Positions 1 through 64,000 of a stretch of 64,000 bases of DNA are shown here, piece after piece (positions within the stretch are counted from its first letter, which is position 1; every line of letters begins with the position of its first letter). A program made the translations under genes and the position numbers. Under the pieces are notes generated by a model. That model was given only the letters and a program-made list of their open reading frames with translations. It was not told the origin of the DNA and searched no databases. The stretch is from Azolla caroliniana (taxonomy: Eukaryota; Plantae; Polypodiophyta). Location: contig JBHGNT010000020.1 of assembly GCA_043228905.1 (NCBI GenBank), positions 12,524,001 through 12,588,000 on the forward strand. Direction: 5' to 3'.

Positions 1-2
1 GT

Positions 3-2402
3 TTGACCAATGCTCCGACTACTTTTCAACAAGAAATGAATGACATTTTCCGAGAAAAACTTGGAAAATTTGTCGTTATTTTCTTGGATGATATTTTAGT
101 TTATAGCCGTACATTACAAGAACATGCTAGACATGTCCGCTTTGTTTTACAAACATTGCGTGACAAACAGTTTTATGCGAAGATCTCAAAATGTGAGTTC
201 TTCAAGAAATCAATTACTTATCTAGGACATCTCATAACCGAACGAGGAGTTGAAATTGATCCTTCTCGCATTGAGAAAATCAAGCTTTGGCCCACTCTTC
301 GGAATATTCGAGAAGTTCGATCATTCCTTGGTTTTGTGGGGTTTTTGCGAAAGTCTCTTCGTAATTACTCCCAATTGACGACGCCGTTTACTGATCTTTT
401 AAAAGGTCAAACGCGTAAGTCTACAAAACCTATTGTGTGGAATGCTACATTAGACCTTGCATTTAAGGAACTCAAGGACCTAGTTTGCAAGGCTCCTTCA
501 CTTCTTTTACCTGATCCTTCAAAACCTTTTGAGGTTGAAACCGACGCAAGCGATTATGCTATAGGTGCTGTCTTGTATCAAGATGGTAAACCAATAGCAT
601 TCGAGAGTAAGAAACTTGATTCTGCTCAATGTCGGTATACAGTTCAAGAAAAGGAATTATTTGCAGTTATACATGCGCTCAAAACATGGCGCCATTATCT
701 TTATGGAAATCACTTTGTGGTAACTACGGACCACGAGTCCTTGAAATATTTTTGTGACCAACAAGACCTGAAAGGTCGTAAGGCACGATGGGCTGATCTC
801 ATCCAGGACTTTGATTTTTCCATACGATATCGTAAAGGTTCCATGAACACTGTCGCTGATGCACTAAGTCGCATCCGTGAAGTTAACATGCTTAGCTTCA
901 CTGAAATAACATCAGATCTTTATGATCACCTTCGAGGAAAGTATCCTGATGACAATTATTTTGCAAAATACTGGGCAAGAGTCGAGTCTGGAACAGACAC
1001 CACCACACCCTCGAAGGAATACTTCCACATTGCTAACGGTCTGCTCTACCGTAATGGGAAGGTTTGTGTTCCAGATTTACCTGAGGTCAAAAAGAGAATT
1101 CTTTTTGAATGCCATGATGCACCCTCAGCAGGGCACCCTGGAATACATCGTACACTCGTTCTCATCTCCACTCAATTTTATTGGCCTAAGATGCGTCCTG
1201 ACATACATAGCTATGTGACTAAATGTCACCAATGTCAGGTTAACAAAGCCGAGCGACTTAAAGCCGCAGGACTTTTACATCCCTTGGACATTCCCAATAA
1301 TAAGTGGGAAAGTATATCCATGGATTTTATTGTTAGCCTTCCTCGCACCCAAAAAGGTCATGATGCCATATGGGTTGTGGTTGACAGACTAACTAAAATG
1401 GCCAGATTTATTGCTACTAAAACCACGGTAACAGCTCCTGAATTGGCTTACCAATTCGTTGATGAGTTATTTCGTTTTTACGGGTTACCGATGGATATCG
1501 TGAGTGACCGAGATCCGAAGTTTACTAGTGACTTCTGGACGCAAGTCTTTAAGAAGTTAGAAACTACGTTGAGCATGAGCTCCACGGATCATCCTCAATC
1601 CGATGGACAGACAGAACGAGTAAATCAAATTATTGAGGACATGCTTCGAGCATACGTTGGTGCAAAACCAACAAAATGGGAACGTTACCTCCCAATTTTG
1701 GAGTTTGCTTATAACAGCTCCAAGCATACGTCGACGGGATATAGTCCTTTTATGTTGATGTATGGATTTCAGCCATGAGCCCCGATTGATGTTAATATAC
1801 ATCATGATGAGTTGCGAAGTACGCAAAACTTTCTTCGGGATATGCAAGATATGTTGCATATTGCACGGGATAATATAAAAACAGCTCAAGATAGAGCGCG
1901 TCTTTATGCCGATCATCACAGGCAACCTCGTGTATTCAGCCCTGGACAGAAGGTATTTTTACGTGTACCTCACAATTCTAAGACATTGTCTACAGGTAAG
2001 TGCGCTAAGTTAGCCCCACGGTTTTGTGGACCTTTTACAGTCCTCAAACGAATTGGGTCATCAGCCTATCGTCTCGCTCTTCCCGATGGTGTTGGAATCC
2101 ATCGAGTCTTTCATGTAAGTCGTCTAAAAGAACTTCTAGGTTCTGGCGACAATACAGTTACAACTGAAACTCTGGTTACTTCTGAAGATTTATCTTCTAA
2201 ACCACATGTACCAGAAAGAATTCTCGATGTTAAAACAAAAAAATTACGTGCTAAGGAAATCCGAGAATTTAAAATAAAATGAATGGATAAATCAATCAAA
2301 GATGCCACATGGGAACGTGAAACGACTCTAAGAACTAACTTCCCTAACTTTCCATTGCAAGAGTGCAATGTTTTAAAGAGGGGGAGTATGTTACGGGCAT
2401 GA
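3..2402 (+). pseudogene. Ty3/gypsy pol frame with two premature stops
   Basis: One continuous frame broken by TGA at 1776-1778 and 2280-2282; the second replaces the chromodomain Trp. The frame runs through the PPT to TGA at 2400-2402. Confidence 0.9.
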
Positions 2403-2929
2403 CCATATAATATCCCGTGGTGAGAATTGTCGTAGTATTCTATACACGTGGATAAGTGTGAGGGTTAAACAAAGAGTCTAAAGAAGGGGAGGATTACTTT
2501 TAATCCTCGGGATTGAGACAACCCATGAGGCCAAGTGTGAACATGGTTGGGGGCCTTGAGAATTACTATAAATAAGAGGCCTAGCTACCCTCATTTGGGG
2601 CATGCATGGACTACATCGAGACTCTGCTCGTGTGGTGGGTCAACTCTTGTAGCGAGCGCGCCAGCACCAGGTACGACTCGACGCCACGGCGGTGGTATGG
2701 GACGCCGATCGAGGCTCGAGTCCGTCTCAATCCCTTCGCTCGGGGGTGGTCGGGTGGATCGGCACCCTTCTTTCTCTTTCTCCTTTCTATCTATCTTTTT
2801 CATTATCCTTATCTTAAGCTTACATTAGTATCAAGATCTATAATAGGAATAGTAGTTAGTATACTCTTTTCTACTAAGAATTTTGTTCGACAATCTCATA
2901 CCGTGAGAGTGGTCGAGATCTTCTTGACA
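2389..2929 (+). repeat. 3' LTR of the gypsy element
   Basis: Starts TGTTA directly after the PPT, ends TGACA, and contains TATAAATA near 2566. The right boundary is inferred from the terminal CA, without a second LTR to compare. Confidence 0.75.
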
Positions 2930-3396
2930 TAACTCCACTCATATAATGTATTGAATGACCACGATCTTATCAATATGTCACGGTGCATCGGTCACATTGA
3001 GTGGGGGATACAACAATTCACATAAATCCCATGGAGTAAAAGAGAAGAAGAAGAACACATGGCAAAGTCTTCGAGTAACAAGAAGCTCCTAGGTTGTGGC
3101 TTTGCAACACCTTGATCCCGAATCCAAGGCTTGAAATCAAGCTACTATGAATAGCGAGGAGAAAACTTTGGAGTTCCTCTTCATCATTTGTTGTAGATTG
3201 CCCTCGAGGGTTTAAACTATCTCTTGTGATGCCCTCCACTCGAGGTGAGTAGAAAACACGAGGGCATCTCATGGAATTTCTAAAAATGGAATATCAAAGT
3301 ACTCATTCACCGATTTATTCATTGGTGGATGCCCCTTTGTGGTTTTTGCTATCTTTTGCTATGGTGCCCTCCAATCGAGGTGAGAGAATAACACAA

Positions 3397-4016
3397 GAAA
3401 TATCCATTGTCATTGTCTTCACCCCATATACCGAGTGCAACTGCTTAAGCCAATCCACTTCTGGCATTTGCTAAAAATGAATCTGAGATCCCACTGATGT
3501 TGTTGGCCCATTGCCAAGTTTTCCCCATGCAAGACGAGTTCTAAGGCCTAATACATTTCCAATAGAATACCGGACAAGAGAATTAGCCAAAAGCGGCTAA
3601 TTCATCCAACCATCCCATATGTCATGCATCTATTTGTGTAAGAAAATCATGATTACATCCCATGCTCTGACGATTCCCAAGATAAATCTATTGGATGTTA
3701 GATTCCGTCTCTATGTCTGTACATATGTCAAGAACATCCATTTCAAAGAAGGCAACCAGTTTCCTCCCGTCTTGGGAGATTATTGCATCAACTGATTAAG
3801 TAGCATACCCTTCAATGCCTCTATCCCTGGCAACAATCCTTTGACTACCAACTTTGTCAGGAGAGCTCGAGATTGCATAAAGGGATCTATTAAAGCCAAC
3901 CTTCCTTGTCTTTTTAGCCTAATCAAAACATCCCATCCCACCTTGGCCATTGCACGAGACCCATTTTTCCCACCCCAAAGGAAGTTACGTATGAGGCATT
4001 GAACTTTCATGATTGC
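3397..4016 (-). mobile_element. L1-like LINE ORF2 fragment, same family as 39225-43213
   Basis: IRNFLWGGKNGSRAMAKV.WD motif; alignable by eye with 40505-41125. Confidence 0.9.
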
Positions 4017-5513
4017 CCACCTAGGGAATCATGAAAGTTCAAAGCCTTATACGAAACTTCCTCTGGGGTGGAAAAAATTTCCTTTATTGTGATTGCGGCA
4101 ACAATTTAATATCATGGAATGAAGCTTGATGGAAAGGGAGTATTATGGTCCATCATCTAATTCTTCTTAGTTTGCCAATTCTACAATTAATCTCATTGCA
4201 TCACATGTCTTTCCACTAACCATTTTCATAAATGACGTCTTCACATACTAGATTCGATAACTTTTCTAATGTCATCATCCACTCCTCACATTGGCTCACT
4301 ATTATCAATACTATATAATTCCTCTTCCTCTTCATAGCCAAGTGAGGTTTCTTCTGTAAAGTTTAATGTGTTCACTATTATCTATATAAAATAGTTCCTC
4401 TTCCTCTTGCAATTGTTTTAGGGGTGTAGTAAGTTCTATAATTACTTTCTAATGGAATACCCCTCACCTTTTAATGTGCATTCGCCTTCTACTTACTGGC
4501 TTGTTGCTTGTTGAAAGAGCAATTACATCTTTTTCTAGATTTTATCATTGGTTGATTTAATTAACATTGGTGTTTCAAAGACTTTATGTTCTTTTGGTGA
4601 TAACAATGACCTTTGTTGCATATTATATTTGAGTGGTTGAATAGAGTTGGTCGTGAGCATTGATATATTCAGTTGCAAATCTTTATACAACAACAATGCA
4701 ATTCTTTAAGTGGTATTACTTATATGATTGAATAAGCTTCATAAGTTGTTTGAATCCTTTGCATATTGAAGCAAAATGATCAAACTTTGGCTCATTTTCT
4801 ATGTTAAATACCTCTATTGAATAAAAAGCCTTTGGTCTTCCTATGGGAGAATCCACAATGCTAGATCGTTGCATGATATTGAAACTAAAGTCAATAGAGA
4901 AGAAAACTTGCTTATTCCATTATAAATATCAACCCAACTTAGTTTGTATAATTGTATGAGACGTCAATCTATAATGTTTTCTTCATGTGTATTTGTCTAT
5001 ATTCTACGTAAACAAGAATTTCCTCATATCTTCTTGTGACATCTCTTCTAGTCATTCATCATTTAACATTTTTGTGAGAATCACTACTTGCTTTTGTTAC
5101 ACTCGCTCATTATAAATATACCATCTTGATCTTGAAACTAAATGATGCGCATGAACACAAAAGTTTTGGATGTGGATAATCGATGTATAGGTTAGGACAA
5201 TCTTATATTATATCCTCTGTGACGCGTTTCTAGAAAAGTATTGAAAGGAATTTCTTGACAAGGACGAGGAAATGTTTGAGCTATTTCCAACATGGCTTGC
5301 GCATCTCCTTTGAACTTTGTAAGATTTCGTGAAACAAGTGAACACAAGGCTCTTGTTAATGTGCACAAAATTTCAATCCTTTTTCAAGACAAAAGTGAAT
5401 ATGCCCTTTGTTAATGTGCACCGCTATGTTTGCCATGGCTTATACACAAATTGCACCTCCCCATCTCTTTTTTTCATGGCATACAATTGGCTGATGGGCG
5501 AGACCAGAAGCAC

Positions 5514-7441
5514 TAGCGATGGGCCTTGTTTGGTTTCTTTGCCTTGACACCGAACCAAACTATTTATATAAAACAAAGACCAAACCAAGTTGTTTATGAA
5601 CTTTGAAGCCATTTAAGAAAAGGTAAACTAAACCCGTTAGAATTCCAACCACGCTGCAACATTTTCCGCAACCGCGCATCGGACTTGATGCTTACTTTCA
5701 GGTCTTCCTTTTGCTTTCAACGGGAGTCATTACAACACGACGTTCAATGCGACACGTTAGAACTTACCATTGACAATATTGGTGCAATTTACCCAACCAA
5801 GGTTGCGTACTCGTCTTCCTGACCAAACATCCTCGCAACATCGTCTCGCCTTGCAAGTTTTACCGAACAAAGCCATAGATCGATGGGATACGTAACCATC
5901 TTTTAACATCGTCAAAACTCTAGCTGCAGCCTTTGAGATTTAGCGTGAGCGAAATGGTGTGCACCAACAACCCCTGATCAAAACAAACAGTTGAAATGAG
6001 TTCTCTTGTTCTCCTTTCCTTGCCAATGTAACGTCAACGAAGAAGAAACAAGAAGTTCTCGTTGTAACGAATGACAACGTTCTCGAAATGCTGCAAAGCT
6101 CGAGTTGTTTGCTAGTCGACAAACCCTCCACCTCCGCATGTCATCGGGCTGGAGGCCGTATGACCTAGTTTCGAGGAGGGGTCGCTTCCCGAGGTTTGTG
6201 GCACGTACCATATAGCGTTTGAGGGTTCTAGAAAGGGAACGAAAATTGGTGTGAAACTATCGTCGATCATTTTCCCAATTTGGTGCAACCATACAAGTGG
6301 TGACCCGAGTCCCGCGGATGGCACAAAACCTCGACGCGCTAAGGTGAGGAAGACGGTTTCCTAGTGAGCTAATATGGTACGTCGGCATGCTCAAGAATAA
6401 TCACGTCGCCCTCTCTCTCGTGTTGCCAACAAGAGGGTGTTTTCCTGCTCCAACTTCGTAGCAAGAATGAACGAGGCAGACTCATTGACACGCGTCGAGT
6501 AGGTAAGAACATCCATACTACTTAACGAGGCCACTCGTCATGCTCACGCTCCATTTGCTAACCTTGATCTTGTTTACAACTTTTCCATGACTTCTTGAGT
6601 TTTTTAACACGGAGAAATAAGCAAGAGTTGTTCTCTTTGGATTCTTTATCTCTCTTTGAGTTTTAAGTCATCAACATCAGAGTGGCGCAGCGGAAGCGTG
6701 GTGGGCCCATAACCCACAGGTCCGAGGATCGAAACCTTGCTCTGATACTGTGCGGTTGAATTATACGTTGTACGTCAAAACCATCGCTACGATCTTGTTA
6801 CCCTCCTTGCGTGGGTTCTTATTCAAGACGTTACCGTCGCTCGAGCTTCGTTCGAGGAGTTCTTTAGGGATTGCTAATCGCGCACGTGTGGAAGCTAAAG
6901 AGGAATGGGCCTGTAAAGTAATTGCCATGCCGGTGCCTTAGTTAGGGCTTTTGAATACATTTGGTGATCACATCAAAGTCGAATGTAATAAGTACTTGCT
7001 CCCTTAGTGGTCAACCTAAACCGTTTAGGGAAAAGTTGAAACCAAACTGAATCATTTAATAAATTATATAAACGTAACCGTTTAAGTCAAACTAATTAAA
7101 AATCTAAAACGAAAAACATTAGGTTGATTAAATCAATAAAAAACATTAATTAAACCATTAAATTAAATAAGCATTAAAGTTAAATTGATTAAATCAATAA
7201 AAACCCATTAATTAAACCATTAAATTAATATACCATTAAGGTGGCAAAAAAAGTTAACCAATAAACCTTTAAACCAAACCATTTAAATGTATAAACCAAT
7301 CAACACGAGTTTTAGAACCAAACTGAACTGAAAGTGAACCGTTTATTAGAAATCTAAACCAAGCCAAACCATTACATTTTTTTTTGGAAACCATGGTTTT
7401 TCGGTTCGGTTCAGTTTGAGCCGAAATTGGGCCCATAGCTA
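5514..7441. mobile_element. Non-autonomous hAT-type DNA transposon (older copy) with internal cargo including tRNA-iMet
   Basis: Left end TAGCGATGGGCC, right end GGGCCCATAGCTA. Flanks AGAAGCAC (5506-5513) and ATAGGCAC (7442-7449) match at 6 of 8 positions. Both subterminal AAACCG/AAACCAAAC-rich regions resemble the ends of 49674-54341. Confidence 0.75.
6676..6747 (+). tRNA. tRNA-iMet: Initiator tRNA-Met (CAT)
   Basis: 72 nt ATCAGAGTGGCGCAGCGGAAGCGTGGTGGGCCCATAACCCACAGGTCCGAGGATCGAAACCTTGCTCTGATA. A1-U72 pair, ATCG T-loop typical of eukaryotic initiator tRNA, CAT anticodon, upstream CAA. Confidence 0.97.
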
Positions 7442-7486
7442 ATAGGCACTGAGGTGTGTCCCGGGTTGGTATTCTCAAGAGTCTTG

Positions 7487-7803
7487 AGGGTTGAGAGGGA
7501 GAGGGGTATGTTGTGTAAATTCCCAAAACCACCCACAAAAACGAAACATTGGGGGTGGGAGGGAGAGGGGTATGTGGTGTAATTTCCCAAAACCACCCAC
7601 AAATACAAAACACTGGGGGTGGGAGGGAGAGGGGTATATTTTGTAATTTCCCAAAACCACCCAAAAAAAACGAAACATTGGGGGTGGGAGGGAGAGGGGT
7701 ATATTTTGTAATTTCCCAAAACCACCCACAAGAACAAAACATTGGGGGTGGAGGGAGAGGGGTATGTTGTGTAATTTCCCAAAACCACCCACAAGAACAA
7801 AAC
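7487..7803 (+). repeat. Tandem repeat, ~64-bp unit x5, G-rich
   Basis: Unit GGGGGTGGGAGGGAGAGGGGTAT..GTAATTTCCCAAAACCACCCAC..AAACATT at about 7487, 7551, 7615, 7680 and 7744. Confidence 0.95.
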
Positions 7804-7895
7804 AGAGTCTTCTTCTTCTTCGTTTTTTTCTTCTTCTTCTTCTTCTTCTTCTTAGGGTAGGGCGGGACAGAACACAGAGACAGACACAGAGCGCG

Positions 7896-7956
7896 ATGGC
7901 GTCCTTCTCTGCTGTGCGAGCTCATGTCGTAGACAGAGAAGAGAGGAGAAGGCGCG

Positions 7957-8004
<48 letters not shown>

Positions 8005-11000
8005 AAATACTACCCCTCCCTCCTACCTTGATGATGGAAAGCATAATTCAAATGCCAATCTGTGTCGGTGGGATTCAAATTTAAAACCCTCCAAATCAGT
8101 CCAAACTCCATTTTGAAGCTAAAACTTCCACACGTACCCTTGGATTCTTGGTTCTGCAAGAACCCTGACAGTGTGATCTTTAGATAGTATGTTGGCAATT
8201 GTCAATTGGTCTAAGCATGATCAGAAAGACACGGTTTCTTTTGTTAATATCTTGATGTCTGATGGTTAATGATTAGAAATCCATTTTGAGTGCATTTTCT
8301 CCAATATGTTGTGTAAAAGACAAAACATGTCCTTATTATGAACTTGTAGCGGCGGAGGCTATGTCTGGAATCTTTTGGGGTTGTGGGTTCAAGTTCCATT
8401 TCATGCATCATGGATAGGGATTCCTTATTGTACATTGCTTGTTTCTGAAAAATAGAAGACTGGGTTGAATACCTCAGAGTTGCATTGAGTAGGAGGATCC
8501 GTAGCAAGATGAGATTAACAGTTGAACCACTGCCACAAGATTCTTTGTATCCAAATATTCATTATAAGCACATTATAAAAAGAATCTTGTGGCAGTGGTT
8601 CAACTGTTAATCTCATCTTGCTACGGATCTGCCTACTCAATGCAACTCTGAGGTATTCTCTAAATTGAACTCTGAATCCCTATAAATGATGCATGAAATG
8701 GAACTTGAACCCACAACCTCAAAAGATTCCATGAAAACGAAAACAATATTGTCCCCAAATTAAAGGAGATATTCTCTAAATTGGTGACATCAATGCAAGG
8801 GACGAGATATTGTTCAGGAGAATGATTCTATAGTTCAAATTCATGCCTACATTAAGCTCTGCATGTGTTAGTTTTACTTTTATCTTTGTGCTTGTCTCTT
8901 GTTATTTCGTTCTTTTATCCTTGTTTGTTTGATCAGTGATATGTGAAAGCTTGTGCAATTATACACATACAATTAAAAGTCAAAAAATTGAAGCCCTTGT
9001 GCAAAAATCGTGCTGTATGAGGCTCTAAAATAGTCAAAGCTCAAGATTTGTAGCTTTAGGATTGATATCTGTACTACCGTATCTGATAACCTGAGGTATT
9101 TTTTGCAGGCATTATACAAATCATGTAATGGGGCTCAATGCTTATGACCGGCACAAGAAGTTCATGCATGATTTTGGTGTGTAGCTCAATTTATGTTGCA
9201 TAATTTTATGCATGTTGGATCCTCCAAATATTCTAAAATTATGCATAAGTTATACATGTTGGTGTGTAGCACATTTTAAGTTATACAGGCATTCAACATT
9301 CCATATTGAACACTTGGGATAATTAAAGCAGGATACCATTTTTATGGTCACATTACCAAACTAAGATGACTTCTTTTTACAAGAGTAGTACTAGAAGCTA
9401 TGATACTATTCACAGAATGCATCTGAAATCAAGAGGTTATGGAACAGTCCTGTACATCAAGTATTTGTGGAGGGCTACACATAGCCATACAAGAAACTAT
9501 GACACTATTCATAAAACGCATCTGAAATCAATAGGTTATGGAAGAGTCCTGCACATCAAGTATTTGTAGAAGGCTACACTTTTTAAGCATCAGTAGACTT
9601 TTAGGTGTTTGCGAAATGTTGCAAGTATTTTTATATTTTGATGGTTACTGCCTGGAAAGTATTGTCACTCTATGTGTTTTTGTTTGCAACAGTGCTTCAC
9701 TACAATAAATCCTCATTGACGAGCAAGGAGAAAAGGCCCATTAAAACAGATCAGGACACTCTTCGAGAAACATACAGGTTCTTGTCTTGATATATAATGT
9801 AATGCTGGCTGATTGTTTAATAATTATTGTGCATCATCTTCTCTTCACAGGTTCATTCGCTCTGAAGAAGACAATTCAGAGAATTCATGGGAGCAAAGGC
9901 TTGCAAAGCGTTACTATGATAAATTATTTAAGGAGTATCCTCTTTTATATGCTTATGCTTATTTTACTTGCTTGCGTATTATTTTTTCAAGCAAATATTC
10001 GTTGGATGCATGTTTCTGAATATCTTAACTTGAGCATATATTGTACTTTCAAATGATTGATATATTGGTGTACTTGACATCAAATCAGATATTGCATTGC
10101 CGATATGACCCACTACAAAGATGGCAAGGTGATAATCTTTTCTTTCACATACATCATTCAATTCTTCTTCTTATTAGATATTGTCCTTATAAATAGCTCC
10201 AAGTTTATTAATGGTCTCTACTTTATGGTAGTGACACGTGAAACTAAAAATGGTTAGGAAAGCAGGAGGATTGGGAGGAGATACTGGGATAAACCTTTAG
10301 TCTTGACAATTTCTTGCATTCCAAATCCATTATATACAAGTCACAGATTGGAATAGTGCCTTAGTCCCTATTGGGGTTTCTCCCATCTCAGCCTGAGTAT
10401 ATGATGGGACTTAGATGCTTTGCTCATTATTGTGGCTGACGTTGTCAACACATTTGCAAGAACAAGGAAATACCAATATTTGTTGCTGAAATGGAGTTAT
10501 TGTAATCACATGGGATAAATATGAATACACTATCCATGTTCCAATTTAATTTTGGATTTCCAAACTTGAACATGAACACTATAACACCCCAATTTTAAAT
10601 TTTTGTTATGCTGGGGGTTTTAATCAGGCACACTGCCTATGAAACACAAGGAAGGCCGACCTGATCTCCGCTGATACCCAATCTATACAAAAAATACACA
10701 TCTCATGGGAATTGGCATCCACTGAAGAAATATTTTCAGCTTTGCTATGTTTGATGCATTATGTGGTGTGATTGACACACATTGTAAACCCATAAGTCTA
10801 TGTTCCCAAAACATTTATCAATGTATTTAGTTACTCTTCTTTTATCAACACCATGTTATGTACATGTTTGCTGTAATGAAGTTATGCAATCATGCAGACG
10901 ATATTGAATTAATATTGATGTTCATTTCAATTAGAGCAAAAAAGTCAAGAATAATTTCTTTTTTATATTTACTTCTATAACTTAAATTGTTCCTTTGAAT

Positions 11001-12354
11001 GTGCATCCACGCTGTACAACTTATCTTATTGTTCATTTTCTTTGAGTGTGGATCTATGTTTTAATTTATAAATAATCATGCCGTTCTTAAGGTGGCTAGG
11101 CAAAGTTCTCTGAAATTAATGGAAGATAGGTTATGATGGCAGATTGGGCTTAGATGGCGGAGTGAAAAGGAGCTCATTTCTGGAAAAGGTGAGATTATTT
11201 GAATCATCAAAACATATTTCATGATGGTAGAGAGTAATGGTTGCGTTTTAAAAATCCAGGCCAGTTTATATGCGGAAACAAACCATGCGACATTCAAGAA
11301 GAACTCTCAAGTTATGAGGCATGTTTTGGTCAGCTTTGGGTCTGTTTATGGGGCTGATAAACATGTTTCTCTGTATCTAATGAGGAAAGAAAGGCTCAAC
11401 TTTTCAGGCGTTGATGCATAAAGAGATGTGTACATGTTGAAGATAAACTTGGGAGAATGTTTATTTTTTTTCACTTCTAATGCGAAAGGATCGATATGAT
11501 GCAAGTACTGTTGGAATGGACTGGGTTGCTTGCCAGGTCAACTTCTCATATAAGGAGGCTGGGGAAAGCAAACAAGCATTGGTCAAACTAAGAGTCTGTC
11601 CTGGGTAATCACATCATGTATTTGAGGCCAGAGCAAGAGATAATGGGCGATATATGTGTACATTGTAAATTTATGTACAAGATTTGACAAGTTTGTCTAC
11701 TTTATAGTTGATGAAAATGAAGAGATGATGATAACACATGCACAACGCACAATGCACAATGCACAATGAACAAACACCACACGTATACCATGCAAATCCA
11801 TATCCACATCCACATTCTCATTGTAATGTTGTGTGCAAAATATTTGGTCTACCACGTTTTGAAATATAAATTTTTTTGTATTAGATGTGCGGAAAAGCTA
11901 AATTATCGGAAAGAGAGGGAGCGGAAATTGATGCAGTCGCACCGAGATAAAGATGATGAGGACAACCATTGGTCAAAGTATGTTTCTTGTGACAAAATAA
12001 ATAATTGATTTGTGGCTGTTTTCTGATGGCTCAGGGTTTACTCTACTAGGTCTGAATTCGATGAGAATCCAGGAAGCTCTAAAAAAAGGCGTACTCTTGA
12101 TTCTGAACATGGCTCGGAAGGTGGTGATGGTAGACAAAGAGGTGAGATGATTTGGCCAGTGTTTTAATCCATGCAGATATATGCCTCATTCTATATGCAC
12201 ATTGTTTTGGTTGCATAAATGAATGTTGCATTAAGTTCTTATTTTTGTAGGCACCTCAAGGTCGTCGCCTCCATTCAATCAAAAGAAGAAAGCAATCCAA
12301 CAGAGAAGCAGCGATGAGGAATATGACAAATATTTTGAAGGGATGTTTCTGTGA
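7896..12354 (+). CDS. FRA10AC1: FRA10AC1 homologue, 11 exons: 7896-7951, 9109-9176, 9693-9777, 9851-9934, 10089-10128, 11143-11188, 11260-11318, 11537-11604, 11885-11977, 12050-12141, 12251-12354
   Basis: Spliced translation gives GLNAYDRHKKF, SWEQRLAKRYYDKLFKEYCIADM, IGLRWRSEKE..GKGQFICGNK, EVNFSY.E.GE.KQALVKL and terminal DEEYDKYFEGMFL*. Exon phases are consistent throughout. Confidence 0.93.
7960..8002 (+). repeat. (CT)n microsatellite in FRA10AC1 intron 1
   Basis: Uninterrupted CT run. Confidence 0.97.
8366..8731. repeat. Long inverted repeat in FRA10AC1 intron 1
   Basis: Inner arms 8467-8546 / 8579-8658 and outer arms 8366-8423 / 8674-8731 are near-perfect reverse complements. Confidence 0.95.
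9393..9579 (+). repeat. Tandem duplication (~99-bp period) in FRA10AC1 intron 2
   Basis: CTATGA.ACTATTCA...GCATCTGAAATCAA.AGGTTATGGAA...GGCTACAC occurs twice. Confidence 0.9.
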
Positions 12355-12926
12355 TATCGAGATTCGTCACATTGTTGGGTTTATCATCATGGTAATATTT
12401 TGACCATTGAACAGTACGGTGTGGAAATTGCCATTTTGGCTATTCCAAGAGTCTATAGAGTAAAACGGCACATTACACTATATGGTCTTTGACAAAAATT
12501 AACACTGGAGTTGGTTTTTTTTCATGTTTTTCAACATGATGTTGTATATCTGACTTCTTAATAGTAATTGCTGTTACCAGTCCAATGTTTATTGTTGACA
12601 ATGATCTCTTATGAGCAAGAGAAATCCTCACCCATGTCACTATTTGCTCGAATGAATTTGTTTGGTAAAATGTAAACATTCTCCGATCATTAGGAGGATG
12701 GACGGTAGTTATCATAACAGATTAAGCATATCAAAGCATTGATCATAATTGTTTTTACCTTTGAGAACTAAAGCCTCATTAAGTGAGCTTGTATGTTTAT
12801 AATTGAGAGAAATTAAGAATTTAATGCATCTGCTCTCATAGTACTTAATCATGCATTGTGTAATATCCGTAATCATAAAATTCTTGAAGTCAGGATTCAG
12901 GAAGCGTAGTAATATGCACTTGTAGA

Positions 12927-13186
12927 GTCGAGAAGGGGGGACTTTAAGGTCATTGCTTCGCATCATAAAATGAGTAGGCTTCTGTTAGGTTGTACATGCA
13001 TTGTATTTTCGACCATATATGTATATCTGTAATACAATACCTGTAATATCATTCATAGTAAAATGAGTAGGGTCGAGAAGGGGCGACTTTAATGTCATTA
13101 CTTGGCATCATAAAATGAGTAGACTTCTGTTAGGTTGTACATGCATTACATTTTTGACTGTATATGTATCTCTGTAATATTATTCA
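12927..13186 (+). repeat. Tandem duplication (~145-bp period)
   Basis: GTCGAGAAGGGG.GACTTTAA...CATCATAAAATGAGTAG.CTTCTGTTAGGTTGTACATGC at 12927 and 13072. Confidence 0.9.
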
Positions 13187-14407
13187 CTTTGTTTTTTTAT
13201 GATATAACATTTTTTACAGCCATAACAAGAATTAATAAGCAGCCCCTATCGAAACATTAAAATACAAACTCTTGGGGAAACATGCACAAATTGATGAAAC
13301 GAAGACCATGGTGGAAAAAATTCAAAATCATGAATTCTTGGCAATATTAAGGGTTGGAATTAGAAAACTTTGTAGTGCTATATACATCTAGGCAAACCAT
13401 CATTAGCTGGAGGTTTTTCATCTTTTTTCAATAGAAAATGTCTTCAATGTACATAAATCATATTGATTACTAGTAAGTAGACAATTGGTGCCAATGGTTT
13501 TGTGATGTGTTTGGTTGATGGCATGATACATCAGCAAAGCACACGTTGAAGGCTTGCATGATTTAGGTGAGGGTATTCGTATAGGGAAGTGATAGTTTAA
13601 GTGCCAGTATGGTTGCCATGTGCCAACTCCTTCACAATTGTAGATGCATCTATTAGAGGATCATGGTGCGTCTCATTTTTTATGTTATTGGGAATAATGT
13701 GGGAAATTGCGAGTTAAAGTCTTTGAGGCTATGTGCCCCCCTTCTGATTCCTCGTTGAACGCAGACGAAGAGTTTAACTCTAATTTGAAGTTGTACAAAG
13801 TGTTCATGGGTTATGCTAGTAATGGTCCCTAGGTGTAACCCACCTAAATGTAGGCTAACGATGTTGGAAAATCAGTGAAAGAAGACACTAGAAAGTTCAA
13901 ACTTTTTGTATATTAGGAAAGGTGATAGAGATATTTTCTTCTTCTATCATGCGTCGACCACCCTTACACCTATAGATTCCCAACTTCCCACACACAAAAT
14001 AAATAGTAAGATTTGAAACAATTGCAAACTTCCAAAACGAAACTTGCTTCCTTGATGTACATGAATGGTAAAGATATCTCCCATGCCATGGATTGGGAAA
14101 AAAGGTTAGCTTTACACGTCACCGAAACGTGAAAGACATTGATTGAGACTCGAAAACTACACACATTAAAATAAAGTCTTATCTCATCTCCTGTCTTCAA
14201 CATAAGGCGATTTTCATATATATCTATCTATCTACTCTATATATTATTCAAAATCGTGTGCATGACATTGTTACAATAAACATATTTTTGGTTCCCGTTG
14301 TCAAATTTTGTTTTGATTCCTATTGCCAAAATTTCTTAGACGTGCAAAGCATTTTTCGAGGTAGTTATTTTTGTCATTAACTTTGATGTATGCAAAATGG
14401 TGCATGC

Positions 14408-17023
14408 TCAAGGAAGTGGCTCCAGTACGCTGCAAAGCCTCGTTAGATGAAGATAAGCATCTGTACCTACAATACAAACGGATACGACATTAATCGAATA
14501 CAAGACATTTGAGGATTCACTACTAGGGTAGGTGTGACCTAGTGGTTTAGCTACTTGCTTTACAAACACTAAATGAATATGTACATAATATCGAGAATTT
14601 GCCATGGTTTCACCTAGTGGTTCAGTTCCTTGCCTTACAACAAAAGGGCGGCTAACATATGTTTTTTTTAAACAAATGATTTGTTTTAGTTAAGTAGACA
14701 AACTCCAACAAATATCAATCCTATGTTGGAGCCAAGGAGTCATTGGCAAGACAATTCATAGCTTACCATAACCTTCCATTGATATTATTTGCATGTCCCC
14801 ACCAAAGTATCGAGCATGGAGTCTAGTAAGTGGGAGCCCGAAACCATAACCCGCCATGTTCACTGGTAAAGCTTGACTACAGGTTGACTTCGAAGGACAT
14901 CTCGACGTGCTGTAAAGGTAGCTCCAAATTTTTGAAAGACCACTTCTTGGGATCCCACCTCCCTCATCTGAAATCTACAAACAAAGACAGAAGATTTGAA
15001 TCATGCTGTCATATTGAAACATATGGATGTATGCATTATGTGGCATGCATATATGTGTATATGAATGTGTGCATGCATGTGTGTTATGAGCATGACCATA
15101 ATTTATCTGTGGTAAGTTGTACCATAGTATTCTATACATGGGGATAAAACCGAGAGAGTAAAGATGCGAGGATTACTTTTAATCCTAGGAATTGAGATAA
15201 CCCATATGGGCCAAGTGTGAACTTGCCTAGGGCCTTGAGTGTGACTATAAATATGAACCCTAGCTACCCTCATTAGTCACCTTAATATGCTTAATGATTG
15301 GCAATATAAAATTACACATCTTTATAGTGAAACCTTAATGGTAACATCTTCAAGCCCATTTGCAACCACTACTTTGATAGGCGGAGGATCATGATCTGCA
15401 TTCATAAACCTTTCCGCAACTGCTCGAAGCGAGTTCTTTACCACCTCGAATACCATGTGGTGAAGATGTTGGCTAACATACCTAGTGAAGAAGCCATGTA
15501 ACAAAAAAGAAGAAGATATTAAAGCCAAAATATCAATGAAGGAATGAAACTTAAATGTTGCATATATAAGAAGAGAGACAAGAATTCGGGGCGGTGGAAA
15601 ATTTGTTACTTACGGAAATGTTAAATTTGGATCACCATATATATGCACCTCCGGAGAATTACCATATGTCCTCATACATATAGCCCGAGCATCATCAATT
15701 GCGCTTTGGGCAGTTACAAAAGGCCTTTCTCTTAGGGAAATAAGACCAACATCTGTCGAGCATCTTTTCGGATGGTGTAAAGCCACATGCTGACCTACAC
15801 ATAATAAGATCCATATACATATAGATAGATTCAACATATCATGTGAAATTTCTTTCTTTCTTTTTTTGTTGCTAATTAGTGCTATTTTCCTTATATACCT
15901 ACCTATCAACATGCGGATCCCGATCCTCGACATAAAGAATCGGTCGAGGAATTGGTGAATCTCGGGGACCTCATTATCACTCGCTAATCGAAGACCCAAA
16001 ACTTCTTTCAAATCCCTAATTCCCATCGCCATCGTAGGGACGACATCGTTGTGCCTTGTTTTGATCCACTGCAGAAACTCCGCGAATTTCGATTCATCAT
16101 GGGTGTCTCGGATCGGCGGGAACTTGAGTATATCTTCGAAAGATTTGGTGTACCAATCGCGCACCTGAAGGAGCACATGCATGCCACATCGATTGAAAAC
16201 CCTACGCCCTAAACTTCAATAACTAAATGAAGAAAATAGAATAAAGAACATATATTTTTTCATGTATATAACCTAAATTGAAATTCCTAAACCCTAAAAT
16301 TCAATAACTTTAATGAACAAAATCGAATAAAGAACATATATCTTTTCATGTATATAACCTAAATTGAAAACCCTAAGCCCTAAACTTCAATAACTAAATG
16401 AAGAAAATAGAATAATGAACATATATTTTTTCATGTATATAACCTAAATTGAAATTCCTAAACCCTAAACTTCAATAACTTTAATGAACAAAATAGAATA
16501 AAGAACATATATTTTTTCATGTATATAACCTAAATTGAAAACCCTAAACCCTAAACTTCAATAACTAAATGAACAAAATATACATTTTTTCATGTATGTA
16601 ACCTAAATTGAAAACCTAAGCCCTAAACCCTAAACTTCAATAACTAAATGTGCAAAATAGAATAAAGAACATAATATAATTTTTCATGTATATAACCTTC
16701 AAGATATGGGGATTGGAAGAGAGGCCATAAGGGAGATTGTCAAGCTCGACCACTCGGTGTGCGAATCGAACCGGGAGCTCTTCGTGGAGGAATCGCGCAG
16801 ATAGCATAACATTCCTGGGCTTCGGGAATTGCCCGAAATCCATCATGTGTTTCAAGCTCACTGCTGTCCTCTTCTTTAGGCTGTACTTTCTAATCATCTC
16901 TTCTCCATCTCCCAATGCTACACTTGCTTCAAAGGATCCATTGATATTTGATGCAGCCTTCAGGCACCCATGCTGGGCACTATTAATTTTGGAACTAATG
17001 AGGGGAACTCTAGCCATTTTCAT
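14408..17023 (-). CDS. PDK: Mitochondrial pyruvate dehydrogenase kinase family protein, 6 exons: 17023-16697, 16164-15903, 15794-15614, 15481-15334, 14974-14767, 14466-14408
   Basis: FLHEELPVRFAHRV, FLDRFFMSRIGIRMLIGQH, N-box FEVVKNSLRA, G1 SDEGGGIP, G2 AGYGFGLP and GTDAYLHL; GT-AG introns in phase. Confidence 0.95.
15082..15274 (+). mobile_element. Truncated LTR (5' ~190 bp) of the same family as 2389-2929, inside PDK intron 4
   Basis: TGTTATGAGCATGACCATA...GATTACTTTTAATCCT.GG.ATTGAGA.AACCCAT..GGCCAAGTGTGAAC...CTATAAATA...CCTAGCTACCCTCATT aligns with 2389-2595. Confidence 0.9.
16190..16696. repeat. Tandem repeat, ~86-bp unit x~6, filling PDK intron 1
   Basis: Recurring TTCATGTATATAACCTAAATTGAAA..CCCTAAACCCTAAACTTCAATAACT. 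Confidence 0.93.
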
Positions 17024-20000
17024 GAATTAATGTACACTAGATTAACAACTTGATGATGATGATGATGATGATGATGGAAAACAGAGTACTCTGTTTCTAT
17101 AATGTAAAGAAAAAAAAAAAGAGAGATTAAGAAGGCAATAAGATATTGTTGAAGCCTTTTTTCTCTTCTTCTTTTGATTTGCTGTGTTCATGTGTATGTG
17201 TTCTGTTCATGGCATGGTAAACACGAGAATTAAAAACAAACCCAAAAACCAGGGGCCTTTGGGTTCTCTAAGTCTTAGCTTTCGGTCGAATCGATAGATC
17301 CATTAAGTTCGGGTGTGAATTCGTGGGATTACTTCTCTTTTGTGGGGGTCTTTGTTTGGGTTCTCTTAGCTTCGCTTTGGGCGGGGGTATGTCACATGGT
17401 TGTCCCGAATCATACTAATGCCAAGTCTTTTCATCGTGTACGACACTTGTCTTTCAAAGTCATGGTTGTGGTTATAAAGCTCTAAATCTGTGTTTTTTAA
17501 TCACTTCATAGATTCCATTTCTTTGGATAAGACATTTAGTGTGACATAGACCGAAAGATTTTAAGTATAGCTTGAAAGTTAGGAAGGGATCTTGTAATTA
17601 CGAACAAGCTTGTGCTTGGAACAAGGGTTTTGTGGTATTGTTCTAGTTTCAAGCTACACAAGGTTTTCCGCGTCAAATAGTCACTTGCATCTATCTAGGG
17701 GCATTCCATCTTCAGTCAACAACAGAATTAAAACCGTGGACGAACAACCACACCTTTTCTAATCCACATAAATAGTGTATACATCATCAATTAATAGTTC
17801 GTGTATAAATGTGTACATGCTCGGGGATTTTGTTGGGCTCCATATTCCACAACAAATTAGAAGAGAAGAAAAAAACCTTAAAGCAAAATGGCCCCTTGAA
17901 AGTTCAAAATGGATGTCAAAAAGTAAGCACATGACCCGCATAATGAATAGTTTATAGATTACATGCTTGTGACAACCTTTTTTAAGTTTTCTATTCTTGA
18001 CAATTGTCTAAAAGAACAAATTTGCGCGATTCCTAAAATGAAATTGATAGGGCATTAAGTTTACTTTCGGATAGAGATGGAGAGTGGTCTCGTAACCCTC
18101 TCTCACTATGAATCACGATCTTAAAAATTGATGCCGTTTGGTTGCACTTTTGTAGGCTTCTTCAATGTATGTGACATAGCATGCATTATTTTTCAGTTTC
18201 GTGTTCATTCATGAGAACCATAAAGACTTCTCTTCATGGTTGGGTACACACATGCATAAAGAAGAATATTTCTACACGGCATAAAGAACATCTCAACCAT
18301 ACGCGGGAGAGGGTGAAACTCTTGGAGAATCGGTCGGACGAAATAACAAAAACCAACTTAAGTATTGTGAGAAAAACTATTTGATCGCATGATGCTTTAC
18401 CATATAGTTTGAGGGGGGTATTACAAGAAGATCTCATCCACTTAGACAAGGCCTTGATTGATGATATAATTGCATTTGATCGATTATAAGGTGACCATTC
18501 AATGACCGAAAGGTGTCACACACCCGGGCATTCCCATTACATTGAAAGGTTACTTTGAATATCGAATCACCAAATTGAAAACTAAATTTGAAAAACCGTA
18601 ATGAATCACTGATGGCCAATCACCAAATTGAGAAGTAAATTCGAAAAACCGTAATGAATCATCGATGGTAATCACCATGTTTTTGTTTCTCAATCACAAC
18701 CGAACTTTCAAATGCTTCAATCTCAAGCATGCCACATTTCATGGGGATTGTATATAAAATACTGATTCCATAAGGGGTGATTTCAACTCTACACATGTGG
18801 TTTGTTTTGTTGTAGAAATATGGTTGCATTTTGCAGTTCCAAAAAGGCATCTAGTCAGATTTGGATGGAATGCCAAAAAAGGAATGCTAGTTGAGACCCT
18901 GAAGAAATGTGATTTTATCCGGGCAAATGTAAGAGATATTGACACTTATACTTGCATGTTATGAAACGTTGTTATTTCCAACATAATGGCATGAGTATCA
19001 TTTAATATGGCCAATGCTAAATGTGGATTACTGATATGTTTTGGCATTCTACATAAATTTCACTACTTTTGGTAGATATTTAACAAATTACAAACTGCCC
19101 ACAATTTTGGCACTCTAAAAATCTGAACCTTTGGTTTTCTACAGTTACATCCATTGATCTTGTTGTTTAAATGGAGCACTATTGGTAATTTATATTTTCT
19201 TGAGTAGAGCATATGGGTGAAACTTTTGTTAATGAAGTATTTAAGTGATAATAGGCAATTTTGTTAAAGTGTAAATCATAGAGATCATGGATGATATTGG
19301 TAATAATGTACCTCGGAGATGGTGCTCGAGATTATTTAAAGCCTACTGTATCATTATTTATAGGTGCACCAAATGTAAGAATCGATCTCATAAGAAAAGA
19401 TTGGATTGCCATGTTTGACAATATTATAAGAAAATCCGGAGAATATGACGACATTTCATAAATGAGAGTGACAAAATACATATTTTAATCATGGGATCCG
19501 GACAAGTGATCACGCAAATGCACCCACTAATGTGATAAATCGTGAAAATGATCATCACAATACTATGCATGAATTAGAGAATGTAATGTTTGATATGTTG
19601 GATTCATTAATTGAGAATGTTATGTATGATCTTGAATTGGAGCTAGAAAATCATGAGTATGATGTAAATGATCAAAACAGTGTGGTGTAATATCCAATCC
19701 AAATCAAACTAGAGAACTTGTAGCTTGTCTGCTTGTTTGAGAAAATGAAATTGAGCAAGATGAGAGGTCACTCCCAATCTATATATATATATATACACTG
19801 CACAATCTGACTGGTTAGTGGGGCAATTCCAAACTGTAATCAATTAATGGGAATCACTTGTGTACCATATCCAAACCATGCAACCCCAACCAAAAACTTA
19901 TTTGAGCAATAGCAAGCATTTTATGTTTGACATGTTTGATTACTTGTGGCACTTTGTGTAGAATACTTTGCCAAAAATCTTTTAGGAAATTTGGTGTCTT

Positions 20001-20173
20001 TTTGTTTAGTTCCCATGCTTTATGTTTACTTGCTCTTAATGTGAAGATATGATCTATATCCAGAGTATGCCTTTGTTACTTAATAAATCCACACTCCCTG
20101 CCCAATGTATATTATAATTGAAGGAGTACATGAATGACTGGTTGCGATGATGGATTGACTATGTCGAATGATT

Positions 20174-20410
20174 CCAATTCAATGAAGTGCATTGTTTTTC
20201 TGTGTTGGGTAAATTTATGTTAAAGGCTTCATGATTGTTGAACATCAATTTAATACATGTGGTTTCACCCATTCAACATATCTCTGATATATCCAATTCA
20301 GTGAAGTGCATTGTTTTTATGTGTTGGGTAAATTTATGTTACAGACTTCATTATTGTTTCATCAATTTAATACATGTGGTTTCAATTTTCAACAATTCAA
20401 CATATCTCTG
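20174..20410 (+). repeat. Tandem duplication (~119-bp period)
   Basis: CCAATTCA.TGAAGTGCATTGTTTTT.TGTGTTGGGTAAATTTATGTTA occurs twice. Confidence 0.88.
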
Positions 20411-20585
20411 ATAAATATTGGTTTCATCAATGGAGTACATGTGCAATGATTTGATATGATTATATTCATATGTACAATGATTGGATGATTATATTCATAC
20501 ATACAATGTTCGACGTTTTCCATCGATTCACGAGACTGTATCTATAAACTGTTTTGCATCAATTGATCAAATGGCATTTAAGCTC

Positions 20586-20780
20586 GGTCTTCATCTTGGA
20601 AACACATGTCCTAATGCCAAATGTATAGGTGATTTAATACTTTTCCGACATAGTGGTCGCCATGTAGCCAAGCAAGTCACCAGGTCTTCATCTTGGAAAC
20701 ACATGTCCTAATGCCAAATGTATAGTTGATTTAATACTTTTCCGACATAGAGGTCACCATGTAGGCAAGCAAGTCACCAG
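20586..20780 (+). repeat. Tandem duplication (~96-bp period)
   Basis: GGTCTTCATCTTGGAAACACATGTCCTAATGCCAAATG...AAGCAAGTCACCAG occurs twice. Confidence 0.9.
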
Positions 20781-20824
20781 TATTCAAGCGGATACTCGAA
20801 AAGAGTCCACTTACAGAGCTGTAG

Positions 20825-21208
20825 GAGGAGGACATGTCAGCTCACGAGCTAGGTCACCTTGTGGATTACTTGTATCGAGCTCAAGTAGATGAAAAGGCAC
20901 TTGAGAAGTATGCAACCTGACTTCTCGTAGCCGCTCACAAATACCAAATCTTCCCTCTCGAGGCCTTGTGCGAGCGATATCCCACCAATCATGTGCATAC
21001 CAACAATGTCATGTCGATGATCAAGTTGGCATCCAAGACTGAGGCCGGCCATCTTAAAGAAGTTACATTGAATGTGGTAGGCACCATGTACAAGGACCTC
21101 ATGGCATGTCCCTCTTTAAAGAAACCGCTGGAAAGAGAACCTCGAATTGTTGCTGATATGCTCAAAGAAATCTTGGTTAAGAGGGAATGCAAACAATTGA
21201 ACAATTGA
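20825..21208 (+). pseudogene. BTB/POZ-domain protein fragment (C-terminal BTB plus BACK-like helices)
   Basis: DMSAHELGHLVDYLY...T*LLVAAHKYQIFPLEALCERY...NNVMSMIKLA; in-frame TGA at 20918-20920; no N-terminus found. Confidence 0.8.
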
Positions 21209-23593
21209 ATTTTGTTCATGTACCAACCATTGTGCTCAGTCCTTCCTTCATCTTGCTTTGTGGCCCTCTACACTTCCAAACTGTGATCAATGCACTTCCA
21301 ATTTTATTGTGTCCTTAATTCTAAACATCCTATTCACATCAAAGGTCTCAAACACTCTGATTAATCTTCTTCACAATCACATTTATTGTCTCAAGAACTC
21401 ATGATGCACCAACTTCATATTGTTTCCATCATTTTGGATATCTTCTCGAATGATAATATTGCCCTATTATTCCATTAGCACACTGCAGGCAACCTTAGAA
21501 ATCTATGCATGCATTATGATTGCTCGTTTAAAGATGTATATTCATGTGTTGAGTAATGGATTTGGGTGTCATACTTTTCATACAAAAGAAATCTTCATAA
21601 CATTGAGATGGAAACATTTCCCAATTCATTGACAAACAAAAATACATATAGCATGGGCTTAAGCTAGTTGAAGACAGTATTTGATCAAATTTGGGCTTAA
21701 AGATTACATCAGTCGTGGGTGTTCAAATCTCTCTATCCGTAGCAGTTGGAACCTCAGAGTTATGCAATCATAAGGCCTCTAGTGAGAAATCTTGCAGAGG
21801 AAGCCAAATTAGTATTGATACAAAAAAAGAAATAGATCCACTAACATCATACTTAACTCATGACTTCAACAAAATTTACATATTTAAAGAGGATCTCATA
21901 GATATCACGCAGATTTCTTCATGTATGCTACCTTGGCTTAAATGTTATTTGAATGGATCATCTAGATTCTCTCCTTTTGAAAGCATACTAATCTCTTTTA
22001 AATTTTATGATTAGTCAACAATAAGCTTTCAGTTGGGCTTTTGTTTCCAATTTATCCATTTGTAAGTGTTATGGGCCAATTCTACAGGAGCTTTCACTAC
22101 CAGTCTCCTGCATTAATTGGTTCCAAACATCTATCTCATTCTAACATGCCTGCAACTCTGATTGCGCATGCTTAGATCTGAGATTGAATGGTGGTATTTC
22201 AAAGTTCGTCATAGTTGCGTCTATAATAGACACTTTTCCAAACCAAGAACAAATGAGAACTTTAATCAACAAGATGTATAAATTTGCCCAACTGTTGCAT
22301 CCATCTCAGTTCACCTATTCCATTAGCCTTTTCAATCAAAATAAATGGAAACTCTACTCAACAAGACGTATAAACTCTTCTTCCTGTAAATAACACCAAA
22401 ATTTAACAGCACATAATTCCAGAGTATAATTCTTCTAAAGGTATCTGATTGCATTTACACTGCTATTTTATTCGTAGACGACAAAAACAATATTCCCAGC
22501 AAATGCTTTCGTTCAGAGCAAACCTTCCAACGCAAATGCATAAAAAAGCATCAATTGGGATCAGGGAAGTTAGCAAACTGATGACTAGGTAGAAAGAATT
22601 AGGAGCAAATTCAAAAATGAGAAGAAATTTCTTTACGGAAAAGAATGGCATTCTTTAACTTCAGGAAGATTATAATGCCTACAGCTCTATGCCACCACCT
22701 ATTATAGATTGATGATACCACCTTGCTTGAATCATCAATATGGTTCTTTTCATTTGAGGACAACAAGATCTGTAGATATGCAGTACAATCAACTCATGAC
22801 AGGCATCGCCAGCCAAAGTTATTCATGAAGTGCTTTCAATGCAAGCATCTCCTCTCTGATTATCCCACACTACCATCTTGCTTGATTTGTATAAGAATCT
22901 GTGATTATGAATCCTATAATAGAATACTGGCCAGTACCACTTTGGTCGTACAAAGTCCAAAATCCTACCATATCTAATCTCATAGCATTTCTTCAATTTA
23001 AATCTTCCTGGGATCCCTTCCAAGGAACAACCATCAGGACTTGCTTTTAGGATGGTATAATCAATAACCATTATGAGAAATAGGAGTTCCTTTTTTAAGC
23101 TGGAATCCAACCACCATTGCAACAAAGATCAGGACTTGGTTTAAGATGATCAGCAAGACCATTACAACCATATGACTTGCTTTTTAGAACGTTATCTGTG
23201 AACCTCAACTGGCACAAAGCATACAAAGATGGACATAGGTTTTCATCAATCGTGTTCACATCTGACTCACTTCAAGGGAAATGTCAGTAACTAGTATCAC
23301 TCGATACTACATCGAGAAAGGAATCAACCTTGTTATACGATATAATCGGCATATATCACAACCTGATTGCTTGCAAATGGCTTATATAGCACACCTGATT
23401 TCCTTTTACTTTAGAAAATGATCAGCTTTGGTATATGAACTGATGAAACTGGCCTATACCACAAAACCTGATTCTGTTTTACTTGAAGACACAGTCACCT
23501 TTTACATGAACTACAACTGGTTGATTCCCATGCCACCTGATTCCTCTTTAATTTGGGGAACAATCACCTTTGGTATATGAAATACACCTGGAT

Positions 23594-26500
23594 TTATACC
23601 ACACAACCTGATTCCCCTTTATTTCCAGCTCTACCAGCTTCTCTAGCAGATTCTCTCGCAGCTTCTCTAGCAGCCTCTTTAGCAGCTTTCTTTGCATCTT
23701 TTTTCTCTTGAGCTGCAATTGTAAGCCCATCAAGCCATTCCAATGCATCAGCTGCGGCATTATTTTCTGCTTGTCGCTTAGTGGATGCAACTTTTCCTTT
23801 GAACTGTTTCCCTTTCACAGTTACCATCGCCTGAAATGTTTGATTTCTTAGTGCTTTAAGTTTATATTGAGGGGCTTTGTATCCTGCCTGCGATAACCGA
23901 TTGTTGAGAAGACTTTTAACGCACACAACGCGATCCCTGTTTGTGGTTTTTTTTGGATGAGGCTCAGCTAATGTGAATCTTCCCTCATTCTTGTCTCCGT
24001 GTAGGAGTTCAAGGAGCGCTTCCATTAATCTTCGATTCTCCTGAAGAATTTCTAACTGTGGATTCTCCAACTGTTCAGAATTAAAATTCTCTTTTGTTAT
24101 AAAGATTTAAAATCAATTTCCCTTTCTGTTGCCAAAAAAGCTACCTCTCCTCCCTCTTTATGAGATCAATACCACATACGAATTTAAAGCAAAGACAGAT
24201 TTCTGACATAAACAATAGAGATAAGAACCTTTTGATAGATAATGTCATCCAGTTCCCTTCTCAATGTCACGAAAGTCTCTGCCAAGGGGGCATGCATTGA
24301 GAATTCAAGCCACCCTTCTTCCATGTGTAAATAACCAGCCTACACGATCACGAAGTTGACGAGATTAGTTTCACCATCATGAGAAGCTTCTAGCTCAATT
24401 GCAGAGGGTCATCAATATACAAAATAAAATCAACAGCAACATCATAGGTATTACCTTTTCACTGAGATAGACTTTTCCACCAAATAGAAGCAGCATTGAA
24501 TCAGTTATCCCAGTTGCATCTTGCAAGAGGATGTTTCCACTTCTTATTTTGCCACTGAATGCAAGCCATGGAAATTGTATTTTTTCCATTTTCGACAAGA
24601 TGGAGTTCTGTATAAAGATTGACAGCATACGAATTGCAATTATCATTTTCCATAGCCCATAATTCTCAACATATTGTATTGGCACCAAGATATACCCCTC
24701 TCTCTTCCAAATCTAATCACCTAGTATCAAAACAAAAAAGGAACTTCTATCATGCCCAGTAAATCAATTGTATGAGCCTTTACGCAAGGCTCATATGTAA
24801 CTAGTCTAAAGTGTGGTCACAGAATTTAAATTCATTGTGTGGAATTATTTCAATTGAATTCTAGAGTAAAAACTTCCAATATTTCTTCACATGAAAATCT
24901 TTTCATGTTCAAAAAACAAAAATGAAATTGAAAAACAAAAAGACTGCGATGAGGATTCCTTTGACTGGGAAATGTAAGGTTCCCTCACACCCAGAAGATC
25001 ATGGAAAGGAAGTTGATAATCTACATTTTCTCATATTGGTCCATTGCCATATGTTTATTTTACTAGTTAATAACTATATATCTTATACTCTATGAAAGCC
25101 TGGCACACTCAAGCAAACCGTTGAATCTAAAAATGAACTTACTTGATGAAGAAGTACAAACCCATCTTCCACTGTTTTGTACTTCGTGGAATTCTCCATT
25201 GTCTAGAAATAAGAAATAAATAAAGAATAAGGTTCGCGATTACCACTTAAAATAATTATAATGGCATTAAATGGAAGCGAATTTTACCCAGACTGAAGAT
25301 ATTCCAGGAAACAGACCAGAACATATGATCCCTTTAAGAAGGTCAAAATCCTTACTGTATTTGTTGGAATAATCACGGACAGGGTCTACAAAGCCTGCTT
25401 GTCTGAGCAACATCTCAAACTGTCGACGAAGAGAATGCATTACTTGCATGGTGGAAAAGGAGAGAAAATGCTTCCAACAGTAATTGATTGCATTTCCAGC
25501 ATCCATAGCACTCTTCCAACCATCGTATGCATGGACAAGGGCAATATGATCACTACAGTCACCACTTCCATACTTGAGCCTTTCTGCTTCTGCAACCTAC
25601 AGTATTCAAAAAACACAGGATGGCATATATATGTATATATGCAGATATATTTTCAATTCCAATTTATTCAATAATATATAAAATTCACTTACTGGCTTCT
25701 TGTCGACAGGTAGCATGAAGGGATCTTTAACAGTCAGACCAGCTGCAATTGTAAGTACTGGATCAAGACAAGAAAAAATTGCCCCCATGATCAACATTTT
25801 TCCTACCCTTGGGTCCACGGGAAGATTTGCCAAGTGAGATCCTGCAAATTGAAGGTCTAGTGTCAATAGCTAGCACTAGAATTTTCACACAGCATGTAAA
25901 AGACCAAGAAATATATGCTGCACTATTTTCCAGAATTCTTTTCCATCCGGATGTTCATCAAGTTGAGAAAGATTTTATTAATTCTGAAAAAGACACTATG
26001 TCTTTATAGGAGGAACATGGCCTTTGAAGACATCACTGAACACTAACCAAGATTAGTAAGGTTCTCAGCATCATCTAGAGCTCCAATTATCTTCAAAAGT
26101 TGAACAGAATTACGAACCTTCAGCGAACCATCATGGTGGAATATTAGTGTGATATAAAATAAACAAACACTTTCAACTGGTAATTATTAGTTATTCGCTC
26201 ACTGATAGTGGATCAGGTGGCTGCATCGCTTTAGACAGGAAGTCTCCAACTGTCCCCAGCTTCAAGCTTTTTATTTGAAGGCATAGAGAGTGTAAAGGGG
26301 TCCTCAGCAGCTCTGGTTCCTGGTATTCTGCAAATGCTTCATAAACCGCCTTTGGATATAGATGGAAGCATTCACCAGGTTGAACCCTACCAGCTCGTCC
26401 TCTTCTCTGCAGTAAATATTGAAATATATCTTCCTTCGGTTCAAGAAATTTGAACTTAACAACTTAATTTGTCTTGATATATACTGTGCAAATTACTGCA

Positions 26501-29184
26501 CGGCTCTATTCCTGAACCATAGAACTTATAAAACAGAGAATTAACATTCAATGATTATAAGATTATTATATAAGGATAGTTAACAGTTCATAGGAGAAAG
26601 TAATAATTGAAAAAATCTTGGCCATGACATCCTCCACATAAACACAAATAGGGCATCATATCATCACAAACAAACTGGAATCTTGTCTACCATCTCATAA
26701 AACCATCAATCCTCTAAGACTATTTACTGATAAGATATTGATTCAGATGCACCATTCAAGATTGTCATTTCAAAACTATTTGACTGTGTTATAAGAAACT
26801 TTTTACACGTTTAACATTCACATTGTCATATGCTTTAGCTTCAAAAAAGTTTACACACTTGGCGAACTGAAGCTTTTGATATCCAGGAGGGTGTCAGACA
26901 AGGGGTGTTGTTTAAGGCATCATATGAAGTCTCCTTAGCTTTCCCACAATCAATAACAAAGACCACATCATTGATTGTAATACTAGTTTCTGCCAGGTTT
27001 GTAGCAAGCACAATCTTGCGTATTTTGTTGGGAGCAGGTTCAAAAATCAGTTTCTACATAAAGAGAATTTCAGTTAGTATGTTGATAGCAAGTAAACGGC
27101 ACAAGTGATTAAAATTTTTACCTGATCTGAAGTTGTCATTGATCCATGACATGTGAGAAGCATGACCTTATTAGGGTTACCTAAAATAGGGTTTACTTTC
27201 AGGCAATCCTTCAAGGCATTAATGTCTTCCCAACCTGTCATAAAAACTAGTACAGCTCCTTCCTTTCCATACTTACAAATGTAGCAAAGTAAATCCTCAA
27301 TAAGCTTGAACCCTAGACACTCAGGGTTCCATTGTGACAGAGAGAATTGGGTAGCACCACTAAATGACCTTAGGTCTGCACGTGCTAATGCATCCTGAAA
27401 TTTCAATACAACATATTACAATTCCAATTAAACGCATTCAGAAATAAATTAATAATTTACACCATCATTGTAATCTCAAAGAATCACTTTAGCACTTACT
27501 TCAGCTAAGGCAACCACTGGATTCTTTCGACTCCTTTGCATTTGTTTCTGCATTTTCCATAGTTTATCTTGCCCATAATCATCAACTTGATCAAGTTCTG
27601 AAAGTCTATATCCTGTCATTTCTAAAGTATCTTCCAAGAAATACGTTTTCACTGGATATGTAAACCCCTGTTAGACAAGGTTTAAGTTTGGTACTCATTA
27701 AAGAAAAACTTTCTTCTGTAAAAGGAAACTCTAGATGAACAGGTTTTGTCATGAAATACTAATTAAAACACACATGTCACAGAATTGTAACACTTATACT
27801 GAACATAGTGTATATTTGTCATTTGCAAAACCATGAAGAGAAAATTGTGCGAGAACTTCAACTGTTTGGAATGAAATATTGACTTTCAAACATTTAAATT
27901 TGTGGGATAGCTTACTTGAACATTTCTCTCCATTAAGATTTAATAGGAAATGCAGCCTCTAAACATATTGCATAGCTTCTTTGAGCCCATTCTTTAGCGA
28001 AACATCAATGATTACATCAATCAGTTCGGACAGATATTCAGCTTCATCAAGTATTTAAAAGCCAAGATATAGTATCATATTCCACTCTCTGTTCTTGGGC
28101 CTCTTTTTGGAAAAAAAACCGGATTGAATCTGTCTCCTAGGATGTGAGAGATGTTTCTCTACACATTTGACAAGATGAAACAGCACGTGCAATCATTGCT
28201 TGACAATATAAATGGCCACGTTTAATATTTACTCAGACATTCAGCATACATTCATTATCATTTTGGGGTAGTTTATAACTTCAGGGTGCAGGTGAATCGG
28301 ATATCCATTAAGGAAGAAATATTTGGTGAGGTGCTCTCTGTTAGAACTTGCGGTATTATGATAGACCCATTTATTCCCCCCAAAAAAAACATTTTGTTGA
28401 TAATATCATTGGCCATGTAGTCAGTTATCAATACAAACAATCTGATAACTTACAGGTATATGAAACATATGAACAATTTGAAACTTACAGGTATATGGCA
28501 CATAGGAGCACCATCAAAAAAAGAGGAGAAAAGTTTTGCATTAAGTGTTGCACTCATCAACACAATCCTTATATCCGGACGACGTGGTAGAATGTCTTTC
28601 AATACAATCAATAAAAAGTCTGCAAAAACATAATCAGCTATACATTGGCTACATGTACAAACAATCTTAGGGGGCAAAAATAAACGTTCTCTATGCTTTA
28701 ATATACCTTCGTTCATGCCTCGTTCATGAATCTCATCCACAATCACATGAGTCACTCCCTTGAGATCAGGATCCATCACTAGCCTTCTAAGCAGAATTCC
28801 AGTCGTGCAGAACAGCAACCGCGTTGACATACCTCTCATCCCTTCCAAACGGACTTTGTAGCCAACCTTTTAAATAACCAAGAAAAAATGAGATATCTGA
28901 ATCTAAATCTTCCAGATGTTTCATTAGATATGGAAAGGTTCTTACCGATTCCCCTAACTGCTCTCCTCGCTCCGTTGCAACTCTTTCTGCAACAGAGATG
29001 GCTGAAATACGTCTTGGTTGAGTGCATATAATATTACAAGTGCTTCCATTTCCAGCCTCAATTTCAGACTCTAGAATATACTGAGGTAGTTGTGTTGTTT
29101 TCCCACATCCAGTCTCCCCTGAAATAACAAGTACCTGCAAGAATGTGGTCACATGTCAAAAGCATTGATGATCACAAAGCCCTT

Positions 29185-29241
<57 letters not shown>

Positions 29242-32200
29242 CATACATATATATACATATATGTTAGAGAATAAAACGTGGTCACATTTTCCAAAAGCAT
29301 TTATATCATGTCTTACAGAGCTTAAGAGTGGAAAAACCGTGACTTCCTTTGTTAAATGAATATAACCATCAGATATACCCATGAGAGAAAGAAATGTATA
29401 CCTGGTGCCTTTTCACAGCAAGAAGAAAAGCGTCACGTTCCTTATAAGCAGGAAGATTTCTCCGGAATTCCAACATTTCTTTCCCTTCAGTTGAACTCTG
29501 TTAATCATTACTAGAAATCATATCATAATTCCAACAGTCCCCATCATAAGATGTATAAGTGATAAAGCTCCAAACCTGCCTTGCTTGTTGTCGTTCACGA
29601 AGATGCATGCTTCTTTTGAGGAGAAGTACATCATCTAAAAGGCTATTATTCGGCATGGAAAGTTCAACTGGTGTATTAATCCGGAGAACAGGAAACGGAT
29701 CCTCACTATATGCTGATTTGGATATCATGGTGCTATCTATATTCTCAGTAACAAGTTTATTAATCTGGCTTTTAGATTCAAATAGTTCCTTTCTTTCCAA
29801 ATGCTCCTGAAGTGCTGCTTCAACACCTTGATGAACTGAGAAGGGAATTGCAACCTGTTTGACATGAGCCATTTCGTTTAGTTTCAAGAAAAAAGAAATT
29901 GTTTCAAGTCAGAATGTGCAAACCAAACCTTTCGCGTTGGACGTTTATCATCCATGTCAGGCCTGTAATTTGGTAAAGGTTCTTTGCTGAACACAATAGA
30001 TTTCCCATAGGACTGACTGAAGAAAACATAAATTAGCCAAGACAGGAAGATACTTTTGACTGTTATGATTCAGAAATACAGACAGGACAATTCTACCTGA
30101 AAAGGCCCATCCTTTTAGCAAGTGCAGAAAGGCATTCATAGTCTCTCTTATCCCTCTTATCCCTCGTAATTATCTCTTTTTCTATAGGATTTCGCAAGAG
30201 CACATGAAGCTTCCACTTCCATGCATCGATGTTTGCATAACTTCGCGATCCCTGGCAGCAAAAGCTAATTGAGTATCAGAACAAAATGCCTGTCATTGAA
30301 GGATATTGTCGCTAGACAAAACTAACATTTGAGTACCAGAACAAAAAATCACTAGACAATATTATGAATTTTGTATAAAACCCACAAATAAATTTAAGTT
30401 CAATGTTTCTGCCAACGATGACATATCTTATCTCTCCTATGGCACAAGAGCAAAATAACGTGACTGAATCATAAATTTGTATGCGTCCATAAAAAAACTG
30501 AATAAACCGAGGACAGTCAGTGCACCTGCCAGTGAGCATATCTTTGACACATACAAATTATGAGGTTAAAGAGAAAATAATAATGAAAAAGAAACAATGT
30601 CCAAAACGAAAATAAAGAATAAATATGTGAAAAAGGCAAATTCATACAGAAAACAAGAAGTTAACAGACATGCTACCGCTTAAGTCTCTGGATGACAATT
30701 CAAGAGTTACATGACATGTTAAGCCCTTGCCTGGTACACTTAACGGATATGTCATCTTTGTTCAAAAAGTCACACTCATAGAAGAGCCAGCAAGTTGAGT
30801 TCATACCACATCTAAATATGTGATAAATCACAGTATAAAACGTATAGAACAGATTATCAATGAGTGCTATCAATTAACAAAAAACTTGTATGTACATCGA
30901 ACATGTCCAGTTTGAGCTTACAGCAAAGTTTGAACAACTGATTTATTGATCATGCTCATGAAGCATACTAAATCTGACAGCTCCATATGGAGATACCTAG
31001 AATTCATGCATATATATATGAACATGTTAAGCATGATTCCTCATAGAGATTTTCATTGACACGATTTAGCTTGAACATGCTAACGAAGCTGGAAAATCTT
31101 CATATAGTATCCATACTTCTGCATGCATACTATGCTATTTACATTTTTTTAATGCCTTGCACCAGAAAGAATGGCATGAAGACAACAAGAGAGTGGCATT
31201 TAAGAATGAACATAAGTGGCAAGAATTCTAAGCGCAAAATGAGAACTTGTAAATTCCCATAGCACTTTATTGTATTTTGACAATCATGCTAACCAAGTAG
31301 CAGAAAAAGATGAAATCTTTACACGGAGGCTATAAATCCGAGAACACAAAAGTTGAAATCTTCACATAGAGTTAACTCTATATTTTTGCATAAGATGATA
31401 TTTCATTTTTACTTGCTCTTAAATATGTTTTTTAAGCATGATAAAAGAAGGGTCAGCAATTTCAAAGTCAGCATGAAAAAACTCATGATCAGCCAGCAAC
31501 TTCACATTCTTATCTCTTCACAATACTTGCAACAACAAGGCCATATTCGATCATTATTGAGCTCTGACATATTCTTCCTACAAGACCCTAGCATTTCATG
31601 GTGCCTTTATTCCTCATACAAGACTGTTGTAAACCCGAAACACTAAACACCCAGCATGTCAAGAAAAGCTCCCTCTTTTTCTTCCCATGAAACCTGAAAC
31701 CGTTGAAAGTAAGCCCTAAGAATTATTTGAGGAGAAAGCAGTATTGTTTACCGCAGGATAGGTATATCATAACCGTTTTACGAAAAAACTCAATAATTGT
31801 TAATATAGACTCGATAAACCTTAGAACATAAACCCTAAACACTTCAACTCACAAGTTTTTAGTATGGGATAGATAAACCAGTAAACCTCTAAACCCTAAA
31901 CGCTCTAAACCCTTAAAACATAAATTTTAAACCCTTCAAGAAAACTTACTATTTGACATGGATAGATAAACCCAAAAACCTGTGAACCATAAACACTTCA
32001 GAGAAAACTCGTTATTTGGTAATGTGGGATAGATAAACCCTAAACCCTCTTAAACTAAATCTTAAAAATTTCAAGAAAGGTAAAAGAAAACGTAGCTAGA
32101 ATTGGATAGGATTATTGGCAAGAGAAGACCTACTAACCTTCCTGTCTTCGAACCCATATTCGTCGTCTGAGTACTGATCTTCTGCTATCTGTGCAAAGAG

Positions 32201-32290
32201 CCTTTTCCCTATCACAGAAGAAGGAGAAGCAGAAGGGGCGGCCATAGAAAGAACAGCTCCGAAGCTCCTCCATCGCTTCTGCACGGACAT
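23594..32290 (-). CDS. DExH-box ATP-dependent RNA helicase (plant DExH3/DExH5-like, DHX36/DHX57-related) with HA2, OB and C-terminal dsRBD; ~19 exons; start at ATG 32290 or 32245
   Basis: [61 protein letters not shown] and dsRBD in the last exon (24071-23594). Exon 1 ends at 32138; exon 2 is 30251-30097. Confidence 0.93.
29188..29262. repeat. (TA)n microsatellite in a helicase intron
   Basis: Long TA run followed by TACA units. Confidence 0.97.
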
Positions 32291-32344
32291 GAAGAATTTC
32301 TCGTGATGAATGGAAAGCTCAGACAGACAGACGCAGGAAAACAC

Positions 32345-32960
32345 CCCCAACTGCCCCCTCTCACTGTATTTTTTCTGTATTTCCCCAAATGCCCTTCCTT
32401 CTGTATTTTCCATATTTCCCTAAATGCCCCTCTCACTGTATTTTTTCCATTATTTCCCCAAATGCCCTTCCATTTGCATTTTCCTTATTTCCCTAAATGC
32501 CCCTCTCACCGTATTTTTTTCATTATTTCCCCAAATGCCCTTCCTTTCGTATTTTCCTTATTTTCCTAAATGCCCCTCGCACCGTATTTTCATTATTTCC
32601 TCAAATGCCCTTCCTTTTTGTATATTCTTTATTTCCCTAATTGCCCCTCTCACTGTATTTTCATTAGTTCCCCAAATGCCCTTCCATTTGTATTTTCTTT
32701 ATTTCCCTAAATGCCCCTCTCACTATATTTTCATTATTTCCCCAAATGCCCTTCCTTTTTGTACTTTCTTTGTTTCCCTAAACACCCCTCTCGTTGTATT
32801 TTCATTATTTCCCCAAATGCCCTTCCTACTGTATCCCCATATGCCCATTCTACGTCTCCTTCATTTCCCAAATACCTTCCCCACATTTTCATTACTTTCT
32901 ACTAAAATTTCATTATTTCCCCAAATGCCCTTCCATTGCTTTCAATATTTTCCATAGATG
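32345..32960. repeat. Tandem array (~69-bp dimer of TTTCCC[C/T]AAATGCCC subunits) directly upstream of the helicase start
   Basis: Repeated ATTTCCCCAAATGCCCTTCC...ATTTCCCTAAATGCCCCTCTCAC; it explains the spurious repetitive ORFs here. Confidence 0.92.
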
Positions 32961-35750
32961 CCCTTAACAACACGAGGTTCTTTCTCAAATCCAGATGCCT
33001 TAACAACATGAAGAATTGACATTAAAATCTCTTTCAAATGTTTAGTGTGAGATTAGTGTATTATTCCTTAATCATGGCTTTATATCATTAATACTTTCCA
33101 CATCTCTAGGAGTTGAAACTTTAGCATTAACCTTTCAATGGGCTGGTTATTCTGCAATTGCAATAATAAGATGATGTTAACAACATTGACCCATCTACTT
33201 ATGGTAGGACATCCATAACCAAGTTCAACGGGCTAATGTGATGAGTCTTCTAATCAACAACTTCCTGCTCCCATCATATGTATATCTACATGTCCATGTG
33301 ATGCATTTTTCTAATGGGTAATTTGATTTAGCTTCAACATACGAGCACTAAATTCCAAATTAAACTTCAACGCCCATTCAAAATTGATTTCTTAACGATA
33401 TAAAATCATGCATAAAATGTGGGGAAATTTTAGAGGTATCTGTGATGTGATGTTTTTTTGCATTTCCCCACGTGCCCTTCGTGAACCCCCCAATGAGAGA
33501 AAAGGGGAACGGATGGATTGACTACATGAATTGCTCTAAAGGGGTCAATTGTGCAAGTATTTGGAAATATATCGAAAACCTTGGGGCATTTTGGGGAAAT
33601 AAAGAAAACACTTGGCGGCATTTGCAGGAAATAAAGAAGTCAATGATGTGTTAAGGTTTTCTCGAAATTAAACGTCACACTTCCAAGTTCATTAGACTTT
33701 CATGTATTAACGATATAACCATTAAAACAATCTTCACAATGAGAGATGTTGCATATGATATCTAGGAGCAGTATATTAAATTCAATATGATTGTATGAAA
33801 GCCCAAATATGTTTGTTTGTGTGTGTGTACCTTGTATGGTGTGTAAATTAGACATGGTTGACATATTGAGGAATAGGTAACATGATCGTCACGATGAAAG
33901 CCTAGCCCCCACCATCGATGTCTCAAGAGTCAAGACGTCAAACTTCCTACGTAATGTGTTTTATGAGGGAAGTTAGGCCTCATGTTTATACTGTTCACTA
34001 GGCCCCCTTCAATAGATGTGATTTTCTAAAAGACTCTCTATTCATTGGTTGTCAATATTGTGATAATGCATGCACATATCATTTCTTCTATCCAATCACA
34101 TTAACCCCTTTCTAAATTTGGTCAGCATACCCTTCACTTGTGTTTTGTTAATATTAGGGAATTACCCTCACCTATGTTATACGTGTGTAACAATGTCAAC
34201 ATTGTACAATATGTAAATGGTCAAGGTTGACAAATTGTGGTGTCGCATCCACATTCCATTAGGTCCACTTACATTCACATTGTCAACTAACTAATAAAAA
34301 GTCGGTCATAGAAACCAAAATGAGTGCAAGTTTTCAAGAAACACAAGCGCGTGCAAGGTTAAATGAAAATTTAACTTTATAAAGTTATTAATAATAGTTT
34401 TAACCAAAATGGCTAATTTTTGCATCCTATTTTCATACATAGTTATCTATTTGTTGCTAAATGAAATGACTATTAGACGCATAATTCACAACCCAACATA
34501 TGTGCGTATGTTATTTAGTCTATTGTCATCTAGTTCAATGGAAACCAAGTTTTTTATGCCCACATAGGTCATTTCATATTAGAGAACACAAAGAAGGGAC
34601 ATATCTAACCTGTCAATCCATCAATGCATGTCAACATGCTAACTGTCATCGACGATGCACTAAAATAAACATCATCACCTTACTCCTCTGTAGTTAGTTT
34701 CCATTGATATAAATGCTAGAATCCTACATTTTTTTTTAGATTTAACATTATTGGCTTTTCCATCAACATCTACAAATTCATCAGATTCTTTATCAATGCA
34801 TTATCCTTTAAACATCAAACGTGGTTATTCCCTGCATAACCTTAGGGACCAATTCTAAAGGTGAATTGTAAAAGGTAGGTCTACCTCATTGTCCAATTAA
34901 ATTATTACTTTTTGATGGAAGAACTACCCTTTCTCCTTTTATATATCCAAAATGAAGAGCATGTCATAAAAAAGTTTGCTTTATATAATATATGCACAAA
35001 TTTGAGATTTTTTTTCCATAAAACATATGCTCCATTGGTATTAATAAAAGGCCAGAGGCAGTATACAAATAGTATATAATATTGTTTCATCTCCACAAGT
35101 ATATATTATCAAAGACAAGACCAAATATAAGCTTTGGCATTTGGCAAGATAAGGATAATTATAATCCATGAATACAACTCTCAGCCTTACCAATAACGCT
35201 TTTGCTACGGCAAGCTAGAAGACCACATATAAAGGTGAAAACAATCTCCAGCATGTAAAAACCAGTCAGTGCTTCATCGAAACGTCCATTCTATCATGAT
35301 TTCATTCCAAATGGCCACATTTGTAGTTAGAAGCGTTTGAAACACATGTTCCTTTGACCCTTGTCATGGTCTCTAAAAACTTCATGTTGCAGACAAAGTT
35401 TGTTGAAGTTGATTCTACATATGCTAAAGCTCTTGATTGTCCACCCTGGCTGGTAGTTTGAAAACTTCAAGTTCACATTTGGTTTTGCATGTACTGAAGA
35501 CCATACTCAACATATAAACAACATCTCAGAGTATCTAGCTTTTTCGAACTTCATTTTTCCACATTAGCCCTCAACCTTTCACAAATTTGAGAAATTGCAT
35601 AGGCAACTACTTGAATAAAAAACATTGATATTAACAGCATTCTTTTCGCATGAAGTTGATAATCTTGTTTCCATTACTAGCTAGAACTCCATGAATAGTG
35701 AGAGACGGGATGTAAATGAGTTTGCAACAATCTACACATATTTTCCTAGT

Positions 35751-35755
35751 CCCCC

Positions 35756-35786
<31 letters not shown>

Positions 35787-36140
35787 AAAAAACAACTCAT
35801 TCCATTAATTATAAAATTTTACAAATGAGACGATTATGTACAAATCCCTGTAGGGACGGGATAGTTCCATCTTATGTGGATGCCCACTAACTCAAGAAAG
35901 GGAGAGGACGACCATTGTTGGATGACGACTATTCGTTGTCTTTCAACTCCATCGGAGCTGCCCTTGAGGCCATCATATTGGCTCTCTAGCGCGGCTACAA
36001 TTTCACTCCATATCTCTTGCAATAGCCTTGTTTGATGTGCAGTTTGGTTGGAGAAGACCCGTCTACACTGTTGTTTCCATAGAATCCAAAGAGTTCTTGG
36101 ACTGACCAATTCCAACACAGCTTGAGATTTGTCATTCCTA
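35751..36140 (-). mobile_element. LINE 3'-end fragment with homopolymer tail
   Basis: LELVSP.TLW.LWKQ.CRRVF...WSSSPF...RW.YPVPTGIC is homologous to 38540-38895; C and A homopolymers lie at the end. Confidence 0.85.
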
Positions 36141-38214
36141 GTTAATTTTATGTTGCACCATATGTATATCATAGTCAATATTTATACACCGAGTATTTGT
36201 AATGGAATTCAGTTTATGGAGGGATGAACAATTTATAAACTAATTTTCCAACATGATGTAAAATGTGTACGACGAAGTTTTTTCATAATTGCAAAGTGGT
36301 GACAAATGTATTGAATCTTACATAGTTGTTTAATTATAAGATATATTAGCAAACTCAAGAACAATAATATGTTCCTAGTATTTTAACAGAAAAATACTAA
36401 AATGTATTGCATTCTTATTAAAAAGGAACATCAATATAAATGTGTGACTATGAAGTGAAAAGAGGAAGTGGAAGCAGAAGTAGAAAAAGATAAGATGGGT
36501 GGAAATTTTGTATATGCCTAATAGAAAATTATTGTAGGAAACGATCAAGGAAGGGGAGGCAGAGGGGACAACAAGATGCTCCAAAAGGGAAGCATACACC
36601 AAACGAAGAGCATTGTTGGTGATGATGACACTATGAAAACTAGATGTGGCCAATACCAATAATTCATGTGATTGAGACATTATGGACAAAAAGAAATGAA
36701 TATGAGAGAACATCATTTCACATCCCTTGCACCTTGTCAACAAGACATACATATTACACACATGCGAGGAATATGGTAGTTCCAACATGACAATAACACA
36801 TGCGTATGAAGGTTTCGGTATCAACGTATAAAGCCCATGCATGGAACGCAGGCATAAAAGTTAAGAATTATGTTTCTTTTATCCATGGAATAGGGGCAAT
36901 ATACATGTAACATAACTATAATGTGAATCGTGATGTTTGACAAGGAGAGGTAGACTAATGTTGTGGGTCAAGTCATAGAGTCATCATAGTACATATACGC
37001 AAACTTGTCAATATAATATATATCCGTACCTTTGTTTTTAAGTATATTAAGATGTATGCCAAAAAGCCCCATACATGTACACGGTTTTCTTCATCATTGG
37101 CCCAATACATATTTCCACTCCAATCACTTCCCCTCTCCATCTTTCCAACTGTAAGTACTTGCTCAATGTCTTTCGGACAACTGGTTGTTAAAGAAAGGTT
37201 GGACCACATTTCCTTGTTAATGCACCTTAACATCATTCGTTGACTACTCATTATGCCTACTCTAGAGCACATGATTACACATTTACTCCTCATGTCAAGT
37301 TCATAACTCACAAAGTCACAACCCATAATGTGGTGGTTTCCTTAAAATCACTATGAACTTTCTACATTTCCAACAACATATTGTTGCCAAAGGTTGATAT
37401 TTTTATCCATTTTATCTATGACACTTGGCAACTTGGCCAACTTTGTGCTTCTTGAAGCATTGCATGTTATTGTAGTCCACAAAACTATTGCATTCACAGT
37501 TTCACTTGTAGACTCGTCATATAATCAACCCAAACTTACTACATAACAATTGTAGATCTAATTAAGAGTGTTGGTGGAAGTGTCTAATCACTTGTCACAA
37601 AAATGTCTCAACTTGAAAAAAATATCATGCATCATATAAGTAAAGAAACTTAGCGTTGATGAAAAAAGCAAATGTTCTATGTTTTAATTGAAATTAAAAG
37701 TAAGTTTCAAGTGATATGTGTGGCTCATCCCCAATTTGAGCTCTAGACTGTAATGCAGTCAATAGAAATGGATTGAACTTTGAATGTGTAGTATAAAGAA
37801 TTGAAGATGAACATTCCTAGACCTTAGACGTGTAAGTATAAACATGACATAAAAAAATGTTTGGTATTCACAAAAACGTTTCTTGGGCAATAGAGGTAGA
37901 TTGCGCTATGCTTTTGGATGTATAACAAAGGTCACATGTAGTAGGAGGGTGGTGGGTGGAAGCAATTAATTGTTGTTCCATTTTTTTTTATAATCCACAT
38001 CATGACAAACGTTAGGTATTTAATTGATTGATTGATGTGTTACATATTATGTTTTGATGATAATGATAAACATTAGGTATTCGAAAAAAGGTTGTTGGGT
38101 GATTGATGATTGCATTACATGCTCTTGTCCATAGAAGCTAGTGACAAATGTTAGATATCTAGGTCGAGGGTGTTAGATGGTGACCAATTGGTTGATATCA
38201 TACATTGACATATT

Positions 38215-38900
38215 CACATTCGTGGGGGTTCCCAAATGAATGCATACGATGGCATGAAAAGCATTCGTTAAATCCTAATTGTGTAGTGTGCCCAAATGCA
38301 CTATAATCAATCCGACACGCTTTGTGGGACTGCCTAGAGGCCCATCGAATATGGCAGGGAGTTGGCTGCTTATTGCAATTATGCCAGATGCAAGGCTTAA
38401 TCATGCGGGGAAATATATGTTGGCTATCATGGCAGGCCCCAATTGACAAATACGAGCACTAGGAGGGGATGACTTTGGTGATAAAAGCACAAGAGGTTTT
38501 TTTCTCCACCATCGACAATGTCCACTCAACTCCTATCAATGCCAAATCTCAAGTAGTGCTGGAATTGGTCAGCCCAATAACTCTTTGGACTCAATGGAAA
38601 CAACGGTGTAGACGAGTCTTCTCTAACCAAACTGCGCAACCATCAGTGTTAATGCAAGAGATATAGAGTGAAGTTGTAGCCACTCTAAAAAGCCAATATG
38701 ATGGCCTCAAGGGCGACTCCGATGGAGTTGAAAGACAACGACTAGCCTTTATCCAGCAATGGTCAACCTCCCCCTTTATTGGGTCGGTGGGCGTCCACAT
38801 AAGATGGACCTATCCCGTCCTTACAGGGATTTGTATATATTAATCTCATATGTAAAATTTTATAACTAAGGGAAGGAGTGTTTTTTGGAAAAAAGAAGAA
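38215..38900 (+). mobile_element. LINE 3' fragment with zf-RVT region and A-rich tail
   Basis: NPNCVVCP...IRHALWDC..A.RIW zinc knuckle, then TLWTQWKQRCRRVF; ends GTGTTTTTTGGAAAAAA. Confidence 0.85.
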
Positions 38901-39224
38901 GAAGCATTCGTTAAAAAATAAAAACGGAGTTCTTAAACTCCTTCCTTTTTAGTTTCCTAGATATAAAAAGGGGACTTCACAATAAAAAAGAGAAATGACA
39001 CTAATAAATATGAAAGTATTCGTTTTATTTTTAATAAATAAATAAATAGATAAAATAAAGGTTCATTAATTCCCCACTTTTTATTCTCCCAAATTTTATG
39101 GATATTTTTTTCTGACATTAAAAATGGGACTTCACACTAATCATATTTCTATAATAAATATAAAAATATTGGTTTCTTTTAAATAAATATAAATAAATAA
39201 AGATTCATAAACTCCCCCATTATT

Positions 39225-42200
39225 TATTTATTTATTTTTTTCCCAAAAAGATTTCCTTCATTAGTATTAAGAAAAAAACACCATAAGGCTACAAACTGTA
39301 CAATTTAGAGAGTATTATATACAAAAAGGATAATCAGGGGAAGGGCCAAGGATGATGATACTTCCAGATTGGTCCTTGAGAGGAGATCGTGAATAGAGGC
39401 AACTTCCTCCATAATTGTAGTCATTTTTTCCTTTTCTTAAGAACAACCTCCGAAGGGCCCGACATATTGTCATACTGCCCACGCATTACTGCCAGTAAGT
39501 TGTCCCATAATTCTAACAATATATCTGAGAGAAGGGGTACTATGGAATCATATCGTCTTTTACATCGATACTTCCATAAGGTCCATAATGTAATCGTGGC
39601 TACTGTTTTCCATACTTGGGCTGCATGCATTTGCTTTCGAGGCTGCTGAAAAGGCGAGATATATATTAGATGCCTGTTGATGACAGTCTTAGCCTCTAGA
39701 GCATCATCTGCCTCATACAATAATAGACTGGAATGGAGAACCCCCCATACCACTAATCCCCAGGAGAATAGGCAACCTACATTAATTGTCAGGAATAAAG
39801 AAAGAACTTTATTCCATACCTGTTGAGTTAGTGAACAGGACCAGAGAGCATGCTTGGTAGTTTCCTGTAAGTCACCACAATAACTACACTGTCTAAGAAC
39901 GGGTGCCACGTTTCCTTTCAAAGCTTGACCTACCGACAATGCTGCATGTAACAAAAGCCATCTGAAGAGAGTGTATTTTGTTGGTCCCCTAAAAGACCAA
40001 ATCCATTTCCAATAAGCCTTCAAATGATTGCTTGATACACCCCACTTATTCCAGTGCTTTTGAGCCGTAGGAGTTGGAATATTCTTAGACATGAGTAAGG
40101 TTCTACCAAATTTCACAGTATACTGAAAGAATGGAACTGCATTGGATCCATCATGGGACTAGTCCAAGACCATCCCCATGGGTCCCACATTAGCCTATTA
40201 ATTGGCTGACGTGCATATAGCCAAAGCATATCCAACAAATGGACTATTGACGGTTGTGGATCCAGGAGCCATTTCTTACCAGTTTTGGCAATCACCCTAA
40301 TTGGAACAACACGTAGGTTTTGTAGCAAATTTTCAGAGGGTGTATAAGGCTGCAATTTATTATCCAGTTGAATATGGAAATAAAAAATACACCCGTCTGT
40401 AGAAATTCCCTTAACAAAGAGCATTATGCCATTCATTAGGCAACCAAACCACATATGCTCCTGCATCGGCTGAAGTCGCGATGAGGCCCGAGAGAAGGCT
40501 GCTGAAATATCCATCTTCATTGTCTTTGCCCCATCTATCGAATGTAACTACTTAAGGCGATCCACCTCTGGCATCTGCTGAAAATGAATCCAGGATCCTA
40601 CTGATGCTGCTGGCCCATTATCAAGTTTTCCCCATGCAAGACGAGGTCTAAGGCCCAATACATTTCCAATAGAATCCCGAACGAGAGAATTAGCCAAAAG
40701 CGGTTGATTCATCCAACCATCCCATGTGTTAGGCATCTCCTTGCGTAGAAAAATCTTGATTGCATCCCATGCTCTGACAATCCCCGGTAGAAATCTATTG
40801 GATGTTAGATTCCGTCTCGGTGTTTGAATATCTGTCAAGAACATCCATTTTAAAGAAGGCAACCAGTTTCCTCTCGTCTTAGGATATAATTGCATCAACT
40901 GATTAAGCAACATACCCTTCCATGCCTCTGCCCCTGGCAATAGTCCTCTGACTACAAACTTTATCAAGAGAGCTCGAGATTGTATCAAGGGATCTATTAG
41001 AGCTAACCCTCCCTGACTTTTTGGCCTAATCAAAACATCCCATGCCACCTTGGCCATTGCACGAGATCCATTTTTTCCACCCCAAAGGAAGTTACGTATG
41101 AGGCTTTGAACTTTCATGATTGCCGACCAAGAGAACAACCAAGCTGATGTGATAAACCACATTGAAGCCAACAACACCGAATTTGCAATGACAACCCGAC
41201 CTACAAGGGATAACTATTGCGAGTTCCAATATACCAACTTACGCTTAACTGATAATAGCAATGGTGATAACATCACTCCAGATGGTAAATCTATACCAAC
41301 AAGACAACCTAAGTAACGAATCGGCTCCCCATGATTTAGCCAACGGAATGCAGGGCCTGGATACCATTGTGGATGCGGCTCATCATTGGCCCAAAGGTCT
41401 ACAGATTTATTCCAATTGAGAGAGGCTCCAATAACATCTGAAAATATCTGTAAAGCATTTTGTACCCGATCAAGATTAACAACATCTCCACGAATATAAA
41501 GAGCAGTGTCATCCGCAAACTCTGTATCAAGAACTGTTGAGTTTGCAATATATAAGGCTATTCCTTGGATGGCCGCTATCGAGGATCTAAGAAAAGCTGA
41601 TAAAGCTTCCCCAAATAAAATAAAAAGAAATGGTGCTAACGAACAAACTTGTCGAACAGATTTGGAAATTGGAAATAATGTACCATTGCCTCCAGAAAAT
41701 AAAACTGAGCTAGACGCGTGTCTATATAATGCAGACACCCCTTTTATCCATGCACTTGGAAACCCTAATCTTGATAGAACTGCCTCCAGAAAGTCCCAAT
41801 CTACTTTATCATATGCTTTCTCAAAATCTAATAATTGTATAGCAAGGGACTTTTTGTGATGTTGAGCTAGTGCAATCATCTCCCAAAAAAGGAAGATATT
41901 GTCAAAGATGCTTCTATCTTGAAGGAATCTTGATTGTGTATCATGTATAATCGAGGGAAGCAACGATCACATTCTATTGGCTATAGTTTTTTCTACTATT
42001 TTATAGATGTCGTTAAGCAAAGTTATTGGACGCCATTTTGATATTTCATTACATTGAGCATATGATTTCAGGATCATGTATATGATTCCTTCCGTCCATT
42101 CTTCGGGCATATTCCCTGTTGAGAAAATTAAATTAACTGCTCTAGTAAGAGTAGGCCCCAACAAGTCCCAGTAGTGCAAATAGAATACCACTCCTATGAC

Positions 42201-43213
42201 ATCCTTTCCAGGGCACACATTTTTCCCCAGGGACTTAGCCACTGTCCAAACTTCAGTGTCTGTAAATGGTTGAAGCAACTGGGAAGCCATTACATGAGTG
42301 ACCTTCTGTTGTATTGTTTCTAGTACAAGTTGTCTCTTATAAAGGTCCTCCTCCGAGAAGGATTTAGCAGATAACAATTGATGGTAATATGTTGTAGTTA
42401 TGTCTCGCATCTCCGAATCATCCGTTGTGTAAGAGCCATCAAGTCGTTTTAGGGTTTTGATAGATAGTGTTTTATACTTCTGTTTAAATTGACTGAAGAA
42501 TTCTCTGTTAACCCTATCCTACTTCTATGACCAAGAAGTTGTATTACGTTGATAGAAATACAATCCTCTCGCATGTTGCTTTTCTTTTAAATTGCTTTTT
42601 ACTTGTTGTAAATCTGATAGTAACATCGGTGAGGTTGGATATCTTTCCAATAACTTTTGTGTTGCAGCCAATGCTCGACGCAAATTAGCAATCTAAGCAC
42701 CACATCGATCAACCGAAGAGGCAACTATGTTTATGAAGAAACTCTTGACATCAAGAATGGCATAAGTGATATCTCTGAGTAGAAAGGCATCAAAGAAGTT
42801 ATACTTAGACCAGATTTGAGCTACAGAAACTCTATGAGTTTCATCAGCAAGCAATGAGTTCGGGATACGGAATTGCTTAAGATAGGACCTTTGGTGAATA
42901 CAATGTTTAACTTCAATGGATAATGATCAGAAGTTACCGCCCCAGGAATAATCCCCATAAATCCAGAAGCTTCCCAAAAAAAGCTACTAGCATAAAACCT
43001 GTCCAATCGTGCCAAATTAGCTGCAACCATACTACCATTTGAACGGGAGAAATGAAGGGAGCCTTGCATTCGAGAAATGGAATGAATATTCCATAGATCC
43101 AATAAACCAAAAGAGAAACAGAACGAATCCCAAGCTCTAGCTTCTCGGCCTCTTATTGTATTGATTGATCCTCCCCTTCTATAAGATGTTTCTTCAATCA
43201 TGTTATTTGACAC
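39225..43213 (-). mobile_element. 5'-truncated L1-like LINE: ORF2 (endonuclease end, RT, zf-RVT) with stops and frameshifts
   Basis: RLDRFY..SDHYP, KWRPITLLN, LDFEKAYDKV, FADDT, RYLG, CSYC..ETTKHALWSC; A/(TAAA)n tail near 39225. Confidence 0.95.
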
Positions 43214-44439
43214 TATAAAGGAGACTTAATACTAAATTATAATCTATTAATGAATGGTTGTTTTTTTTAGTGAATTAAATTTTATTTATTTATTTTTCTC
43301 AAAAAATGATTTTTTATATATATTTATTTTGCAAAAACGAATGGTTTTATAATATTCTTGGGGCCATTTCATATTTTGGAATATTGAGAATATTACAAAT
43401 ATCACGCATGTGTCAATCTGTGGTTGATATATTACATAATTTGTTCTAACAATTGTACTAAAAGTTAGATATTCAAGATAAATTTATATGATGGAGTGCA
43501 TGGTTATTACAATACTTTTTTTGGTTTGATGAAGGTAACATATGTACTCTCTCTTTTTTCCCAAAAATAGAGCTACTTTCCCATTAGTTAGAAAAGATTT
43601 TTACAGTAAGACTATACAAGTATATCGGGGTATCACCACCCGACCGAGTTCAAGAATATGAGACTACATACATATATCCTCTTTACATACATATGCACTA
43701 TATGTTAAGTTTAATGAAGGCAACAAATGGTAGGTATTTGGACTGAGGGTGTTGGTTGTGAACAATTAATTAACATGTTAATTATTATGTTCCAACAATG
43801 GTAACATATGTTGAATATCAAGGTTTTTAAATTAGTCAAACAATGTTCCCATTTGGCCAATGATCTTATACACGAATATGCATGTCCTCATTGTTTGTAG
43901 GATGTTAAGCATATTAACAATGTAGTACCATCTAGACAATTGATAATGTAACAAAATTTAATTGGATGAAGTATATAAATCATGTGGATCACGCTCTCAC
44001 TCAATTCTTAGCCTAGCACGATTGACACTTTATTTCTCACCAAACAGTAAGCTTCTTAAAGTTAACTCATAAGGCCATGCCATTTTCTTCATCTCTAAAG
44101 CATACAATTAAACTTTCACAAACCTCTCTACAAAACATTATGCCTTTGACCCCTTCTCTTGAATAAATAAATTGTTAAGTTTTCTTCTTGTTCCTTGTTC
44201 TTTTTATACATTTCCTTTGATTGAAAAGTGATTGCTTTAGGAGTATTCCCCGAGTTGTATCGTGTGGTAGGCCATTTCACAATATGTATTCCTTGGAAGT
44301 GTTAACGATTGGGTGTAAGTTTGCTATAACTTCCCTCAAGATTTCACGTAATATTGAAATATTTTAATATTTATATTTTTGTAAGGTGTCTTCCCACCTT
44401 GGTTGTATGAATTTTATAATGTGGTTGATATTGCGCATG

Positions 44440-44718
44440 ACCCCCTTAGTCATGAATTGAATGCAGATCTCACAGAGGATGAGGTGAACCTCATAGTGGT
44501 CAGAGCCCTATTTAGGATGACTTGACAAATAAAGTTTTTAAGCGATATTCCAACATTTTAAAGAGGCCCATAATTTCAATACTCCAATATAGTTAAGATT
44601 CTCATTGTATGCCTCAATCTTGGAAGATTGATCTCATCAAATTAGTCCCAAACATGACATTATTTAAGGCATTTCATCAATGATAAACTGTTCTTTGGTG
44701 GGGCAAGGGGTTTAATTA
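44440..44718 (+). mobile_element. Degenerate LINE RT region, left part (interrupted by gypsy)
   Basis: LNADLTEDEV and MPQSWK..LIKLVP-like remnants continue after 47912 with FTKVLANRLQ. Confidence 0.55.
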
Positions 44719-44723
44719 GGTAT

Positions 44724-47700
44724 TGTCACAGATAGATCATAAGCTCAAGAGACAAGAAAGAAGATAGACAAATGGATGAGTTGTATTAACGGAAAGACTC
44801 CATAACTGGTGTTGTTCACCTTGAATTCCTTCAAGGTGAACTCCTCTATTTATACTACATGGCATGCATACTTGTTGCACGCATGTGAATCTACAATAGA
44901 GCATGTAGGTATGCATGCATGTGCCAAGTGTAAATACTATAAGGGAGCAACTATGCACATGATGCTAGCAAAACAATAAGGACCAATTACATACATAATT
45001 GTGTACTAGATATATTGGTTAACCCATGATACTAGATTATAACATGGTCGTGTCAAGAGTTCGAATCTTGACATTATCCCCCCTCCTACACCGCCTTCCC
45101 AAATCGGCCATTGGTTTGTGGGGATATTGGTGATGAAAATCGTGGACGACCTTTGGGGCATTTTGTAAATTTTCCGATGGTTCCCACGTGGCCTCAAACA
45201 TGGAGTAACCCCTCCATAGGACAAGGTATTGCAAGTGTTGACGGTGCCAACGCGAGTCAAGGATTTGGTCGACCTCGTATTCCTCCCCTGTCGTCAATTG
45301 CACAGGTGGTGGTGGTGGGGCCTGACGTCATGGGAGTTGTGAAGCATAATGGGGTTCGAGGAGGGAGACATGAAAAACATCATGAATCCGGAAGTGGGAT
45401 GGAAGGGCGAGCCGGAAGGCGACGGGATTGATGCACTCGATGATACGGAATGGTCCCAACTTCTTGTAATCAAGTTTCGCACATGGACGAGTAGTAGAGA
45501 TGTGTCAACGTAACAACCAGACTATGTCTCCAAATTCAAAGAGTGGAGTGGTAGATCGATGGCGATCAGCCTGCTTCTTGTATCATTCACTAGCAAGACT
45601 AAGCTCTAAGGATAAATCATGATGTAGTTCTTCCAAAATGCGGGCGTGATCCTCCGCCGAAGGGTTCACGGAAGTGGTAGGAAGGGAAATGTTTAAGCAA
45701 GGATGTAAACCATAGTTGGCAAAGAAGGGAGTGACGCCAATCGATGCATGGAGAGAATTATTGTAGGCGAATTCCGCGAGCGAAAGTAAGTTGACCCAAT
45801 CATCTTGTTGGTAACTAACAGAGTACCGAAGATACTGCTCAAGGATTTGGTTGACACGCTCCATTTGCCCGTCAGTTTGGGGGTGATAAGCGGATGACAA
45901 CTTGATAGAGATGCCTAAAGTTTGTAGCAGGCGCTGCCAGAAGTGAGAGACAAACTGGGGTCCGCAGCGTACCACATTGTTGAGTAGTAGATGCACCATT
46001 CCTTCTCCGGAAATGGTTTTGGAGCATGGAGTGAAGTGAGCTATCTTCGTAAACCGATCGACAACGACCAACACCGAGTCATAGCTATTGACCAAGGGTA
46101 GATAAGTTATCAGGTTCATAGAGATAGAGGCCCAGGGACGACGAGGACATGGAAGCGACTGTAGTAAACCGTATGGCCGATGATGAATGGCTTTGGAGCG
46201 AGCACAAACCTCACAACTCTTTATGTATTCTTTGACCAACTTCCATGGTTGTGGCCACCAATACCCCCGAGAGATTAGCTCGAGGGTTTTCGCGACGCCG
46301 AAATGACCTGCAAGTGGATCATCATGGCATTCCCGCAACACCCGAGTGCGACATGGGCCCTCTGGGACGTATAAGAGATGATCTTGGAACAACAAACCCT
46401 CTTGTATGGGGAAGGTGTCAAGATCCTTCCTTTTGGTCGCATTGGAGGGGTTTTGCAAACTATCTCGAATCTCGTTGGCGAACGCATCGGTCTTGTATGC
46501 ATCAGTGATTTGTTGGAGTAATGAATCATCCTGCAACATACAAGTGGCAAAAAGATGCAATTGGTCGGGTTTCAACAAACGTCTAGATTGTTGAGCATAA
46601 GCAACATCCCTAGGGCGGAGTGCAAGGTCAGCTTGGCGAGAAAGGGCATCGGCCTTCCCATGTTGGTCACCAGGTCGAAATACGATCTCAAAATCGTAGT
46701 CGGCGAGAAATGTCGACCAACGGGCCTGCCTTCGATTCAAAGTACGAGTGGTGGAAAAATAAACTAAATTTTTATGATCAGTCACTACATGGACACAATG
46801 TTGTGCGTCGGCCAAGTAGGGTCGCCATTCTTCAAAGACAACAATGATAGCAGCAAGCTCCTTGTCGTATATGGGATAATTGATTTTGGATGCCGTGAAT
46901 TTCTGGGAGTAGTAAGCCACTGGGTGCATTAGGTTGGTGTTGTCTGCCTGGGATAAGATGGCGCCAATGGCGAAGTCAAAGGCATCGGTTTCAACTTGGA
47001 AGGGTTTGGTGGGGTCGGCATGTAGCAGCATCAAGGCAGTGATGAATGCGTGTTTGAGTGAGTCGAACGCATTTTGGGCCTTCGAGGTCCATAAAAATGG
47101 AGTGCCTTTACGGGTGAGAGTGATAAGAGGTTGTGCTAGGGTGGAAAACCCCTTGATGAAGCGATAGTAAAAATTCGCGAAGCCGAGGAAGGATTGTACA
47201 TCTTTAAGTCGCCTTGGAGTCGCCCACGCCTGAATGACAAAGACCTTCTTCATATCCATGGTGATGCCAATGGGCGAGATGATGTAGCCCAGAAATTCGA
47301 TCGAGGTACGATCGAACTCGCATTTCTCACCTTTGGCATAAAGGCCATGCTCGCGAAGTTTGGCAAGAACTAATTGGACTTGGCGAGTGTGCTCCTCCAT
47401 GTTTGGCGAGAAAATGAGAATATCATCGAGGTAAATGACAACAAAATGATCAAGATATTCCCAGAATATATCGTTCATCATATGTTGAAAAACTGTTGGA
47501 GCGTTAGTAAGACCAAAAGGCATTACCTTGTGTTCGAAATGCCCATACCGTGTTTGAAATGCAGTTTTCCATTCATCCCCCGGCTTGATGCGTACTAGAT
47601 TGTACGCTCCACGCAAATCAACTTTGGAGAAGACACGCGCAACTCTAATCCGATCAAGGAGTTCAGGGATCAAAGGTAGCGGATAGCGGTTGCGCACAGT

Positions 47701-47907
47701 GAGTTTGTTGAGACCTCGGTAGTCGACGCATAAGCGTAGAGAGCCGTCCTTCTTCTTCACAAATAAAATGGGGGCCCCGACTGGTGACTTAGAAGGTTGA
47801 ATAAATCCTTTCTCGAGGTTCTCATCGAGATACACACTAAGGGCCTTCAACTCTGGTGCAGACAACGCATATAGAGGACCAAAGGGTGGACATGCACCTT
47901 CTTGATA
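44724..47907 (-). mobile_element. Ty3/gypsy chromovirus, internally deleted: RT-RH-IN-chromodomain, PPT, 3' LTR (45073-44724); TSD GGTAT
   Basis: LRLCVDYRGLN, YLDD, ETDA, integrase HHCC, chromodomain EYEVDQILDSR..YLVLWRGY..ATWEP. PPT GGAGGGGGG precedes TGTCA; the LTR ends TGACA. GGTAT at 44719-44723 and 47908-47912. Confidence 0.93.
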
Positions 47908-47912
47908 GGTAT

Positions 47913-49055
47913 TTACTAAGGTATTGGCAAATAGATTGCAAAAATGCATACACTTGACCCAATACAATTTCAATGCAAGTAGGAATATATTGCATAATGT
48001 GCTTAATTTTCAAATAGTTAGGGATTATGGCCATAATACTCATCGTGAATTAATTATGATGCAATTGGATTTGAGAAAACTTGTCCATGGACCCCAAAAG
48101 GCTTTGCATTCCATTTTGCAACCTCTTCGATATTTGTTATGATCAAAGAGTGATAAGATCATAGATCACGTGTGTTGCATAGAAACCATCTAGCAACTCT
48201 TAATCGTTGGGGGGGGGGGGGGGGGGGAGGGGTGCAATATTGAACTTATCTACACATATGATGGCTTACATATTTTTGCTATCTCAAGACATGTGTTCGC
48301 ACTCATGATTGTGGATATCTATTTTCTAGTATTGCATTGAGAAGGAAGGTCTAAAATATGGGAGGACAACGACTAAGGCATCACAATAGCAATTACTTAA
48401 TGAATATATTCTACTTAATTTTCCTTGTTCTTCATGTGCCCAACACTTGGTTGTCCCATGGAAAGAAGCACTCTTTTTATTTTTATGGGCACCATCATCT
48501 AGTAAAGAACATTGTATTTCCTTGAAAAGGAGTTAATGACATATTCTCGATTATTATGTTGGCATGGAAAGGATATGTCATGTTCTCAATTTAATCGTTT
48601 ATTTTGTTAGGGGGTCAAACCAATACGAAATATAGTAGAGGCTCAATCTCAAAAAATTTATGATTTTGTTGTAGTGTAACTATTATTATGCATCTCACCC
48701 AATTATGGGTTTATTTGGCAACAATTACAAAGTATTGCATTGATATGTGGTCATTTACCTATAGAAATCGAAGAGCACCATGGGTTGATTGGTTTTTATG
48801 GGGTTACAAGTGAACCATTGCACCATCGAGTCTCTTTGATGGCCATCATCTAAGGTTGAATAAGAATGGATGGTTTGGTAGACTTTTGCACGTGCGTGTA
48901 AAATGTGAGTGGGACCACCAGGGACCTAAACAAGAGATGACAACATTCTTTTTGAGGAATACATTGATTAGTTTCACTTGATCACGTGGAATGCTAGTAG
49001 TTTCCACCCTCAGGAATGTAAGATCTTCTTTAGCCACAATCCATGAGTATCCTGG
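47913..49055 (+). mobile_element. Degenerate LINE RT region, right part
   Basis: TKVLANRLQ, RNILHNVLN...MMQLDLRK and later DDxxxF / YxG-like remnants. Confidence 0.65.
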
Positions 49056-49894
49056 TTTATGTGTTTATTTGTGCTTAACTACATGCTTGATGCTTACATG
49101 CAAATTTGCATTACGAGAAAATGTGTGGGTATGTAGATAAATATAAAGGTGTGCCTAACTATATAACTTTGTGCTTATAAGTATGTATATGTGTAGATTC
49201 ATGTGTGTGTATGTGAATGTGAAATGCAAGTATGTTAGTTTTTGGATATAATCATATAGGTAAGAGTAAATGCCAATGTATGTCCTTGTAAATTGTAACC
49301 GTAAATGCATTTTGTACAATTTTGTAATTGAGTGAGTGAGTGTATAAGTATTTATATTTATATTTCTATGTATATGTTTGGGTTTATGTGTATATGAGTG
49401 TGTAAACATAAACATCAAGAATAATGTGTATCGGTTTGTCAATGTGAACTTGTTAATGTATATATTTATATATGTGTGTGTATATATATAGGGTTATGCA
49501 TGTGCAAATTTGATTGGGTATGTCGATGTTCATGAGCAGGACGGAACTCGCAGTTTGGGCGCCCAAAGCCTCAACTCAATGGATTTTGGGAGCTCGAGGA
49601 CTTTTCAAGCATTGAGGGTCAGATGTGAACCCTTGAGGTTTAGGTCAATAATGTTCATGGACATGTTCATACTTAGCAATGGGCCCAGTTCAGTTCAGTT
49701 TCTTGGCCTTGAAACCAAACCAAACCATTTATTCATAAAAAAACCCGAACCAAATTGTTTAAAATTTATGAAGCCATTTAAACCGAACCGTTTAAAAATT
49801 AGGAGAAACCAAACCATTTACGGAAAATTTAGAACCAAACCAAACCGGTTTATCATAAAACAACCCTTTTTCCATTACATCTCAACCCTTTTAT

Positions 49895-52240
49895 AGAGTT
49901 TCGTAGTACACTCCAAGGTACCTTCTGTTATCTTGGCACACTTATAGTTACTCCTCTAGTTACCTCTAACTAACCCTTAACTAAATTATGGTATACCGTA
50001 TAACTAACTAAACTATGGTATAACTCCCCTAACCCTGGTTATAGTTACTTGGGTTAGGTGAGGGGTTTTACCACGCGATCCCACAACTCCCCCCTTCGAA
50101 AAACTTGCATATGTCGCTTGTGCTTGATGGTGCCTTTGATCCGTTGTTGTGGGGGCTACATCTAATGTGTGGCTATTCCAGATGGCGTCTCGGTTGCTCA
50201 TGTTTGATGGCGGCTCTGGCTCATCCTGCTTGTTGGCTGGGATTGGAGAGTTTTATGATTCTTCATTGCAGGGGACATCATGGTGAGTTGCTTCTGCTTG
50301 TGATGCTTGAGTTGTGGTAGTATCTGTGGAGTGGTTGACATACGACTTCATCCACATCACGTGCGCATAGGTCATCCATCCATTAGCATCTCGATTGAGG
50401 GAATAGGTATTGGTCCTCATTGATCGGATGACAATAAAAGGGATCCATCTATGCATCATTGATTCACTGAGTCCCCGTCACCGGATCGGGAAATAGACTA
50501 GGACTTTTGCTCCCGCTGCATACTCTATCGCCCGACGGCTTTTATGATAACACCGCTTTTGTCGTGATTGATTATGTAATTAACTACAAGTTAATTAATA
50601 CCTAATTATGTGATTAAGTAGCGGAAGATTATGTGATGTGTGTGTATGTATGTGAGAGTGTGAGAGTGTGAGAGGAAGAGAGAAAGAACACTTATGAACA
50701 ACAAGACAAGATGGGGATGGTTAACTATATTAAAAAACATCGTCCAATACAAAAATACCCACAATGAGGTATATATACATCTCATGTGCAAAAGTGCACA
50801 TGTGTGAGTAGAATATAGGTACAATGATGTAAGTCCTATATTAAATGAACATGGGAGTGGAGGATCTACAATGTATCCCACTCAAGTACAAAATCCTATT
50901 TAAGGCTTTAAGGTCAACACACTAACTAGATTCTATCTAGGTAACTTCTAAGTTACATGTGTTGACTAACTAACTAAATCTAGTTGAGCTTGATATCTCA
51001 ACACTGAGTTAGTTGTAGGTTCTTGTGTATGCTCGACCATAAGATAGGTTGGATTTGTTGCAAGTGTAGCCACCAATCCATTGCGTCGACCCGAGTATTT
51101 TTGTTGGGTAGGTCGACCTTGATGTCGCGGGGTAAGCGGGGGTCTCACCCATATAGTGCTCGGAAAGGGCTGATTCGAGTCAAGGCTTGCACCAAGGTAT
51201 TATACGTATGCGTGATGAAGGGTAGGATCAAGTCCCACGTTGTGTGTAATGGGTCGATGAATGCGGTAAGTTGTTGTTTAATCGTCTTGTTCATCTGTTA
51301 TGTCAATCCGTTCGTCTGGGGATGATATGGTGAGGTAAATATCTGTTGAATGCCTAAATGTGTGGCTAATGCTTGCAATACCCCTCCGCTAAATTGTGGT
51401 CCTTTATATGATAGGATGCGGGTTGGGTAGCCATGTGGGAAAACAATCCGCTCCATCAACTTTGTTGCTATGGTGTTGGCCCGTGCGTCCGGAATTGTGG
51501 CGGTTTCGGTCCATCTCATCAAGTATTCAGATATGACTAAGATATACTTGTTTCCTACCTGGGATTCGGGAAAAGGGGTCGTCATTGGAATGGGGTGGTT
51601 TAATCTGTTGACATGATTGGCATTATTTGATGTAAACCGCGATCGTTGTACACATTTGCGGCCAATAATACCGGAGACGGATCTTGTCCAACACCTTGTG
51701 GAATCCGAGGTGGCCAGACATCGTGTGATCGTAAAAAAATTGCATATATAAATTCCACAAGCTATGTAGTATGTAGATTCGTGGCTCTTTCCCTGTTTGT
51801 ATAAAGTAATAATAAGACATTGTTTTGTAATTGGAAATGGCTGTGTACCTTTTTGTATGTTGTCGACTGGATCTCATGGATAATTTGTCGTATTTTCTCA
51901 TTGGCTTGTTGTAGGGCTGGTATCTGTGCCATCGTTGTGGGTAATTGGACTAGTGTAGGATTGAATTGAACACATTGTGTTTCCACTCTTGACAAACCAT
52001 CGGTGATCAATTTTTGGACTCCTTTTTTATAAGTTAATGTGAACCGATATTCTTGTAAAGCCATTGCCCATCTTAATAGACGACCTAGTGGGTGTGGCTT
52101 GTTAATTAGATGAATTAGGGGCTGATGGTCTGTTTCTACCTTGACGTGGGTGTCATGCAAATAGGGATGGAACTTTTTGAAAGCCCATACGATTGATAAC
52201 CATTCATTTTCTTTTCTTTCTTTTCTTTTCAAAACCAAAA
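49895..52240 (-). mobile_element. Decayed Ty3/gypsy fragment (RNase H end, integrase, PPT, partial LTR) inside the hAT element
   Basis: VETDHQPL..GRLLRWAMALQEY, GHLGFHK..RYYWPQM, SPYHPQTNGLT; PPT GAAGGGGGGAGT then TGTGG at 50085. Confidence 0.85.
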
Positions 52241-52376
52241 TATCCTTCCATTAGTTTTTAGAAAAGTCATAACAATTGCAACATACAAAATATTTTTTCC
52301 CAACTCATCTTTATAAGACAATGGTTAAGGAAACAAATCTATGTACTCCAAAGTAGAGGAAAAACTAATCTGAAAG

Positions 52377-53330
52377 TTATTCTATAGACACATTCCAAGC
52401 TATTCCATTGACAACAACAAAAGTAGTTGCATCCAAAGACAAGACCTCGCAACTCATAGATATGAACCATTTCAATGCTTCTTCAACCTGCTCTTGTTCA
52501 ACATAATTTGTAATCAATACATTCCAAGCTATTCCATAAACATAAACAAAAGTTGTGACATCCAGAGACAAGCCCTCGCAACTCATAGATTGGAACCATT
52601 AGAATGATTTTTCAGCATGCTATATCCACCAATGCAATTCCAATAAATCTTCCTTTACCCTAAAAACCGAATGCTACCACAAGCTTCCAAGGTAGAGAAC
52701 AATGTATTCCATGCCTCTACATCTCGGTTTTGAAGGCAATCAAATACATTCTATACTTCTTCAAGACAACCACATTTCATATGCACGTTCACATCAATCA
52801 TCTTGTTGGTTAACACCAAATTCTTGGTTCTATACTCCCTCCATTCTCTTGAAACTACCTCGTATACATGAAGACAATGAACCACTTGTATGCTCACACA
52901 ACTTCGGAGAACCATAGCATGTAGACCATTCTTCAAATTACATCATTCTGCCACATCCAATCCTTGTTGTATGATCACCAAGTAAACCACAAAAAATCTC
53001 TGTTGAACCATGATCCACCTAGCCACATATAGCATATGTCCAACAATGCCTTTCCAAGCTCAATATTGTCTTTTAGCAGCCTGATACTCATGATTCCATT
53101 GCAAGTTACTGTGCCTATTAACCACTCCTATAGTGCCACTTGGTAGTAATATCCTGAAATTAGTGCATTTTTAGAAGCCATAGCCTGAACTGGAAGTCCC
53201 TCTTTCCTCATAGGTAAAGCACACAAGATGAGGGTCATATGGCGGCCTTCTAGCGTCTTCCATTACTTTGTATCCACACAAAGAAGTTGCATTGTGAAAC
53301 ACCATCCTTCTTCAACCTGCTCATAGTTAG
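52377..53330 (-). pseudogene. PLS-type pentatricopeptide-repeat gene fragment inside the hAT element
   Basis: WNVLITNYVEQEQVEEALKWFISMSCEVLSLDATTFV and neighbouring degenerate PPR motifs with stops and frameshifts. Confidence 0.8.
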
Positions 53331-54599
53331 CTACACCTAAAATTGTTTCCACTCATCCTCCCCAGAAAAAAGAGAAAACCACTCCCCAAATTTGAAAAAT
53401 AAATGAAACATAATCTATCCTCCTTGTCACTCCCTAGAAGTGCTTCAACATCCTTTAACATCATCCATCTGCCCCATAATAAAAAGATTTTCTCATAAGG
53501 ATGGATTCCCCAAGCAAAGCCAAACCACTCTTGTAATTTCCACTTTTAATGTAGACAAAGTAGTTACATCTTGAGACAGTCTTTTATTTTCCACATTTAA
53601 CCAACTTATAAATAGCAATGCATAAGGCCTGGTACCAAATGTATACATCCTAACCATTCATTTTTTGTTGTGGAGTAATTATTTTCTGCAGGAGTAAGCG
53701 ATCAACTTATATAGGCAATCAGGTGCTTTGCCCCTGTTGTATCTGCTTGTAGTAGTACAACTCCCTACCCATGATTTGGTGCGTTTGGTTGCAAAAGGAA
53801 GGGGCGTGAGAAATCTGGGTGCGCCAACTAACGTGCTTAGTTTAGTGTGTTTTTCAATTGGATGAAGTTGTTCTCACATTCTATTGTCCACTCAAACTTT
53901 GAGCCTTTTCGTAATAGGTGTCGTAGAGGGGATATCATGATTCATACTTATTATAAATTTGTTCATTATACTTATCATAAATTTGCTCATCATACTTATC
54001 ATAAAATTGCTCAAATTTGGTCATCATTCTTATTATAAATTTGGTCATCATAAATGAAAAGGAGACTCTACATATAATGCATATAAGATTTAATAAGTTA
54101 AAACTAGAGTTTAAAATTAAAAGTTGAAAGCTAGAGCCTATACGGAAAATTTAGGAGTATTTTTTAACCTTTAAACTGAAACACATATTAAACCGAAACC
54201 GCTAAACCATGAAATTCAAAACCGAACTAATTAGTAACATTTGAAACCAAACCAAACTGTTTATTTATCTTCGAACTTATAAACCGTTAAGCCACGGTTT
54301 AACAATTCGTTCGGTTTGAACCGAAACGGGGCCCATTGCTATTCATACTCACCACCTTTTCAGTATAGGTCACTTTTTCCCTACATCGACCCTAGCTAGG
54401 CTCAAACCCTTAACCTTTTATCTTTCATCGACCTTTTTGTTCAAGTAGACAACTCTTGCCACTTGAGCTACCTTTAGTTGTTTGGTTAATTCTACCTTGT
54501 CACTTCTTCTTTGGGAATCTCTTAATCTTGACCTATTGCAAACCTAACATTTATCTACTTTTGTTCCCTTTCACGTACCACATCACAACAACCACTTCG

Positions 54600-55480
54600 A
54601 TTATGGAGTGTAGAAGATCTTCAAACGTTCTATTTAAGCTAGTTCTTGCAAATGTATTCTTTGGAGAGTATTGATTGGGGGTTTACCTTTGGGATTACCT
54701 CTAAAGAGATGCAAACTAGCTACAAATACTTGCTTTGTTTGTAGTGATCAAGTGGGGTTTGACATATTTGGGGCTACATTTCTCTGATTTGGAAACAACC
54801 ATAAGCTTGTGAGGTACTTTTTTGAAGCTTAAGCAAGTTTTTGATAACCTTTCTATGGACATAATCTCAAAAGGGAATGATCTTGTCTCAAGAAGTAAGA
54901 GGTGTATTGTGTTTGTTTCTTAACTTGGAGAAACGTTGTAGGAAAATGTTTTTGGATATTTTCAAGCTCTTTCTAAGTGGTCTTAGGAATGACATTACCA
55001 CCCATACTTCCACCCTATAGAGAACACCTAATGTTAATAGTCATCAAAGTGTCGAAAATGTATTTCTTGAGGACCAAACATTTTATTTCTCTACCATTGC
55101 ATGTATTCTCAAATGCATAATATGTTGTCTTTCTCACCTCTAAGCGGCAAGTAGAACGTTCATTCTATATATGATATGAGGGAACTTTAAAGGCGAAGGT
55201 AGGTATTTTAAGATTTCCATAAACTCATATGGCTCATTATTCTACATAGTGTGGGCGTTATCCTTATTTTAACACTTCACAAGCATAATTGTTCTTTTAG
55301 AGCTATTGATACTCAACTTAGTATGTATACAAAACTCTTCCAATGCCCTTATAAGCTTGTGTGCATCTCCTAAAGTATTTGCAAATAACACCACATCAAC
55401 TATGCACAAGCTTACGATGATGACTATATTCCCAATGATAACATCTTCAATGTCTTCTTCCTTTACTAACTTCATTCACG
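54600..55480 (-). mobile_element. Degenerate RTE/RTE-X-like LINE fragment
   Basis: VDVVLFANT...LEEFC..TKLSIN..K RT end and LY.VEVWGG...ELENIQK; similar to 62940-63985. Confidence 0.7.
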
Positions 55481-58400
55481 CACACACGCACACACAAAGA
55501 GAAGTCAATTGGTAAGGTTGTTTGGCAAAGACTAGAAGTTGTATCAAAGTTTGACACTCTAAAGTTCAAACTTGTTCAAGGAAAGTTATACATAGCACAA
55601 GAGTCTCCCCACATGTGCTCCAACACCCCATCTCATAGCAAAGTGAATGTGACTTAAGCATACAAAACCAATGGCGTAGATGGAGAACAAAGGGATGCAC
55701 TCAACTAGCATGTATAAATGATGTGGTTTCCCTTAGGAGAAGATGATTGTACTTTGGTGCAACATAAGTAATGTAATGAGATAACGAGATGCATGGATTG
55801 ACACTAGGTAATTGTTCTCTTTTGCACATTTCAATTGGAAGATAGTCTCACCTATTCATACAACATCCAAATGCTCGAAAGATTTGGAATTAGATCGTTG
55901 AGATTTGGTAGATTTTGTCATGTTGTTAGCTAACACCAAGACAATGGGTATTTGCTCAATTTACAGTAAATGGCTCCACTTTAGAGATGATGGTAATCAT
56001 TCTCTTTTTGAGATATTGGAAACTACAACATAATTGGGGCATCCATAATGCTTTCAAGTTTACGGTAGACATGAAAGTAAAGTCACACATCCGAAAATTG
56101 AAGTGAGCAAGTGGACATTTTCCCTATACTTTGGGTGGGTGTCCTTGCCTTTTTGAGCTTCAAGATGTCACACTACCCATGCCATTCTTTGTGGTTTATT
56201 ATAGGTCATCATGGCTAGAGCCATTGCAATGTTTTTAGCCTAATCATTTTGTCATGTATGTAGAAGTTCTACAAATGAAGAATAATTTTTCTGGGAAGAA
56301 AAACAAATATAAAAAGCTCCAAATTTTCTAAAACTCCATGATCATGAGCTTAATGCATTTGGTGTAATGATTTTTGATATTGTTGACAAGCATGAAGAGC
56401 ATATCTACTATGTATGATAGTTTTGATGATTGTGCTAACGCATATTCAAGGTTAATCCAAGCAATGAAATAAGTTTATGATTAAGTTTAACAAGTGCATT
56501 TCGGTATCTTTGTGCGGATTGGAGATGGTGAGCAATGATCTCCAGATCTAGCAATTGTATCTCTATTGGTAGAGAGAGGGACCTTACATGCGCACTAGAC
56601 TTAAGAAAAGAAGTCAAGTGTCTGTTGCAAGTTTTGCTAAACTTGGAATATTAATGTTTTATGATGTATTTCTTAGAAAAGAGGCCAACTTTTGGAAGCA
56701 TTTGAGTGTTAAAATATCATGGTGTATCCTACCCAAGTTAAGAGACCAATTTTTGGAAGCACACACGTGTTAATGGCTCGTGTGTATCCTACTGAAGTAA
56801 AGAGGCCAATTGTTGAAAGTAGGGAAGCCACACTCATTTATGTGGCCATTGTAAATATTACATGAGAGAAAAAGAAACAAAGAAACCATAACACCATGCT
56901 CACACTCACAACTTTAGCATCTATATGCATGAGCCAACAAAGTAGATCAAACCAAAGGAACCTTGAGAAATTGAAAACATGACCATGGTATCTTAACACC
57001 GTCAACGTGTGTCATTGCCTTCATATTACAAATATAGCATCTTCGTATTATAATCACTCCACATGAAATAAAGTCCTTAGGATTGCCAACATGATGTTGA
57101 ATATATCACTAGAACATGATCCATCCTTACATAAATGCGAAGCAATCATGAACTTAATTGGAAAACACTTTACCATCCAGACCACGATTATGAAACACCA
57201 ACATGTTCCCATTCTTTACGATCACCAACACAACTTACATACTCCAGTTATATGCATGTGCATACTTTACAAATAAAAAACTATACTTCTAAGAGGCATG
57301 TCATATGCCCATGTACAAGTTGACCCATTTGGGCTCCCTTTGGTGTGGCATTGATAAAGTTAAAACCACACATTATTTCTTATCTTGCCACCAAATGAAT
57401 ATCTCGAATATTCAACATATGTACAAAAATCACGTTGGCATCATTTTACCTTTTTCCCAAAAACTGATATGCAAAATATTGGTGGCTATTGCAATGGTAC
57501 ACCAAGCACCAACCTTGATTAGTCAAATATACATTATAAATGTCAAAGACATAGCTAAGATCTTGGTATTTCATTGGATTTGGAAAGTCAACACTATGCA
57601 TGCTAACACTAGCTACGAGTGTAATGCTTGCATTGATACGTAACACATTCATGTGATCATGTAGCTCGATCTCAAGACCACCTTGTACTAAATTTAGTAC
57701 TTTAACAAAATAGGGTAATCACTAAGGAACACTTGTATACATCTAGTTGGACAACAAAACATCTTTATTTTGTCTTTGTAGAAGAAGAGACATAGGGACC
57801 CCTACAACACCGATAAATTGAAGTCGAGATTTCTTTTCTTTTTCCAAAGGCCCACATTTAAAACTCAAGTTAGTAGTCTATATTTTCTCTCGTTTCCTTT
57901 CAGAAAAAGTCTTGATAGAGAGGGAGATATGGCTAACCACCATTTTTAAGCATGTTTGTTTAACATCAACATAAAAAATATGATCTGAGAAGGCACCAAC
58001 ACATCACAAGCATTATGGAACCAGTACTAAAATGTTCAATTATATTCAAATGAATACTTATTTGCAAATCACAATGAAGAGACAACCCTTCATTTTCTAT
58101 CTTACTTGTAAACTAGTCGGATATCAATTTCTTGGTCAACATCATGCTCAAATGTCATTGCATCATCACATTTCTAGACAGTTTGAATAGAACATTAGAA
58201 TCTTACATGGTATGGTTTACTATATATGCATGACTTCACATTACATTAGAACACATTATATAAGTTAAAATATGGCCCACATTGATCAAGGAATGAGTTA
58301 TGATTTATCCAAAGCATGCCAATTATTTAAGGTGCACATACAACGAGTTTCACAAGATGACACTTAGTAATCATGAAAGTCCCACAAGTAACCATCAAAG

Positions 58401-59649
58401 TTCATGAAACATATAATGAGTTACAAACATACCCCAACTACATTATTGCACATCCGTTTCTAAGTTTTTAATAAAGATGACCTTCATAGCCAGAGCATTC
58501 TTTTGTTTACAAAAAAGACTTTCAAATCATGTGCATGCATATGTGATTCCACTTCATTATACTAGCATCATTATTAGCCAAATAATCAATAAGTTAACAA
58601 CATTACATTGTGTGTATGTGTATCTATGATATAAATTTATGCTTTGAAAACCATTCATACTATGTAGAGGTTCATTGAATTTGTGCATTTGAAAAATTCT
58701 TCTTGTAATGCGTCTTATCAACATTAATTAATTTGTGTCAAGTATATTTGAAAATGAATTTGGGAGACTAGAGTCCAATAACCAATTCTGTCATAAACAT
58801 TGTGAGTAGGGTGCATGATTGAATATCTTGACGCATTATATTGACTCTAGAGACAACATTTGTATGTTTAAATTGCTTGGTACCATGTAAGCATTGTTCA
58901 ATTAATGGACAAGAATGAGTGAATGCTTGGATACATCATGCCAATGGGCCTTATTTGATTTCCATCGTTGTAATCAGTTTGATGAACATGTATTGCCTGT
59001 TAACATACTTCCCATGTTCCCGTACAATTTTCGAACATTTGATAACACCAACATCGAATGGATCCTTGATTTTGTTACAAGTTACCGATAGAGAATCGGA
59101 CGTAATATGAATTCTACGTTACCCACGATTTAGTATCAAAGTTATCAATCACTAGCTTAACAACACATCCATAGAGAATCAAACGTAATATGAATAATAT
59201 GTTACCAACAATTCACTACTGAAGTTAACAATTGACGAAAAGTTCCGTTAGGAATCGACAATGTTCATCACTCGAAAAAGTGTTTCCTAACTAACATATC
59301 CATGGATGATATTGTTAACTTGAGTTTAACCAGATGGATGATGGAACATGATGTATTTAGCACACAATTGGTGACAAACACTATAATTGATAGAAACCAA
59401 TGCATAATACATAACATCACCAAATGTGGCGAAACTCGAAACTTGTTGAAACTTGGTGACATATATTAGAGTCATCTACAAATTATATGTAAATTTTATT
59501 ACTGGACATGTATTTACACAAATTTACACTCCAAGCTGGAGTAGGTTTCTATGGTTAGTGATACCAATTAGTGATGAGACCTATTACTCAAACCCCTCTA
59601 ATTAGCATGTGGGTATAGGAGAATAGTGATGTGACCCACCATGTTACTC

Positions 59650-59960
59650 TCCAAATTAGCTCCATCCCTTGTAATTAGCACCAATGCTTCACCATTAGTG
59701 CTAATCCTAAATATAATCACCATCGCTCCTTTGTGATTAGTATTAAAACTTTAGGATTAGAGCTAATTAACAAATGTAATTAACACTAGGGCTAATCACA
59801 CATATAATTAGGGCTAAGTCACAAGTGTTTCTTAGTGCTAATCTTAAAGTAAGTAGTGTAATCACAAATGCAATTAGTGCTAATCACAAATGTTACTAGC
59901 ACTAATCTCAAATGTAAGTAGTGCTAATCACATATGTGATTAGTACTAATCTCCAAAGGC
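59650..59960. repeat. Degenerate ~22-bp repeat (TAGTGCTAATCACAAATG-like) downstream of the RGF gene
   Basis: Many copies of AGTGCTAATC(A/T) spaced about 22 bp apart. Confidence 0.7.
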
Positions 59961-60145
59961 AGCTAGGTCAAATCCTTTCCCATTAGCGTGTGAGTGGAGG
60001 TGCATCATTATATTATCATGAAGGCCCCCATTTGACTAATCCTTTTGTAAATGATAAGGATTGATTATGTATGATCGGGGAGGATTAGTGATAAGACCCA
60101 GCATTAAGATCCATGTGATTAGTGCTAATCATGAGATATTTGCAG

Positions 60146-60759
60146 CTAATTATTCTTAGGAGGATGGGTTTTGGGTTCATTGTAATCAACATGGAAGGAA
60201 GAGGCATAATTTTGATCATCATCAATCGGTGTGGAAGGATTCTGGGTTGAATTGAATGGCTGTTTTTGTTCATTGATTCCATTGAAATTAGATGATTCAA
60301 TGGTGAATTGTTTCTCTCGCACTGCTGCATTATCTCCGTAATGATGATGATGATGATGATGATGACCATCAGAATAGGATGCTGCCTTTAATAGCTTCCT
60401 TGATCTCATGATCAAAATCATCCTATCTGCAGGTTCGGTGTTCAAATCCTGTAAACAGTTAAGCCTCATCAAATCACTAGTTAAGCCTAACATAATCCCT
60501 ACTTAATAGCTAATCCTTTCATCATTACCACTAATATTAGTCATCAATCATCATAACATAATCACTAATTGCATACCTTATTATCAAGTGAGTGGTGATG
60601 ATGATGCTCTGTTCCAATAATGCCATCTTCGGATCTGTCACTTTCTTCTAATCCTGGCTTCAGCATGAAATCCATCGCCTTCATATGAGAGAAGAGAGCT
60701 ATTAAGATGATACTAGAGATTAAGCTTACACCAAGTAGCTTAATCACTATGCTAATCAT
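60146..60759 (-). CDS. RGF/GLV/CLEL-family secreted peptide precursor, 161 aa, exons 60759-60577 and 60448-60146
   Basis: Hydrophobic N-terminal signal peptide, AAG|GTATGC...CAG|GAT phase-0 intron, RKLL site, and C-terminal 13-mer DYNEPKTHPPKNN directly before the stop. Confidence 0.88.
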
Positions 60760-61114
60760 GATGATTAACGATCTAAACCCGACTATTATGAGTGGCTTAA
60801 TGCCTTATTTAATGAAGATGATCTTATAATATAGTTGCAAAGAAGATTGGAATCGGGAATAGAAGATTTGATTAGTGCCACAGGAGGAGTGATTAGCTGA
60901 TGAAGGGATGGAAAGAGTAGGAAGATTAGATTAGGGAATAATGGGGCCTAATTAGGGGGTCATTAATATAGATAGTAGAAGCTAAGTGTGTGTCACAAAA
61001 TCTAGTACTAAATTAATTACTAGGGAAGAGTCAAAGCCATAGATCATGTAATGTATTATTGCATGCATACTCCCAAGTCAAGCTACACATTTATATAAGT
61101 CACATCACACACAT

Positions 61115-62203
<1,089 letters not shown>

Positions 62204-62835
62204 GTGTATTGCCCCTAGAACAATGTGAACCCGCCACTCAAATATCTGTTGTAGCCTTAGGGTTGCTTGATTATCAAGGAAACGCTCTTAATCAACTTCG
62301 AGTGCCTTAGGTAACGTCCAGATATCGTACCTTGGTACCATCCAAATTGAAGAGATTGAGATCGCGACCCTGTCTTGACAACTTTTTCACCTAAATCCGC
62401 CCCTTCCAGCGTTTCGTGGATCGTCTCATACGTCGCACAGAATTCATCTCTTACACTCATAATTACATTTTGCTTTTTCTGGTCCGATTGTAAATTGAAT
62501 TCATGTTTTGGATGTACATTCTTTAATCCTTAGGCAAAACAAAAACCTTACACTTGAGAGGAGAATGAAAAAAAATGTAACAATATTGTCATCTTCTCTT
62601 GGTGCCTTATCTTACTCCAATATTGAAAAACAACTTCTATGATCAATATGCAAGTACAAATGCATGCCTGAATTTCTATATTGACTATACATTCATACTG
62701 ATTATTCATATAACTTTTATTGACGTCAAAACATGTCAAATATTGCAAAGAACTTGCGTGATCCATGTTCATCTCCAAAAGGTATTGAATATGAGAAGTT
62801 CTATGTTTTCAATTACACCATTGCATGCTTGAAAA

Positions 62836-62850
62836 AACCTACAACCTACA

Positions 62851-62890
<40 letters not shown>

Positions 62891-62906
62891 AACCTACAAC
62901 CTACAA
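62836..62906 (+). repeat. (CT)n tract embedded in (ACAACCT)n repeats
   Basis: ACCTACAACCTACAAC(CT)nACAACCTACAACCTACAA. Confidence 0.9.
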
Positions 62907-62939
62907 GTTCTATGACTCCAAGCCGGTTGGAAATCATAT

Positions 62940-63985
62940 TACCTTTCGGAGAACCAATGCAACCAAAGTGATACTTGTGGATGGGAAGTAAAACTAATGT
63001 TGTTCAATCCATGGTAACTCAAGTATTGCTTTATGGAGTAGAAGTATGGGGTGGCACCATCTCTCTTAATGCATGGAACGAGATTGAGAAAATTCAAAAG
63101 ATGTTTTTAAGGAGGCAATTAGGAGTTAAATGCACTACCTCTTACCAAGTTATGCTCTTGGAAATAGGTGTTTGACCCATAGAACTATTGCCACTCCAAA
63201 GAGTATATAAATACATTACAAAAGTCAAGAATATGTCGAATCATCGATTACCACATCTTGCTTGGAATGTTGGATGTAAGCTACAAAAGAGTCATAAAAG
63301 TAAGATTCTCTCATCTAGTTGGGTTGTTGACATAAGGAAATGGTTTAGAAGATGGGGTGTGGATGATCTTTTAGAGCTTTCGGGCAATGCTATGCGTATG
63401 TAATGATTGAGGAAAGGTTGGTGGAACCGTTAAGGATGAAGTGGGAGGATGCTAAGAGGACATAACTAGAATACTACATTGCAAATGTCAACCCTGAATG
63501 TTGGTCTCAATATAAAGCAAGAATGTCTATTGATCATATCCAACCTTATCTCATTACCAATATGACAAGTAATGCTCGTAGAGCCCTTACACTACTTCGC
63601 ACTCGATCTCACAAGTTAGGTATTGAAGTTGCATCATGGTATCAAAATGTAACGAATTTGAAGACATGTAAAGTATGCAATGAAGGCATGGTAGAGGATG
63701 AATGTTAGTTGCTCTTCACATGCTCTACATATAGTGCAATTCATTCAAGATATGCTGACATACTAAGAGGGAGTGATAACTTAAGTGCCATACTTAAGAC
63801 ACCACCTACAAGGTTGAGCTCATATGTGTATGTTTAACTAACACATAGAGACTTTGTGCTTCAACATATGAATATCCCTTCTTTGGAAGGAGACATATAT
63901 CAAGAACACATGTATACTCTGGTCCCATAGGTCAAAATTGGCCTCTTTATGGACGATTCTAATTCTAATTCTAATTCTAATTCTC
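62940..63985 (+). mobile_element. RTE/RTE-X-like LINE 3' fragment with (ATTCTA)n tail
   Basis: LLYGVEVWGG, IEKIQKMFLRRQLGV, RTRSHKLGIE..W, CKVC..VEDE...FTC; tandem ATTCTA tail at 63956-63984. Confidence 0.8.
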
Positions 63986-64000
63986 TCTCTCTGTTTTTTT

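What the first reader, a model, noticed from the sequence alone, without database searches (positions are those of the whole stretch)
5514..7441. A hAT-type non-autonomous transposon that appears to carry an intact initiator tRNA-Met gene
Seen: TIR-like ends (TAGCGATGGGCC / GGGCCCATAGCTA), an 8-bp flank pair matching at 6 of 8, and subterminal regions homologous to both ends of the clean element at 49674-54341. Together they enclose the tRNA-iMet gene with its upstream CAA context. Known: hAT elements make 8-bp TSDs and have short subterminal transposase-binding repeats (AAACGG in Ac/Ds). tRNA-iMet is the usual primer for plant LTR retrotransposons. Inference: a DNA transposon captured and may disperse a self-contained Pol III gene. 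The tRNA looks better conserved than the TIRs, which suggests selection on the cargo.
Basis: partly seen in the sequence, partly recalled or inferred. Interest (0 to 1): 0.8.

Follow-up and report, generated by a model that had tools for sequence, protein, structure and literature searches.

The report
Transposon with one captured tRNA gene
An aged, non-coding DNA transposon in a fern-like plant encloses a complete initiator-methionine tRNA gene, but the DNA upstream of that gene inside it is a diverged copy of a separate multi-copy repeat, so this is likely a one-off, now decaying capture rather than a transposon family that spreads tRNA genes.

Summary
5514-7441 has hAT-type 13-bp inverted ends, a degenerate 8-bp target duplication (6 of 8; chance about 0.6%) and a 72-nt initiator tRNA-Met gene. 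Public contigs show the left end is a true terminus of a family at about 540-fold the depth of the flank, and that the left junction is real in two runs. The tested cargo (5639-6670) is about 91% identical to a different, homogeneous multi-copy repeat (14- to 41-fold depth) that continues leftwards without the inverted end. No listed contig other than this locus joins end and cargo. This copy shows methylation-type C-to-T decay, and the tRNA has a G:U wobble at 50:64 and no nearby oligo-T. Best reading (0.6): a single Pack-hAT-like capture, now silenced. Selection on the cargo is not shown. Open and more interesting: the source repeat likely carries the tRNA gene itself, as an array or a mobile element. 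The scan's notes showed no eukaryotic case, only prokaryotic analogues.

The parts
5506..5513 (+). left copy of degenerate 8-bp target-site duplication (AGAAGCAC)
   Evidence: 6 of 8 match to the right copy, P about 0.006
5514..5526 (+). left 13-bp terminal inverted repeat, 2 differences from the TIR of 49674-54341
   Evidence: loose ends of other contigs exactly at 5514 in 3 of 4 runs laid
5527..5638 (+). left subterminal arm with AAACC-type words; high-copy family sequence
   Evidence: 77% to the left end of 49674-54341; summed depth 540-553 times the flank in X1 and X2
5639..7012 (.). cargo: non-coding, GC 47%, CpG-rich and CWG-poor; 5639 to at least 6597 is an 86-92% identical copy of a separate multi-copy repeat; right boundary inferred from motif density only
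   Evidence: no credible Pfam hit in 12 of 12 frames
6636..6675 (+). T-rich upstream region with CAA at -4 to -2 (plant Pol III start context)
   Evidence: motif context from PMC13437025 passages
6676..6747 (+). intron-free initiator-type tRNA-Met(CAT) gene: A1:U72, three G:C pairs next to the anticodon loop, A54 and A60, G50:U64 wobble, no encoded CCA
6949..6952 (+). first run of four T after the tRNA, 200 nt downstream: earliest likely Pol III stop
7013..7428 (+). AT-rich right subterminal arm with AAACC-type words and a 62-bp tandem duplication
7429..7441 (-). right 13-bp terminal inverted repeat, 1 difference from the TIR of 49674-54341
7442..7449 (+). right copy of degenerate target-site duplication (ATAGGCAC)
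49674..54341 (+). second family member: perfect 13-bp TIRs, perfect 8-bp TSD, unrelated interior with Gypsy RNase H and integrase fragments

Best explanation
This is a non-autonomous hAT-type DNA transposon whose interior holds a complete initiator tRNA gene within about 1.4 kb of DNA that was likely captured once from a separate multi-copy repeat and is likely now silenced and decaying. Shown: the paired ends, the family's abundance, the reality of the left junction, and that the cargo up to at least 6597 has multi-copy homologues that lack this left end. Inferred: capture by template switching or gap filling at a break inside an element, before or after it landed upstream of FRA10AC1; that the source repeat includes the tRNA gene (about 0.7); that the copy is methylated in CG and CHG contexts and contributes little tRNA; that any movement needed a transposase supplied in trans.
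For: (4500-6670 laid on contigs of X1, X2, X11, X12 at 80% likeness): one contig with 0 differences bridges the left junction in X1 (4500-5877) and X2 (4500-5866). Loose ends exactly at 5514 with mixed flanks in 8 of 269 contigs laid (X1), 13 of 310 (X2), 5 of 157 (X12). Cargo homologues begin at 5639 and share a non-TIR leftward extension (2 contigs in X1, 4 in X2; agreement 0.97 and 0.93; 326 letters in the deepest record of each run), with no joint to the TIR arm among 9 joints listed. Deepest cargo contigs are 41 and 14 times the flank contig and differ from the window by 8-9%. Direction of change: the window has A/T where other contigs have G/C at 47 places against 19 the other way in X1 (p 0.0008) and 60 against 38 in X2 (p 0.03); X12 gives 28 against 25. 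15 of 17 window-side C losses in the listed cargo rows are in CG or CHG context (p 0.001 against 0.5). The sister element carries unrelated Gypsy pieces, so the family picks up miscellaneous repeats. G50:U64 is one CpG-type transition from a C64 form printed in an algal small-RNA table (PMC6678167). Pack-hATs and single-copy gap-filled Pack-TIRs are described (PMC8903248, PMC8277862).
Against: One search listed only 25 of 759 pieces, 20 of 165 loose-end rows and 40 of 229 difference rows. In the cargo-only listed rows the direction bias is 17 against 9, not significant (p 0.17); the significant tallies cover the whole laid stretch, including the terminal arm. The tRNA keeps all initiator marks tested, both stems and its CAA, with fewer changes than expected if the copy decayed at 9-12% (P 0.002-0.04). 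A missing oligo-T is less telling outside angiosperms (PMC13437025). A TIR further than 326 bp to the left of the cargo homologues is not excluded. Contig depth is a rough guide to copy number only.
Confidence: 0.6

Rival explanations
1. Captured once, but the tRNA copy was kept by selection and works as an extra initiator gene at its new place.
For: All initiator marks tested are intact; CAA start context present; 1-2 changes in 72 nt against 6.5-8.6 expected at 9-12% divergence (P 0.002-0.04); a G:U pair keeps the T stem closed.
Against: At 4.5-6% divergence on this lineage alone, P is 0.07-0.37. The surrounding cargo shows CG/CHG decay. No four-T run within 200 nt. The reference initiator sequence of this organism was not obtained.
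Confidence: 0.15
2. One reading: a hAT subfamily carries the tRNA gene as regular cargo and disperses it; this element is an old or internally deleted member.
For: The cargo has 14- to 41-fold homologues reaching at least 6597, within 80 bp of the tRNA; their leftward extension ends in one AAACCG-like word; the TIR family is abundant.
Against: The depth ratio of the cargo differs three-fold between X1 and X2 while that of the ends does not (540 and 553). The sister element has a different interior.
Confidence: 0.1
3. The two ends are remnants of two separate insertions and the tRNA region is resident DNA between them.
For: The TSD is imperfect; the left and right arms are not alike beyond the tips (score 38, shuffle maximum 51).
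Against: 6 of 8 flank match (P about 0.006); no inner partner end: only 6 TIR-like words with up to 2 mismatches in 64 kb, 4 of them the two pairs; each arm matches the corresponding arm of the intact sister element.
Confidence: 0.05
4. The cargo is organelle DNA inserted in the nucleus (a NUMT-like piece), the deep contigs being the organelle genome.
For: One deep class plus a few single-copy variants, depth ratio varying between samples, GC 47% and CpG observed/expected 1.1; many organellar tRNA insertions are reported for a fern (PlantRNA 2.0 preprint).
Against: The tRNA is of cytosolic eukaryotic initiator type. CWG is depleted (0.43) as in the window's Gypsy sequences (0.17-0.85). 5 of 9 C losses on the source side are at CG (p 0.06), a hint that the source is methylated.
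Confidence: 0.05
5. The tRNA is a reverse-transcribed primer copy at the primer-binding site of an LTR retrotransposon read on the minus strand, and the cargo is an LTR end plus leader.
For: tRNA-Met is the commonest plant LTR primer (PMC6317226); the composition of the cargo resembles the window's Gypsy LTR; a TG follows 3 nt after the gene; other notes on this genome report tRNA-derived pieces in Gypsy elements (unchecked).
Against: No encoded CCA (1 of 3 letters match), the gene is full length with a CAA start context, no open frame or Pfam domain on either side, no similarity to the window's LTRs above shuffles.
Confidence: 0.04

Closest known systems
Pack-hAT / Pack-TYPE non-autonomous TIR elements of rice and maize (Gisby and Catoni 2022, PMC8903248; passages read)
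   Same: Short TIRs, 8-bp TSD, no transposase, foreign DNA in the interior; up to 2 TSD mismatches are tolerated in their Pack-MULE benchmark.
   Different: Their Pack class is defined by hits to coding genes and singletons were removed; the word tRNA occurs 0 times in the main text. Here the cargo is a non-coding repeat fragment with a whole Pol III gene, in a fern-like plant.
Single-copy Pack-TIRs made by gap filling, and multicopy Pack-hAT-N8_XT (Tan et al. 2021, PMC8277862; passages read)
   Same: A filler from elsewhere inside a TIR element, usually single copy; multicopy cases prefer GC-rich cargo.
   Different: Animals; tRNA occurs 0 times in the main text; microhomology and timing of capture could not be tested here.
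Tandem tRNA gene homoclusters of land plants, such as Arabidopsis Pro and Ser-Tyr-Tyr clusters (PMC13578239 section 21 read; PMC13437025 passages)
   Same: A homogeneous multi-copy unit with variable copy number is one candidate for the source of the cargo; clustered Arabidopsis tRNA genes are epigenetically silenced.
   Different: Initiator-Met clusters are not named in the section read; tandem arrangement of the source was not tested.
Cassandra TRIM retrotransposons with 5S rRNA sequence in their LTRs (recalled; the paper was not held)
   Same: A Pol III gene inside a plant non-autonomous mobile element.
   Different: Cassandra is a class I element with the Pol III unit as a family-wide feature; here it is a class II element and the cargo looks single-copy in this arrangement.
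SINE-associated full-length tRNA genes in birds (PMC8044555; passages read)
   Same: Full-length tRNA genes inside mobile DNA, mostly decaying.
   Different: SINEs begin with the tRNA; here about 1 kb of upstream DNA is shared among copies, which excludes SINE-type copying.

Membership tests
hAT superfamily (non-autonomous member) | 8-bp target-site duplication (PMC8903248) | tested here: met
   8 of 8 at the sister element; 6 of 8 here, P about 0.006
hAT superfamily (non-autonomous member) | short terminal inverted repeats shared by a dispersed family | tested here: met
   13-bp TIRs; many contigs end their match at 5514 with mixed flanks
hAT superfamily (non-autonomous member) | short repeated subterminal words (recalled) | tested here: met
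   AAACC/AACCG-type words cluster in both arms; the Ac word AAACGG itself is absent from this element
hAT superfamily (non-autonomous member) | an autonomous partner with the same ends encoding a hAT transposase | not testable with these tools
   No genome held; no transposase domain in the parts scanned; end patterns found nothing in three collections
Pack-TYPE element as defined in PMC8903248 | interior with a hit to a host coding gene | tested here: not met
   No credible Pfam hit in 12 of 12 frames; 11-16 stops per 344 codons in every frame of the left cargo. It works like a Pack element but its cargo is non-coding.
Pack-TYPE element as defined in PMC8903248 | several similar copies with different TSDs | tested here: inconclusive
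eukaryotic cytosolic initiator tRNA-Met | CAU anticodon, A1:U72, three G:C pairs next to the anticodon loop, A54 and A60, no intron (features recalled) | tested here: met
eukaryotic cytosolic initiator tRNA-Met | purine at 64 that can take the Rit1 ribosyl-phosphate (PMC7694415) | tested here: not met
   U64 paired with G50; a C64 form also exists in a green alga, so a pyrimidine may be normal in this lineage
functional plant Pol III tRNA gene | four or more T shortly downstream (PMC13437025) | tested here: not met
   first such run 200 nt downstream; the feature is less frequent outside angiosperms
functional plant Pol III tRNA gene | transcribed and processed | not testable with these tools
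   no RNA run could be laid on the gene
tRNA-derived SINE | unit begins at the tRNA; upstream DNA not shared among copies | tested here: not met
   about 1 kb upstream is shared with other copies
LTR primer-binding site / primer copy | complement of the tRNA 3' end including CCA next to an LTR | tested here: not met
   no CCA; 2 mismatches to the PBS motif; no LTR partner or coding domain

The most novel reading that the evidence does not exclude
The source of the cargo is itself a young, spreading mobile element (a longer hAT relative or a non-coding retroelement) present in tens of near-identical copies, each with a complete, promoter-bearing initiator tRNA-Met gene: a tRNA counterpart of Cassandra that changes initiator-tRNA gene dosage between accessions and could feed the primer pool of LTR retrotransposons.
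Probability: 0.2. Interest if true: 0.65.

Novelty: new member of a known kind. Interest (0 to 1): 0.33.

Why it matters
As it stands it is a clear example of a DNA transposon duplicating a whole Pol III gene, a route to dispersed tRNA genes and pseudogenes that my four searches did not find described for plants. One fern is reported to hold more than 7,500 tRNA genes and more than 10,000 tRNA-like sequences, explained only loosely by duplication and repeats, so such cases bear on that open question. The stronger lead is the unnamed multi-copy source repeat: if it carries initiator tRNA genes and varies three-fold in copy number between samples, it would be either an undescribed initiator-tRNA array or a tRNA-bearing mobile element.

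Tried and rejected
No whole genome is held, so TIR pairs could not be listed genome-wide and synteny could not be checked. No RNA holder was listed among 15 runs; this says nothing on expression. In one search, X12 covers much of the left flank at 86-89% identity and the terminal family but has no cover over 5668-6470, and X11 gave 1 contig; lack of cover is not evidence. Depth falls towards the tRNA in X1 and X2, but this locus's own contig is also missing beyond about 5880, so the fall is no finding. Exact-pattern scans: a 24-nt cargo word gave 0 hits in metagenome, prokaryote and viral collections; 20-22-nt end words gave 0 hits in the same three. Pfam on 12 frames of the cargo gave 3 weak hits below curated cut-offs, taken as chance. 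No codon periodicity in 38 listed differences (17/12/9). Rfam at E up to 5 gave only the tRNA above threshold, 1 of 5 rows. The 213 nt after the tRNA fold no better than shuffles (z 0.87). The bacterial promoter/terminator scan is not applicable. No PBS motif in the window to reveal the organism's own primer sequence (3 matches with 2 mismatches, 4.25 expected). The T-arm numbering printed was off by one and was corrected. Look-ups by sequence and by nearby place in the scan's notes were empty. Three papers were not held. The main supplementary PDF of PMC6786969 was too large to read and may describe tRNA clusters in fern genomes.

Full report
Setting. The window is plant nuclear DNA: an exon at 15613-16215 has its best named matches in Ceratopteris, Ginkgo, Taxus and Adiantum at 47-51% identity (227 hits, 120 listed), and 9852-9935 matches Pfam Fra10Ac1. 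I call it fern-like; a small-genome water fern is my inference, not a result. No whole genome is held, so the main outside evidence is one laying of public contigs.

Observation. The element at 49674-54341 has perfect 13-bp TIRs and a perfect 8-bp TSD; the element at 5514-7441 differs from that TIR at 2 and 1 of 13 positions and has flanks that match at 6 of 8, which chance gives in 0.6-0.7% of pairs. A scan of all 64 kb for the TIR with up to 2 mismatches gave 6 words: the two pairs and two isolated words. There is no inner end, so the two ends are best paired with each other. The arms match the corresponding arms of the sister element (77% over 108 bp, 78% over 54 bp), and AAACC-type words cluster at 5532-5630 and 7018-7407. 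The interior, about 5639-7012, is GC-rich (47%) and non-coding.

The tRNA. ARAGORN and Rfam each find one tRNA in the window, at 6676-6747. It has a CAU anticodon, A1:U72, three G:C pairs next to the anticodon loop, A54 and A60 and no intron; these initiator marks are recalled, as the review I tried was not held. CAA lies at -4 to -2. Two features are off the textbook form. Pair 50:64 is G:U. A search of papers for six 13-nt forms of the 3' end listed 12 of 13 papers; the G64 form occurs in several seed-plant small-RNA papers (listing counts only), and an algal table prints both a G64 and a C64 form (PMC6678167, passages). With G50, C64 is the expected partner, so U64 is likely one CpG-type transition; I could not obtain the organism's own reference. 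Rit1 modifies A64 or G64 to keep initiators off eEF1A (PMC7694415, passages), which U64 could not take. Second, the first run of four T is 200 nt downstream; such runs are least frequent in non-angiosperm land plants (PMC13437025, passages), so this weakens but does not exclude function. There is no encoded CCA.

Public contigs. One search listed 15 runs, 10 holding part of the stretch, none on record as RNA. One contig with no difference spans the left junction in X1 (4500-5877) and X2 (4500-5866), so the junction is not an assembly artefact; either run may be the window's own source. The terminal arm is very deep (540, 553 and 354 times the flank in X1, X2 and X12), and contigs stop matching exactly at 5514 with mixed flanks (8 of 269, 13 of 310, 5 of 157 laid). 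That is a true transposon end of an abundant family. The cargo behaves differently. It is matched by few contigs, led by one deep class (41 times the flank in X1, 14 times in X2) that differs from the window by 8-9%, plus a few single-copy variants at 8-14%. These homologues start at 5639 and share a leftward extension that is not the terminal arm; none of the 9 listed joints links it to the arm. They reach 6525 (deep class, X2) and 6597 (two variants, X2), and some cover remains in the last bin before the tRNA. The tool drops some contigs without notice, and this locus's own contig is missing beyond about 5880, so the fall in depth near the tRNA says nothing. That homologues run up to within 80 bp of the gene makes it likely (about 0.7, my estimate) that the source unit includes the gene. 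The tables were cut: 25 of 759 pieces, 20 of 165 loose-end rows, 40 of 229 difference rows. I used 38 of those 40 rows, dropping 2 in the terminal arm.

Direction of change. Over the whole laid stretch the window has A/T where other contigs have G/C at 47 places against 19 the other way in X1 (p 0.0008) and 60 against 38 in X2 (p 0.03); X12 gives 28 against 25. In the 38 cargo rows alone it is 17 against 9 (p 0.17). Of the 17 window-side C losses, 15 are in CG or CHG context (p 0.001 against 0.5), and 5 of 9 source-side losses are at CG (p 0.06); these rows are the best supported, not a random sample. The cargo keeps CpG (observed/expected 1.11) and lacks CWG (0.43), like the window's Gypsy LTR (0.92, 0.17) and unlike the FRA10AC1 gene (0.38, 1.03). 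I read this as a silenced copy of a nuclear repeat.

Selection on the cargo. With 1-2 changes in 72 nt, the chance under neutral decay is 0.07-0.37 if this lineage changed by 4.5-6%, and 0.002-0.04 if by 9-12%. The cargo's total distance from its source is about 9% and is shared by two lineages, so the lower rates are more apt. Selection after capture is neither shown nor excluded.

How it most likely arose. An abundant non-autonomous hAT-type family picks up unrelated repeats: the sister element holds two Gypsy RNase H pieces and an integrase piece and shares nothing with this cargo. At one element a break was likely filled from a multi-copy repeat containing an initiator tRNA gene, before or after the element landed about 1.7 kb upstream of the predicted FRA10AC1 start. 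Since then ends, target duplication and cargo have decayed. Gap filling is the model proposed for most single-copy Pack-TIRs (PMC8277862, passages). Shown: ends, family, left junction, separate source. Inferred: capture mechanism, tRNA in the source, silencing.

What the source is. Unresolved. Its depth ratio differs three-fold between X1 and X2 while that of the ends does not, and single-copy cargo variants sit near flank depth in both runs, so GC bias is not the cause. That fits a tandem array, a recently active element or an organelle; composition argues against the organelle. Land-plant tRNA homoclusters are known for Pro, Ser-Tyr, Gln, Ala and Ile; initiator Met is not named in the section I read (PMC13578239 section 21). 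Passages of a fern mitogenome preprint (10.1101/2022.12.23.521604) gave nothing for or against. The main supplement of the fern genome paper PMC6786969 (passages; supplements searched) could not be read.

Comparison. Pack-hATs with 8-bp TSDs are described in rice and maize (PMC8903248, passages), and hAT is listed among plant TIR superfamilies (PMC9033089, passages). By the definition in PMC8903248 this element fails the coding-cargo criterion but works the same way. Neither Pack paper contains the word tRNA in its main text. Four searches for a DNA transposon carrying a tRNA gene (listings and abstract starts only) showed no such plant case; most subscription papers are not searched. Bird tRNA genes inside mobile DNA are SINE heads (PMC8044555, passages), which the shared upstream kilobase excludes here. 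Cassandra is recalled only. The scan's own notes hold prokaryotic transposons with tRNA-like cargo and, in this genome, Gypsy families with tRNA-Arg pieces (unchecked); none concerns this element.

Verdict. Real element, real tRNA gene, likely a single decaying capture: a new member of a known kind with unusual cargo, interest 0.33. The lead worth following is the multi-copy source repeat.

Noticed in passing
window 49674-54341: Sister element with perfect TIRs and TSD; its interior holds Gypsy integrase and two separate RNase H fragments, either captured or nested.
   Followed up: partly
window 7488-7804: Five copies of a 64-bp unit with a G-rich strand (runs of G that could form quadruplexes), between the element and the microsatellite-rich start of FRA10AC1.
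   Followed up: no
window 3397-4078: LINE-like fragment 87% identical to 40504-41135, ending in a 116-bp fold-back palindrome at 3963-4078.
   Followed up: no
window 8366-8731: Fold-back (inverted-repeat) element, 78% arm identity, in the predicted first intron of FRA10AC1.
   Followed up: no
window 1-3014 and 45070-47920: Gypsy remnants keep CpG (observed/expected about 0.9) but lose CWG in non-coding parts, while the FRA10AC1 gene shows the reverse: a hint that CHG methylation drives decay of repeats in this genome.
   Followed up: partly
window 5768-6231 and 6533-6543 (contigs): Other copies of the cargo repeat carry a rearrangement (joint going back 464 bp in X2) and 15-bp insertions; the deep class has a 15-bp insertion at 5792.
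   Followed up: no
window 6471-6545: A short stretch 130-200 bp upstream of the tRNA has homologous contigs in the relative X12; it may be a conserved element of the source repeat.
   Followed up: no
window 15613-16215 and 23597-24106: Exons of a pyruvate dehydrogenase kinase-like gene and of a double-stranded-RNA-binding protein.
   Followed up: no
window 61120-62209: 1.1-kb (TGTGTA)n simple repeat, 174 copies.
   Followed up: no

What the first reader, a model, noticed from the sequence alone, without database searches (positions are those of the whole stretch)
49666..54349. Pack-like hAT element: perfect TIRs and TSD around a 4.7-kb chimeric cargo (gypsy relic plus PPR gene fragment)
Seen: exact 13-bp TIRs and exact TSD TTCATACT, but heavily decayed internal cargo and no transposase. 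The cargo looks older than the insertion, so it probably moved as a unit. The sister copy at 5514-7441 has the same ends and completely different contents. Inference: a family of cargo-shuffling elements analogous to Pack-MULEs and Pack-CACTA, but of the hAT type.
Basis: partly seen in the sequence, partly recalled or inferred. Interest (0 to 1): 0.72.

Follow-up and report, generated by a model that had tools for sequence, protein, structure and literature searches.

The report
Nested hAT element; LINE carries cargo
This is an ordinary small cut-and-paste plant transposon that likely filled up in place with pieces of other jumping genes; its PPR gene fragment came in with a LINE retrotransposon whose family carries spliced pieces of several host genes in its tail and has copied them around the genome.

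Summary
The exact 13-bp TIRs and 8-bp TSD are real, and the family is hAT: 499 exact TIR hits genome-wide, with transposase-bearing relatives. The interior is not one captured cargo. It is a ~590-bp MITE holding a 2.2-kb gypsy piece that was later hit by a solo LTR and by a 5'-truncated LINE with its own 14-bp TSD and A-tail. The 'PPR fragment' is ~390 bp of that LINE's 3' UTR, taken from a PPR gene by the LINE lineage long ago. All tested junctions are single-copy, so movement as a unit is unsupported (about 20%). Pack-hATs are already in print. Two side results go further. Four related transposase-bearing hATs do carry an intron-containing helicase fragment and a PPR piece, so the family-level idea holds elsewhere. 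The LINE lineage carries different host-gene mosaics in its tail: one subfamily holds spliced starch-branching-enzyme and Rab-GDI mRNA pieces at 21 loci. The scan earlier noted a multicopy host-exon-carrying LINE in a shark (unchecked note).

The parts
49666..49673 (.). hAT target-site duplication, left copy (TTCATACT)
   Evidence: exact
49674..49863 (+). left arm of a hAT-family MITE, 13-bp TIR at 49674-49686
   Evidence: aligns to short copies, e.g. 90.6% to L059
49864..50085 (-). gypsy 3' LTR lacking about 24 terminal bases; joined to the MITE arm at a CCATTTT-like microhomology
   Evidence: relatives continue 24 bp further to a TG end; polypurine tract next to it
50086..50568 (-). gypsy polypurine tract and integrase C-terminal region
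50572..51003 (+). solo LTR of a separate family; right end intact with target copy CTGAG, left end eroded by about 10 bp
   Evidence: 90-93% to 11 listed copies; gypsy relatives lack it
51004..52196 (-). gypsy integrase core, zinc finger and second part of RNase H
   Evidence: Pfam rve, Integrase_H2C2, RT_RNaseH; about 90% to relatives
52197..52210 (.). 14-bp target-site duplication of the LINE (one copy)
   Evidence: exact repeat; 10 of 11 gypsy relatives show one copy of this target, the other did not align at this site
52211..53650 (-). 5'-truncated LINE copy: 3' UTR only, A-rich tail at 52211
   Evidence: 8 other copies over most of its length at 89-94%; long copies carry DUF4283, endonuclease, RT and zf-RVT
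52388..52778 (-). PPR-gene-derived patchwork inside the LINE 3' UTR
   Evidence: 6 pieces of 21-128 bp, 75-100% to an 855-aa PPR gene at G000:C9:20654409-20656973
53651..53664 (.). 14-bp target-site duplication of the LINE (other copy)
53665..53939 (-). gypsy RT-RNase H connection and first part of RNase H; breaks off inside pol, no 5' LTR
53942..54341 (+). right arm of the MITE, TIR at 54329-54341
   Evidence: 79-84% to 39 other copies; none crosses into the gypsy
54342..54349 (.). hAT target-site duplication, right copy
5514..7441 (+). sister hAT MITE of another subfamily (arms 5514-5638, 7014-7441)
5639..7013 (+). sister cargo: 1,375-bp templated insertion with a tRNA-Met(CAT) gene at 6676-6748; no TSD, no MITE loss
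   Evidence: 85-87% to three TIR-less pieces on C4

Best explanation
This is an ordinary ~590-bp hAT MITE that likely filled up where it sits: a gypsy piece likely copied in during break repair, then a solo LTR and a 5'-truncated LINE inserted into that piece, the LINE bringing the PPR fragment in its tail. Steps. (1) Shown: a MITE with an 8-bp TSD from a hAT family that has transposase-bearing members. (2) Inferred: a break in the T-rich middle of the MITE was repaired by copying 2.2 kb of a gypsy element from elsewhere, switching template at short matches; this one event explains two non-native gypsy ends and the 30-120 bp of lost MITE. (3) Shown: an LTR element of another family and a LINE each inserted into gypsy sequence with their own target duplications. 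Inferred from divergence: this happened after step 2. (4) Shown: the PPR sequence is part of the LINE family's 3' UTR. Inferred: the LINE lineage took it from the PPR gene's RNA by template switching long before this copy was made. No step needs the 4.7-kb composite to have transposed.
For: Arms 190 + 400 bp match short copies of 532-911 bp. LINE: exact 14-bp TSD and A-tail; single target in gypsy relatives; 11 of 12 other copies examined have 14-18-bp TSDs and staggered 5' ends; ORF1/ORF2 domains upstream. Older LINE copies match the parent PPR gene better (91.4, 91.8, 88.2%) than the window copy (87.5%). Single copy: LINE/gypsy junction 1 hit and MITE/LTR junction 1 hit at up to 3 mismatches; no hit crosses the gypsy/MITE junction (40 of 688 candidates scored). 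Substitution distance to the nearest relative held: LINE 3.2%, solo LTR 5.0%, arms 8.1%, gypsy integrase 9.0%; LINE vs arms Fisher p=3e-5, arms vs gypsy p=0.59. Perfect ends are common: 10 of 16 short exact-TIR copies have exact TSDs. The sister shows a clean templated insertion, and L121 has a LINE-like insert at the same spot of the MITE. [quoted passage not shown]
Against: The joined arms are 9.3% from their nearest relative, against a median 5.5% for the 10 perfect-ended short copies (only 1 of 10 is higher). All 21 paired end positions staying identical has probability 0.17 at 8% divergence, against 0.44-0.5 at the LINE's divergence, which mildly favours a later move. Arm divergence dates the last shared ancestor, not the last jump. 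Solo LTR vs arms is not significant (p=0.10). No close donor for the gypsy piece was found (best about 90%, 40 of 2485 candidates scored), and no same-family gypsy lies in the window. Clean nested LTR insertions into this family exist (L014), and a small junction deletion occurred here at the solo LTR, so nesting plus deletion can also give non-native ends.
Confidence: 0.5

Rival explanations
1. Built in place by plain nesting: a whole ~4.9-kb gypsy inserted into the MITE; one large deletion then removed its 5' half with part of the MITE, and one small deletion removed the 3' LTR end; the solo LTR and LINE came later. It differs from the best explanation only in step 2.
For: L014 is a MITE with a two-LTR copia and a 5-bp TSD, and L075 holds an LTR-like insert; L015 holds a gypsy. 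A ~10-bp deletion eroded the solo LTR junction in this very element. The gypsy and the arms are equally diverged.
Against: It needs two separate deletions, each crossing a junction and both ending within about 30-120 bp of the same T-rich spot. No gypsy TSD or native end survives.
Confidence: 0.27
2. One reading: the element acquired some or all of its interior elsewhere and then transposed here as a 4.7-kb unit (cut-and-paste leaves no second copy).
For: 21 of 21 paired end positions are exact despite arms 8-9% from relatives. Near-identical young transposase-bearing copies exist (99.5-99.8%), and 5-kb cargo-bearing members did move (four TSDs).
Against: There is no second copy of any junction. 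By a hand estimate, roughly 1 in 7 family members has equally perfect ends. The youngest transposase subfamily has slightly different TIRs. Even if it moved, the PPR piece was not captured by the hAT.
Confidence: 0.2

Closest known systems
Pack-TYPE elements incl. Pack-hAT of maize and rice (Gisby and Catoni 2022, PMC8903248; passages read)
   Same: Non-autonomous TIR element, 8-nt TSD, with sequence that would hit a coding gene. The paper's operational rule (BLAST hit over 50 bp to a CDS) would probably class it as Pack-TYPE.
   Different: The gene piece arrived inside a nested LINE, not by DNA capture. The element is single-copy (that pipeline clusters elements and removes singletons). Most of the interior is transposon DNA.
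Single-copy Pack-TIRs made by transposition-independent gap filling (Tan et al. 2021, PMC8277862; passages read)
   Same: Single copy, short matches at the breakpoints, little loss of the TIR element, breakpoints inside it. The sister at 5514-7441 fits best.
   Different: That study is on animals and reports a bias to same-chromosome donors; the sister's relatives are on another chromosome (C4 vs C20), and no close donor was found for the gypsy piece.
LINE template-switch chimeras (Gogvadze et al. 2007, PMC2104539; abstract only) and L1-like retroposition in dicots (PMC4838847; passages)
   Same: Copies of cellular RNAs fused to LINE sequence, with TSD and poly(A) tail.
   Different: Here the captured pieces lie inside the 3' UTR of an ORF2-bearing LINE, come from several protein-coding genes, are scrambled in order, and were amplified as subfamilies.
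Nested retrotransposon insertions into MITEs (general knowledge, recalled)
   Same: Successive insertions, each with its own TSD.
   Different: The gypsy layer has lost both native ends.

Membership tests
hAT superfamily (non-autonomous) | 8-bp target-site duplication | tested here: met
   exact here; 10 of 16 short copies exact and 4 more within 1-2 mismatches; 6 of 6 transposase-bearing copies exact
hAT superfamily (non-autonomous) | short TIRs shared with a hAT-transposase element | tested here: met
   L015, L187-L192 share the TIR; Dimer_Tnp_hAT E 8e-18, 1.6e-18, 5.9e-18 in the 3 tested
hAT superfamily (non-autonomous) | mobilised in trans by the transposase | not testable with these tools
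   needs an excision or transposition assay
Pack-TYPE (Pack-hAT), window element | TIR + TSD, no transposase | tested here: met
Pack-TYPE (Pack-hAT), window element | contains host-gene-derived sequence | tested here: met
   128 bp at 87.5% and five shorter pieces match a PPR gene
Pack-TYPE (Pack-hAT), window element | gene fragment captured by the DNA transposon itself | tested here: not met
   the piece lies inside a LINE with its own TSD and is shared by that LINE family
Pack-TYPE (Pack-hAT), window element | cargo moved or amplified with the element | tested here: inconclusive
   single copy; flanks give no date; a cut-and-paste move is not excluded
Gene-carrying hAT, relatives L187/L188/L189/L236 | genomic (intron-containing) host fragment, several loci, distinct TSDs | tested here: met
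   1.25 kb at 94.4% to a helicase gene on C4, 93 bp at 98% to a PPR-like frame on C5; four different exact TSDs. They also bear a transposase, so they are not Pack-TYPE by the non-autonomous definition.
LINE (L1-like), 52211-53650 | A-rich 3' tail, variable-length TSD, 5' truncation | tested here: met
LINE (L1-like), 52211-53650 | ORF1 and endonuclease-RT ORF2 in full-length members | tested here: met
   DUF4283 (6.6e-5, below cut-off), Exo_endo_phos, RVT_1, zf-RVT; L024 is 8.3 kb with a 15-bp TSD
LINE (L1-like), 52211-53650 | RT clade placement | not tested
   no tree against named clades; 'L1-like' rests on domain content (recalled)
Ty3/gypsy fragment | RNase H before integrase, polypurine tract before 3' LTR | tested here: met
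Ty3/gypsy fragment | two LTRs with native ends and own TSD | tested here: not met
   5' half missing, 3' LTR short by about 24 bp

The most novel reading that the evidence does not exclude
A 'Pack-LINE' lineage: a plant LINE that repeatedly takes spliced host mRNA pieces (PPR, starch-branching enzyme, Rab-GDI) into its 3' UTR by template switching, keeps its own ORF2 and 3' end, and amplifies each new mosaic as a subfamily. It would be an RNA-based exon-shuffling vehicle not yet described as a family-level process in plants, working beside a hAT family that captures intron-containing gene pieces. The multicopy spliced cargo is shown; the mechanism and the absence from print are not.
Probability: 0.45. 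Interest if true: 0.65.

Novelty: new variant of a known kind. Interest (0 to 1): 0.42.

Why it matters
The element as flagged is a known kind of object and a caution: TIR plus TSD plus a gene hit does not show capture by the DNA transposon, because a nested LINE can supply the gene piece. The novelty rating rests on that LINE. Its subfamilies carry different host-gene mosaics with traceable parents, so one genome gives a dated series of RNA captures. That makes it possible to test how template switching builds chimeras, whether such copies silence their parent genes through small RNAs, and whether LINEs drive the spread of PPR sequence in this plant. The same genome also holds gene-carrying hATs with near-identical young transposase relatives, usable to test capture.

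Tried and rejected
TIRs of a non-hAT superfamily: rejected. PPR piece as DNA captured from a PPR locus: rejected (own TSD, tail and family). PPR piece as a one-off retrocopy, my first idea: rejected once ORF2 appeared upstream in long copies. A donor or second copy of the composite: not found (the DNA searches scored only 40 of 599, 2485 and 688 candidates, the two pattern searches count all). Dating the hAT insertion by its flanks: no result, flank repeats at most 80% alike over short stretches. The gypsy at 45583-48009 as a local donor: no match. The sister cargo as an insertion with its own ends or TSD: none seen; it stops inside a 129-bp direct repeat of the C4 locus. Pfam on the tails of L113 and L031 found nothing at E 0.001, though they match the PPR gene L206 in short stretches. 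The starch-branching piece had no Pfam hit but matched solved branching enzymes (1.8e-40). The ~330-bp repeat in the LINE tail was not identified. The atlas look-up gave only 'Streptophyta'; 'likely a fern' is not tested here. Paper searches for a LINE family with amplified gene cargo found no such description: 3 listed; 2; 'Pack-LINE', 10 unrelated listed of 13; 15 of 2,298 listed; 4; 0; 12. I saw listings only, and the library lacks most subscription papers. No supplements were read; the supplementary TE tables of PMC8903248 could bear on how Pack-hATs compare.
Full report
Observation. The element runs from 49674 to 54341 with exact 13-bp TIRs and an exact 8-bp TSD. The window is G000:C20:12524001-12588000 of a 523-Mb plant genome. 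The TIR 13-mer occurs 499 times against 2 for the reversed control. Among the first 100 hits listed (C1-C3 and one on C4) I counted by hand 22 inward pairs: 20 of 424-911 bp and 2 long (6.0 and 10.1 kb). Of 16 short pairs fetched, 10 have an exact 8-bp TSD. Of 20 unpaired hits fetched (of 56), 12 are short copies, 1 has a ~700-bp LTR-like insert, 5 break off with no partner within 9 kb, and 2 are not family members. The family is mostly a MITE.

Superfamily. The 10-kb copy holds a Dimer_Tnp_hAT domain plus a nested gypsy. A protein search with its transposase gave 113 matches (110 of 279 candidates scored), many with open frames. All 6 relatives fetched are 4.9-5.9-kb elements with this TIR (0-1 mismatch) and exact 8-bp TSDs; three are 99.5-99.8% identical to each other. 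The hAT assignment is met. The 6-kb copy is a MITE with a two-LTR copia and a 5-bp TSD: plain nesting.

Anatomy. The arms are 49674-49863 and 53942-54341, 590 bp together, a normal short copy missing about 30-120 bp of its middle. Between them on the minus strand lies the 3' part of a gypsy (RNase H, integrase, polypurine tract, LTR). Relatives with two LTRs span about 4.9 kb, so about 2.7 kb is missing. Neither end is native: the LTR lacks about 24 bases and joins the MITE at a CCATTTT-like match, and the other end stops inside pol. Two inserts interrupt it. A solo LTR at ~50572-51003 belongs to another family (90-93%), is absent from gypsy relatives, and keeps its right target copy while its left end has lost about 10 bp. 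The PPR-bearing piece at 52211-53650 splits the RNase H, lies between exact 14-bp repeats and ends in an A-rich tail; gypsy relatives have one copy of that target.

The PPR piece is a LINE. Eight other loci match most of it at 89-94%, and its 3'-end motif occurs 19 times at up to 1 mismatch. Copies share the 3' end and poly(A) and differ in 5' extent. Of 16 stretches fetched, 12 held the 3' end, and 11 of these 12 have 14-18-bp TSDs (L020 and L021 look like one locus). The longest, 8.3 kb, has DUF4283, RT and zf-RVT, and a sister copy has the endonuclease. The PPR-derived part is about 390 bp (52388-52778): six short pieces, out of order, 75-100% identical to an intact 855-aa PPR gene on C9. 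Three copies of an older LINE branch (ORF2 about 17% away) match that gene's main piece at 91.4, 91.8 and 88.2% against 87.5% for the window copy. The capture therefore predates this copy and was made by the LINE lineage.

Did the composite move? The LINE/gypsy and MITE/LTR junctions each occur once in the genome at up to 3 mismatches, and no hit crosses the third junction (40 of 688 scored). Substitution distances to the nearest relative held are LINE 3.2%, solo LTR 5.0%, arms 8.1% (left 5.9, right 9.0) and gypsy 7-13%; LINE vs arms p=3e-5, solo LTR vs arms p=0.10, arms vs gypsy integrase p=0.59. The cargo is thus not older than the arms, and its PPR part is younger. Against this: the arms are more diverged than 9 of 10 perfect-ended short copies (9.3% vs median 5.5%), and perfect ends have probability 0.17 at 8% against 0.44-0.5 at the LINE's divergence, about a threefold lean to a later move. 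Arm divergence does not date the last jump, and the flanks give no date. A hand estimate (each end exact about half the time, TSD exact 10 of 16) gives about 1 in 7 family members with equally perfect ends. I put build-up in place at about 0.77 (gap filling 0.5, nesting with two deletions 0.27) and a move as a unit at 0.2. That the PPR piece came by LINE holds under all three.

Sister (5514-7441). It has imperfect TIRs and TSD and arms of another subfamily. Its 1,375-bp interior holds a tRNA-Met(CAT) gene (that it is the initiator type is recalled) and matches three TIR-less pieces on C4 at 85-87%. It sits in the MITE with no loss of MITE sequence, no TSD and 1-2 shared bases at the junctions. 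This is a templated insertion of the gap-filling type (PMC8277862, passages); no other TIR-flanked copy appeared (36 of 501 candidates scored).

Real gene capture in the hAT family. Four transposase-bearing copies (L187, L188, L189, L236; 98-99% alike; four different exact TSDs) carry 1.25 kb of a helicase gene's 3' end with an intron (Helicase_C_2 1.8e-7; 94.4% to C4:119177-120433, where the gene continues upstream without TIRs) and 93 bp at 98% to a PPR-like frame on C5. The name DDX11/ChlR1 for the helicase is recalled. Related copies lack these pieces.

Cargo in the LINE family. Copies whose ORF2 is 4-9% from L024 have different tails. One subfamily carries starch-branching-enzyme sequence (1.8e-40 to solved enzymes) and Rab-GDI sequence (Pfam GDI 1.4e-37). 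A search with that cargo (31 of 31 candidates scored) gave 21 loci at 92-100% that share its 3' end and have staggered 5' ends (the query's own locus and 3 small contigs included), and both parent genes on C13 exon by exon. At 9 of 11 joins between neighbouring exons the parent's GT-AG intron is absent from the cargo; at the other 2 my script found no such pair. The exons are out of order and the LINE's own 3' end with poly(A) follows. TSDs of 16 and 19 bp were found for 2 of 12 such copies, and a 25-bp candidate for a third; the rest gave no convincing repeat within the stretch held. Template switching during reverse transcription is the inferred mechanism, as proposed for fungal and mammalian chimeras (PMC2104539, abstract). 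In the small ORF2 tree two SBE/GDI copies pair and a third (L177) falls beside them with weak support.

Comparison and verdict. Pack-hATs are described in maize and rice (PMC8903248, passages), so the proposed concept is known, and this element is at best a weak, single-copy example whose gene piece came by another route. The LINE lineage with amplified multi-gene spliced cargo is the less usual result; seven paper searches (listings only) showed no description of it, which is weak evidence of absence. Earlier notes of this scan mention a shark LINE with host exons in many copies and call this genome likely a fern; neither was checked here. Interest 0.42: about 0.25 for the element as flagged, raised by the LINE and by the helicase-carrying hATs.

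Noticed in passing
G000:C4:21.96 Mb (L032/L099) and 20 further loci; parents L173, L174: LINE subfamily whose 3' UTR holds spliced, shuffled starch-branching-enzyme and Rab-GDI mRNA pieces.
   Followed up: yes
L187:4611-6045 (G000:C9), L188, L189, L236: Four transposase-bearing hATs with this TIR carry an intron-containing helicase fragment and a 93-bp PPR-like piece.
   Followed up: yes
L190-L192 (G000:C3, C4, C7): hAT subfamily 99.5-99.8% identical with open transposase frames; several further loci have the same score. Possibly recently active.
   Followed up: partly
window 5639-7013; G000:C4:7.79-7.84 Mb (L095, L097): Low-copy repeat with a whole tRNA-Met(CAT) gene and 129-bp direct repeats; nature unresolved. 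Many further tRNA-Met-like copies cluster at C5:24.67-24.72 Mb.
   Followed up: partly
L024 tail; window 53340-53650: A ~330-bp unit repeated about three times at the start of the LINE 3' UTR; origin not identified.
   Followed up: no
L121 (G000:C21:7.05 Mb): MITE with a ~570-bp LINE-like insert at the same T-rich spot as the window junctions; possible break or insertion hot spot.
   Followed up: partly
L085 (G000:C1:29.75 Mb): A MITE end of 96 bp runs straight into what looks like the start of a host gene; no partner TIR within 9 kb.
   Followed up: no
L113, L031, L025, L102 tails: Other LINE copies with the same 3' end carry other PPR-like pieces (72-84% to L206 in short stretches); parents not sought.
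   Followed up: partly
window 45583-48009 (-): Gypsy pol open frame of 808 aa, of another family than the cargo.
   Followed up: no
window 39421-42518 (-): LINE ORF2 relic (RVT_1, zf-RVT), with an 87% repeat at 3397-4028.
   Followed up: no
window 15610-16215 and 23594-29155 (-): Host-gene frames: BCDHK_Adom3; dsrm, DEAD and AAA hits suggesting an RNA helicase gene.
   Followed up: no
window 7488-7804, 16192-16698, 32345-32963: Tandem arrays with units of about 64, 85 and 73 bp.
   Followed up: no
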